Assembly (NCBI GenBank): GCA_047967505.1
Contig: CM106538.1
From: Dipteris shenzhenensis
Lineage: Eukaryota
DNA: 64,000 nt
Strand: one strand, 5' to 3'
Shown here: one piece after another, positions 1 through 64,000 of the stretch
Position numbering within the stretch: position 1 is the stretch's first letter
Layout: each line of letters begins with the position of its first letter
Position numbers and translations under genes: made by a program
The notes under the pieces: generated by a model
Databases searched by the model: none
What the model saw: the letters and a program-made list of their open reading frames with translations, nothing else
Told to the model about the DNA's origin: nothing

Positions 1-788
1 CTATATAATGAGTATAAATTAGTAGATTCTACACATGAATGTGCATTTCCTCCTCGTAAGTTCTAGATCATCTTTCACCTTTGGGAACAAAACTACATCT
101 GGACCTTCCTACACATGTATGCAAGTTAAAAAAGGCACTATACATATATATATATATATATATGGCAGATGCACATGTTACAAATTGATACTCACCCATT
201 CAGAGTTCAAACCACCACAAGATAAATCTTTATATAATGATAATTGATCATCTTTTCTTCCATAGTATAATTCTGATCTGTGAAGAATAAGGACTGAATT
301 TAGCAGGGTCGACGATTTTTATTCAGCTAAAATGAGATAGAAACCATAATACAATTATTTAGGACCTTGACCTGCTCTGTATTCCAATGAAATTGAAAGT
401 AGTTCTGAAAGAACACATATGACATGATGTTACAGCATAAACAAATTGGGACCCAGCAGAATATTCAGCTCCAAGCTTGAAGCCTGTTTTTCCTTCTTTT
501 CCTTGTTATGCTACAGGAATTATCCATCTGTGTAATCAATAAGAATACTCTGATGTAATAAAACATATTGATCACAAGATACTTACAATACTCAGGACAT
601 CCACTGTCAGGAAAATTTCCAGATCAAAACAACTCGAATTCTAGAGCAGATTCCCTTTCAAATACAACATGCTGATACTATGAAGCTTGAAAGTTGAAGT
701 GTGATAGCATCACTATAATACATGCAAAGATCTCACGTCTGTATGTTTGAGTGCACATGTGTATCTCTGCGTCCATAGATGTGATAAC

Positions 789-1490
789 TTAACCAGTTGA
801 CCAATCAGAATCATATCCAAGACACTGAGGAGCAGTTTGTAGTATAACTTTTGGGCTTTGTGCGAACACTAATTTATTGGTAGTGCCTATTACTGCCTTT
901 TCCTCAAAGGACACAGGCTCTAGATTTTCCTTTCCAATTCCATTTTCAGCCTCAGAATTAATTTTTGACAAATTTTCCATCTCAAGATAATCAGACTTCT
1001 TTAGAAATGGAACTTCATCACACAAATTAACTCTTTCTTCTTTGTTATATTCCTTGACCATGCATGGAGATTGAGCCCTTGACTTGATCTGTGCCACTCG
1101 GTTTTGTGCTCTTCCTTCCTGAATCTCTTTGCTTACGTGGTCAAACATGTTTAAAAACTGGTGCACAGTTCTAAACAGATCCATTTGCCTCTGTTGTTCA
1201 CCATTTTCTCCAAAAAATGCACAGACATCAATGAGACTTCTGAGAGCCTTTTTAAGCAAATCTTTGAGATTGACTAAATTCAGTGAGCACTGATCACAGA
1301 AAGGAAGAACTAAATCGAGAAATCGAGCTGTGAAGGAGGACGAGTCACTTGAATCACTTCTTGCATGTTGAATTTCTAATTTGACCATTTCCAAACCACG
1401 ATTCAAATCTGTGATACTTGCATTGATATTTTCCATCTTTAAGGCTGAAGCAGGTTTGATATCCCTTAGCTCATCTGGGAGATTAAGAAT
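789..1490 (-). CDS. Formin exon: FH2 C-terminal part and tail (last exon with an in-frame stop)
   Basis: Acceptor atgcag|ATT at 1490, phase 0, 702 nt to TAA. It encodes ILNLPDELRDIKPASAL...FFGENGEQ...LFRTVHQFLNMF, typical of the FH2 C-terminus. Confidence 0.9.
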   Translation of the reverse strand: MLNLPDELRDIKPASALKMENINASITDLNRGLEMVKLEIQHARSDSSDSSSFTARFLDLVLPFCDQCSLNLVNLKDLLKKALRSLIDVCAFFGENGEQQRQMDLFRTVHQFLNMFDHVSKEIQEGRAQNRVAQIKSRAQSPCMVKEYNKEERVNLCDEVPFLKKSDYLEMENLSKINSEAENGIGKENLEPVSFEEKAVIGTTNKLVFAQSPKVILQTAPQCLGYDSDWSTG

Positions 1491-1604
1491 CTGCATGTTT
1501 GAAAGGTATGTCAATCCCACTCAAAAATAGAGGAATATGTAACAACTGCAGCTATAACTGCTTTATAGGAAATCTCGAAGAAAGACCTCAAAAGGGTTTC
1601 ATAC

Positions 1605-1847
1605 CTGGTCGTCGACCTTGATGAGCTCTGCCACAACAAAATGCAAAAGTGTCGTCTGTTTGTTACTTCCCTTAATATCCATCAACTTTAGCAATGCATC
1701 CAGCTTGAAACCTTTTGCATCCCCTCTGCTACTGTCACCATTGAGGTAGTTTCCAACAGCTAAAACAGCCTCTAGTAGTTTAACAAAATGTCTACTGCAT
1801 TTGAGTTGATCACATGCATGTTGTAGCAGCAGCAAATCTTGCTCTAC
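1605..1847 (-). CDS. Formin exon: FH2 'post' region
   Basis: tttttctag|GTAGAG...GACCAG|gtatga, 243 nt, phase 0/0. It carries the FH2 signature [31 protein letters not shown]...TTLLHFV. Confidence 0.95.
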
Positions 1848-2199
1848 CTAGAAAAAGATAAGAGCAGGTTGGAGAGTAGTGTCACTAGCTGTAACTGTGT
1901 TGGATCTTATGGAAGTGTCTTGAATGAGTTCATAACACGATTTAAAATGTTTCTGCACACGCACACAAATTTTGTTAATCAGATATGAACTTCAGACACA
2001 GATGTGTGATCGTCTGTTCTACAGATTGCAGTCCCTAGAACAGAATCTGTAGGAGCTGGGCACATAGAATCCATGCTCCTCCCTTACAGTGTTGACAAAT
2101 TCGAGCTCTGGTGCTTCTGTTCATCTCCTTATGCTAAACATACATGACAGATGATGCTTCGATAAGAAGTAGCATCTTACAAAAGACACTGCACATGTG

Positions 2200-3050
2200 A
2201 ATCCCTATGCTTGGAGATTTTATCTGATACGTTGCTTTTCCCTTATCGTAGCAAATGCCGTGCCACCAGAGGAAGACCCATTAGCCCTTTTACACAGAAG
2301 AGCAAGACCCTGAAGATAGAGCTGCATTAAGTGCTGCACATTTATGCTTCTCGATTGAATGGGATAAGTTACCCACTCTTCAAATGGGGCAGATGGATGG
2401 TCCCAAGTCTGCTTGGTTGACATAATGTATGGCAAGTGGCTGTTAATATGATGCTAGAGTTCACCATGATGAAGCTTGGATTTAAGGTCACACACTTTGG
2501 GCGTTCAAGGTGGTGATGGCAGACAAGAGAAGTGAGGCCATTGCTATGTGCATCCATTGTGGAGTCACTTTCCTTGCCAATGTCATCATGATGGGCATTA
2601 CAAGTAGATTGTAACAAACTCTCCTATCCACTCCTGCTAGGTCGACCATGGTTCTCAGCTGCCCATCCGGCTCACCATCAACCTAGCTATGAGGGAATAC
2701 CATCATTGACAAGAGGTCCTAGATAAAGGCAACAATTTGAGGAGGAAATAAGTTTGGAAGAGGAGCCTTGGTTCTAGGAGGAAAGAAAAAGACAGAGGAA
2801 TCTTCCTTCCAAGATGAGACATATGCCTACTATGATGGCAGTTAAGCCAATTGCAATTTGGAAGTGCGAGACAATTTCCCCTTGAAGACAGACTTGCTCA
2901 TGAGGACTCTAACCCCCTTCAATAGTGGGGCAAGAATGGAAACACCTGGACAGTTGATGCTGCCGAGCCGCCTAGATACATAAAGGTGACTCAATGGGTG
3001 TGGGAGTACCCAGACCTTTTGAGGCATGCAGAGAATATTTAATTTGGTTT
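2200..3050 (+). mobile_element. Degenerate Ty3/gypsy gag-protease remnant
   Basis: About 2620-2663 reads LSYPLLLGRPWFSAA (the retropepsin LLGRPW motif). The flanks are full of stops and no LTRs are visible; boundaries are approximate. Confidence 0.55.
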
Positions 3051-3514
3051 GTGGATGATGTTTTCACATGGTGATACAAGAATCACAAAATGGTGGTAAT
3101 TGATGGATTCAATATAGTTGATGGATGATGTGGGTGGTAATTGAGGATTCAATAATTGTTGTAGATAATCAAAATTTTCTTCCCTTGTATTGCCTTGAAT
3201 GCAATGTTTTGTTCACTCTTATACAACCAAGCCTTGACTTCCCTTTGATATAGCGTTGGAGACAATGCTAGCGTATGCCATCTTTACAGCCATGGATAGA
3301 TGCCATGCTTACAATCAAGTTTAAGTGGAATATGTTGATCAACACAAGACACCCTTTGTGATTCCCTGAGGCACCTGAAACTACATCATGACAAATTTGG
3401 GCCTCTGTATTGTCTTGGCTACGTTCCAATGGTTGATCAACAAAGTGTATTAAGAGAAACTTGGGCGATTCTTAAACGTATTCTCTAATGATTTCTCTAC
3501 CTACAATGGGAGCA

Positions 3515-3674
3515 GTGCCTCTCATCTAGATCTCTTGGTTGAAGTAGATCATCTAGACAAGCCGTAGTGGGTGTTAGAAAATGGAGAAGTATCTCTATAC
3601 TTCTCCATTTTCTAACACCCACTACGGCTTGTCTAGATGATCTACTTCAACCAAGAGATCTAGATGAGAGGCAC
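3515..3674. repeat. Perfect 78-bp inverted repeat with a 4-nt loop
   Basis: 3515-3592 is the exact reverse complement of 3597-3674. The loop is ctct and an (AT)n tract follows. Confidence 0.97.
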
Positions 3675-5459
3675 ATATATATATATATACCTTTGTACGC
3701 CTAGAATATATCCAATCATACAAATTTAGAAAACTTTCCTTGTGCAGATCCAACACTCTCTCACGAGCTGTCATTGCTCATCCTGTCCTTCCATTTGATA
3801 AGAAGCTCAAGAACTACCCTGCTGTTAAGAAGTCTCTCTCTAAAATCCAGAATTGCTTTTGGCTCATGAGAGCTATACACTGACAGGTAGTGTAAGCGGA
3901 CAAGCTCTCAACAAAAATAAGCTATTACCTACGCCTAACTTCCCTTTTGGGTAACTCATATGAAAAACTGAAGTATCCTCACACCAGAAGGTAACTTCGT
4001 TCATCAGCTACATTATTAATTCCATCAATTATCCAAAAGGGAATGTAATAACAAGCTGTAGCTCACAAACCAGTCTGTAATGCCCCAAAATCCTTTGGAA
4101 GATTGACAAACTAGCCATCTGCAAACACTTGAGGTGAACGCTTCTGATTTGCATAGAAGTGAGCTCTATCCTGCACTATGCAAAGTTTTTCCTTCATAAA
4201 GTGCAACATATCCTGCAGCAATTGGAATAAATCAATAGCCATTTGAACCCTTTTTTTTCATACAAATAGTCCACAGAGCCTTAGATTGAAACCCATAAAT
4301 AAGCACACAAATGGATATAGTGGGGCAGAATGGGACTGAAAGAGCCCCAAGCTGTCCCTCAAATTTTTTTAAAACAATGTCAGTATGCATATCGGTATAC
4401 AGGTTGGTCACAAATGATGATACCAATGAAAATGTTCGCAAGTATATTAATGGATTTTTTTGGGTAAAAAGCATCGAGCACTGATGACTAAAGCTACGGT
4501 TCTTTCCTACGCTTTTATTGATGCGTATACGGATTCTTTTAGAGTTAGAAAACATTCCACTTCTTCACAAATTCTGTCAGAATATGTGTTGGAAAAGGGT
4601 AAGTATCTTCTAGTGAGCTTGCAAGATTTGATAGAGGTTGATAATCTTGATAAGACAAAGTGTGCTGGTGTTTTGGCTCGTTATCCCCTCATAGTATGGA
4701 GATCATTGCATGCATCAAACTCATATATGAGAAGTCTTCGTGTATGCAAGCTTGTCACCTACTTTAATATACCACATTATCTTCTTGGCTATAGTTTGTA
4801 GGATTGCAATGGATCAAATTGTGCAGAGTCTGACAAATTGTGGTTTACACCATGGAAGAATATGTAGAGGAGGTTGCAGAGGCTAGGTTGGGAAGACTTT
4901 ATTTTCTCATCATTATAGTTCTGGTTTTCAATGTTTGCTTAGTGGTGCAAGAAATGGGTGGGAAAGTAGTGAGAGCTGATGACACATGCATTTTTTGCTT
5001 AGGGACAATAATGAAGGAGATACAATCCGCATTTTAGAATGCATTTGTAACAAAGAATATGTTGTCTGATAGGTCAAGAAAAATGGGAATGTGCATGATT
5101 ACATTTCAAAAAATGTACTAATATATTAACAAGAGATTTGTGTTGAGCTAAGGCATTGTATAGAATTGCATAGTAATTGAATGCATATTGTACATGATAT
5201 ATGGAGATAGCTAAATGCAATAAATTAAGTTGAAGCAAGGACATAGCAATTTTTATATATTTTTTAAATAATAAAACAGGCAATGGTGTACATTTCAAAT
5301 AGCATACTCTCCAACTTGTATATTCATAAGACTGGTTTACTGTTAATTTTATGGACATTTTTATTAGAAGGTTTGTGACCTTGCCATTCTTAGAGAATGG
5401 CATACATTCAGGGTCCTAACACTATTTCTTATCACCACCGTAAATAGTTAATATGCACA

Positions 5460-6520
5460 TCCAGGGTCTCAAGGGGGCCCATTGATGCTCTCTTTATCCA
5501 CCAGGAGCACAAACTTCATGATAGGGATTGCAACAAGTCAGGTAAATTACTTGTTGATTGCAGTTTTCTGCCCTTGGCACTAGAGGGGGAATTTGAATTT
5601 TCAGTTTCATCCACTATTCTCCCCTTGTGGTTAGCCATGGCACTTATTGCTTCCAAAGCACAGTAGATTATCCTTTTGCTTGATGGTGTCAAGATTGGCT
5701 TCAAGGGGAACATATTCTTTTTTGGAAAGAACTACTCCCTTGGACTGCCATTGCTGATTCTTGGGTCCTTGGTGGTGACTTCAATATGGTGGAGTTGCCC
5801 ATATAAAAGAGGGGGAAGGGGTGATAGCCTTCACTCTCTTGAGAGAGCTTTTTGGGATGAATTGGTTTTTTGGTTTCGGGTTGTTGATGATTTTCAAGCA
5901 TTGCCTTCTTTGCTCCTATTTTCCTGGTCAGATACGAGATTTTGATGCCCATCCATGCGCATATTGACAATTTTTATGCTGATAAATCATGATTGGGCTC
6001 TGGGTAGGGGTGGCACTATCTGCATTTTCCCAAGGGTTTGTACATCCAATCACTATCCGGTGACGGTTACTCTCTTTGAACCACATGCCACTTCTTGCTT
6101 TGCTAGTGTCAAGATTCCAAAGTCTTTCTATGCAAAGGAAGAGCTTTCAATGGCATTTGCCCATTATGGAAGTCCTATTTGTAGGATGAGGTGTGCTCTC
6201 TTCTTGCTTTGGCAGTAGCTCTTCTTCATACTAGTGAGTATTATTTATTGACCTTTTAGGGTCAAGACATGATGTCCTTAGGCACGCGACTGCCTTATGT
6301 CAGTTGGTAGTAGCCATGCATGGGTCCCATGAGCGCCTACAGTTGGCCCATGAGTGTCTTGCTGTTGACCATCAGATGCATGGGTCCCATGAGCGCCTTG
6401 CTGTAAGGGCTCATCAGCAGTCACTTCAGATGGGGGATAGAGTCGTTAAAGATATTTTTTTGCATTTGGTCAATAAGGTCCAGCTCATGAGGACGGAGAT
6501 GCAGAAAGACTACCTTATGT
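5460..6520 (+). mobile_element. Degenerate LINE endonuclease fragment (family A)
   Basis: EHKLHDRDCNKSGKLL, GGDFNMVE and HSLERAFWD motifs; homologous to 11272-12155 and 33535-34424. Confidence 0.75.
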
Positions 6521-6549
6521 GATTATGCCAGGGGTTTGGAGGGCGAGTA

Positions 6550-8150
6550 GTCCGTGTCTATACGTCGGCATAAAAGGGTGGACATTGGCTCAATGCCGAT
6601 TTTCCATGCCCACTTCATCATGAAGAAGACTTCCATCCCGAACAACTCTACACACTTCTGAAGCGGCCAGAAGTGTGCCTGGTCAACCTTTGCCCCAAGT
6701 TCATGGGCGTGTCAAAGGTCCAGTCCCTGTGGCCCCATCCACTCGTCCATCATGCGTGAGATCTGATCTCCTAGTATAGCATCAAACACCACTGGGTACC
6801 ACTTCTCCAGCCCTGCGGAGGCGAACTGGAATCTCTAAACTAGGTGTGTCTGGGAGCCCACTACGCTGATCGAATCCGGGGTTGCAACATCACAAGCGTT
6901 ACCTCCAAGGGTAGAGGATAAGAGTTTGGAATCTCTAGATGCCTCCATCACAGGAGGATCACCTAGCTGAGCAACGGCCCCTACCACTTGGGGGGGGGTC
7001 TCCACGTATGGGCTCCTCCTGCTACTCTTCCTCAGGTGCCTCTCGAGGAACTCTACCCCTCTCTCCACATCTAGCCCTCTACGTGCGGCGCTTTCAGGCC
7101 TGTTTGCTTGGTTTCTTTTTCTTTTTAACTTGGGTCTAGTCCCCTTCTGAAGGGTCACCCAGGGTGTCTAGGACTCCTGTTGCTCCTGCTTGGGGGGGGA
7201 ACTGAACTCTGGCCTGCTAACTTTACTCACCCTGTGGGGGTGGGGGCGGAGGCACTCGACCTTGGCCGTGGGGGCAATCTCTGGCTAGGTGACCCATCTG
7301 TTTGCAATGAAGACACTGGCCTGGTAACCCAGAAATCTCCATGCGCTAGCTAAGTGTACCCCCTTCCAGGGTCTCAAGGAGGATCAACTCTGGGAGGGAC
7401 TCTCGGCTCTCAACCACCAGTTTGATCCTGGGGACCCCGTCATCTACTACCACTGATGTGGCCGAATCTGGCGGAGACTCCAGCACAGTGCCAAATGCTC
7501 GACCAATGGAGGGGAGGATGTCTCGATATTTCTTTGGGAGCCCTCGAAAGTAGAGCGTAAGTGAAAAACGTGTGAGTGTCCATGTCCTCCACTGTAAAGC
7601 CATGGTACCAGCTCAGCTCGATGAGGAATACACCTCTTCCATAGATGGTGACTTCATGAATGTGGTCACTCTCTAGTGCCAAGCTCGCCTGGATCCACTC
7701 TTGCACATGTCTCCTTGTGGGAGTGAGGCCCACAGTTCTACCCACGATCGCCTTCTCTTGGAGGGACTGAACTACCTGCTATACCTGCTGCTTGTCGGCT
7801 AGGGAAAGAAGAACCTTAATGGCTGTGGAATTCAAGGGTGTTGCCATAGAGCCCCTCTAGCCAAACCAAGGGTCACCCCCAAGATTTTCTTTTGCCGAAG
7901 AAGCACAAACACTCCCGTTGTAGGGGGGAAAGAAGATAAAAAGGGGGTTGGGGGCGGGCGGGGGGGGTGAGGCGGAAAGATGTCAGAGGAGGAGGCAGAC
8001 AATGCGAGGCGAGGAGCGGACGAGGGCAAGTTGAGGGAAGGAGAAAGGAGGCAGGGAGTGAGGCGGGAAAAGGAAGAGGGGCAAAAGATGCCTAAGTAGG
8101 CATAGGTTGCACAGGATAAAGGCAAAGCGCCGCTTGTTTCTAATGGGATT
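6550..8150 (-). mobile_element. LINE 5' part (C-rich UTR and degenerate ORF1)
   Basis: GRTVGLTPTRRHVQEWI...GRGVFLIEL and YFRGLPKKYRDILPSIGRAFGTVLE are DUF4283-like ORF1 motifs; pyrimidine-rich leader at about 7920-8090. Confidence 0.7.
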
Positions 8151-8169
8151 GCTCCTACTTCTTTGCCTT

Positions 8170-8700
8170 CCACCTCTCAATCTAAAGGCAAAGAAAAGAC
8201 TTTACTGAAGTCTGGCAGACTCCGCGCAAGACTATCACAGCCAGAAGGTCATTACCTCCAAGCACATGGAATGGTACTGCATCTAATGGCCATACTCCTG
8301 AAGAAAATTCAGGTGTTGGCATTAGTTGGGCTGTTGTGACAGCCAGTTGCACTCTTTTTCCTGAAGAGGATGTGGTGGGTTTGTTGTCTTCTTATTAGGC
8401 ACCTTTGTCACCTCAGGGTAGAGGTTCTAACCCTGAGGTGGATATGCAGACTTGAGTCGGATTTCCTTTCAATGTACATAACTATAAATATGTTATCACA
8501 AATCAAAAGTTTGACACTCAATGTACAGGGTTTGTGTGATGCTAGAAAATGGAAGATAGTATGGGTGTATCTAAATTATTTGCAACCTGACATAGTGGCT
8601 CTACAAGAGCATAACCAGCACATGCACGCTACATAGCATGGTCATTTTGTTGGTTATGATATCTTTTATGTTGGACAACGTTCTTTTTCAGGAGTGGTCC
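8170..8700 (+). mobile_element. LINE family B fragment (end of ORF1, start of endonuclease)
   Basis: LTLNVQGLCDARKWKIVWVYLNYLQPDIVALQEHNQH; collinear homology with 15100-15027 plus 12668-12230 on the minus strand. Confidence 0.8.
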
Positions 8701-11700
8701 TTTTTTTTTTTCCTCCAAAAAAGAGACTTCTATTAAGTAAGGAAACCCGCTAGAGCAAGCTCTGTGCGGAGATACACCATGCTAAGCATGTAATAAAAAA
8801 CACCTCAGAGGAATGAGGTAGAAAGAAACCAAGGCTAAGGCTGAAAATGCCATCTCAACCCTATAGAAGTCTCAGCAAAGAAGGGAGAGTCTCTCCAATC
8901 TCTGAGAAAAGTAACTCTCCTGAAGGAGGCTGCTAGAGATGATCCCTGCATGGTCTCCCAAATGGCCATTAGAGAGTGTATCATATCTGTCCAAGTACTG
9001 GCCAAGATCTGAGAAGGGTGAACCTGATTCCAAAGCCTCGGTGCATCTAGCTCTCCAAATGTGCCATGCTGCAATGCTAGCTAGGATCTCCCATGGAGAG
9101 TCAACCGAGGAGTGAGCAGCCCTGAAAAGAGTGGCCGGAACATCCTCTAGAGAGCATGACTCCACAAGGTGTCGTCGGATGTGAAGAGCCCAAGAGGAAT
9201 CAAGTCTCTCAAAAAATACCTGGGGCCCTGAAAGAGTAAGCCAAGCCACTAATCCCCAGGTCATATAGAAAGGTAGGCGAACAAAAGTGCTGAAAAGTCT
9301 TGCAATCCCCTTCCATATGATTCTCGCCTGTCTGCAATCCCAAAGGAAGTGTTGTATAGTCTCCAAAGCAGAAAGGCAGCGAGGGCAAGAAGGGTCAGCT
9401 CCGAACTTGGAGCTCCAATGGTTTACTGCTATCCCACCATGAATAGAAAGCCAAAAGAAGAGAGTGATTTTTCTATTCCGGTGGGATTTCCAGAGTCTCT
9501 ACTAAAAAAATTTCTGCAAGTCAGCACGAATCTGAAAGTTCTCCCAATGATGAGCTCTGGTGGGCCTCCAACCCCTACAGCTGAGCTGGAATTTCCTGGC
9601 ATTACTGATTGGGACACCTCCATAGAGCCACAGCCTCCATGAGCCAAGGGCGAGGAGAAGCGGGTCAGGATCCAAGTACCACTGTGAAAGAGAGCCATGC
9701 TCCATGAAGCCCACTATCCTGACTGGCTGAAACGGTACCTCCAACAAGATATCGTCTGTGGATCTGAAGAAACATCAAATACTAAGGCATCCTCATGTGG
9801 GTCAAGAAAAGCAATCACCTGTAAAGGAACTTCAAATCTGGAAAATGCCCCCATCTAGGTGGAGCAAGTAATAGGCATGTCATCTGTGTCCACCCAATCC
9901 AAGGGCAAGGCTGCATCAATCTGTTGGACTCTCCCTGCACTCCCTCTGAGATTAAGAACCATTTGGGCCTGTCGGTCTGCAGGAAGCTTCCTAAAGGCTT
10001 TCCATGCTCCCACTGTAGATGCAGGGCCCCCCTCCCATCTTGGCCACTGCATGTAAGGAGAAGCTCCAAGTGGTCTGCCAAGCTCATCCAAAATCCTGTC
10101 ATTCCACATGATAGGCTGCCTTTCAATCTCTTCACGGGTGGATGGGGGAATCTTGCGAAGAGTACTCCTGAAGCTGGCCCATGCTTTCAGGATAGCAACC
10201 ATAAGAGGGGAAAAGGGAGACCTGACGTGGGCTGTGGTGAAAACCCATCTAGTACTGTGTGTCCAATCCTCTCCTGAAGTGGGCGTGCGAGACTGTATCC
10301 ATCTGATAAAAAAATCCTTCCAAGGCTCTTGCCCTGGCATAAGCCTCTCACAACGAACTTGCAGAGTAAAGCTCTGCACTGTAGATCTGGGTCGATGATA
10401 TTCAAACCCCCTTCTCTTGTAGGAAGAATCAAGGTCTCCCAAGCCACCCTGGCTGTAACATCAGTTATGTCAACTAACTGTCCAGGAGCTCTTCTTCCCG
10501 GCAGATAGCAAGCCTCAGCCCATAAATAATAGCTTGAGATCTAATGTAGATACTCATAGCTTCTGCCACAAACTGAAAAAGAAACGCGCCAAGAGGACAT
10601 CCCTGGCGGACGGATCTGGAAATCTGAAACCTATCCCCTCTTACCCCCCCAATGAGCAACTGGCTATGGGCTGATCTGTAGAGAGAGAATACTCCTCTAA
10701 TCCATGCATCTAAAAAACCAAAGCGAGATAGAGTACCCTCTAAAAAATCCCAGTCTACTCTATCGTAAGCTTTCTCAAAGTCCAAGAGTAGAATGGCCAA
10801 ATCTCTGGCGGCTCTGCATGGCCCCATTCTGAGGCCTCCCAAAATGAGAAAATATTATCAAAAATACTTCTGCCATGCACAAACCTTGTCTGCGTGTCAT
10901 GAATCAAATCTGGAAGAAAAACCTGTAGCCGTAGACTAATGGCTTTCACCAGAATCTTGTAAAAAGTGCCCAATAGAGTGATGGGTCTCCATTGAGACAC
11001 AAGATTCCTATTACCCCCCTTTGGGATGAGATGAATGAGACAATCTGTAAGTGAGTCCGGCATCTCACCAGAGTCCCACACGCCCTGCAGGGCTGATGTA
11101 ATGTGATCACCAAGCTGCTCCCAAAAAGTTAAAAAAAAGGAGGAGGTAAGTCCATCTGAACCTAGGCACTTGCCCTTGTGAAGGGCAAGAAAATGCAGTC
11201 TTGAATTTTGCATTGGTGAAAGGTGCATCCAGAGAAACATACATCCAATCCTTCACCAATACAGGGATACACTACCAAATAACCTCTCTAGCATCATCAA
11301 TGGCCTGTGTGCCTGGATCTACAGTAAGAAGGGACGCAAAAAAATCTGAAGCTACATGCATGACAGCATCAGGATCTGACTGTAACACCCCGTTTGAGTC
11401 AACAAGCTGCGAAACACTATCTCTACTATGTCTGGGCCCATGAGTAGAGAAAAAGTGTTTGTTGACCCTGCCACCCATCTGAATCCAAAAGGATTCCCGT
11501 GCATGAAAGGCATATTCTGCTCTCTGATCCAACAATGTCTGCAAATGAGCCCTTGCTGCAGCAAGGCGCTCCTGAATCCAAGCATCTGTGGGCTTCTTCT
11601 GCTCTTCCCTCTGAAGGGACGCTAACTGCTGGCGTATACCAATCTCACATCTGAGAATCTCACGTCTCGTAGAATCTGTGACTGTATGATAATAGTCACT

Positions 11701-12155
11701 AATTCCGGATAAGGTTCCGGATAAGGCTGCAGCTACCTGAGATGGGTGGACAGCTCCACCCTGTATGTGAGAAACCCAAATCTGTAAAATATCCTCCGTG
11801 AGGCACTCCTCTGCATAAAAAGCATCCGAAATCCTGACACTGGCAGAGCGTCCTCTCCGATGAGGCTCAAGAATCTGTAACACCACTGGAAAATGATCTG
11901 AGGTGGAAACCCCAGTAGAAATGCATACAGATCCTCCTTTGTCAAGTGCCCAATCGTCTACATAAAATCCGTCATTTCGTGCATGAATGGGCATGTGTAT
12001 TCTCCTGTTCGACCAAGAGTACAAGAGTGACTGTGGCATAATATGAAAGGCATCATCCAACCAAGTGTCCTTGCCAATGAACTGAAAGAGGAAGGCATCC
12101 CAGGCTGCCCTCTCCAAAGAATGCATTCCACCCTGTCTGTCTCCCTTTTTGTCTG
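8701..12155 (-). mobile_element. LINE family A: ORF2 (endonuclease C-terminus, RT, C-terminal Cys/His motif) and poly(A)
   Basis: WRPITLLGTFYKILVK, LLLDFEKAYDRVDW, SVRQGCPL and ETIQHFLWDC motifs; poly(T) at 8701-8712. Frameshifts and a deletion after RT. Confidence 0.92.
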
Positions 12156-12668
12156 AACAATAATCCATCTACCATGGCGATCCTTGAGAGCCACAACAGG
12201 TTGAAGGTCGTGCTTTACCAAAAAAGCCACACCAGAAAAGGAGTGCTCTCCAGCATAGAAGATATCATAACCAACAAAATGGCCTATTTGACCAGCATAC
12301 ATATGCTGATTATGCTCTTGCAAAAAGCAATTATATCAGGCTGCAATTGCCTGATATACATCCAGACCAGTTTCCATTTGCGACCATCACACATTCCCTG
12401 TACATTGAGAGCAACACACTTCAGATGATCAAGCATATTTACAGTTATGGGACAGGTATGTACAGCAACTAACGGGCTGTCTACGTCTGCATTTCCACCT
12501 CAATGTCCGGGCCTTTGCCCTAGGATGAAGCATCTCAGCCTAAGGAGAGGACAAAAGTGCAGCAACTTCTTCTTCAGGAAACAAAGTCCGATTTGTAGTC
12601 ACAGCAGCCCAAGTCAAGCCAACACCAGAGTTTTCAGCAGGTGTTTTCCCATGAGAGGATGCACCACT

Positions 12669-15022
12669 TGTAGAAATATAAAAGCAAGAGCTAGAAACTA
12701 GAAGACTAGAAGTGAAATAAGAACAAGATTGAAGGACAAAGAGTTACCTTGAGATGAGTGTAGACAAGACACAAGCTAGATAGATTGCAATGATGTGACC
12801 CATGAATATATGGGCCAAAGTACAAGACATAGAGCAAGAGTGCTTATGGGATAATTGTAGAGGTGCCACATGGCACACACTCAAGACACAAAGACTAAAC
12901 TGAGACTAGACAAATGTAGACTAGGGAAATAGTACACCTAGTGTGCACTTATCTCCAACACCCTCCTTAAGTGGACACTAGGAGTAAGACAGAAAGAAAA
13001 GACTAGAAGACAGACATAAAGACCGATAGACTGAGAGACAAGACAGAAGACATGACAGACAAAGATCCTGAGACACCCCTCCTCAAGTGATATCCTCATA
13101 TGGGTCCACAAGGGTAGGGACAAGATGGATCTAAAACAAAACACAGTTAGATTGATAGACAAATAGACAGACAGACAAGACTAGATAGACAGAAGACTGA
13201 CTGTAGACAAATAGATAGACCTTGAAGACATTCCTCCTCAAGGGCAAACTCTTCCTCTTGGGTAGGGACAAGAGAGAGGTCCAAAAGCAAAATGAGTAAG
13301 ACACTAGAACCCCTTGACCTACAAGATCTGCTGATGGAGATGCTGCAGCAATATGGGCTGAGGTAGATGCAGGGGCTGATGTAGAGGATTTGGAGTAGTA
13401 GTCCTTCTCCCGGTGATTATCACGGCCACAAATGGTGCATGGATGAGCCTTGAAGCAGTCCTTCTCCATATGATTAGTTTTGCCACAATGGGTGCAAGGC
13501 TTTCTTACCTTAGAACTTCCTTTCTTTGCTAAAAATGCAGTGTCAGTTACCTTTTGTTGTTGAGTTCTTTCTTCTTCTTAGAGAGCATTGATGGTACCTT
13601 CAAGAGTAGGATTATTGTGATACTTGAAGCTAGTGACAAGAGTAGCATAGGTGTCAGGTAAGCTTTTGAGAAGCACAACAATAGCAATATCTTCGGAGAT
13701 GGGGGACTTCACTGATGCAAGCCATAAGACTGCGAAGATAATTGACATGAGAGGCTATAGTAGCTTCCTCCTGCATATGTAGATCAAAGAATGAGATCAT
13801 AAGTGCAATCTTAGAGTTTTTAGATCGGGGTCCAAAAAGGGTATCCAAAGTGATCCATGCTTGAGAAGCAGACTGTATGTCAGAGATGTGATGAATGTAA
13901 TCATCTCCAAGACTGAGCAAGATGATAGCATAGGCTTTGTCATTCTTGGCAGTGGAAACATAAGTGACAACTTGCTCAATGTCGGAATCTTCGGGAGCAG
14001 CACGGTGAACAACGTCCCAAAGACCTTCTTTCATAAGATGGCACTTGATTTTGATTTGCCAAGTATGAAAGTTGGACCCATTGAATTTGTCGATAGACAT
14101 GAGAGAATGATTAGAAGAGGCCATGTGGGAAGGTCTTACCTCTTGCTAAGATGCAACGGCTATTCCCTTACAAGATTGCAGAAATGAATGAAAGAAGAGA
14201 TCCAAGAAGCCGGCTCTCTCACCACTTGTCAAGGCCATAGCATGTGACAGCCCATCGAAGCATGAGGAACCAGCAGTTTGCAGATATGAGGATAACAAAA
14301 AGGACTGCTCAGCAAACTGAAGGAGACAATGCACAGTACCTTGTAGACTCTTCAAGAGGAGGCGATGGCAGAACTGAAGTGAGTAGAGCAAGTGGCAGCA
14401 GATTCAGCAGGCGGACAATTGTAGACGGATGAACAGGGACAGAAATAGGGCGGCAGCCAGAGGTAAACAGCAGCGGCTGTTTGCAGGGATAGGCGGCGGC
14501 CTGTTGCAAGGCTGCTACAGCAGCATATATGAAGATGGCCGTAGCTGGAGCAGGAATACGTGCAGCATCAGGAGCAGAAATGAGCAGCCAGATTTGGAGC
14601 TACTAGTGTCGGGGCAGAGAAGGGCGACCAGCAGCTGGAGAAAAACGTGCAGAAAATGGCGGGCAGATTCCGAGGAGAGGCGGCCTGATGTAGAGGAAGA
14701 TGACAGGAAGGGAAGCTGGCTCTAATACCATGTAGAAATATAAAAGCAAGAGCTAGAAACTAGAAGACTAGAAGTGAAATAAGAACAAGATTGAAGGACA
14801 AAGAGTTACCTTGAGATGAGTGTAGACAAGACACAAGCTAGATAGATTGCAATGATGTGACCCATGAATATATGAGCCAAAGTACAACGCATAGAGCAAG
14901 AGTGCTTATGGGATAATTGTAGAGGTGCCACATGGCACACACTCAAGACACAAAGACTAAACTGAGACTAGACAAATGTCGACTAGGGAAATAGTACACC
15001 TAGTGTGTACTTATCTCCAACA
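12669..15022 (-). mobile_element. Non-autonomous gag-only LTR retrotransposon (copia-type gag, TR-GAG-like), 2354 bp
   Basis: 292-bp TG..CA LTRs at 12669-12960 and 14731-15022 (5 mismatches); TSD CCACT; PBS tggtattagagc at 14719-14730; PPT at 12961-12970; gag IDKFNGSNFHTWQIKIK and knuckle CTHCGKTNHMEKDC; no pol. Confidence 0.95.
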
Positions 15023-16129
15023 CCACTCCAAGTCCGAGAAGGCAAAGGTCGCCTGGGGGAGATCACTTTGCGAGGAGCTTGCCATCCATCAGTCAAATTC
15101 TTTTCCCCCTTCACCTGAGGTGGAGAGGACAAAGGCACAGGAAAAGAAGCATTACCATGTGAGATAGCCGAGACTTTGCCTTTGTCTTGAACAGAGAAAA
15201 ACCGTTTGACCCCTTTGTTTTTTACCACAGAAGAGGCATTTGCATTCTTATTCAAAGACTGAACCATTTCAGCTTGCACTGGCATCCGTGGAGCTCGGGA
15301 AGGGCATTGTGAAGCCATGTGCCCAAATTGCTTGCATTCAAAGCAAGCACCTGCAAACAGCCCCCACTTGAGCTTGTAATAGGCACTCCCCAAGGAAACA
15401 TTATTCACAGTGACCGAATATGAAGCTCGAGTGGGATGATTTGTATCCCACAAAATGCAGAAGCGATTCGAATTTCCATTGGGTCGTGGTGGACATACCA
15501 CCTTACCGAGCGAAGCTGCAATTTTATGTAGAAGAGAAGACAAGCATTGAGGAAAACCCACAACTTCTACCCAAACAGGGCAACGATGCCGAATCAATGC
15601 CTGGTAATCCCGGGTGGGAGACCAAGGCTAAACATGGACCTTGCTGGCCATAGAAAAGAGGAGAGTGCTCCAGCAAAACCTGACGATGCTCCTCATCAGC
15701 CATGATGATCTCAAAAAAGCCCCTCGCTGCATAATGAACTTTTTTGACATAAGAACCACCCAGAGTTCGAGTCAACCGATTCCCAACATCTGCAGCAGCA
15801 GGCATCCGTCCTAGGAAGAAAATTATAATGGCATGCTTTGCATACTCCTTAACTGGATCAAATATATCATCCACTTCCACCATAATGCTAGTGGTGGGAA
15901 GTGGATCTTTCCAACCTTTACGGGTGTCTTCAAACCCTTCATGCATAACCTCATAAACAAGCTGAGCCTCAGCACAATCATGAAGGGAATCATCTGAATC
16001 CATCACCTGTTTTTGTTTCTTGTTGGAAACCAACTTGTCTTTGTGAAAGGTTTTCTCATAGGAATAATCCGCCATTCGAGTTAAGGAAAAAACCTGGAAG
16101 CAGCAACGCTTTACAAGGAGGAAAGCACA

Positions 16130-16430
16130 GCACGTACAAAACTATACTATGTTTTCCTGGTTGTACGAACGAAATCGTGCGGATTTTAAACAGTACGAAA
16201 AAAAGTTTTCCCTGACAGGCAAACTGTATGGACTTCCCCAACTGTACGGACTGTACGGCCAAAATCGAAGGGATTTTTTGACCGTACGGATTTTCGAAAA
16301 AAAAATTCCCTATCAAGCAAACTGTACGGGATGTACGTATTTTTTTGACTGTACGGACGAAATCGTACGGATTTTTGACAATACGAAAAAAAAAAAATTT
16401 TTCCGAATTTTCTGACAAAGCGTACAGGAC
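16130..16430 (-). promoter_or_regulatory. GTAC/CCGTAC motif cluster in a LINE 5' UTR
   Basis: 11 GTAC counted by eye, 6 of them GTACGG, in about 300 bp directly upstream of ORF1. Function is inferred only. Confidence 0.6.
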
Positions 16431-19400
16431 AGAAAACGGATGTCAAAAGGAACCTCGAGGGTGTCAAACTGAGGGAGAAACAAGCAGGTGTAGCGTGGGA
16501 GCACGAGGGCTAGCACGAAATCTCTCTCTCTCACGGGAGCTCTCTCTCCACAAGACACACACTGTGAAAACACACACACACATTTTTTTTTGTAATATCC
16601 AGTGCAATATATTTATATGTTCATAAATTTACAAGATGGAAAGTCTCCGAAATGGAGAGGATCCCAAAGATCAGAAACATAAAAAGAAAAGCTATATGCA
16701 AGAAGTATCCATATCACCCTCATGGCAGGCATCATATAAGGATTGCCACAATGAGGCTCAGAAAGATTCATATGACTTGTGAATCTGTCGACCTAAGTAT
16801 GCCAAATTATGCTCTCTCCAAATTGTCGAAAGAGCCCAATATCTCACCCAAGAGAGAAATAGTGAGTATTGAGACAAAGACCTCATAACTCTGCCAAAGA
16901 GCCAGAAATGTTTCCCACAAATGTGACTCGGGAAACGGAGCCGAAGATGATCTGAAATTTTCCCGAGGTTCCTAGAACACGGGCAGTGCCAAAGCAAATG
17001 AGGGACAGTCTCTGAAGGAGCCTGACATCTTAAACATGTGGATGGTGCAATGCGACGTTTGGCAAGCATGACTCCCACTGACAATGTGCCTGTCATGCAT
17101 CTCCAAAGAAAAAGTCTTTGTTTCAATGGCATTTTACACTTCCATAATATCCGGAGATTCTTCTGCCACCATGAGAGGGGCTTCCTTATATGCCACAGAG
17201 TATTAGCATATTGCTGAATCCATGGAGCAGGCTGAAGAAGCCTGTAGACTTTGATGGAGGTCAAGGCAGGAAGAGGAACAGGATACGTGCATGTAGCAGA
17301 GGGTTGCAATTGCCAATCCATAAGCATGTCTGTGTCAGCCACAGGAGGAACAGGTAGAAAAGGATGTAACAAATCAATAATTTTCTTCCATATGGACCTA
17401 TGGTCCATTCCCAATGCATAGGAAGCAGTGGCTTGGGGAAAAGATAAGACATAGCCCTGATTATCTACCACATCATTTATGTATCTAATTCCCAATTTCA
17501 TGAGATTGTATGCCCAAACAGGTTCCTGTAAAGCGAGTGGAATGTCAAAGATGGCACTCCAATGAATACTTTCTTTCCTCATTGAATTTGTCCCCGAGCA
17601 ATTATCAGGAGCCCATTTGACCTTAGAAAGTACTTGCTTCCAGTCAAGTATCGGAGCAGTAGAGAAAGGACAGCCAGGTATCTTCCCTACAAATCTCCCA
17701 ATGACAACCTCCCAATGATCAGTAGTCCAATGACCATAAGCACAAGTCCTCATGTTGATACACATGGATGCTATCATACAAGTCCATGGCTGTTGTTGGC
17801 GGAAAAAAGTATGGAGCATAGTCACCTTCCTGGCAAGTACATGATATCTTATATTGAGGACATTGAGTCCACCATGCATCCTAGGAGTGCACACCATTTC
17901 CATCTTCATCAGTCTCAATGCTTTCACAACAGTTTTTGTCCTCCATAACATCTCCATTGCTTGAGACATAAAAGCTGAAATATCCCTGGAGGACCAATGC
18001 AGTAAAGGCAAAAAGAACTGGACATAGGACATTACAATGGACTGTACTATTCTGAGCCTGACATGAAGAGGCCAAGTAGAAATTTTCCAGTAGTCCAATT
18101 TATGTTGAAGTCTTTGGAAGATCCATTTTAACTGCTGCTTTCTAGTGATATGCCATCCAATAGGATATCCCAAATGCTTGACTACATCTTTGGAATGCAC
18201 CACCTGCCATGGCCAGAGAATAGAATGCCAATCACATTGTTTCAAGGGAAGCAATTTAGATTTGTTGAAATTGACATGCAATCCCGCTGCCAAACCATAC
18301 AATGATAGGGTGCTCATGAGCATGTGAACTTCCCGGGGAGAATTCTGGGTGGCATAAAGAAGGAATCATCAGCATATGCTTGTGCCACCACAAAAGATGC
18401 AGCCCCAAGGATTTTAAGACCAGTCATCTGTCCTCTGTTTGTAAGATGATCAAGATACATTAAGAGGGGATGGGTCGCAATGGCATAAAAGAGAGCACTA
18501 AGAGGGCAGCCTTGTCTAACTAATCTGCCCAATGTCCATGACCGAGATAGATGACCCCCAAGAATACACTGAGAAGTAGAGCCAGAATAAAGCCAGTAAA
18601 CTGCATTTGCTATCTTGGAACCAAAGCCCATCTTTGTCATGATTTGAGAGATAAAATCCCATTGAACAGTGTCAAATGCCTTAGCAATATCCACCTACAA
18701 TATGAGCACATCTTGATGTGAATACTTAGCCTATTCGATTGCAGTCAAGGCATTGGAGATATTATCATGGATTTGTCTGCGTGGCACAAACCCATATTGA
18801 TGAGGATGAAGTCCCACATTCAGTAGCCCGTGAAGCCTATACACAAGCATTTTGGCAATGAGTTTGTAAACTACATGCATCAAAGTAATAGGCCTCCAAT
18901 CTGACATATGGTCACACAGATGTTTTTTGGGCACAAGTTTGACTATGCCATGCTTCCAAGAGTGCCGCAACTGATTTTCTTGCCAGGCAACATTGATCAT
19001 TTGCAAGAGGATGTCTTTCAAATCATCCCAAAGGAAATATAAAATTCCACCGTAAGGCCATCCCAGCCAGGGAACAATGCATTATCAAGTTCTGTGTCAG
19101 TAAAAGGTCTCTCCAAGATACGAGCATCATCCATTTGCACTATTTCAGAAACATATTGCTTTTCCTTTATCTTTTCCTTTTCCAGCAAGTGGCTGCACCT
19201 GATTGATTGGTTTGGCATTCTTTGCTCCATTTCTATTTGCTGTCTTAGCCTGCAAATTCTCATTTTTTTCCCGTGTTTGGGGTGGCAAAGCATTGGGAGG
19301 GGGCTGATGCAGAACCATCGCATTCAGAGGCTAGATGCCCAAACTTGTGGCAGGCAAAACAAGCTCCTACAAACACACCCCACTTTAATTCAAAATACAT

Positions 19401-20735
19401 TTTCCCCAATTGTACTCCCTCAACTTCAACTGCAATAGAAGGAGGGGTAGGTGTGTCAGTGTCCCAGAGAATGCAGAACCTGTTACGGTTTCCCATGGGC
19501 CGTGGAGGGCAAATGACCTGTCCCAAAGAAGCAGCCAGGCCAGGCAACTCTTCACGCATATAATCCAGGAAGTTAACAACCTCAACCCATACAGGACAAT
19601 GATGTCGTATAAGACATTGGTAATCCTTGTTTGGAGACCAGGGCATAGCATGTACCATCTGCTTCCCATAAAACAGGGGAGAGAACTCAAGTAGCCTCTG
19701 CTTGCATGAAGCATCGGATAAATGTATACGAGAGACAAAACTGTCCCAAGCATAATCCATGTCCTCCCGGGTATGCAAAGGCAAGGGATGAATTGCAAGT
19801 CTGATTATTTGCTGGAAATGGTGATGTCGGAAATAAGCCTGATTAACATGCAATAATCTACTGGAAAGAGGTGGCAAATCATCCAGTGTCATACCAAGTT
19901 GCAGATTCATCCATAATGGGGCATGATCTGACAAGCCCAATGAGAAATCTATGAGGAGATGAGGGCTAAAATCTGCATATTGTTGTGGGTAAAACAAATA
20001 CCATCTGTCAAGCCTTGCCAAGTATGTAGTAAGTGCATTATGATGAAAAGTATATCCAGACACTAACCCTTGGAGAAGCAGCCATAAATCTTCAGCCTGC
20101 ACAGAAAGAAGCATGCTATCCCATTTCTGCCTTTCCGATGATAGCATATGAGATCTTGAAGTGGTGTTATCTCTTAGCAGAGGGGAACTATTAAAATCTC
20201 CACAGATGAATGCATTAGATCTCCATGGATATTTGCTTAAAGAATCCCATAAAGAAGCCCTCATGGCAGAGGTCTGGGAGGCATAGACTGATGCAAACTC
20301 ACGAATATCACCATTGACATTACATTGTATGACCAGCCATCTGCCACTGCTGTCATTGAAGGCTAACTGAGGCTGCAGCTCATGTCTAACCATTATGCAT
20401 ACACCTGAGTAGGTATTGGTACCAGCATAATATATATCATAACCGCCAAAGTATTCAGGATGACCAGCCTTAGAGTGTTGATTATGCTCTTGCAAACAAA
20501 CAATATCTGGCTGCATTTTATGTACATGATTCCAGAAAAGCCTCCACTTTGAGACATTGCAGAGGCTCTGTACATTGTATGTAAAGCACTTAAGTGTTTG
20601 ATGAATGAAGGTATATACAGAAAAGTATAAGTATGAAACAAGATATCAGAGAGGCAAAGCCTCTGCCTGCATGGGCTGCATGCCTTCATGATCCAAGAAA
20701 GATATAGCATTCTCCTCTTCTTCAGAATCACATAT

Positions 20736-23700
20736 TTTTTTTTTGCCGAAAAAACAGTGCTAATTATATTACTTCGAGAACAAGATACAAAAGGTCAGCT
20801 TGTAGCTGACGGGCTGCGTTCACAAATCGGACACAGCCCTAAAAGGTAACAAAATAAATCACTCTCTCACGGCGGGATAAGGCGAGTGTGAATGAACAGC
20901 CATCGGGGTGGTGAGTAGCGCCACCGAAGGCCCTGCGAAGTCTGCTCGAAGAAGAGGCCCTGTGTGTCCCAAGCCCGGAGGAAGCGTCTCCGCTTCTCCC
21001 GACCGGGACCGGGAATCTCCCTGAATCTGGTCCCACTGGCCTCTGAGGGTATGAATAATCTCGCTCCAAATATCAGTCATGATCTGGGCAGTCGATAAGG
21101 AGGTGACACCGAGGATCTGCGCGCAATGCGAGGTCCAAATGTGCCACCCTGCGATGCTGCTAATAATCTCCCAGACTGGCTGCCTCTCCTGAACTCCTGT
21201 ATCAGCCTCTGCTAGGTGCTGCGGGATACCCTCAAGCGGCCCCCATGTTCCCTGTGTGATAAGGAAAGTGGGGTTCTGCTGGCATGCCTCGAATAAGTGA
21301 TGTAGACCAGGTGCGGTGCTGCACCAACAGAACGCGCCCCAAGTGATCAAACCTAGCTCTGGTGCTGCGCGAGTGAGAATCCCGAAAGTCCACCTCCACA
21401 CTTCCTGGGCGTGAGTGCAGCTCCACAGGCAGTGTTTTGGTGACTCTTCAACCTCATGGCAGATCTGACAGCGTCCGTCCTGGCCTATTTGTCTCAACCA
21501 GCTCCCCACCGGAAGACCTTTGTGGGCGAGAAGCCACAGGAAGTAGGAGATCTTCCGCCTAAGCCGCTGGGTGGGGGGGCGGCTCTGCATCCTCCCAAGA
21601 ACTCGCCTGCCCAAAGTCGTGCTATAGGCAAAGAAGGAGGTCGGCCCCTGTCCTGTCACAATCTCTGGCCAACTCCACTCTCCTGGGTCCCAATCAAGCT
21701 CTGACAAGGCCCGCCCCTCCCAGAGCCAGAGTCGCCAAAGCTGCATCTGATCCTGCTCAATGCTAGGATCGGTACGCCAGACCTTTCCCAAAAGGCCTAC
21801 GACCCGAACCCTCTGCCATGGGAGTAGGGGGTCGATGAGTGCATCCTCTCTCCTGAGTCGTCCATCCCCCATAACCGCGAAGAAGGAAATAGAGGAGTCG
21901 TCCATACGTCCTGTGACCACCAGTGGGATGCCACGGGGGGTGAACTGTCCCAGCCAACGGTCGTCACCAGGCATGAGGATCTGAGGCTCAGGTGAAACCA
22001 ACCAATCAGCTGGGATCGCGCCGTCGATCTCCGTGCGTCTCGCCTGGGCTCCACGTGCACCTCCAGCTGCGTCTGCGAGATCAGCCGTCTCCAAATGTCT
22101 GTACGTGTCCCTCCAAAATCGAAGGGACCGGGCTGGCCCCCTCATCCAACCATCCCACCTGATATGTGATCTCTCCCCCAACTGAAGGCCCTCGGCATCT
22201 CTGACCTGATCATTCCAGATAAGTGGCTGGCGATCGATCTCTTCCTGACAACGGGGAGGGGACTGAATGAGACTGAGGCGGAGCCGCCTCCAAACCATGA
22301 GGAGGCTACGAACGAGTGGGGAACGGGGCTGAGTGAGCGGGGCGGAAGTGAAGATCCACCTGAGGGACGGGAGCCACTCTCCACCTCGGCGCGGGACACA
22401 AGAACCGACCCCCTGCTGAAGTAGCATCTTCCACGTCTGCCCCCCCGGGGTCAAACCGCGGATGACTAACTTGCCTAACAAGGCCTAACTCTGCAGCTCT
22501 GGATCGATGACCCCCAGGCCTCCCTCAGCCTGCGGAAGAATGACTGTCTGCCAAGCAACCCTGGCTCTGGTATCTCTGAGGCCATCCTCCCCGGACCAAA
22601 GGAAGTTCTGAACCAGCCTCCTAAGCTGTGCCACGCTGGATCTCGAGAAACACCAACAGGAGGCCACATACCAAGCTGTGGCAAGGACTTGGTTGACTAC
22701 CAAGGCACGACCTGCAAGGGAAAGCTTAGCAGTGCTCCAGAAAGCCAGCTTCCGTCGGATGGAATCTAGCACCGGGAGAAACTGCTGAGCTGGCGTGATG
22801 TCCAGGCCGACCTGAAAACCCAGGTATCTAGCTGTCTGTCCCCGCGGGATCCACCTGAAACCCAAAAACCTCCCCCACTGAGAACGCGCCCCGGGGTCTG
22901 TGAGAAAACCAACTGATTTGTTCCAGTTGATTTTCGCACCAACAGCTGAACAGAAGACCTCCAGGGCCATCCTCACCCTCTCCAGCATCAACTCATCGTC
23001 TTGGACATACAGGGCTGTGTCATCCGCGTACTCCGAGTCCAAGAGCTCCGTGTCCTCCCGGAGGGGAAGGCGAACACCTCTGATCCCTGTAGACCTCGCC
23101 CGAAGGTAGTAAGTCATAGCCTCGGCGAAGAAGAGAAACAGGTAAGGAGCAAGGGGGCAGCCCTGACGCACTGATCTCTCCAAGCTAAAACGCTCACCCA
23201 TCCTGCCTCCAATGATGACTCTGCTAGAAGCTGTCCTGTACAAAGCTGAAATACCCTGAATCCAACCTGCTGGGAAACCTAGCCGCTCCAGAGTCCCCTC
23301 CAGAAAGGACCAATCCACTCGATCGTAGGCCTTCTCAAAGTCGAGAAGTAGGATGGCAAGGTGTGATCCGCTGTGCTGAGCCCACTCCGCCGCCTCTGAA
23401 AAGGTGAAGACATTATCCAGGATACTGCGATCCTGGACAAAGCCTGTCTGAGTGTCATGAATGAGGTCTGGAAGTAGAGGCCGAACTCTGGCGCTGATCA
23501 TCTTGGCGAGGATTTTGTAGGCAGTGGTAAGGAGAGTGATCGGGCGCCACTGACGGATCTCCTGTCTATCTCCTCCCTTCGGGATGAGGCAAATCAGTCC
23601 CGAGGAGAGGCTCTTTGGCATATAACCGCTGCTGAAAATCCTCTGAAGAGCTGCTAGGAGGGGCTATTGGATCTGGTCCCAGAAGGAGGTGAAGAATGCC

Positions 23701-26557
23701 CGGGATAGCCCATCCTCACCTGGGCACTTCTGTCCATCGATGGCCATCAAGGCCTCCAGCATCTCATCCGTGGTAAACGGTGCCAGCAACGTCGCCTACA
23801 TGCTAGGCTGGACCAAGGAAGGAGTGTGCCTCCACACCTCCTCACGGGCACGACGAGTACGAGGAGCAAGCGGCTCCTGCTCGAAAAGGGTCCTGTAGAA
23901 GTCGGTGGCCAACCCCAAGACCTCTCCCGGATCCGTAACGATGTGTCCCTCCGCTGTCCTGAGACTCCGAAGCTAATCACCTGCAGCTCTCTGGCCATGT
24001 GTCCTGAAGAACTCCCTGCACATCCGGTCACCCTTCCGAGCCCAGAAGGAGAGAGAGGCGTGATAGGAAAACTCTGAGCGACGCTGGAGTGTCTCCTCAA
24101 GAAGGGCTCTGGCTCGAAGGGCCTGGATCCGAAGCTCCTCCGAGCCCGGGGATGCCTGCTGGAGTCGCTGAATGGAGGCGAGGTCCCTCTGAAGAGCTCT
24201 CTCTCTACCCCACCACTCCTGTCGAACCTGTAGGGCTGCGAGCTGGCAAATCTGGCTGGACTCCTGCAAAGCCTGCGCCACCGAATCAACCAGATCCGCG
24301 CACTCGCCCCAGTCTCTGTCCCAAAGACTGCAAATACTGCTGCGCACGTCCTCCCTCGAGAAAATGGAGTCGGGAATCCGGCATGAGCGGGGGGGAAGGG
24401 CCTGAGCTGCCGAATCTAATGATAAGAGCACAGGCGCATGGTCGGAAAGTGTCGTCCCTGGAACTATACCGGCCTGACCGCCTCTGCTAATGGCCCAATC
24501 ACTAACATAAAATCTATCCAGCCTCTCCAGGAGTCTGCCTCCTTCCCTGCGGAAGTCCCACGAGAAGTCCAAGCTCCCATGCCAACGCCGGAAGGACGGG
24601 TCTCGCCAACAGTCCCTTCCTCCTGTCGCAAAGATAAAAGAGTCCCAAGCGGACTGCTCTGCCTGAGACATACCTGTAAACTCCGGTCCTCTGCCCTGCT
24701 GGTCCTCCAAGGTCTCCAGATTGTTGAAGTCACCTCCAACAATCCAGGAATCCAAGTCTGGGAGAATCCCTGTAAGTGTCCTCCAGAAGGTGGCTCTACA
24801 ACGGAGATCTGTGGGAGCATAAATGTTGAGGATTCCAACTCTGGAGCCCTCCAATTCCAGGCCTACCCAAAGGGCACGACCTGGTATCAACGTGCCATGA
24901 CCGAAAACTCCCTGGGCTAGCTGCTCTCCCACGGAAGTACAGACACCACCACTCCTCCCCAGTGCGCCGATCGAGGGCTCCCAATAAGTGTGAGAGCGAC
25001 CAGGGAGAATCTTCCCGCATCTATGGGAGTGAGACGCCGAAAGCTTGTGCTCCTGAAGCAGAAGTACATCCAAACGACCAATCACTGCTGGCTGAAGTTC
25101 CTGTCTCAAAATGAGCTTCCTAGGACCACGGGTGCCAGAAGAGTGAAACCCGTTCACATTCCAGGATACGAGGTGTAGGCTCATGGTGAGGACTGGGAGG
25201 CTGCGAACAACTGTCTGCTCGCGGTCGAAGTCGAAGAAGAAGCTGACATTTCGGAGTGGAGGCGCTGGCGCTTATGGAAAGGTTTGGAGGGGGAAGCGGG
25301 GTCGTCCTGCCCCTCCTTCAACACCTTCAGCAAAGGCGAGAGGCCTTTGGTACCATGAACGAAAGCTTTCTCGAGCCAGCTCGAGATCTCTGAGGTGGAC
25401 ATCCCGTAGAAGGCACGGAGTTTCTGAGGAGTCCAGGCTCTGACATCTTGGGGGAGGGGCCAAGACAGGGGGGGCCTGAGGATCACAATCAGTCTGAAGC
25501 GTTTGGTGGCGCAGCGCCACCGCAGGCGCACGTCACCCTCGGACCACTGAGTCTCGAGAAGCTGCCCACCGGACGGGCCTATCCAGGAGCAAACCTGAGC
25601 ATGCGTCTGCTCCCTGAGAGCCTCCCAGACCGAGTCGTCTGTCCAGGTCTCGGTGCCGTCGCTAAGGAACGTGAAAGCAAAGCTAGGGCCATCCCTAGGG
25701 GCCAAGGCGGCTATCTTCCCATCCGCCCCTTTGCGGAGCAGGAAGATACTGATCCTGAACCCGAGATGATTGTTGCTCTGTCAGGATGACGCGGTAGGCA
25801 TCTGGAGAGGGAGGGACCGTCTGGGCCTCCGGTTCCGGGCAGGGAGCCGCCATACCGCCAAGACAAACTGCGAGGCTTCCGATGAGGAAGAGGCTGCCAC
25901 CCAAAAAAGGGGGGGGGGGGGGGGAGAAGCGGGAGGGTGGAGCCTGGGTGTGGCGGGAACGGAGGTGGCGCGGGGTGGAGGCGTGGAGGCGGAGAACGGG
26001 TGAGGTGGGGAGGCGGGAGCGGAAGCGGGGGCGGGGGAGAGGCGGAGCGGGGCGAGAGGGCGGACGGAGGGGCGGGGTGGAGCGAATGGGCGGGGGGAGG
26101 GGGGGCGGGGGTGAAGGCGGGAGGGGAAGGCGAGGGTGGAACGGGAGGGCGGAGAGGCGAGAGGGGGCGGGGGCAGGAGGCGAGGGGTGAGGGGGCGGAA
26201 TGGGAGGCGGGGGTGAGCGGAACGGTGGAGGGCGGGGGTGGAGCGTGGCGAGGGGGGGCGGAGCGAAACGGGGGTGAGGCGGGGAGTGAGGGGTGAGGGC
26301 GGGGGGGGCTGCGGTGAGGGGGGGGAGAGACGGAGGTGCGAGGGGGGGGGGTGAGGACGAAGGGCAGGGGTGAGGCGGAGGAGGGGCGGGTGTGGCGAGG
26401 GAGGGCACGGTGGCAGCAGCGGGTGAGGGGAGGTGAGGGCGGAGGGGTAGGGGCGGGAGAGGGCGCGAGGCAAGGAGGGGCTAGGGGGAGGTAGAGGTAC
26501 GGAGGGGGAGGGGAAGCTCGCAGGAGCTCGAAGAGTTGTTCTCGATTGGCAATGAGT
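20736..26557 (-). mobile_element. LINE family C, 5.8 kb, both ends intact
   Basis: 15-bp TSD TTCAGAATCACATAT (20721-20735 and 26558-26572); poly(A); ORF2 from 25184 (SWNVNG, QEHK, GGDFN, RLDR, SDH; RT YADD) with a few stops; short ORF1 at 25853-25181. Confidence 0.96.
25909..26515. repeat. G-rich low-complexity tract (5' UTR of LINE C)
   Basis: About 600 bp of dense G runs on the plus strand. Confidence 0.85.
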
Positions 26558-27714
26558 TTCAGAATCACATATGGGGATGCCCTTCTTCAAAACCCCCACC
26601 CAATTTTGAAGGACAGGAGCTGAAGTGGAAGCCTGTCCTGGTGAAGGAGAAGAAGCATCCACCAGATTGAAAGGGGCGTTGCTTCAAAACAACCACCTTC
26701 TTAGGCTGTTGAAAACCATCCCGATCTGTTCCCACAGATTCCTTCATCTTCTCTTTTTCTTTTTCTTTTCCTTTTCCAGCAAGTGATTGCACCTGATTGA
26801 TTGATTTGGCATTCTTTGCTCCATTTCTATTTGCTGTCTTAGCTTGCAAATTCTCATTCTTTTCCCGTATCTGGGGCGGTAAGGCATTGGGAGGGGGTTG
26901 ATGTAGAACCATTGGGCATTCAGAGGCTAGATGCCCAAACTTGTGGCAGGCAAAACAAGCTCCTGCAAACACACCCCATTTCAATTCAAAATACTTTTTT
27001 CCCAATTGCACTCCCTCAACTTCCACTGCAATAGAAGGAGGGGTGGGTGAATCAGTGTCCCAGAGAATGCAGAACCTGTTACGGTTTCCCATAGGACGCG
27101 GAGGACAAATGACCTGTCCCAAAGTAGCAGCCAGACCAGGCAATTCTTCGTGCATATAGTCTGGGAAGTTAACAACCTCAACCAATACGGGACAATGATG
27201 GCGTATTAGACTTTGATACTCCTTGTTTGGGGACCAAGGCATAGCATGTACCATCTGCTTCTCGTAAAAAAGGGGAGAAAGCTCAAGTAACCTCTGCTTG
27301 CATAAAGCATCTGATAAATGCACCTCATAAAAGCCTCTAGATGCAATATATACTCCCTCTACAAAGAATCCTCCAAGGATGGACTTAATCCACTGTCCGA
27401 CATCACTGGCTGCTGGGATTCTTCCTGGAAAGAAAATTATAACCGCGGTTTGAGATAACTTTCTGAGAGGATTCACGAGGGAGGGCAATTTCAATTTGTA
27501 CGTGACCTCTAGAACTGGTTTGCCCCATTCCTGTCGTGACTGTTGAAAGTCATCCTTGAGAGTATCAAACACATATTGAGCTTCCATAGTAAGTTCAGCA
27601 TCTTGTGTTGCAGGCTGTGAAGAGCGGCGCTTAGCATCTGCAGATCTTTCTTGTCGAGCATATGTACTAACATCCCAACCTGAAGCCATGATTGAAATAC
27701 GACAAGGCAAGAGG

Positions 27715-28265
27715 GACTGTACGGAGAAGTATAGAATCAGAAGTAAGCGAGACACAGGAGTGTACGGAAAAGCACGGGCGCGAGAACTCGGGACTGTACG
27801 GGAAATGTACTGGATTGTACGGACCAGAGCAAACTGTACGAAGGTACAGATGAGGCTGTACGGAAAAGAGCAGATTGTACGGAAAGAGCAGACTGTACGG
27901 GGAAGAGCAAACTCTACGAAAACAGGAGGTAGAGCTGTATAGATGTACGTAAGGTGCAAAAGGGCACAAAAAGGACTGTACGGAAATGCACAGAAGCAAG
28001 ACCCAGAAATCGTACGAAAAGATGCGGGATTACATAGACTGTACGGAGAAGCCTGGATTGTACGGGGACTATTTCAACGGGACTGTACGGAAAGGCCTAG
28101 ATTGTATGGAGATGCAAAAGGGGACGAAAAGGACGGTACAGTACGGATATACCAACGAGGCTGCTAGGACGCACAGAATGCAGACTTCAGAAGGGTACGG
28201 CGATGCAAACAGCCACGGATATGTACGGCCGTACGGAGTCGCGGACAATAGGGGAGCCTGTACAG
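27715..28265 (-). promoter_or_regulatory. GTAC/CCGTAC motif cluster in a LINE 5' UTR
   Basis: About 22 GTAC counted by eye, 15 of them GTACGG, in about 550 bp upstream of the ORF1 ATG (27689). Function is inferred only. Confidence 0.65.
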
Positions 28266-28341
28266 GAATCCTTAGCGAGGCTGGAGAGCAGAGGCCGCTA
28301 CCACACACACACACACACTACGCGCAGACACACACACACAC

Positions 28342-28835
28342 TTTTCTTTTAAAAAAGTAAAATCCAGTGCAGTGTATTTATATTCTCATAAATTTACAAG
28401 ATGGGAAGTCTCCAAAATGGAGAGTATCCCAAATATCAGAAACATAAAAAGAAAAGCTCTATGCAAGAAGCATGTATATCACCCTCATGGCAGGCATCAT
28501 ATAAGGATTGCCACAATGAGGCTCGGAAAGATTCATATGACTTGTGAATCTGCCGACCCAAGTATGCCAAATTATGCTCACTCCAGATTGTCCAAAGAGC
28601 CCAATATCTCACCCATGAGAGAAATAGTGAATAGTGAGACAAAGACCTCATAAATCTGCCAAATAACCAAAAATGTTTCCCAAATCTGTGACTCAGGAAA
28701 CGGAGCCGAAGATGATCTGAAATTCTCCCAAGGAGGTTCCTAGAACATAGGCAGTGCCAAAGCAAACGAGGGACAATCTCTGAAGGAGCCTGACATCTAA
28801 ACATGTGGATGGTGTAATGTGACATTTGGTAAGTG
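28342..28835 (-). mobile_element. 5'-truncated LINE family B 3' end
   Basis: Homologous to 16583-17065; A-rich tail; flanked by (CA)n. Confidence 0.93.
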
Positions 28836-28847
28836 TCACACACACAC

Positions 28848-29216
28848 TTTTTTTTTTTTTGGTAAAATCCAGTGCATTGTATTTATATTCTCATAAATTT
28901 ACAAGATGGGAAGTCTCCAAAATGGAGAGTATCCCAAAGATCAGAAGCAGAAAAAGAAAAGCTCTATGCAAGAAGCATGTAGATCACCCTCATGGCAGGC
29001 ATCATATAAGGATTGCCGCAATGAGGCTCGGAAAGATTCATATGACTTATGAATCTGCCGGCCCAAGTATGCCAAATTATGCTCATTCTCCAGATTGTCC
29101 AAAGAGCCCAATATCTCACCCATGAGAGAAATAGTGAGTATTGAGACAAAGACCTTATAAATCTACCAAATAACCAAAAATGTTTTCCAAATCTGTGACT
29201 CGGAAAACGGAGCTGA
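28848..29216 (-). mobile_element. 5'-truncated LINE family B 3' end
   Basis: Homologous to 16583-16946; poly(A); flanked by (CA)n. Confidence 0.93.
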
Positions 29217-29274
29217 ACACACACACACACACACACACACACACTTTTTTTTAAAAAAATACATACACACACAC

Positions 29275-29788
29275 TTTTTTTTTTTTTGTAAATCCAGTGC
29301 AGTATATTTATATTCTCATAAATTTACAAGATGGAAAGTCTCCAAAATGGAGAGTATCCCAGAGATCAGAAACATAAAAAGAAAAGCTCTATGCAAGAAG
29401 CATGTATATCACCCTCATGGCAGGCATCATATAAGGATTGCCGCAATGAGGCTCGGAAAGATTCATATGACCTGTGAATCTGCCGACCCATGTATGCCCA
29501 ATTATGCTCACTCCAGATTGTCCAAAGAGCCCAATATCTCACCCACGAGAGAAATAGTGAGTATTGAGACAAAGACCGCATAAATCTACCAAATAACCAT
29601 AAATGTTTCCCAAATCTGTGACTCGGGAAACGGAGCCGAAGATGATATGAAATTCTCCCAAGGAGGTTTCTAGAACCCGGGCAGTGCCAAAGCAAATGAG
29701 GGACAGTCTCTGAAGGAGCTTGACATCGTAAACATGTGGATGGTGCAATGTGACGTTTGGCAATTGTGATTCCCATTGACAATGTGCC
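29275..29788 (-). mobile_element. 5'-truncated LINE family B 3' end
   Basis: Homologous to 16583-17090; poly(A); flanked by (CA)n. Confidence 0.93.
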
Positions 29789-29821
<33 letters not shown>

Positions 29822-29897
29822 ATACGCGCACACACATTAACTCTGTGTTAGGAAAAACATTAATGGAACAAATCTAAAGAGCAAATAAGCCTTTTAC

Positions 29898-29988
29898 TTG
29901 ATGAACCATGGAGCAGCACTGGCACTTGAAATTCAAGACTTGGATCCGTTTTTCAAGTCGTGGGATGAACATTATTTCTAAATAGTAC
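29898..29988 (-). CDS. Formin exon (FH2), not in the ORF track
   Basis: tttctggtag|G TAC...CAT CAA|gtaaaa, 91 nt, phase 2/0. It encodes (K)YYLEIMFIPRLEKRIQVLNFKCQCCSMVHQ and joins in frame to [12 protein letters not shown] at 1847. Confidence 0.92.
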
Positions 29989-30082
29989 CTACCAGAAAGA
30001 AAATCATCCGTTTGTCAGAGAGAAGGAAGAGAAAACAGAACTGTTCAAGAATAGTCATTAAACATACATGAGATTTCCTCAC

Positions 30083-30333
30083 TTTTCAACTTCAGCCAAT
30101 TGAGATGGATCGCCTTTGTACTCTTTCAAAACGGCAATATCGTCCTTTGTGGGAAGGGTACGATAGAGCACGTTAAGAACTTCACTGGTCAAAACGTTCT
30201 TATCAATGCAATGTAGAGCCTTGCAAAGTTCAGGAAAAGGCTTCCGTAAACTTGATAGTTGTATGCTTACATTGTGTGCTCTCTTCATGTCTATAACATG
30301 AACTCCCAATGACTTCTTTTTTAGTGACAGATT
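30083..30333 (-). CDS. Formin exon (FH2 knob)
   Basis: atatcag|AAT...GAA AA|gtgagg, 251 nt; VIDMKRAHNVSIQLSSL...LPTKDD...EYKGDPSQLAEVE. Confidence 0.92.
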
Positions 30334-30689
30334 CTGATATAACATTTTAAACAGCCTTGTCAATTCCAAAACACAGAGTTACCAAAGAAAAGCACTGAGA
30401 AAAGCAGTCTGACAATTTTCAATTCTTTCACAGGAAAAGTGTTCTATTTGATTTCCAGCTATCTCTGAGCTGCAGATGACATCTTCAAAGTAAACAACCA
30501 ACGTGGCATAGAATTTAGCCTAAATATACTCTTGATAATCCCTCCCTTATTTGTATAAAAGCCTGATTTATTTTTTAATGGCATGTTTCATTGAGTATGA
30601 GGAGCCCTAAAAAATCATTATCATTTGCAGAAACTGGAGCTACAATGTTCATGACTCTACACTCCCTTGTGACTGAGAAAGGGATGAAC

Positions 30690-32044
30690 CTTTGTAACTT
30701 GTCCTTGCAACGGTACAGGATTTGTTGCAAATAGAGATTCAAGTTGTTTCAAGTCCATTGTAACAGACCCTGTGGCTGTGTTCTTCCATACAGTTTTCTC
30801 TGCCAAAGTGCCAGATATCTTACACCAAATCAATTGCTTCATTTTTGGCTTTTTTGCCTCTGGTATTTTTGTCAGATCTCCCTGAAGATTATCTCCCCAA
30901 TGATTTGACATTGGTGAAAGGGACCCACTGGATTCCCTTTTTGGTGACTGGGGTGATGGAGGTGGCGGCGGTGGCGGTGGTTGTCTCTGTAACTGTGATT
31001 TTGGTACCGGGGGCGGTGGTGGAGGTGGTGGTGGAGGATGAGGCACAGAGGGGGGCCATGCAGGTAGTGGATTTGTTTGTAGTATCAGTGAATTTGGAGG
31101 TGGAGGTGGAGGTGGAGATGGAGGTAAAGGTGGAGGCAGCTGTGGCCATATTTGCAGTACTGGTGAGCGTGGAGGTAGTGGTGGTGGTGGTGGTGATGGT
31201 GGTGGTGGTGGTGGTGGTGGTGGTTGGGGGGGAGGAGGTGGAGGTGGAGGTGGAGGTGGAGGTGGAAGAGGTGGAGGTGGAGGTGGAGGCAGTGGTGGAC
31301 AAGGGGAAGAAGTCTGGTTTACAGCATCAGTTGAGCAAGGTAATGAAAAGCCTGGCAAGGAAAGATGGGTCAGAAACTTATCGACAACTCTTGGTGCCTG
31401 TTGCATGGGATGTGCAGAAAATGACTGTGTAACTTGCAGAAACCTGACACCTTCCTCACACTCAATCGTCTCTAGTGAATGTATGCCCTTGTTACACAAA
31501 TCCATAGATCTGCAGCTGGTTTTCTCAGTGTTAACACATTTTTGTGAAGGGTTTTTAACTGAGTGAGAAGAAATCACCGGTGCTATCTTCTGAATTTTAG
31601 ATTCACTTTTGTCTTCTGTCAAAATCTCCACTGCAAGGTTTGTTCTCAAGTCTGTCTTGTCATAGAAGTTGGCAACTTGGTCTTCTAGATTATGTAATGT
31701 TATGTCCGTTTGACCAATGGTCTTCTGAGTGGCCTGGGAAAGACTGACACTTTTTTCACAGTCCTTTAATCCGGACAAAGGAATGCCTTTTTTGCACAAC
31801 TCCATGAATCCAATCCTTGTGTGGTCAGTAGAGGCATAAAAATGTGAAGGTTTGTAAAGATGCTGATCCAAATTTCCCAGATTTCCAATGGAATGAGGAG
31901 AGATCATCGAGGTTACACTTTGAGATTCTTTATACTCATTACTGCCTTCTGTTGAAATTTGTATTGGCAGCTTCCCTTTCAACTGTGTCTTCTTGCTAGT
32001 ATGAGAGTTGGATGCTTGCCCTTCCAGATCATCACAAACCATGT
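30690..32044 (-). CDS. Formin large exon: linker, polyproline FH1 and FH2 start
   Basis: Lies within ORF 30657-32114; long Pro tracts, then KPKMKQLIWCKI...TVW...DLKQLESLF. aaacag|AC (phase 1) and AAG|gttcat match the neighbouring phases; exact ends are less certain. Confidence 0.88.
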
Positions 32045-32684
32045 CTGTTTTCAAAATAGTCTTATGAATGTCATCCTCAAGAGAAAATACAGAGAGTGCT
32101 GCCCATGCCCCCAAACGTTTTTACCTGGCTCAAATATTGAGCTGATGTCTTATTACACAAGCTCTTCAACTTTCAGTACAACTATCCAACATTTATTCAA
32201 TAATTTCCTATATGCATGGCCTGATTAAAGATTTTCATTTTCCTTTTGTCACAAAACCCTTACCTTGGTTTTTCTCTGGCGTATCTCTCAGAATTTCTCT
32301 TGCTTTGGTTTTTCTCTGTGCATATCTCCCAGAATTTCTCTTGCTTTGGAATATATCTGCCCCAGTCAGTTTGTCTTCTCTTCTGTCCCCTGTCCCTACA
32401 GCTCCTTTCAACCAACCCGCCAAACTGACACGCGGTACATGGGGATTTATCTCACATAGGCTTCATAGGGTAAGCGTTTTTGTAGCACTAAAGGTCCTCT
32501 CTTTTTGCATTAAATGACACTTTGGGTGGAGGAATAGTTCATCATATCATTAACTCTAGGTTAAGATCCCCCTCGCTTTCCCTCCTCTGCCCCCTTTCTT
32601 CGTGCTCTCTCCTCTTCCCCTTGAAGCCTAGCAATGGTGGCTAGCCTTCATTCTACTAGTAGTGATCACAATACTAGGATAGTC

Positions 32685-34424
32685 CAATGACCAAGGGAAG
32701 CATCGAAGAAGAAACAGAAATACAAGTACCTCCCCTGGTGCCCAAGGCGGGTGACCAAAAAGTATGCCTTGAGAGAAGCTTACCCGACTTGGAACAATCC
32801 TTGACATCCAGTTTGTGTTTTTGAATCATGAGTATATCAATGGGACCCCTAGTAACACCTAGACGAAGTTGGTTACGAATAAGCTGCCTACGGCAGTAGT
32901 GAGGTATACCCCCAGACCCTGAACATTCCAACTGACAATCCTCAATGGCGAGAGGAAGAGTTCGGATGAAAAACCCTATCCAACTTGGTAGCGGAGATAT
33001 GCCTCTCTTGGGAAAGAATCCTCCTATCAAGAGGAGGGAAGTCAACTAGGAAAAGCACTCCCACACCTGCAGAAGGGGAAGCTCTATCCACAATGATCTG
33101 AACAAGATGCTCCCCAAGTATAGAGGGTACAAACTCCTCTAACTCAAACTCTGCTATGTCTACTAGAACTGCAAAAGAATTCCTGAATGAGGCGACTGGC
33201 GCAGGTGTGCGGAGGATCCTTGCGGATGATGGAGTAGAAGCTATAACCCTCTTGCCTCTGTCAAGAGGTAAAGAAGGTGAAGCAAACAGGGAAGGGGGCT
33301 CTTGACTGACCTTGGCCAAATAAATGTCACTAGAACGGACTACGGCCCAAGTTTCGGCAATGAGTTGCTCCAAAGATGGAAGCTCCTTCACGGGAGCATC
33401 TAAGGCGACAGAAGCAACATCATCCGCACAAGGAACTAGGACATGAGTATCTCCTACTTGTAAGGGAGGGTCCGTGGTGCCGTGAGAAGCCTCCTGAGGT
33501 GGAACTGGCTCCGCAACTCTGATTGGCACCCAACGATCATAGTTCCCTTTAGAGCTCAGTGGATCATTCTTTTGATTGGTGGACATAAGGTTGGTCTCTT
33601 AAACCTCTATGTTTATGGAAGGAGCTGCCTTCTTAGCCATGCATTGCAGAGTCTTGGATCATTGGGGGTGATTTCAACATGGTTGAAATGCCCACAGACA
33701 AAAGAGGTGGTAGGGAAGGTGGTTTACATTCCCTAGAGAGAGCAGCCTAGGATGCCTTCCTTTTTCAGTACAGTGGTAGAGATGCTTGGCATGATGATGC
33801 TTTTCACACTCAGCCACAATCACTCCTTTTTTCTTGGTCGAACATGAGGTTGCAGATGCCTATCCATGCATAGATTGGCAAATTTTATGTGGATGATTGG
33901 GCTCTGGACAGCAGAGGTGGGACAATATGCATTATACCTGGGGTGTCCATTTCATATCACTTTCCTGTTGTTTTGTTTGTTTCAGATCCTCATGTGAGGA
34001 GTCGCTCTGCCAATATCAGGATTCCAGATGCATTCTACACAGAGGAGGGCCTCATAGAGGTAGTGTTGCACACTTGGGAATCTCACATGCATGTTGGGCT
34101 GCTTTCCCTGTCAAATATAGCAGCAGCCCTCTCAGAGATTAGCAATTTTTATCCCTCAGTTACTCGATTCAGGAGAGTTATGATCCTTAAGTTAGAGATA
34201 GGTATCTGCTAGCAGTTGGCTGGCGGAAACCTCTGAAGAGCAGTTGGCTGCTTTTCATAGGGAAGATCAGAAGAGGCCTATAGATGCTTGGATTCAGGAG
34301 CGCCTTGCTGCAGCAAGGGCTCAATAGCAGTCATTGTTAGATCAAAGGGCAGAGTATGCCTTTCATGCCAAGGAGTCATTTTGGACTTAGACGGGAGGTA
34401 GGGTCAACGAGCAGTTCTTCTCTT
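32685..34424. mobile_element. LINE family A with an inverted 5' segment (32685-33535 minus; 33535-34424 plus, resuming at 36295)
   Basis: The minus part ends at GTCISVSSSMLPLVIG and the plus part starts at IIVPFRAQWII. These motifs are contiguous in the copy at 38968-39165. Confidence 0.8.
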
Positions 34425-36294
34425 AGTACTTAATTCTGAGGTCAGCAGATTGGTGGTGTCGAGGACTTAGAGCAGCGGGACAGGCTGGTTTCAGGGAGGA
34501 TCATGGGGCCATGGACCACATTCTCGCACTCAGATGTATCATCGAGGAGGGCATGGAAGCAGAGGGTTTACTGTTGCTTTGTGGACTTCCGCAAGGCATT
34601 TGACACAGTTTCAAGAGCACGCCTCATATGATGCCTGCAGGATCTAGGTTACAACTAGGAGATCATTTGGGCTGCCATGGCACTTTATGAGCGAGTTTCA
34701 GGCAAAGTCCGGATAGGATCTGGATGGACAGATGAGATCATGAGCACTATCGGGGTCAAAGAAGGGTGTTAATTATTACCTACCTTGTTTGGCCTCTATA
34801 TTGACGAGCTCGAGACAGTGATGCAAGCATAGAGTGGGGTAGGCTTCTCTCTCGCGGGCACGCTGATCCGGATATTACTTTACGCAAATGACGTGGCTCT
34901 CTTGTCCTCCTCAGCAGAGGGGCTCCATAGACACCTTGATGCACTTCAATCCTTTTGTGAGTCTCATGATTTGAAGGTCAACTTGGGTAAAACCAAGGTT
35001 ATGATCTTCAATACATCTCGAGTCCTCATGCGCGATGAGTATTTCGCATTTGATGGGTCCCCTGTTGAGGTAGTTTCATCATACAATTATCCGGGGGTTG
35101 TCTTTTCCGGACCCATCTTCACCATCAGACCCGCAATGTAGGCGCACTTGAGCAAAGGATATGCTTCATTGGCTAGACTAGAGAGACAGTGCTTCCGCTC
35201 TCACTTTCACAATCCACGAACCAAAGGGTTGCTTTTTGACTCCTTAGTCCACCCAGTAGGGATGTATGGCAGTCCATGCTGGGGGCCAGACTTGTCGGAT
35301 ACAGAGTGGGCCAGGGGGGGCGGCTACAAGTTCTCATGTTATCACGGATGATCCATGGTAAGCCATCACCAGATCATTCGGGCGGAGTTTGGGTCACCCC
35401 CATTATAGCTAGATGCTGCATTTCAGGTCATTACATATCTGTACTGAGTCAGGGAGTATGGGGATAACACATCCGAGCGTAGTAGGATACCATGGCTAGC
35501 ACCGTCCTTTTCTATGGCATGCAGGAGGTTGAGATAGAGGAGCATTTCATCTTCAGGTGCCCTGTTTACTATGAGATTTGAGGGCGTTTCTACTGCCTCT
35601 TCAAAGATAGTTATGGGATGTTGGCCCGTTTCCTCCCCTACCCAGACCAGCGATGTTTGGCTGGTTTCATTCAGGACGTGCTCAGACACCATGATAGGAT
35701 ACTCCAAGCACGGAGATAGGAGTAGACTTCTCCCTCAACTAATAGCTCTCAGAGCTCTATCACAAAGTTCTTTCAGCCAGATCACATAGACCCCCATGAG
35801 GCGAGACCTCGACATGACTGTGACCTGGAGCCTGTGACCCGACAGCTCAAACAGAGGGTTGACTCACATATCATACTTGGGGACATCCCCTCCGCCCGAC
35901 CGACGGGGATCTCAGTGGCCTTGGTTAGACGCAGAGCTATGACCAAGAGACGTACCAGGACTGCACCCTTGAGGGGGCGACAACGTTCTATTGCTGACCT
36001 CATGCCTCCACTTCCACAACCCCATTCATCCTGATGTCCTCCTGCTGGCGATGATGATGATGATGGTTATGATGATGCCGATGATGATGTTGAGATTGAT
36101 ATATATAGTTAAGATATGACTATGTTGTACTTAGGACTTAGTACTGCCATTTGAATTTTTTTACATTTTGCATTGGTGTGGATACTCGTTTAGTAGCTCC
36201 ACTACCACAACTCATTGTATCAGGTTTTTCACAGTCTCATAGACCCATCCGTCTTCTGAAGACTTTAATAAACTTCATTTCTTTCTTTCTTTCT
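34425..36294 (+). mobile_element. 5'-truncated RTE-X/RTE-like LINE
   Basis: QAGFR, CCFVDFRKAFDTV, LLYANDVALL, LKVNLGKTKVMIFN and EEHFIFRCPVY motifs; AATAAA plus a (TTTC)n tail; inserted into the family A copy. Confidence 0.8.
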
Positions 36295-36489
36295 CCTCTT
36301 GGCCCCAAACATAGTAGGGAGAGCGTTTCACAGCTTGTTGACTCAGATGGAGTTTTACAGACACATCCAGATACCGTCTTGTAGGTAGCCACAGATTTCT
36401 ATGCCTCCCTTCTTACAGCAGATCTTGACACTTAGGCCAGAGATGATGCTCGTGGTCCCAATCATGTCCCCAAAAGCGATAAAAAGGGA

Positions 36490-38620
36490 GGATATTGAAT
36501 GCCTTCTATGCAGAGGAGGATCTCACAGAGGCAGTTTTGTAAATTTGGGTCTCTGATATGTAGAGGGGAGTACCTTCTTCCTCTTTTATGGCAGCAGCCC
36601 TGTCGGTATTAGTGATTTCTATCACTCAATTGCTAGTACCAGGAGACGTGAGATTCTCAGACAGGAAGTTGGTCTTTGCTAGTAGTTGGCAACCCTTTAG
36701 AGGGAGAAGCGGAAAGGTTCTATTGATGCTTGGATTCAAGTGCAGCTTGGTGCACCAAGGGCTCATCAACAAATACTGTTAGAGCAGCAAGCAGAGTATA
36801 CCTTTCATGCACAAGAGTCGTTTTTTATCTTGATGGGAGGTAGAGTCAATAAACACTTCTTCTCTACTCTAGGCATCAACAAATACTGTTAGAGCAGCAA
36901 GCAGAGTATACCTTTCATGCACAAGAGTCGTTTTTTATCTTGATGGGAGGTAGAGTCAATAAACACTTCTTCTCTACTCTAGGCCTGAGACATAGCATCT
37001 CCCAGTTGTTTTGACTCAGACAGGGTATTGTAGTCAGATCCTAATGCTATTTTGCATATTGCTACTGATTTTTCTGCCTCCTACTCTCAGTAGATCCTGA
37101 CACAGTGGCCAGAGTTGATGCTAGTCATGATATATGGCAATGTAGTCCCCTGTTGGTAAAACCCAATATGAATGTCTCACTTGATGCACCATTCACCAAT
37201 ACGGATTTTAGGATGTTCTTTTCGCCCTTCATAAGGGCAAGTGCCCGGGTTCAAATGGGCTTTCATGTCGCTTTTTATTGCTTTCTGTGATATGATTGGG
37301 GACCACATTACCTCAGTCCTGCAAGGCATTTGGAACTCTAGAGTTATGCCTGATTCATGTACAAAGGGTCTCATTCATCTTATTCAAAAGGGAGGTTGTA
37401 GAAATTCGGTGTCACAATGGAGGCCAATTACTCTTTTGGGCACTTGTTACGAATTTTGGGCTAAAGCAATACTTTGCTTTTGCAGCCCTTTCTTCCAGAT
37501 CTTATTCATGAAACGTAGACATGCTTTGTGCATGGCAGAAGCATTTTGGATAATATCTTCTTTTGGGAAGCCTTGGATTGGACAATACAGAGCAGCAAGA
37601 GGCTGGCCATTCTACTCTTAGACTTTGAGAAAGCATCTGACAGGCTAGATTGGAATTTCTTAGGAAGTACCTTCTTCGTTTAGGATTTTTAGATGCATGG
37701 ATTAGAGGGGTTTCCTCCTCGTATAGATCAAGCTGCTATCAAGAAGTAAGGGGAGAGAGATTTCAGATTTCCAAATCACTCTGTCAGGGATGCCCTCCAA
37801 CTACATGCATGCACTAATATTCACGCCATTGTGACAGTCTCCGCCGACAATTGATAGAGCTACAAAGACCTACAGATGCTTGGATTTAGGAGTGCCTTGC
37901 TGCAGCAAGGGATCATATGCAAACTTTGATAGATCAAAGAGCAAACTATGCCTTTCATGCACGAGAACCCTTCTGGATCTAGATGGGAGGAAGGTTCAAT
38001 AAAACTTTTTCTCTAATTTTTTCCTGAGACATGGTAGAGAGAGTGTATCCCAGCTTGTTGGGTCTAACGGGGTTTGCAGACAGATCATGATGTAGTCATA
38101 CGGATTGCTATAGATTTTTATGCCTCCCTTCTTTTTGCAAATTGTGACTCACACATGCCAAGGACGATGCCAAACATTTGGTTTGGCAAAGTATTCCAAT
38201 ACTGCTGAAACCCTTGATGACAATTTACTTGATGCCCCTTTCACCAATACAGAATTCAGGACTGCACTTCATGCCCTTCACAAGGGTAAGTGCCTAGGCC
38301 CAAATAGGCTGACACCTGATATTGGCAGTGCCCTCTCACATGAGGCTCGAAAACTATCAAAAACACTGAAAAATGATATGAGGTGGAAAGCCCCGGGAAA
38401 ATGCATATCCAGCCACCTATATCAATGCCCAATCGTCAACATAAAATGTCTCAATGCGTGCATGAATGGACATCTGCACTCTCTTGTTCGACTAGGAATA
38501 CAAAAGTGACTATGGCTAGGTGTAAAGGCATCATCAAACATAGCATCTATCCCACCAAACTGAAATAGGAAGGCATCTTAAGCTGCTCTCTCAAGAGAGT
38601 GAATGCCACCTTCTCTACCG
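36490..38620. mobile_element. Cluster of degenerate family A endonuclease-RT fragments
   Basis: Plus-strand pieces at about 36500-37800 and 37850-38320, and a minus-strand piece at 38325-38620, all homologous to 10600-12150. Confidence 0.8.
36764..36983 (+). repeat. Exact 110-bp tandem duplication
   Basis: 36764-36873 is identical to 36874-36983. Confidence 0.95.
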
Positions 38621-38629
38621 CCCCAGCCT

Positions 38630-38930
38630 TGCAAGCCTCTGGGTCCACTATGACCTCTCTCTAGAGCTCTAGTATGTATTGTATTGGGCCAAACTTGGTA
38701 GCATAAGACTTGATGTGACATGATGGTGTTGATGATACGGATGATGTTGCTGCTGTAACTATGTCATACTAATGCTTTCTAGGACTATGTAGCATTTAGT
38801 ATCTAGCATGGGTGATGATGCCTGTTTTAGTAGCTCCACCCTTTCAGCTTGTTGTATCAGGTTTCTTGTAGTCTCATAGACCCATTAGTATTCCCAAGAC
38901 CTTAATAAACTTTCTTTCTTTCTATCTATT
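38630..38930 (+). mobile_element. 3' end of an RTE-X-like LINE
   Basis: Homologous to about 36050-36294, with AATAAA and a (CTTT)n tail. Confidence 0.7.
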
Positions 38931-38934
38931 CCCC

Positions 38935-41900
38935 TTCTTATCCAAAGGCAACTCCACCATGTTGAAGTCACCTCCAATGACCCAAGAATCTGCAATGGCG
39001 CCCCAAGAAAAAAGTTCCTTTCACAAAAGGACATGATCCCCCATTCAAAAGAACAATCCATTGTTCTCTAAAGGGTATCATGATACCACGTCTAACCACT
39101 AGGGCAAGAACAGAATCTAAAACTGAGATACAAGTACCTTCCCTAGTGCCCAAGTTAGGTGGCAAAAAAGCAGTTTACCTCACTTTGAGCAATCTCTAGC
39201 ATCCAATTTGTGTTCCCGAATAAAAAGAAGGTCAACAGATCTCCCAGTAATACCTCGATGGAGCTGATTACCACGGCGGCAATGAGGCACAACACCTTGT
39301 ATGTTTCAACTAATCATCGGCAGGAGGAAGGAGGGTGGAACACCTCTTCCATAAGATCAAGAGAGATGAGGGAAGTCCACAAGGAATAACCTATCGAAAG
39401 GAATACCAATAACTAGCTCATCAAAGATAGAGGGCACAAACTCGTCATCACCAAAGTCCTCCAAGGTAGAAAAAGAGTTCCTATGAAACAACCTTGGTGC
39501 TGGGATGCAAAGGATCCAAGCACTCGAAAAGGGCGAAGAGGCGAGTGCCACCCCTTCCCTCGATCAATGAAGAGGGAACAAAGAGTTGACGAGAGAGGGG
39601 GCTACTCAGACGAAGCATCAAGAGAAGAAGAAGATATGCAAGAATACCAACTGTTGGAATATGAAGCCAAAGTAAGTCTAAAATGAGTGTTCTATGTGGT
39701 CTAGGTGTGGTTTTATAGTCTAGTGAGTCCTAGAAATGCCACGTGTCATATTGGGAGATATCCCATACACATTGTGACTTTCTAGAGTCTACTGGCACAC
39801 TATATAGTGTTGTACTTGTCTATTGTCTAAAATATCAATCAACATCAAGCTCTTTGGTATCATTTGAGTACTTGTCCATTGCTTTCATTTTCTTTCCATT
39901 TCATTTCCATTATGCTTGTTATCTTTCATTTCCATTCCTAGTGTTAGCTTGCTTCTCTTCCTACCACTATCCTCCCTTCCTACCTTCCCCTTCTTCTTGC
40001 TCTATCTAGAGAATGAGAAAAGCCCGCAAATGGAAGCTCCCCTCTCCTCTAAGATAGAGCCTCCCTTTCCTTAGCCTTGCCATGGTTCCTCGCCATCAAG
40101 TACTCCGCCGTCCTCGTTTGTGAGTTCAGCTCACTCCCGCATCAGTTCGTGATTCTCCCTCAGCATTGGCGGACATTCCTCGTTAGTTGGTCGCCAAAAA
40201 CTTGTTTTGGAGCAGTCTAGCAGCTGTTTTTTGACCTTTTGAGGTCAATTTCTACATTTTTTGAAATTTTGGGAGTTTCCAAACATAAATGACTCTGTCC
40301 CGCATCTTTTCAGGCAAAAAAGAAAATTGTTTTTGTTCGTACGTTCATACGTCCATACGTGCGTACAGAACTCTAGAAATGGATGCGCGGCAGTACCAAG
40401 AGTCCGTACAACTTGTCAGAAGGCGATTCCGAACAGTTTTAGGCTATTTTTTGGCTTTTTTCGCTCAGATTTGGGCTCTTGTGACCTCCAACATTGATTT
40501 GAGCTCCCTTGAGCACTTTTGCTCATTTTTTTAAGCCTCTTTTGTGCATTCGGTGACTCTCCGATTGGCACATTGAGAGTCATGACGTTATCTCCCTTGG
40601 TAGCTGCTCCTATGGCCTTCATCGACACATCATTCGAGGGCATTCTCGCCTGGTTCTTCACCGACATATCTCTTTGCATCAGGATGTGCACAGTCTTGTG
40701 CGGTAGCTACTTCGAGGCACATGGGTTCTTTGCCCTTGCTATGCATTAAATGAATGAAATATATCTTTACTACTTTCTTGTTTGAGTCAAGGGTACTCTG
40801 CCCTAGGTTGTCCCCCAAAATGAAAGCAAATAAATCATGTGTGTTGAGTCAAAGGTTCTTTGCCTTGGATAGTCCTCCTAAAAAGATGTGTTTTCCTATT
40901 TTGTTTTGGTGTGTGGCTCCATGTCTCTCATTAGCCCTTGGAGCCAAGAGGGGATGTACTATGGGAGCCCTGTATTGGCTTTGATAGGTTTAGAGGGGGA
41001 TGTATTGTGGGAGCCATGTATTGGCTTTGATAGGTCTCGTTATCAAACCTGGTTTAGTTCCAAGATGTTGGTGTATTCCTAGACCTATGAGTTGGTCAAG
41101 TAGCCATGCTATAACGTGAGCCTCTGAGCATGTTGAGTCTCAAGCCATGAGAGTGCTTGGATCAACCTCTGAACATACTCAGACTTTAGCCTCTGAGTTA
41201 CATTGGGTGCACAGTTTGATGACTGTCATTGCCATGTTCTGTTCTTGGTTCCATTCCAATAGTCTCTCACCTTGCCTTCATGGGGGGGTGTTGGAATATG
41301 AAGCCAAAGTGAGTCTAAAATGAGTGTTCTAGGTGGTGTAGGTGTGGTTTTGTTATAGTCTAGTGAATCCTGACATGCCACGTGTCATATTGGGAGATAT
41401 TCCATAGACATTGTGACTTTCTAGAGTCTACTGGCATACTATATAGTGTTGTACTTGTCTATTGTCTAAAATATCAGTCAACATCAAGCTCTTTGGTATC
41501 ATGTGAGTACTTGTCCATTGCTTTCATTTTCTTTCCATTTCATTTTCATTATGCTTGTTATCTTTCATTTCCATTCCTAGTGTTAGCTTGCTTCTCTCCC
41601 TACCACTATGATCTTTCACCAACACCGGCCCTAATCCAAAACTCGATCTAGGAAAACTCTAACCGCAACCTGAGGAGAAGCAGGAGAATCACTAGTTATG
41701 ACCAGGACTGGAAGCCCCAATAGGGACAAGGTCCGAGGCAAGAGTAGTGGTTGCAACTCGAGAAGAGCCACGAATATTACAAAACCGAAATGTCAGGAGG
41801 AGAGGGCCCCTCCTGATCTGTAGATGGTGGTGGAGGAGCCCCTCTCACTCTAGCCAAGATCCAACGAGGCGCAGAAGGAGCAACACGTGCAACTACTGCC

Positions 41901-43270
41901 GATCGAGAAGGGGATACGTTGAGAAGGCAGTGCTGAGGATCTGGACGCGAGAAGGGGCCGCACCGAAAAAATTCTTATGTCTTTTCTTCTTCTTTGGGCA
42001 ATATCTAGCAAAATGCCCAAAGGTCCTACACACCTGACACTCGTCCTACCTGCCCTGGATCTCGACTCTCTGCCAAAAGAGAGAGCCATCGGAGCACTAG
42101 AGCATGATGTGGTCAACAAAAATGTTAGGGTCAGAGACAATGATCCTAACTCTAGGTACCTCATTTGATTTGATTGCCTCTGTCGCTAAAGAGGGCAGAC
42201 CACGGAGGGGGGATCTCGGTAACCACTACAAAAGAAGCTCCTATTGTGGCAAGGAGCCGATGGTATACCTGGGACAGCCTAAGAAAACTGCTAGTTCGAA
42301 TGTAAGTGAGAAGGGATTAAGGAAAATTTTCCTAGAACCGAGTGCGAAGGGGCTGGCTTTGAGCCCAGTGCTCTCAGCTCCACGAATGTCAAAAACCACT
42401 TGAAAGAAACCTCCTCCCAAAAGTCGAACATCAGTAAGTTGCAGGGCGAGGCCCCAGGGTAATGCCAAAAGCATGCAGGCTCTGGCCTATGATCTAGAGG
42501 ATGAGACCCATGGATGTGTGCGAAACGTGTGGTGGAGCTCTCATGCACCACATCCTTTTGTAACTGCAATAGCTTGTCTTTTGAAAAGATAAACATTGTC
42601 GTGGCACCGGTGGAAGTGGACGAGGATTGACGGAATGTTGTAGCAACACTTTGCCTACTAGATAACTAGAAATTGAAGCTTGAGGCAAGTTTCTGCTGAA
42701 GGTGGTGTTCCAGACAGAGGACCTTCCCTGGCCTTGAAATATGAGCTTTTACCTAAGAATTTGAAGCAAGAGTGCCCGAAATGTAGGGCATCTGCCTCTG
42801 GAAGCAGTTGGAGCAGATTCTTGAAGAATGCAAAGGAAATGCTGCTTGCTGGGGCTGTTTTGAAGACAGATTACAGGTGAGAACTAAATATGTAGCAAAC
42901 ATCTTCCCCTAGCTTGAAAAACGAGCAGTAATAGGCAGATGCAATCTGATCTTGAGCTGAAATGCAAGTTTCCAAGCCCAGGAATGAATCTATTTACTGC
43001 GCATGTGTTGAGGTCGGTACCATGATTCTGACGTTCTTGAAGGTGTTGCCTAGCCTTAAACCCAAACAATGACCAAGCAGCAGGAGTCACGAACAGATGC
43101 AGCTAGGGGAGATTTCAATCAGTAGAAATGGTGTCACTTTCAAGCAGCTATGATCACGGGTGAAGGAGGGAGGTAGGCGAGAAGACTAAATGGCCGAGGG
43201 GCAGGTAGGGGAAGGGGCTAGGGGGCGAGAAGGACTAAGGGATGAACGACGGGGAGCTTGGCTGCTGTTG
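38935..43270 (-). mobile_element. LINE family A 5' half (ORF1 and endonuclease start), interrupted by an LTR element
   Basis: SKDKLLQLQKD, DVRLLGGGFFQV and GTCISV...IPFREQW motifs; homologous to the plus-strand ORF1 at 44100-44800. The 5' boundary is approximate. Confidence 0.75.
39652..41618 (+). mobile_element. Non-autonomous LTR element (TRIM/LARD-like), 1967 bp
   Basis: LTRs at 39652 to about 39970 (3' tip and PBS missing) and 41289-41618 (TG..CA); TSD CCAAC; G-run PPT before 41289; no recognisable coding region. Confidence 0.9.
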
Positions 43271-43535
43271 TTCCTCATTAATGGATTTCTCAAGTCTATG
43301 TTCTGTTCATTTTAAATATCCGTTGATGTATCCTCTTTTTCCTAAGGGATTGGGATAAGGTAGCTATTGGGACAAGCTCTAGCTACCTCTTGTTCCCATT
43401 GCTTGGTTTTGTCTTGGAGTGCAATGCATTTTTAGAAAAAAAACTGACATTGCAAATTTTTGGCATCTGTTTTTAGAGGACAACGGATAGCTCTATGGAA
43501 ATTTTCTAAGAGGTCTTCTGAAAAAGACGATTATT

Positions 43536-45955
43536 ATGCTCCTCCTGCTGCCCTTCCTCCTTCCTGCTCCCCTCCTTGCTGCCCCCTTCCTCCCATCCTC
43601 GCTGCCTCCTCCCTCCCCTCCCCCCTACATGCTGCTCCGCCCGCCTCCCCTCCCTCTCTCCCCTTCCCTACCTCCCGCGCTGCTGCAGCGCCCCCCCCCC
43701 GCGCTACTGCCAGCCCCTCCCCCGCGCGCTGCCTGCCTGCGCCCCCCCCGCTGCTGCCAGCCCCTCCCCCACGCGCTGCCTGCCTGCGTGCCCCCCCCCC
43801 CAACACTATTTCTTTGCTCCCCCCCCCTCTCCTCCACTCCTCTTCTCCTCTACCCTCCCCTCCTCTCCCTTCCTCCTCTCCTCCTCCTGCCCCTTCCCTT
43901 CCCCTCTCCCTCTTGCTGCCCTCCCTTTCTCCCTGCTGACTCCTCCTCCTCTCCTTGCTCAATCCTCTCTCTCCCTCCTTCCTTTCACCCTCTCCCTTCA
44001 TCAGGTGTACCCCTATTTTCTTTTGCGGGCATCTTGGGCTTCAGAAAAGCGGACGGAGCTTCTTTTTGTGTTTGAATCGGCCTTTCCCACCTCGATTGAC
44101 GAATGGGTACCAATTCAGTCAATATGTTACTGCACACATTGGCCGCGAGAACCGTCACTTTCTCAAAAGACGAGCTGCAGCAATTGCAAAAGGATTTGGA
44201 GCATGAGTGTTCCACGACTCTCTTCGCATGCATCTATGGCTCCCACCCCTCCAGGTCATAGGCTAGAGATTGGATGCTTGCGGCGCTTCCTCAGGACCTC
44301 ACTCCCTACCTTAAGGATGTACGTTTGTTGGGACGAGGTTTCTTTCAGGTGTGCCCAGATTCCCCGGATGTCACGAGAGACTTGCTATAGACTGGGTTTC
44401 TCTTTTTGGACTACACGAGGATTTTTTTGTTTCCCTTTCAACTAGGCTTTCACCCATTTGAAGAGGACAAGCACGGAGTTTCCGTCTTCATCAGGTTCCC
44501 AGGTCTACCTTCAGTTTATCATCGGTTTCTTTCAGTTATTGCCGAGAGATTTGGTGTGATAGTAGAGATCCCCCCTCTTCTTGGCGAGCCTTCGTTGGCT
44601 GCTAAGGCGGTCAGGATGGATGGGGTACCCAGGGTTAGGGTCTTTGTCGAGGACCCTAACATTTCAGATGACCACATCATGCTACAGTGACCCGATGGGT
44701 CATTCTTTCGCCAGAGATTTGAGGTTGCAGGTCGTCAGGACCAGTGCAGGATTTGTAGATCCTCCAGGCACTTCACCAGCGATTTTCCAAAGATGAAGAA
44801 GAGGCCAAAAAAGCAACCAGCTCATACTAGGTTATGACAAAGATCAGGAGCAGGACCTATCGCTCCACAGGCACTGCCTCAGACATGGGCCCCCCCTCTT
44901 GCTAGGGCTGCTCGAGTCCTTCCTGCACACCGCACTACTTTTGGCCCCCGGTGGGTTCTGGTCGCGGTTAGGCCCTCTACTTCAGATCATACTTTCGCCG
45001 CTCCGGAGACTACCCCTCAGGAGCCTCGGGAGGCTACCACCATGGAGCCTATTGTTCAGGACGCTCCACCACAGGATCAAGCTGTGCCCCCTTCAGCAGC
45101 CCAGGTTGTTGGCACCTCGTCCGCAGCACTTCTTAATCAGGACACAGCACAGGTGCCTCCTTCTGTTGACAGAGGGAGAGGGGTCTTACATTCTTTCCCT
45201 GCTTCGGTAGGAATACTGAGAAAGGGGGATTCCCTTCTTTCATTTCAAGGTTGGTAATGCCAGGAGAATTCAGTTGAGCAGTAGGGGTTGGATTCCCTCC
45301 AGAGTCCCCCATTGGGACAGCTTTTTCATCACGGGATTGCAATCAGGTGAGGATTGTTTGGAAAGGGGTTGCTCGAATACTCAGCATTTTTCATACCTCC
45401 CCCTTCTTCATAAACTTGGGGCTCGGTTGCATGGTTATCCCATACTGGGCCCCGTATGTTTTATGAGGGTGAGCCTTCTTCTTGGGCACTCTCGATCTGC
45501 AGGTAGGTGATAGAGACCTGGTCTCTTCAGGATGTACCATTTATGCCCTTCACAGCTTCTCATGCTTCAGTGGACACTTCCAAGGAGATTTTGGCTAGCA
45601 TTTCCTCTTGGCACATCTGGAGAGCCAGATGTACAGAGGCCTTGGATGGCACCCAGATACACCCTTCACAAGTGTTCATAGGTATTTGGACTAACACGGT
45701 TCATACTTTGATAGCCATTTGGGCTAGCATGCAGGGCCCTTCATGGGCAGCCTCTTCTAGGAGGACTGTATTCCTACGAGTTTGGAGGGGTTCTCCCTTT
45801 TTCTCGGAGGGTTCTACAGGATTGAGGTGGCACTTTCAACCCCAATCCTTTCTTTTGGCTTTTGAGCTTCTTATGCATTGCATGGTGTATCCCGTATGGA
45901 GCGTGCTCTAATGGTTTTCTTTAATACTTAATAGAAGTCTCTTTTTGCAACAAAA
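43536..45955 (+). mobile_element. Internally deleted LINE family A (5' UTR, ORF1, 3' end)
   Basis: TSD aaaaagac(g/a)attatt at 43521-43535 and 45956-45970; C-rich leader; ORF1 VSVFIRFPGLP; a jump at about 45250 to the ORF2 C-terminus (WHIWRARC); poly(A). Confidence 0.88.
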
Positions 45956-46116
45956 AAAAAGACAATTATTTATAATCGATTAGACAATTTTCTTCAAAAA
46001 AAACTAAACATATATGTTCTTGGAGCATTACGAACATTTGACAAACAAACACTCTCAGAGCATTGGCAGCATGTTTCTTCTCAAAGTTCTCGGGTTGATG
46101 CTGGTTCAGAAGTTAC

Positions 46117-46262
46117 CTTTCAAAATTGAATTTTGCTTCCTTGAACATGTTCTAGGAAATCCAATAAATAGATATGATGATGAGCTGTCTAAAAACAAAT
46201 AGCCCCATTGCTTCACTATTAATATTATAAGGCGAGTTGCAGCTTCTACATAAGTCAAGTGC
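46117..46262 (-). CDS. Formin exon: end of the RhoGAP-like domain
   Basis: tattacag|G CAC...AAA G|gtaact, 146 nt, phase 2/1; RHLTYVEAATRLIILIVKQWGYLF. Its phase matches the acceptor at 32044. Confidence 0.8.
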
Positions 46263-46362
46263 CTGTAATAAATTGTGAAACAGGATTGGAACTTCAATAT
46301 TGATAAGAACAATTCATAGGTTTTCAGATCATTCAACAATGCTCAACCAGGTGAAACTTTAC

Positions 46363-46570
46363 CTGTGGACCACAAAAAGAGAATATTTCGGTTTCACCAA
46401 CAAAGGTCCAAACAAAGAACCCAATTTCAAAACCTGTGCAAGATTGTTGCCAAAATCGGATTGTTTAGACAACAATAAAGCCATGTCCCTAAGAACTCTA
46501 TAATTGCTCTTTGGTAAACTGTGGATCAGCAGCCGCATAACATATAGCTGTGAGTCTTGATTCCTATTTT
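46363..46570 (-). CDS. Formin exon: RhoGAP-like domain, not in the ORF track
   Basis: ttcgtgcag|AA AAT...CAC AG|gtaaag, 208 nt, phase 1/2. QLYVMRLLIHSLPKSNYRVLRDMALLL...KLGSLFGPLLVKP resembles the RhoGAP LP..N...L and FGP.L..P motifs. Confidence 0.82.
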
Positions 46571-49500
46571 CTGCACGAAGGGAAATATGATGTCAAGAAG
46601 TGTCCAATATACAACCACTACCACAATAAATAAAGTATTTTGAAGGAAGCACCACAAACAAGAGAAATAGACACAAGGCTAGAGAGACACATCCATACCT
46701 AAGCCAGCATTGACCAAAAGTAGCAAAAGGGAGTAGCCAGGCTCATCCAATGGGGGGGGCAAACCCTCATCAAGTACTTGGAAGCCAACATTGCCTTACC
46801 TTGTAAGGCATTAAAGAGCTCTGCAAAACCCTAGTGCTTCATCTGAAGCCGTTTATGCCCAATATAGTTCAACGTACTCAGCAAGCTTTGTCAATGATCA
46901 AAAAATCCTTGATAGCATCCTTCAAATTTTGGGATGTGACTTCTTATTTTCAAGATACACAGAGAGACGTTGATAGGTCAATAAATGTAGTAAGCTCTTG
47001 TGCACTGTACATAATAAGGGGTAGGCACATAGATATGCACTTTTATGTTTTGGTCTGGGTTATGGGATACCAGAGACTACTTTTGGAGCTATGATGAATG
47101 GCTGTATATATTTCAAGATAAATTTAAAAATGTTTTTTTGCAGGGGTACATGGAAAATGATGAGAAGCAGTGTGGGTACACCCATATCCAAGCATTTGTG
47201 GTATCCAATGTGACGAAGTTTTTGTGTGTAATTGGATGATTTTTTTTCATTTATTCACACTGCATTTTGGGTTTTCTTTGTCATGGGTGATATCAAAAAT
47301 TGAGGATGGATACGAGTCTTACTATGTGTCAGCATTGGGTCAAAAATTATGGTTGGTTGTGATTTTTCTTGGGTTTGAAGGAATGTGCATTGAATGCGTG
47401 TGGGGCATTAATTGCTTGGTGTATGTTTTTTGGGAAGGGGAAAAGAGATTGGTTTAATGCATGAGATGAGGTGGCCAGAAAATGTAGGAGTTCTGCATGG
47501 ATGTGCAAGTTGGCTACGTGATAAGGTGAAATGCTCAAAGGAAGAGGGGAGCTGCCATGTTACGTGGTGGAAGATTTCTAGAGTTTCCAAAAGGGTGATG
47601 GATCCGTGGCTGTCTCAAGGAGGGGGTTGGCATGCAAATGGAGGGGAGAGCCTAACATCGTAGGAGAGAAGAAGTGCGAAGGGAGAAGAAAGAAGAGTCG
47701 TAGCAAAGAAACGTAGTTCAGCGTGACGTCCTTTTCTTCTTCAACGATGGAGTTCTAAGGGAATTGGACTCATCGTGAGGGTAGTGAAGGCTGGTTGTTG
47801 ATTGTGATTCGTTCTAAGGGAACTGAACGACTTCTTTGCGATGCGTTCTTGTTGTTGTGATCATTTGCTGATTTGATCGTGGGACATTTCCTGAGAAGAA
47901 GGCTTGAGTGACATGCTAGTTCACAACAATGGTTTCACGATCGAAGGAAAAATGTTCGTGCTGTTGAATTGAAAGGTGCTCCTACGTCATTCTCTGATTG
48001 ACTCTGATTTCCTAATAGTAAGAGAGAAGAACGCTTTGCTGTTGGTGTCTTTCGTTCGTTGGTGTGGCGTGAGAACGATCAATATGCCAATTGATTGATC
48101 AAATTGCGTTGAGACAAGAGTTTGCCAGGTTTTTGGCTGATTTACTAGATTTGAGAGTTCATTTGAGATTCTCCTTGGCTGGAAGCTTGATCGCTGACTT
48201 ATGTTCGTCATTAAAAGAGTTTTTGCTGGCTCCATGTGCAATTTGGTCTAAGACAAGAAGACATCTGTGAAGCAATACGTGGTTGGTTCCTAATGCAGAT
48301 ACAGACAGACTTTTCCCAATGAGCTGTGGGTTCATTTCCTATATTTTTCTGTTTCTTGTGCTGTCAGAAGTGCTCGTGGGTGTTACGTTATCCTGAGATT
48401 GCTATCTATTTTGTAATTGGTGATTCGTGGGTCTTCTGCTTTGTGTCTGGGAATGATTGCAATGAGCTTGTGTATGACACGATTCCTATATTTAGATCCA
48501 TGCTTTAGATGGTGTGTTAGGCTACTATCTCTTGGAGCCAGTACACACTGAAGTTCTGATTCCATGATTGCCCCGGCCCCAATATCTTCCAGTCTGAAGA
48601 TTATCTATTGTTTTTTTAGCCATGTTCCTCTTTTGTTTTATCAACGTCATTTCAAGAAGTCCTCCAGCACAAGTTGGCATTTAGACAGTCATGTTATGTC
48701 TTTGCTCCAAACACCACGGAGTCAGCAATATCTCTAGCTTAAAATTATGCTCATGCATTTGACTGCTGGTATGTGGGGCATAGAGTGAAATTTTTGATAT
48801 CTCTATAGAGTCCCCTTTTTCCTTTGCAAGAGAAACTTTTACATCATGACTTGAAACAACATTAGTCTATCTTTTCTGACTAGAAGGAATGAGGAGCTAC
48901 TTCAGATTTCACACATGACATGGGATTGTACATTAGCCAAGAGGAATACTATGCTTCATACACCAAACTAGGACAACCTAATTTGGGCATTGATGTTGAT
49001 GTCAATTGAGTTCCTAAAGGCTCTTCAGTGTTAGAAATCAGAGTTTACAATACTTGCTTTATTTCACAATTTGGAAGACAAAACTGCACTTAACAACCTA
49101 GACAGGAAATTCGACATGAAGACACCCGATTTAGTGAAAGACAAATTCCAAGAAATCCAATCATCCCTACTAGGCTTGTCGTGGCAGTACAAAACTCTTC
49201 TCAACAATGAAATAACTAATCACTAAAGACTCTAAATGGTGCTGCTCACAAGCTGAATAAAAGGGTCACCACACAGGCTCATAACAATTGATAAAAGCTG
49301 CACACAGCAGACAAAAGTTGATGGACATGAGCTCTACAAGCTCCACACACACACCTTGCAGTAAAGGTGACACAGAGTCACTAAAGACCAACACATGGTA
49401 AATCCCAACACTAGCAGCTCTTGTACGCCATCCTTCCACCTTTTGTAAACTCTTTCCTAGACATACAGTTTGGTCTATGGCTTTGGGTGCCAGAGGAGAA

Positions 49501-49614
49501 ACCTGCATTTCAGTTTCAGATTCTTGTCTTCCTCTGGTGGTTGGACATAGTATCATCTCACAATCTAGGTTATCGTGGATTCTATTGTTGATTGGAGGGT
49601 ATAAGGTTGGTCCT

Positions 49615-52600
49615 GCTCTGTCCTCTGAGTAAGGATCTGCATCTGTCAATCCTGCCCTGGGAGAGCTTATGCTCCTGGATAAGCACAATGTCTGGAGGGG
49701 ACCCTGAGGAAATAAACCGAAGGGAGTCCCTAAGCAACTGCAATCTAAGAGCACCCAATCTACGACCATCTGCATCTGAGGTAAATCTGCGGCCGTTCAG
49801 TCCTCTCACATTCCATGAAATGATGGACAACCTAGACATCAGATGGAAGTGAGGGGGTGCCAGTGGCACCGACACAAATCTCTATCTGACGGCGCAATCC
49901 AAAGTCGCGGTCTCTCTGATCAAACTCTCTGATCAAACTCCAAATCTGCCCCAACTCATGTGAAATGGCTCCATCCAAGGGAATAGTACTCTGGCGCAAA
50001 CTGAGGAGCTGAAAGTCAAACCAACCAGCACTCCTGGGCAAATCAAAGTCTCCTTTAACCTCAAAGAACAGAAATAGAGAGGCCCTGCCACCGAAGCCAC
50101 GTCGGAGAGTCCTAGGGCATGAATGAATCTGCGAGCCGACAATACAGTGAACCGGTGAGATTTGAGTCATGCTCATGAGCTGTCTAGCAATCTCGCTGTC
50201 AAGTAACTCAGTTGACCAGCTTTCACTCCCCCGAGATCAAAGCTGCCTGCGGAGAAACGAAGAATGTGCCCCTCTCTCTCGAGAGTAACAGATCCCAAGT
50301 ACTCTACCTCCTCTGACCATCAGCAAAACACCGGGAGAAGTTCCAATCGGGTGAGGGAGTCTATGGTAACCCCTCGAGCCAAAAAGGGCCAAAACTAAAC
50401 GGGCAGATCTCTGTCAACCATCCTGGGGTCAGGTCTAGGAGCCAAAAGAGCTGAAAAGGGCTGAGCCTTCCTAACTCTGCTCCTGGAATAGGTGAGAGGA
50501 AGAGAAAGAATATGCGACGAGGTGCCTGTCAGCGTGGGTGACTGATAATCTCGCTCGATCTCATCTGCTAGGATCTCCCAATCCTCACGCCTGTCTAGGT
50601 ATATTGAGCAAAATCTCTGACCGCACCCGCAAAAGATCTGGATAAACCAAGAGTGAAAAGCTGCGAGGACGAGGCTGTACTAGGAGGGGTGTCTAAAAGG
50701 ACGCTCCGCATAGCAACAAAGGAAGGTACTGTGCGACGGGGAAGAGAAAGAGTTCTCGAGGGAACCTCGTACAAGTGCATGAGATCCTGAAACGGGCTCT
50801 GACTCTGACATGTGTCGTAAAATACCACTCTCTCAATCGACTGCTAGGAAGAGGCATCCATCACAGTAACTGCAGCCCTGAGCAGTCTCCTGCTGGATAA
50901 CTGTCTCAAGAACAAATATCTGAACCTTTGGGGTAGTAGTGTCAAGAGTCATCAAATCCTGAGCTATAGTTTCCTGCACAATGTCGTGACCTGCCTGCGG
51001 ATGGTTCGCATCTCCCCTTTCGGCGGTCGTCTCCTGCACATGTGTCTCAACTCCCTGAGCTACCGTCTCCTGCACAGTGTCATGACCTGCCTGCGGATGG
51101 TCCTCTGCATCTCCCCTTTCCAGGGTCTCTTGCACATGTGTCTCAACTCTCTGCCATCTCTAAGCTCGTACTTGGGGCTGCTCGTGCTGCTGGCTCTCCC
51201 TCTGTCTCCGTCTCCTCCGAGCTCTCTGTGCAAGCTGTACCACTAGAGGCACCTCAAAGTCCTTTGAGTCCACTGGAGACTCTCTCGGACGAGTCTCCTC
51301 TCGCTCTGCAGAATGAGTCAAAGCAGGCTCAGGGACCCCTAAAGGCTGAACTGTAGGCTCTGGGTCACCCGTAGGATGAGATGGATCCTGAGTCCCTGAA
51401 CGAGGCCGACGACTGGGGCAATCCCTAATAAAGTAACCTCTCTTCCGACAGAAAAGACACTGATCAGGATGACCCTCGTACAAAACCCTCTGCTGAATCT
51501 GGACCCCATCTCCCATGGAGTACGAAATCAAAGTGGGCAAAGGTCGAGGAGGGGGGAACTCTGAAGTGAGCCTGACCCTCGTAACACCTGTACCAGCAAG
51601 TGACTGAGCATAGGAAAGTCTAGCACCTGATGGGATGACTGTACCTGCCACACTAGCCATATGCTCCACAGCTCTACGACAAGAGCTGACCTCATCAGGA
51701 AGTCTAGGGAAAAGCATCCAAAAAGAGACCTGTCGCGGTCCTGGGGAAGTAGCACTGAAGTGCTTCCGCCAAGGCCACAAATGGATGACTCTGCTCTGAA
51801 ACTGAATCGGAGAGCTCATAAGTACTCTTTGAGCTTGCTCTACAGATTGAAGGCCAAAAGAAAAGTACCCTCTACCAAGCAATCGGAAAACCGTAACTGA
51901 GACACCCAATGAGGCCATATTGGTGTACACCCAATCACGTAACTGTTGGCCTCTACCGGGTAGAAAGCCAATGATGTGTGTCAAACGAAAACCCTCCTCT
52001 GCTGCCTCAATCATCTGCACAATGTCGGGAGGAAAAGAAACTGTGACTTCAATCTCCTCAGGTTCGGCGACGGGAGTGGCATTAGTGCCCTCCATTGTCT
52101 GAGCTTGCGTTGTCCTGAGGGGAGGAGCTACCTCTGCTGAAAATACCCACCAAGAACTCGCAACCAACCACTAGTCAATCCCCAAGAACTTGGTTGAATG
52201 CCCCAAACTTCAACCTGCGTGGGATAGCAAAATGAGGATCAAACCCAAGCCTGAAAACAGGCCGTTCAATGCTGAAGCAAAAACTCCACCAATGCCCTGG
52301 AAACACGAGCAGCAACAGCCCCGGAGAGGGCCCTGAAGCAGCCCAGCCTGAAGCGCAAAAGGAGGGGCGGACAGCAGCTGCAGGAACGGCTTGAATGGCG
52401 GCGATGGGTTGGTGGCCTGAAAGGCGGCCTGGATGGCGGCCTGAAGGAGGGGCGACCTGAAGGGCAAGGGGGGCGACCTACAAGGGGGGTGCGGCCAAGA
52501 GAGCAGGGCACGGCCAGACGGGCTAGGTGATGGTGACGGGGTAGTGGCGGGCAGCTGCAGACGGGAGCTCCTTCCGTTTCGAGAATCCCGCTTTTCCAAA
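49615..52600 (-). mobile_element. LINE 5' half (ORF1 and endonuclease N-terminus)
   Basis: ORF1 LLGRGYF, FPRLP, YEGHPDQCLFCRKRGY; endonuclease SIISWNVRGLNG...DIVLIQEHKL, truncated at about 49615. Confidence 0.85.
50957..51148. repeat. Two copies of a unit of about 96 bp inside LINE ORF1
   Basis: Repeated peptide ERGDA.HPQAGHD.VQET.AQ. Confidence 0.85.
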
Positions 52601-52715
52601 CCTCCAAGAGAGAAGTTCCTTCCTAAATAGGACACGATCCCCTCTATTGTTAGGGGCATATAGGTTGATAGGACCAACCTTATACCCTCCAATCAACAAT
52701 AGAATCCACAGTAAC

Positions 52716-53580
52716 CACAATACAGGATCTTTGGGCGAGACATTATGCACAGGTTTGATTTGTCTCATCCCAAAAGGGGGAGACAAGACAGTCCTACGCA
52801 ATTGGAGACCCATTACACTTCTAGGGACAGCCTACAAGATCCTAGCGAAGACCTTGGCTCTTCGCTTAAAGCCTTTGCTGCCAGATATCATCAGAGCTAC
52901 TCAGACAGGATTTGTCCAAGATCGGAGTATCTTGGATAACATCTTCACCTTTTGGGAGGCCACTCACTGGGCGCAGGAGAGTCAGCAGGAGATTGCAGTT
53001 CTTCTTCTTGATTTTGAGAAGCCTTATGACAGGGTGGACTAGGGTTTCTTGGAGGGCACTATGAGGAGGCTAGGCTTCAGTGATAGATGGATTTCATGGG
53101 TCTCCTCACTCTACTCTCACTCTTCTAGCAAGATGGTGGTCTGTGGAGGCAGAGGACCGGCTTTTCAGCTATCCAAATCAGTACGACAGGGATGCCCGGA
53201 CAGGGATGCCCGCTTGCACCTTACCTTTTCCTTTTCGTAGCAGAGGCTATGGGATACTTTATGCAGGCTACCAATCATGGCACTTTGGGCCTTCATCTGC
53301 CTATCCGGCAGGAGCAGGAGCTTCTGGACACTAAGTTTGCTCATGACACTGCACTGACACTCAGAGGAGATGCATATAGTCTTGCTACTGCTGCGGACTC
53401 AATTGACAAGTTCTGCCTAGCCTCAGGGGGACTTGTCAATTGGAACAAATCAAAAGGCATCTGGACTGGAGCTCAGCAGGATACCCCAGCATGGGGAGGA
53501 GACAGAGGCTTTGTGTGGATACCCAGAGGCACCTCCACAAGATATCTAGGCTTCCAAGTTGGCATTGAGGCTCTCCCAAA
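52716..53580 (+). mobile_element. LINE RT fragment
   Basis: WRPITLLGTAYKILAK, LLLDFEKPYDRVD, SVRQGCP, FAHD (degenerate YADD) and RYLGFQVG motifs. Confidence 0.9.
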
Positions 53581-56500
53581 TGTATTCATCTCCATATCCA
53601 TTGCCTCTGGTGTACAATCCGGTTGAGAGTTGTGGTGCCATGAGCACATATTAGAGGCTAAGGTATGGTATAGGAAAGAATTAAAGTAGCCACCCTAGGA
53701 TGTGGACTACATGATGTGGAGATGTGGATCAAGGATATCCACAAGGAGAAATGTGGGATGAGAGGATCCCACATGTGTTGACTATTCTAAAGGCTCTCTC
53801 TATATAAGAAGCCTATCTTTGTATTGTTCAAGTACACATTGCAATAGATTGAGTGTTTGTGATACAAACTCTATCTCTACCGAAAGAAACTCTATTCCCT
53901 TGTTGACACAGATCATGGGCGATGGCAACTGCATTTTCCTCCTAGCCTACTCTCGTAGATCACATGTGTTCTAATTAATTCGTTCTTTTCTTTTCCTCAT
54001 GCATATCCACGAGACCCTCATTTCCCTAGATAGTTCCCCTTGCCAAATGTCATCATTTTAGCCTTTCCACTTGGTGCACCATTTACCCCTCTCTTGGGCA
54101 CATTTAAAACCACTTGCCCCTTGGCATTATTGCACATTTAGGTGCACCTAGGCCGTAGCACTCAGAACTACCTAGTCAATGCCATTTCACCCTCACCTAG
54201 GACCTTGGCAGTTACTTCTCTTGACCGTTTCAGTTACGCACATTAACTATTACAAAAGTTGGTCATCTAAGAGAAAATGCCCACCGATCTTTCCGAGGTC
54301 ATGCTATCTCGGCTAGAGCATAACATTCCTTCCCTCTTCAAGCATCAGCGTCCTCGATGATGAAATCTGGGAACACTCTCCGTAACTGGTATACGGATTC
54401 CCAAGTAGCTTCCGATAGAGGCTGACCATGCCATGCAACCAACACCGTGGGTATCTTCCGATTTCGTATTTGCATTGTTCCTCGGTCCAGGATTCTTGTT
54501 GCCTTGCGCCTTGCAATATCCTCTATCTCTTGAAAAAAAACCACACCTTCGATTAGTGAGTCACCTGTATGCAAAAATTTCTTTAAACGCGAAACATGAA
54601 AAACCGGGTGCACCTTACACCCCTGTGGCAATTCTAATTTATAGGCTACACTGCCTATTCTCTTTAGAATTAACCACGGCCCACAGTATCGAGGTGATAA
54701 CTTAGCACACTCTCCTGAAGTCAACGACTTTGAGTGCGAAGGAACTCTAAGAAAAACTTTTTCTCCTTCCTTAAATACTCTTATAGACCGGTTTTCATCC
54801 GCATATACCTTGGCTCTATCCATAGCCTGGCGGATATTAGCTCTCGCAAATGCTAGCATCTCCCGCATCTGAACTACAAAGTTCGCGGCACTAGGCACTT
54901 TCTGAGGTACTCCAACCATAGTTGGATTGGCCGGTCTATAACCATAGTTAGCCTCAATGACACATATGCCCTCAGCATATCCTTTAAAGTTTGGTTGACT
55001 CTCTCCGTCTGACCATCCGTCTCGGGATGATCCCCACTACTCATTCCTAACTCAGTCCTTAGTGTCTCAAATACCGCCGTCCAAAAATGACCGGTAAATC
55101 TGACATCTCGGTCTGACACTATGGATCTAGGCAATCCATGCAGACGAAATATATGTCTAATGAACAAATCCGCCACTTGCGGGGCACTAACACACTCTCT
55201 AATCGTAATGAAGTGAGCCATCTTGGTTAGACGATCAACCACCACAAGGATAGAATCATACCCTCCTTGTGTCGTAGGCAGCCCTACAATAAAGTCCATG
55301 GAAATGCTCTCCCACTTACTTAGTGGTATTTCCAAGGGCTGTAAAAGTCCGGGTGGCTTCACCCGCTCGACCTTACTTACCTGACATGAGAAACACCGTG
55401 TCACATATTCATGAATATGCTTTTTCATCTTTGGCCAAAAGAAATCTCATTTCACGAGATTATATGTCTTCTCGACTCCTGGATGTCCCGCACACGGGCT
55501 ATCATGGCACTGTCGAATGACTCTCTGCCTGAGATCATTCTGACCAGGTACTACAACGTTGTCATTTCTAACTAGCATACCATCCCTTATGGTATATCTT
55601 GCATAAGTTTGGCCTTTTCTGGATGCCAGGTCATCCTTTTCATTTTCCCTGGGTTTTAACACATGAGCTTTAGGCCACAAGCTCTGGACAAACTCGTCCA
55701 CTTTTTTAATATCACTGGCGAAGCAAAAGGTAAGAAACTTGGTTGAATCTGCCCCAACTTGAGGTATTCTTCCAGTTGTCTACGCACCTCTGCCTCTTCG
55801 GTAAAACTCATTCTATAGGGAGATCTATTTACAGGTTCTGCCCCCGGGATCAGTTCAATCTTATGCTGAACTTTCCGCTCTGGAGGTAAAACAATCAGAG
55901 AACTCCTCTGTTATAAGATTGGCCAGCTTGGCCATCTCACCACTTTGCGTAACATCAGTGCTAGCCGAAGAGTCATCAACCGGCTCTACCGATGCTGTGC
56001 AAAGGAATAAAAACTCTACTTGAGCTTTTCTGATTTCCATCACGGAAACCAACGGTCCCTGAGGTATATCTTTTTCACCTCGCAAGACATAAAGCATATC
56101 ATTCATCTTGAATTGATATACGTGCTTTTTCCAATCAATGGCTGGATTCTTCCTAGAATGCCACGCCATACCCAGGGCTATATCTGCATGAGCAAGCTTG
56201 GTCATTTCAAAATCAAGCTTCTCAGCATAGTCCTGAATCCGAAGCTCCAACTGGGTAACCCTTTGGTCCCATACTTCAGTTGAACTTTCGTCTGCCATCC
56301 TGACTGTATACGCATAGTCAGATGGACTTGTCTTTAATTTCAGCCTCTTCACGAGCTTGGAGTTAATCACGTTGTGAGTTGACGCCGAGTCAAACAACAC
56401 AATGACATCATGATTGGCCACTTGCCCTTTCATTTTAATTAACTCCGTATCATTAAAAGCCGTATACCCCGTTGCTGCGGGCTTAGATAGGATGTTATCA

Positions 56501-59460
56501 GGTGCACTCGTCACTAACTTAGCAACAGATACACATAACAAACAAGGTACTAACCTCTGAGAAGGTCCCGCCAGTTGCATCTGCATATGTTCCGCATTGG
56601 GACTCTCCTGCATTTCCACGTCGCATTCAGATATTATCATATTAGCCGTGCGACGGTCTTTATTCAGTGGACAATCCTTCCACTGATGTCGGTGAAGGCA
56701 GCCGAAGCACAATCCTTCTTTTCTAGCTTTCTCTTTTTGTTCAGGGGTCAATGAGGACTTTGACCAAGCCCGGGCTGCCATTGGAGTTATTTTCCTTTTC
56801 ACCCCAACAGTGGTACTTGCTTTTACTGGTCCCTCAACCGGCTTCACCTGCTTGGTTTGGCCACTTGGCTGCGAGACACTTGTCTTTGAAATCCATTTCC
56901 TCTGAAATCCCCCTTTTTTCGGGTACTCATACTGAGTCCCTGCCTGCACAAATCCACCAGATCTGCCCCTGGCATCCTCATAGTTCAGGGCTACTGCAAT
57001 AGATTCATCTAATGTAGTCACATATTTAGCCTGAACTTCCATTTTGATTTTGTCGTTCAGTCCATAGATATAGTCTTTTAACTGAACCGACATAGGGAGA
57101 GGGTTTGTTATTTTCACGACACATTCCCTGAATTTGTCGGTGTACTCTGCCACCGACAGACTCCTCTGACGAAGATTTCTATAAGCATCCCAAGCTCAGG
57201 ACTCTTCATCAGGTGGGAGAAAGTGTTTCTTAAATTCAGCTTTAAACCCTTCCCAGGTGGTAGGAGCAACTTGATCCTTCTGTTGCTTTATCCACCATCT
57301 ATCCGCTGCCTCAATAAACAGGTGTGTGGCCTCACGGATTTTCTTTAGATCAGATCTAATTTCACAAATGGCGAAGGCTTCTTCCCACTTGTGTAACCAA
57401 ACCTCAATCACATCAGAGCTGCGCTCGGTCATCCGACCAGCGTACTTCTCCGGTCTATAATTAGCAATATTAGGCACTTTGACCCTTGCGCGCTCTAATG
57501 AATGTATACTGGGCTCTGGCTCTACTGGAGCTTTGCCCTTATCAATTCTAGACGGTCTAGCCAACAAGGCTTGTACCATCTCCCTGATCTCATTCTGACC
57601 AGCATTCACTTGAAGCTGTTGGTTCATAATCTGCTGTAAAGCACTTCTAATATCGAAATCCTACCGATCAAAGTAGGTGCTGTGTGATGTGACATCTGTT
57701 GTGTAGACTGTACTCTAGACTCACTAGGATTCACCCTAGAATTCTGTCCTTCTGCCTCCATAGTTTCACAATGGAAAATGGTTTTTTTTTTTTTCAGTCT
57801 TTTCTAGAACCCAAATAAAAGATATATATATACACTTTTTTTTCTATTCTGCTTTCCTGTTTTTCTTTCTCCTGCGCCCTAAACCCCCAATTATAAAATA
57901 CTTTGAACGTTCCTTTTACGGTGCAGAAATAACAGGACCATATATAAAAACTGTAGCGAAAGAAGGTGCTCCCTGATTTCTCCTCGAAATTTCGATTGGT
58001 CCTCTTTGTCGTATTTATCTCTGGTTCATTTTTTTTAAATATATATCCCGAGTTCAACGATCGGGTTTTAACCACAATCTTTTCCTTCCACCGTTAAAGA
58101 TACCAAAGCGCCTCTGATACGCGTCGGTTCACCTGCGACCTTCTGGACCTGTAATGTCAATTAGGTACGAAAAACTGGCAGACAATGGCGATGACGACTC
58201 TTCCTGTTTTTCTTGTTACACCGTCAATCACCCAGGACCTCTGTAAGCTATAGATGACAGCGTTCTGATAGAGGGAGGCCTGCATAAATGAACGTAAGTG
58301 CTCGTCAACCAGGTCCCGTCCCGTACAGTCTTCGTTACGTCAACTATGACCCTAGGCCTTCGTTCCGTTTCACCTCCTAATATCTACACGCATTCGTCCG
58401 TCAAAATCCCACAAGGTAGATTATCCGCTGACTAAAAGATGTCCCGTACTCGTCGACGGACCACGTTCCTTCCTGTGGCTTCGTATTTATCTGGTCAGCC
58501 ACCAAGTACCGATGTCGAAGGACCGTATGAGATCTCCGTCAAGATAGTCTACGCCAAACAATACGTAGGCCAATTTGTCTGTCGTCACCACGTTACACCA
58601 ACAGTCAGTCCGTCAATTTGGCGCTGAGGTCGTTCGACGATCCCACTTCCATCTCCTTCGTAGCCTCGGCTCTGATACCAACTGATACAAACTCTATCTC
58701 TACTAAAAGAAACTCTGTTCCCTTGTTGACACAGATCACGGGTGATGGCAACTGCATTTTCCTCCCAGCCTACTCTCGTAGATCACATGTGTTCTAATTA
58801 ATTCGTTCTTTTCTTTTCCTCATGCATATCCACGAGACCCTCATTTCCCTAGATAGTTCCCCTTGCCAAATGTCATCATTTTAGCCTTTCCACTTGGTGC
58901 ACCATTTACCCCTCTCTTGGGGCACATTTAAAACCACTTGCCCCTTGGTATTATTACACATTTAGGTGCACCTAGGCCTTAGCACTCAGAACTACCTAGT
59001 CAATGCCATTTCACCCTCACCTAGGACCTTGGCAGTTACTTCTCTTGACCGTTTCATTTACGCACATTAACTATTACAAAAGTTGGTCATCTAAGAGAAA
59101 ATGCCCACCGATCTTTCCGAGGTCATGCTATCTCGGCTAGAGCATAACAGTTTGCTACCCTATGTCTCTCTTGTGGTGCTTTGATCCTCCTTAATCCCTC
59201 ACTTTGTCATGGTATTAGAGCTCCGAGCTTGCCTTTCGCTGAGGCATTGTGATTCGTGAGAGAGATTGAGCGATCGAGTGTTTTCATTCTTTCATTTTGT
59301 TGATGAGAGAAATTTCCATCCATTTGCATTCATGAGAGATTGAGAGATTTCCGTTAATCTCCTTTGCTCATTCTTGAGAGATTTCCTTTGCATGAGAGTA
59401 GTGAGAGTTCTTATTCCATTCATTTCATTCCAGAGATAGACATGGGCCACTTTGACAGAT
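53581..59460 (+). mobile_element. Truncated LTR retrotransposon 5' end (LTR split by the gypsy insertion)
   Basis: LTR-like segments at 53581-53859 (TATA-like tatataa) and 59155-59209 ending in CA; PBS tggtattagagc at 59210-59221, then a leader. The left boundary is inferred from where LINE homology stops. Confidence 0.7.
53860..59149 (-). mobile_element. Ty3/gypsy chromovirus lacking RT/RNase H, 5290 bp
   Basis: LTRs at 53860-54325 and 58683-59149; TSD GTTTG; PBS tggtatcagagc at 58669-58680; PPT at 54326-54336; gag with CFGCLHRHQWKDC; protease LFDSASTHN; integrase SMDFIVGLP/SDRD/TDGQTER; chromodomain VLVAWHGQPLSEATWE. Confidence 0.96.
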
Positions 59461-60790
59461 TGCTGCCACCAGATTACTAATCATGAGAGCTATTCCTCAG
59501 CAGTGGAGGGATATACTCATAGATCCAGCCTATGTTCACCTCTACTTGGTCAGGTTGTTTTAGTGAGGCTGGGCTATGCATCGGAGTTCGTTTAGGACAG
59601 GCACCGTTTATTTATTTTGAGGCAGACTCCTCTCACAGATTGTATCCCACTCAGCCCTTGGATCGGCAGGAGCTCCTTTGGCAGAGAGTCGGGTCATTGG
59701 TTGCTTGGGTAAGGAATGGGCCACAGATCCTTCCAAGTTGACCATTGCAGAGGATACTAGATGGAGACTTTGGATTTTTTAGGGTCGACTTCTTGCGGAG
59801 CTTGACTGGGACCCAGGTGAGTGGGCATGGCCTGCTCCGGTGGCAGGCGATCGTCCTCTTTCCTTTTTCCAGTACTCGACGAGGGCAGGTTACAGGCTTC
59901 AGCAGAGAGACTCTCATCACCTACCATCTGCCTCCGAGCATTGGCACGCACAGGGACTTACTGCAGAGCTCTTGCTGAGCTACTGGACTCACTTTTGGGG
60001 CATCAGTAGAGCGAGGAAAGTCTCCTACTTTCTTTGGCTCACTATACATAGAGGCATACCTGTGGGTACTTGGCTTCAGCAGATGGGTAGACCCTCCTTG
60101 TGTATGCATTGTCAGCTTGCAGAGGAATCTAGCAAGCATTGTTTATGGAGCTGCCCCAGCTCTAGAGTGGTCTGGACAGGTATCTTCAGGTTGTTCTCAC
60201 ATGTTACATCCGAGTCCTTTCTGATGACATGGGGCGCTGCCCTTTGGGGGAGAGGATCTGGAGCCTTTACTCTCTTTGAGTCAGAGCTAGCAGACCACCG
60301 TTTCTTCATGTAGCGTCACCAGAGACGGGGTTCCACAGAGGCCAACATCATGGAGCCACAGGATTTGCTTTTGGTACCCGTACCAGCTCACGATTCCCTA
60401 CCTGCTTCAGCTGCAGGGTCAGCCTGGGAGGTCATTTCCAGCATTACCCTATGGCGGATATGGTGTTCACGATGTTCTTTTGTCCTTGGGGGCCATTTAT
60501 GCACGGAGGCTGACACTCTCGCTTCCATTTGGGCGGAGATGATCTTCACTCTCAGGAGTCAGTGGGAGCAGTGTACAGGCACCTCTTCGGCAGCTCGTGG
60601 GAGACTTATATCCTTCATGAGGACATGGGACTGCTCCTTGTTTTTTCATTTGACCCCTTTTGGGATGTCGTTGCATTTTAGACCACCACCATGGCTTTTT
60701 TGCCACATTTTTGAGGCTAGGGATAGAGTACTTTCTCTCCCCCCTGTTGTATGATTTGTTTTGAATGGAATATATCACTCTTTTACCAAA
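59460..60790 (+). mobile_element. LINE ORF2 C-terminal part, probably continuing 52716-53580
   Basis: RKVSYFLWLTIHRGIPVG, CMHCQLAEESSKHCLWSC and LWRIWCSRC motifs; homologous to the 3' part of family C. Confidence 0.85.
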
Positions 60791-60859
60791 CTTCTCTCTT
60801 GGGCCCCTAAAGCAAATTCATGGATCATAGGAGGTGGCTTTTATATGGGGGCATTGCCT

Positions 60860-61250
60860 TCGGATTAAAAAGGGGGGGGGGGGGGGGGGGGGAAAGGGTT
60901 GCATTCATTCACTGGAGAGAGCAGCATGGGGTGCCTTACTTTTTTGGTTCAATTGCAGAGACGCTTGGTTGGATGATGCCTTTCAGACTCAGCCACTGCC
61001 CCTCCGATTTTTGTGGTCGACAAGAGACCTCAGATGCCCATCTATGCACGTATTGATAGATTCTATGTTGATGATACGGGTTTGGATAGAGGTAACTTGG
61101 TATGCATCTTACAAGGAGTTTCACCTCAAATCACTTTCGGATGGTTTTGATGGTCCGTGAGGCTTATTCCAGAGGAGGCTCTGCCAATACCAAGATTTCA
61201 GATGCCTTCTATGCAGAGGAGGACCTAACAGAGGCAGTTTTGCAGATCTA
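60860..61250 (+). mobile_element. Degenerate family A endonuclease fragment
   Basis: HSLERAAW...DAWLDDAF motifs. Confidence 0.75.
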
Positions 61251-61254
61251 GGTT

Positions 61255-64000
61255 TCTTTTCTTTTTTTGGGGCCAAAAAAAGAAATTTTTTATTAAATCC
61301 TTTAAGATAATTTGTACAATGTAGCTCCTACCTTACAAAAGAAAGATTTCTGAGTGTCAGACAGTCCTGAGGTTCTTCTTTGACTGGTACCAAAGAGGGA
61401 AGAACAGGTATAGCTTGAATTTGTAGATCCTTGGGGTAATCAGGGCAACTAGAGTAAGAGGCCAGGTGCTCCTGGGCTTCATCCTGCAGCTAAGAAATGT
61501 ACTCATTGAAATTGTATATGTCCTGGTTGAGCAGGAATCTAGCCTGAGGCAGAAACATAACATGTTCGCTTTTAAAGAAAGAAGCATTTTTGGAAAACCA
61601 GTTAGAGAATAATTGCTCTGCACTGAGGTACTCATCTTTAAACAGAAAAGCATTTCTGGAAAGCCAAATAAACCCAAGGCATGTGCTATGACCACTACCC
61701 ACAACAAGGCATAGGGGGTTTTGACAGCATCTCCCAACAGAATAGATTTCCAGTTGACTGGTTCTCCCATTTTATACTAAATGAATTTCCAAACTTGTCT
61801 GGCACCAGGAAAAGTAATGAAGAGGTGAACAATATCTTCCTTGAGCCCTGGGCATCTTTTGCATAAGCCATCACCTTTCCTATTTTAAGCCCCTTGCAAG
61901 TTGTCCAAACAGCTTTGTGTAATACTAACCAGAGCAAGGTAGACAGTTTCTCTGGTATCCTTTTGTCCCAGATTAAAAGGAATTTGGGCCTCCGTTTGTA
62001 GTTGTTATCTGAGAGCTTCCATCTGGAATTCAAATTGAATACTACTTCCTCAATGTTGTCAGAGGTAGTGGGAAATGGTAGGAAGTGAGGGCTTCCTACC
62101 CAACTAAACTCTCTAGAGTAGATCAAAACTCTCTCTCCCTTCCACGTTATCTCATTGTTCCAAAGCTGTAATCTGCTCGTGATCAAAGGTTGATCATGAT
62201 TAGAAAGCCTGAATTCCCTTCTGATTTCTAACCATGTTTTTTATCGTTATTCCAAGTTGATCCCAGCACTACAGACCCTTCTTAAATAGCTGACCAGCTC
62301 TAGCAAAATCATCATCTCCTAGGTGTTGTGTCTTAAAGATTGTAGGAACCCAAATTGAGTCCAAGGCCATAAAAGAGCCTTTCCCAGCAGTAAAGATAAT
62401 TTGACTTTTTATATGCTCAAAGGCATGCCGCAGTGTTCTCTACAACTGACTGCCCTTGGTTGTGCAAGGTCCTGGGTTGCATAAAGCTGACAGGATGGGG
62501 TAGTTCTTCCATTTGGCATCCCTACTAGGCCTGACATATTGAAAATTTCTCAATAAAAGATTTGCCCAATCACTCTTAGGGTGAATGATAGCCCTTATGA
62601 TCCAATAGGCTGCCAGTTTATAGTTTGGTTGTTGAATGTTGATGACTCCAACCCTCCTTCATTTCTGGGTCTTGTACAGAAATACCACCTCACTTTGGAG
62701 ATTCTCCTCTTAGTATCATTGCCTCCCCATAAGAAAGATCTGCATATTCTGAGAAATTTTTCCAGACCACTTTGTGAGGGGCACCAGCAAGAGAGGTAAA
62801 ATATGGCTATAGGATAAATGCAGTGATTAAGAACAACTCTTCTCCCAGCCAGGTTTGCTTGGAAACCTCTCCATCTGTCCAGCTTAATCTTTAGTCTATT
62901 AAAGAACCATTCCCATCTATCTTTCATACCCACCTTGAAACCCAAAGAATTGTCCAAAAGCCTGAAAATATGCCCCTATTGAAATTTTTAACAACCCAGT
63001 TGTGTTAGCTGTTCCTAATCCTTCCCTGAAAGGAAAGCATACCCCATTTTAGCATGATTGACTTTGGATCCTGAGGCAAGACAAAACAGATCCACACATT
63101 GTAGAGAATTCTGGATGTCTTGTGCTGTGTTCCTTATAGTGAGATTGGTATCATTAGCAAATTGCTGATTTACCAACTGTTGTCAAGAAGGCAGTTCAAT
63201 TCCTAGAATGTTTCCCTCATCAACCTGCTCTTTGATCAACCAGCCCAAAGCATCTGCTGCTATAGCAAAGAGGGATGGGGCTAGTGGACATCCTTGTCTT
63301 ATGGATCTTCTAAGCATAATGGGCTGAGACATTTCCCCATTTATTCATACTTTTGCTGAGGTGTTAGATAAAAGTATAGCCACATGAGTAGAAAACTTTT
63401 CTCCCAGGCCAATATCTTTGAGTGTCCAGAGTAGGAAATTCCAATTGAGCCTGTCATAGGGCTTATCAAAGTCAATCTTAATGAAGCACACATCTTGATG
63501 GGTTTCCTCTGCATGTGTGCATCCTTCCTAGTGTTAATAATTGCTTCCAGTAGATGTCTACCCTTGATGAAACCTTTCTGCTCCTTAAGAATCCACTTGT
63601 CCATTTTGTTCTGCAATCTTAAAGCAGTAGCCTTGGCAAATCTTGTAACTGCAATTCAAAATTGTCAGTGGCCTCCAGTTCTTCAATTCGGTTCTATCTC
63701 CTTCTTTGGTATGAGCTGGATGATTTCTCCATTTACATATCCAGGGATAGCGCCCAATTCCAAACACTCCTGCCATAATTGAAGTAGGCAAGGACCTATT
63801 ACTTCCCAAAAAACTTTATAGAACTCCCTCTCCTGGTGTTTTTCCATCAGTCATCTGAAAAAATGCCTCTTTGAGCTCCTAGAGAGTAATGTCAGTGTCT
63901 AACTGCATCTTATCTAAGCTTGAGACCACCTTCTTCCTGGCTTCCTAGCATTTTCTTCTACCCTCAACAATCTAAGGACTTAGATGGTCTATGGTGCTTA
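61255..64000 (-). mobile_element. Degenerate LINE (family D) RT and 3' end, running off the window
   Basis: KNWRPLTILNCSYK, QKGFIKGR, RSIRQGCPLAP and LNHC/FLWGG motifs; T-rich tail at about 61255-61270. Confidence 0.85.

Follow-up and report, generated by a model that had tools for sequence, protein, structure and literature searches.

An L1-type LINE family adjoining (CA)n/(TG)n microsatellites in a formin intron of the fern Dipteris shenzhenensis

The target-specific LINEs with an APE-type endonuclease that are described in the cited passages belong to the Tx1 and R1 clades, with animal examples only (PMC3812793, PMC4640811). Mino (MinoAg1, R1 clade, Anopheles) occurs in AC microsatellites and Waldo in ACAY repeats; both are APE-type elements of AC/TG-type microsatellites (PMC3812793). 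Kibi and Koshi, which occupy (TC)n and (TTC)n, respectively, are reported as fish elements of the Tx1 group, in the L1 superfamily, that are specific for microsatellites and have an APE endonuclease (PMC3812793, PMC4640811, PMC3747384). The Togen families of fish, which are related to NeSL, have (TG)n as their target repeat (PMC4640811). Arrays of 5'-truncated LINEs in one orientation, formed by repeated insertion, are described for the telomeric elements HeT-A, TART and TAHRE of Drosophila. The Zepp element of Chlorella also forms a one-orientation array of 5'-truncated LINE copies. We know of no description of ordinary plant L1s that ties them to a microsatellite.

Here, we analyzed a stretch of 64,000 nucleotides from Dipteris shenzhenensis (assembly GCA_047967505.1, contig CM106538.1), called the window below, in which a minus-strand pile-up of LINEs lies inside a short CA/TG repeat. 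The pile-up comprises several truncated copies of family B, by which we mean an L1-type LINE family defined by the shared 3' end of the copies X, c, d and e, together with two other families. Like Mino and Waldo, family B is of the APE type and lies in an AC/TG-type microsatellite. However, Mino and Waldo belong to the insect R1 clade, whereas the endonuclease frame of family B matches L1 endonucleases only in the PDB, and family B has a plant-L1 domain set (zf-RVT, with DUF4283/zf-CCHC ORF1 in the neighbouring families) and A-run tails. With Kibi and Koshi it shares the L1 superfamily, the APE endonuclease and, on the reading proposed here, insertion in a microsatellite, but those elements have other target repeats and vertebrate hosts, whereas family B is associated with (TG)n and has fern proteins as its nearest relatives. 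The Togen families share the (TG)n repeat with family B but belong to lineages with a restriction-like endonuclease, not an APE-type one. Family B resembles ordinary plant L1-clade LINEs in its domain architecture, its A-rich tail and its frequent 5' truncation (PMC3747384). Unlike these, family B has all four of its tails in the window adjoining (TG)n, and its copies are stacked head to tail. The HeT-A/TART/TAHRE and Zepp arrays are found at chromosome ends or in poly(A) tails, whereas the present array occupies an interstitial dinucleotide repeat in an intron.

The host gene was recognized by a formin FH2 exon on the minus strand (29901..29972; Pfam profile positions 148-180). Its intron runs on the same strand from the donor GT at 29900-29899 to an acceptor at 1848, a length of 28,053 bp. 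The array extends from its right end at 29836 to a left limit at 8701, where the tail of the LINE Za ends, and fills 75% of the 28-kb intron (21 kb). An initial annotation of this DNA had the intron inflation starting about 60 bp from the donor, and the right end of the array is indeed 64 nt from the donor of the formin exon. All LINEs of the array have the same orientation as the formin gene.

The parsing of the array had to be revised. Five family-B copies had been claimed; we found four certain copies (X, c, d and e) in a mixed array of at least three LINE families. The interval 28300-16583, taken earlier as a single copy, consists of two unrelated LINEs, Y (20735-28301) and X (16583-20728), which show no nucleotide-level alignment with each other except for one 566-bp patch. 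The interval 16550-12156 had also been assigned to family B. It has no B 3' end, its sole nucleotide match with X is 163 bp at 69%, and it is part of a LINE composite running to 8701.

LINE Y (minus strand) belongs to a different family and is near full length, with ORF1 at 26568-28073 (weak zf-CCHC), an endonuclease (EN) at 23976-25271, reverse transcriptase (RT) at 22488-23663, zf-RVT at 20862-22484 and an A10 tail at 20735-20744. The first part of the composite, Zb (12156..16550, minus strand), represents the 5' portion of a further LINE, containing ORF1 with zf-CCHC and the N-terminus of EN, and a gag-only, copia-like LTR element is nested in it at 12669-15023. At about 12155 it joins Za (8701..12155, minus strand), a 5'-truncated, Y-related LINE whose RT has 61% amino-acid identity with that of Y. 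The A11 tail of Za (8701-8711) is followed by GGACC and further sequence, with no TG. The ORF1 of the neighbouring families is of the DUF4283/zf-CCHC type.

LINE X, the long family-B copy, has about 4.1 kb on the minus strand, is 5'-truncated upstream of EN and is internally rearranged. It contains EN at about 19854-20582, an ORF1-like patch at 19159-19724, RT at 17853-19009, zf-RVT within 16761-18365 and an A9 tail at 16583-16591. Pfam searches detected Exo_endo_phos in the reading frame 19260-20645 (E = 3.4e-11), RVT_1 at 18314-18694 and 18734-19081, and zf-RVT in 16758-18365 (E = 7e-12). X is a dead copy, its reading frame being split into three parts. When its EN reading frame was searched against the PDB, all five matches were L1 endonucleases (best 8.3e-08), and no R1Bm or TRAS1 endonuclease was found at E <= 0.01, which is a weak test (phmmer, single sequence). 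The Pfam and PDB results are in accord with the earlier description of the family as an APE-type, L1-like LINE; it is uncertain that the EN segment of X belongs to family B, because X is rearranged. Protein searches yielded fern proteins and unnamed ones only; the nearest relatives found were fern proteins with 47-59% identity, and the nearest named ones come from a fern. Long proteins related to the EN of X were also searched for, with no match.

Three short copies carry the family-B 3' end on the minus strand. Copy e (29275..29788, 514 bp) is 5'-truncated and has an A13 tail (29275-29287). Copy d (28848..29216) is the shortest, with 369 bp and an A13 tail (28848-28860), and copy c (28342..28836, 495 bp) has the tail T6A4GA4 (28342-28356) and a 5' truncation about 25 bp short of that of e. 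The short copies are 89-91% identical to the 3' end of the longer copy (16592-17090) and 94-95% identical among themselves. An alignment of the four copies had 354 common columns, of which 305 were identical, 21 separated X from the others and 3 were complex. Private substitutions numbered 4 in c, 9 in d and 8 in e, and changes shared by a pair only 2+2, so that the substitution pattern among X, c, d and e is star-like.

We could confirm the distinct 5' truncation points, the differing tails and the private substitutions that had been noted for the three short copies. The B copies have A-rich tails (A9, A13, A13 and T6A4GA4), and three points of 5' truncation were observed. Judged from their sequences, the short copies look like independent insertions and not like tandem duplicates; the truncation points, the tails and the mostly private changes favour this view, as had been proposed. 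Equal units and nested shared mutations, the signs of a LINE-derived satellite or of tandem duplication, were not found in these units of 514, 369 and 495 bp. The short copies might also be produced by the assembly, if reads of a high-copy repeat were misjoined at microsatellites. In favour of this are the high repetition of the B 3' end and the breaks of public short-read contigs at the repeat. Against it, c, d and e diverge from one another by 5-6% and are distinguished by their truncation points and tails, whereas collapse or expansion would give near-identical units. We regard this explanation as highly improbable.

The junctions between neighbouring elements, and the right end of the array, had been reported to fall in (CA)n. 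Such tracts exist at all five places named, but the junction between the tail of Y and the 5' end of X, J4 (20729..20734), is just TATGTG. The outermost tract, J0 (29789..29836), flanks copy e on its 5' side and consists of 48 bp of (TG)n/(CG)n with a CGCGTA interruption. It adjoins unique intron sequence, has the formin donor 64 nt upstream of it and is preceded by neither an A-run nor a B copy, so the repeat is present 5' of copy e as well as 3' of it. Between e and d, J1 (29217..29274) reads (GT)5-ATGTA-T7-A8-(GT)14; its T7A8 piece (29245-29259) is similar to the unusual T6A4GA4 tail of c, and could represent a mini-copy that consists of a tail alone. J2 (28837..28847), between the tail of d and the 5' end of c, is (GT)5.5. 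J3 (28302..28341), between the tail of c and the 5' end of Y, is (GT)7-CTGCGCGTA-(GT)8, and J5 (16555..16582), between the tail of X and the 5' end of Zb, is (TG)6-TTTCACAG-(TG)3.5. All junctions are given on the minus strand. Target-site duplications are not legible inside the dinucleotide repeat, and no empty site was observed. The CGCGTA interruption is common to J0 and J3, which would have to be explained by a templated tail or by a duplication, either a local one or one of a long target.

The (CA)5 motif had 27 matches in the window against 0.10 expected from shuffles, and the 26 matches in the array were all on the plus strand. The junction motif ACACAC-TTTTTT (at most one mismatch) had 7 matches against 0.41 expected, and 6 of the 7 lie on five array junctions. 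A match of this motif at 57830 was rejected, since it does not belong to family B; its surroundings are (AT)n, with a gypsy element nearby. A (CA)5.5 tract at 49344-49354 has no adjoining LINE tail.

Family B was also sought at other loci. Its 3' end is highly repeated in three public sequencing runs of one organism. The summed word depth in run X5 was 625-5,650 for the B 3' end vs 0.9-11 for the neighbouring Zb flank, where depth is not equal to copy number. Reads were mapped to the 3' end of X with 16553-16598 skipped as repeat, so that the tails of other copies are mostly invisible, and read cover was absent or near-absent over parts of 16400-16591. Only three junctions elsewhere bear on targeting, namely the 5' flank of copy e, a contig of run X1 and a loose end in run X5. 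The X1 contig (151 nt, depth 2.3) contains about 55 bp of the B 3' end, with (AC)3 before a T8 run on one side and CACACAC on the opposite side, then unique sequence. The X5 loose end, a single one of 12 letters, has (CA)5 at the 5' truncation point 16811. In both cases the strand relation to the repeat is that of the array: TG is on the sense strand of the element at every junction of the array and at the two external ones, which together are a small sample. Among the loose ends listed, some that are not obviously divergent homologues are without CA (behind 17013 and before 16711). Exact-pattern scans with conserved B 3' motifs gave 0 loci in metagenome contigs and 0 in viral contigs. Shares of the window sequence contained in public runs were at most 0.18 among the 20 listed; some matching runs are labelled air and algae metagenomes, which we do not take as evidence of habitat.

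These data bear on the possibility that (TG)n is the own 3' end of family B, either a templated tail of A-run plus (TG)n or the transduced flank of a master copy. There would then be no targeting, and the array would be a product of unequal crossing-over, or of segmental duplication, between TG tracts, with later deletions. It would be natural under this explanation that (TG)n comes right after the A-run in every B tail, and that CGCGTA occurs in both J0 and J3, as in copies of one template or in duplicates. Moreover, many LINE clades have microsatellite-like tails; for instance, TTG repeats terminate the LINEs of the RTE clade and their partner SINEs (PMC3747384). However, the units are unequal (514, 369 and 495 bp) with different 5' end points, their substitutions are mainly private, and the TG tracts range from 5 to 14 or more units. 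A TG repeat also lies 5' of copy e, where no B copy stands upstream, and in the tiny X1 copy CA stands on either side before unique sequence begins. We consider an own (TG)n end unlikely. If the TG stretch were merely a templated tail, the array would be an ordinary LINE pile-up.

We then compared B tails with other LINE tails in the window. The A-run is directly followed by (TG)5 or more in 4/4 B copies, which stand at one locus and are not independent evidence. The non-B tails compared were those of Y (20735-20744) and Za (8701-8711) and two more at 45952-45960 and about 61243-61262, and (TG)4 or more followed 0/4 of them. This difference is relevant to another explanation, in which the TG/CA tract is a family-independent sink for LINEs, being a fragile or structured repeat that gives nicks or a tolerated spot in the intron, and family B is over-represented only as the most abundant family. 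Three LINE families adjoin the same tracts, with (TG)n on the 5' side of Y and TATGTG after its tail, and with the 5' end of Zb adjoining J5. Every LINE is in gene orientation, and passive accumulation has been proposed for Waldo-A and Waldo-B of Drosophila near CA repeats (PMC3812793). The 4/4 vs 0/4 division of the tails speaks against such a sink, and breakage would not predict the constant strand relation between element and repeat, which includes the two other loci. It seems quite unlikely that the tract is a passive sink. Y was also considered as a second (TG)n-targeting family, and this was rejected because the case rests on one copy.

Our main reading, to which we give a rough probability of 0.55, is that family B inserts into (CA)n/(TG)n microsatellites in a strand-specific manner and is primed from the CA strand. 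The initial annotation had suggested (CA)n targeting by a family that fills the array. The targeting is favoured by the 48-bp tract 5' of copy e and by the external CA junctions, but the array is not purely of family B.

What we observe is how the array is built and that B tails are associated with (TG)n; the targeting itself, the nick position and the renewal of the target are inferred. Family B would be a highly repeated fern L1-type LINE with an APE endonuclease, RT and zf-RVT, and these domains allow target-primed reverse transcription. The first-strand nick would be made in the CA strand, at a C^A step in most copies. With priming from a 3' end of the form ...CAC-3', the sense strand of each copy would read body, A-run and (TG)n. 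If the second nick were also within the repeat, the new copy would keep TG repeat to its left and right; this would restore the landing pad, and further copies could be added head to tail, all with the same orientation. Four or more B copies (X, c, d and e), perhaps with a tail-only fifth, may in this way have entered one microsatellite in the formin intron; two LINEs of other families lie in the same tract. The specificity may come from the endonuclease or from read-through (UG)n after the A-run of the RNA, which would anneal to the nicked CA strand.

A broader and more tentative reading, which we rate at somewhat below an even chance, is that a fern L1-type LINE independently evolved strand-specific (CA)n/(TG)n integration, probably via annealing of the read-through (UG)n, with every insertion using the repeat and seeding it anew. 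Its self-renewing pads would lead to head-to-tail stacks, trap other LINE families and help to lengthen fern introns. No case of a target-specific LINE in land plants was found in the literature searched, and family B would be the first. If this is true, a plant L1 lineage aims at a dinucleotide repeat, which would be a convergent target choice within the L1 superfamily, and the system would be a natural one in which to tell endonuclease-set specificity from specificity set by annealing of the RNA tail. The birth and growth of microsatellites would be linked to plant LINE activity, and a concrete mechanism would exist for local intron inflation in giant fern genomes.

Finally, we considered the age order of X, c, d and e as a guide to the direction of array growth and rejected it, because the counts are too small. 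The most divergent copy is X (21/354 columns) and the least divergent is c (4/354). When public reads were mapped to the 3' end of X, only 11 of its 21 distinctive states were confirmed as minority states.

Matches of the reading frames to the Pfam FH2 profile place a formin gene on the minus strand of the window, at 30660-32120 (profile positions 5-55), 30082-30378 (65-147), 29877-30014 (148-180), 1602-1847 (180-255) and 792-1520 (259-372). The 3' end of the exon at about 29972-29901 reads ...CATCAA|GTAAAAGG, and the following exon begins at 1847, after ...TTTCTAG|. Because the FH2 profile is gapless between the exons bounded by 29901 and 1847, the intron runs from 29900 to 1848 and has a length of 28,053 bp. 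The outermost TG tract extends to 29836 and comes within 64 nt of the formin donor, which bears out the proposal of the initial annotation that inflation of this intron starts about 60 bp from its donor site. All six LINE insertions of the array at 8701-29836 have the same orientation as the formin gene and lie within this one 28-kb intron.

Every component of the array lies on the minus strand. In 5' to 3' order we found a (TG/CG)n tract, J0 (29836-29789); copy e of the L1-type family B (29788-29275); J1, TG tracts flanking a T7A8 piece (29274-29217); the family-B copy d (29216-28848); J2, a (GT)5.5 tract (28847-28837); the family-B copy c (28836-28342); the TG tract J3 (28341-28302); Y, a LINE of a family other than B (28301-20735); J4, which reads TATGTG (20734-20729); X, a long copy of family B (20728-16583); the TG tract J5 (16582-16555); Zb, the 5' part of another LINE (about 16550-12156); and Za, a 5'-truncated LINE (12155-8701). 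Family B makes up about 5.5 kb of the 21.1 kb, and at least three LINE families are present, so the array is not the pure family-B structure first proposed. Four of the five B copies reported earlier (X, c, d and e) stand. The fifth, at 16550-12156, has no B 3' end and resembles X in nucleotide sequence over 163 bp only (69%). The stretch 28300-16583, previously read as one B copy, is Y with an A10 tail of its own, followed by X.

Y is nearly full-length and codes for ORF1 (weak zf-CCHC match), Exo_endo_phos, RVT_1 and zf-RVT (Pfam). Its RT shares only about 32% amino-acid identity with that of X, and nothing is alignable between their nucleotide sequences except one patch. This patch of 566 bp (19159-19724 in X) is 90% identical to the Y ORF1 at 26753-27320 and carries the C-terminal part of DUF4283 and a zinc knuckle. 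It lies between EN and RT, where a linker would be expected, and its frame continues that of EN in an open frame of 461 aa. The resulting order of EN, ORF1 piece and RT is abnormal, the order in an Adiantum gene model (P0007) being ORF1, EN, RT; template switching, rearrangement or exchange of an ORF1 module are possible origins. Between ORF1 and EN of Y there is also a long low-complexity region (25909-26470), G-rich on the plus strand and C-rich on the Y sense strand, with many overlapping tandem repeats, a G16 run and a GC skew of up to 0.30.

Zb codes for ORF1 and the EN N-terminus, the latter 45-50% identical in amino acids to the X EN. The EN alignment breaks near 12150 (about 12126-12156), where it skips the residues between about 116 and about 194; upstream lies the X-like EN N-terminus of Zb, and downstream a Y-like EN C-terminus and RT in Za. 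Zb and Za are either a chimeric LINE or two fused elements with no visible tail between them. Za is related to Y (RT 61% identical in amino acids) and ends in A11 at 8701-8711. Nested in Zb is a copia-like LTR element of 2.36 kb (12669-15023, minus strand) with gag only (Retrotran_gag_2, DUF4219, zf-CCHC); its 299-bp LTRs are 98% identical with TG...CA ends, and the 5-bp target duplication is CCACT. A plus-strand LINE fragment at 8282-8706 abuts the A-run of Za in inverted orientation; it codes for an EN N-terminus with 45% amino-acid identity to the X EN and is 69.6% identical in nucleotides to Zb at 12220-12656.

For family B itself, all five PDB matches of the X EN reading frame were L1 endonucleases (best 8.3e-08), and the C-terminal reading frame carries zf-RVT (Pfam). 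Six of seven proteins related to the C-terminal frame are annotated as hypothetical in the fern Adiantum nelumboides (47-59% identity), and five of the eight related to the EN/patch frame come from this species too, which supports the fern origin implied by the initial annotation. The short copies c, d and e are 89-91% identical to the last 360-510 bp of X and 94-95% identical among themselves. They have three distinct start points in the element, and their tails differ. Of the 354 columns common to X, c, d and e, 305 are identical in all four, 21 set X apart from the others, 4, 9 and 8 are private to c, d and e, respectively, 2 unite d and e alone, 2 unite c and d alone, and 3 are complex. 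In public contigs, the X letter is the minority state of the family at 11 of the 21 X-distinctive columns; c, d and e are therefore close to the majority state of the family, with a star-like mutual relation. Separate insertions of consensus-like copies fit this better than serial duplication, and the independent origin suggested earlier is favoured by start points, tails and substitutions alike. No direction of array growth follows from the substitution pattern.

The tails of all four B copies in the window pass directly into a TG repeat: A9, then (TG)6... in X; T6A4GA4, then (GT)7-CTGCGCGTA-(GT)8 in c; A13, then (GT)5.5 in d; and A13, then (GT)5-ATGTA-T7A8-(GT)14 in e. The T7A8-(GT)14 piece resembles the odd tail of c and may be a fifth B copy reduced to its tail. 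Four non-B tails were seen in the window, those of Y and Za, of a Za-like copy that ends at 45960, and of a minus-strand LINE whose end is near 61243-61262. Not one of them precedes a run of at least (TG)4, and Y has only TATGTG at this position. The window holds ten CA tracts of at least four units, all with CA on the plus strand, and nine of them are within the array. (CA)5 has 27 matches, 26 in the array (0.10 expected from shuffles), and ACACAC-TTTTTT with at most one mismatch has 7 against 0.41 expected, six of which fall on five array junctions. The stacking of B copies in CA/TG repeat is genuine and not a chance pattern.

Its best reading is (CA)n targeting, as the initial annotation suggested, to which we give a probability of about 0.55. 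The 5' flank of e is a 48-bp TG/CG tract bordering unique intron sequence, with neither an A-run nor a B copy upstream. Contigs of four public sequencing runs were aligned on 16400-17100, with 16553-16598 masked. In one contig (151 nt, depth 2.3, 4 differences in 39 aligned bases, only about 55 bp of the B 3' end), (AC)3 precedes a T8 run, and the other side has CACACAC and then unrelated sequence. Among the loose ends listed for another run, one has TA(CA)5 exactly at the 5' truncation point 16811. All three have the same strand relation as in the array and favour a repeat that predated the insertion, at three junctions only. A live rival is that the TG stretch is a purely templated tail and not a target. 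J0 (29789-29836) and J3 (28302-28341), which bracket the e-d-c block, share a CGCGTA interruption flanked by TG repeats, a point in favour of that rival; the likeness suggests that both are copies of one ancestral tract, and explaining it takes either a long duplication of the target, a templated tail or a local duplication. A general hot spot for LINE insertion, independent of family, is also possible because Y and Zb likewise border TG tracts. Two of the loose ends listed, behind 17013 and before 16711, have no CA and are not explained by divergent homology alone. Together with the small number of junctions, the masked segment, the shared CGCGTA and the position of Y and Zb beside TG, they count against a firm conclusion of targeting.

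On the bottom strand (the window plus strand), the sequence is ...CAC|TTTT at five of the six junctions and ...ACA|TTTT at that of X, which would make the 3' end of the nicked CA strand the first-strand primer. Under (CA)n targeting, this strand would be cut mostly at the C^A (pyrimidine-purine) step, leaving a primer unable to pair with poly(A). Either the RT would need no primer pairing, or read-through (UG)n after the A-run of the RNA could anneal to the nicked repeat. R1-type elements use downstream target sequence in a comparable way. With (UG)n annealing, the tail would equal the target and every insertion would re-seed the repeat. A second nick within the repeat would leave TG at either end of the new copy, which would explain repeated insertion in a single orientation.

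Microsatellite-targeting APE-type LINEs include Waldo (ACAY), Mino (AC), Kibi (TC), Koshi (TTC) and Dong (TAA), all of animals, and the word 'plant' is absent from the main text of the review that describes them (PMC3812793). Kojima and Jurka place target-specific families in the early-branched, Tx1 and R1 groups, and report fish Togen families that are (TG)n-specific and related to NeSL (PMC4640811). In the relevant part of Ohshima's review, plant L1 lineages are described without target specificity (PMC3747384). We found no plant microsatellite-targeting LINE in the literature searched; a precedent in Repbase reports or subscription journals is possible.

Elsewhere in the window, a Ty3/gypsy-type LTR retrotransposon with capsid, protease, integrase and SH3_Tf2-1 domains occupies 54341-57660 on the minus strand. 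Further LINE fragments, which belong to several families, are at 33536-34994, 37307-37796, 52689-53578, 59675-60601 and 62649-63707. At 60873-60893 a LINE-derived region contains more than 20 consecutive G, which could reflect a true homopolymer or a weakness of sequencing or assembly.
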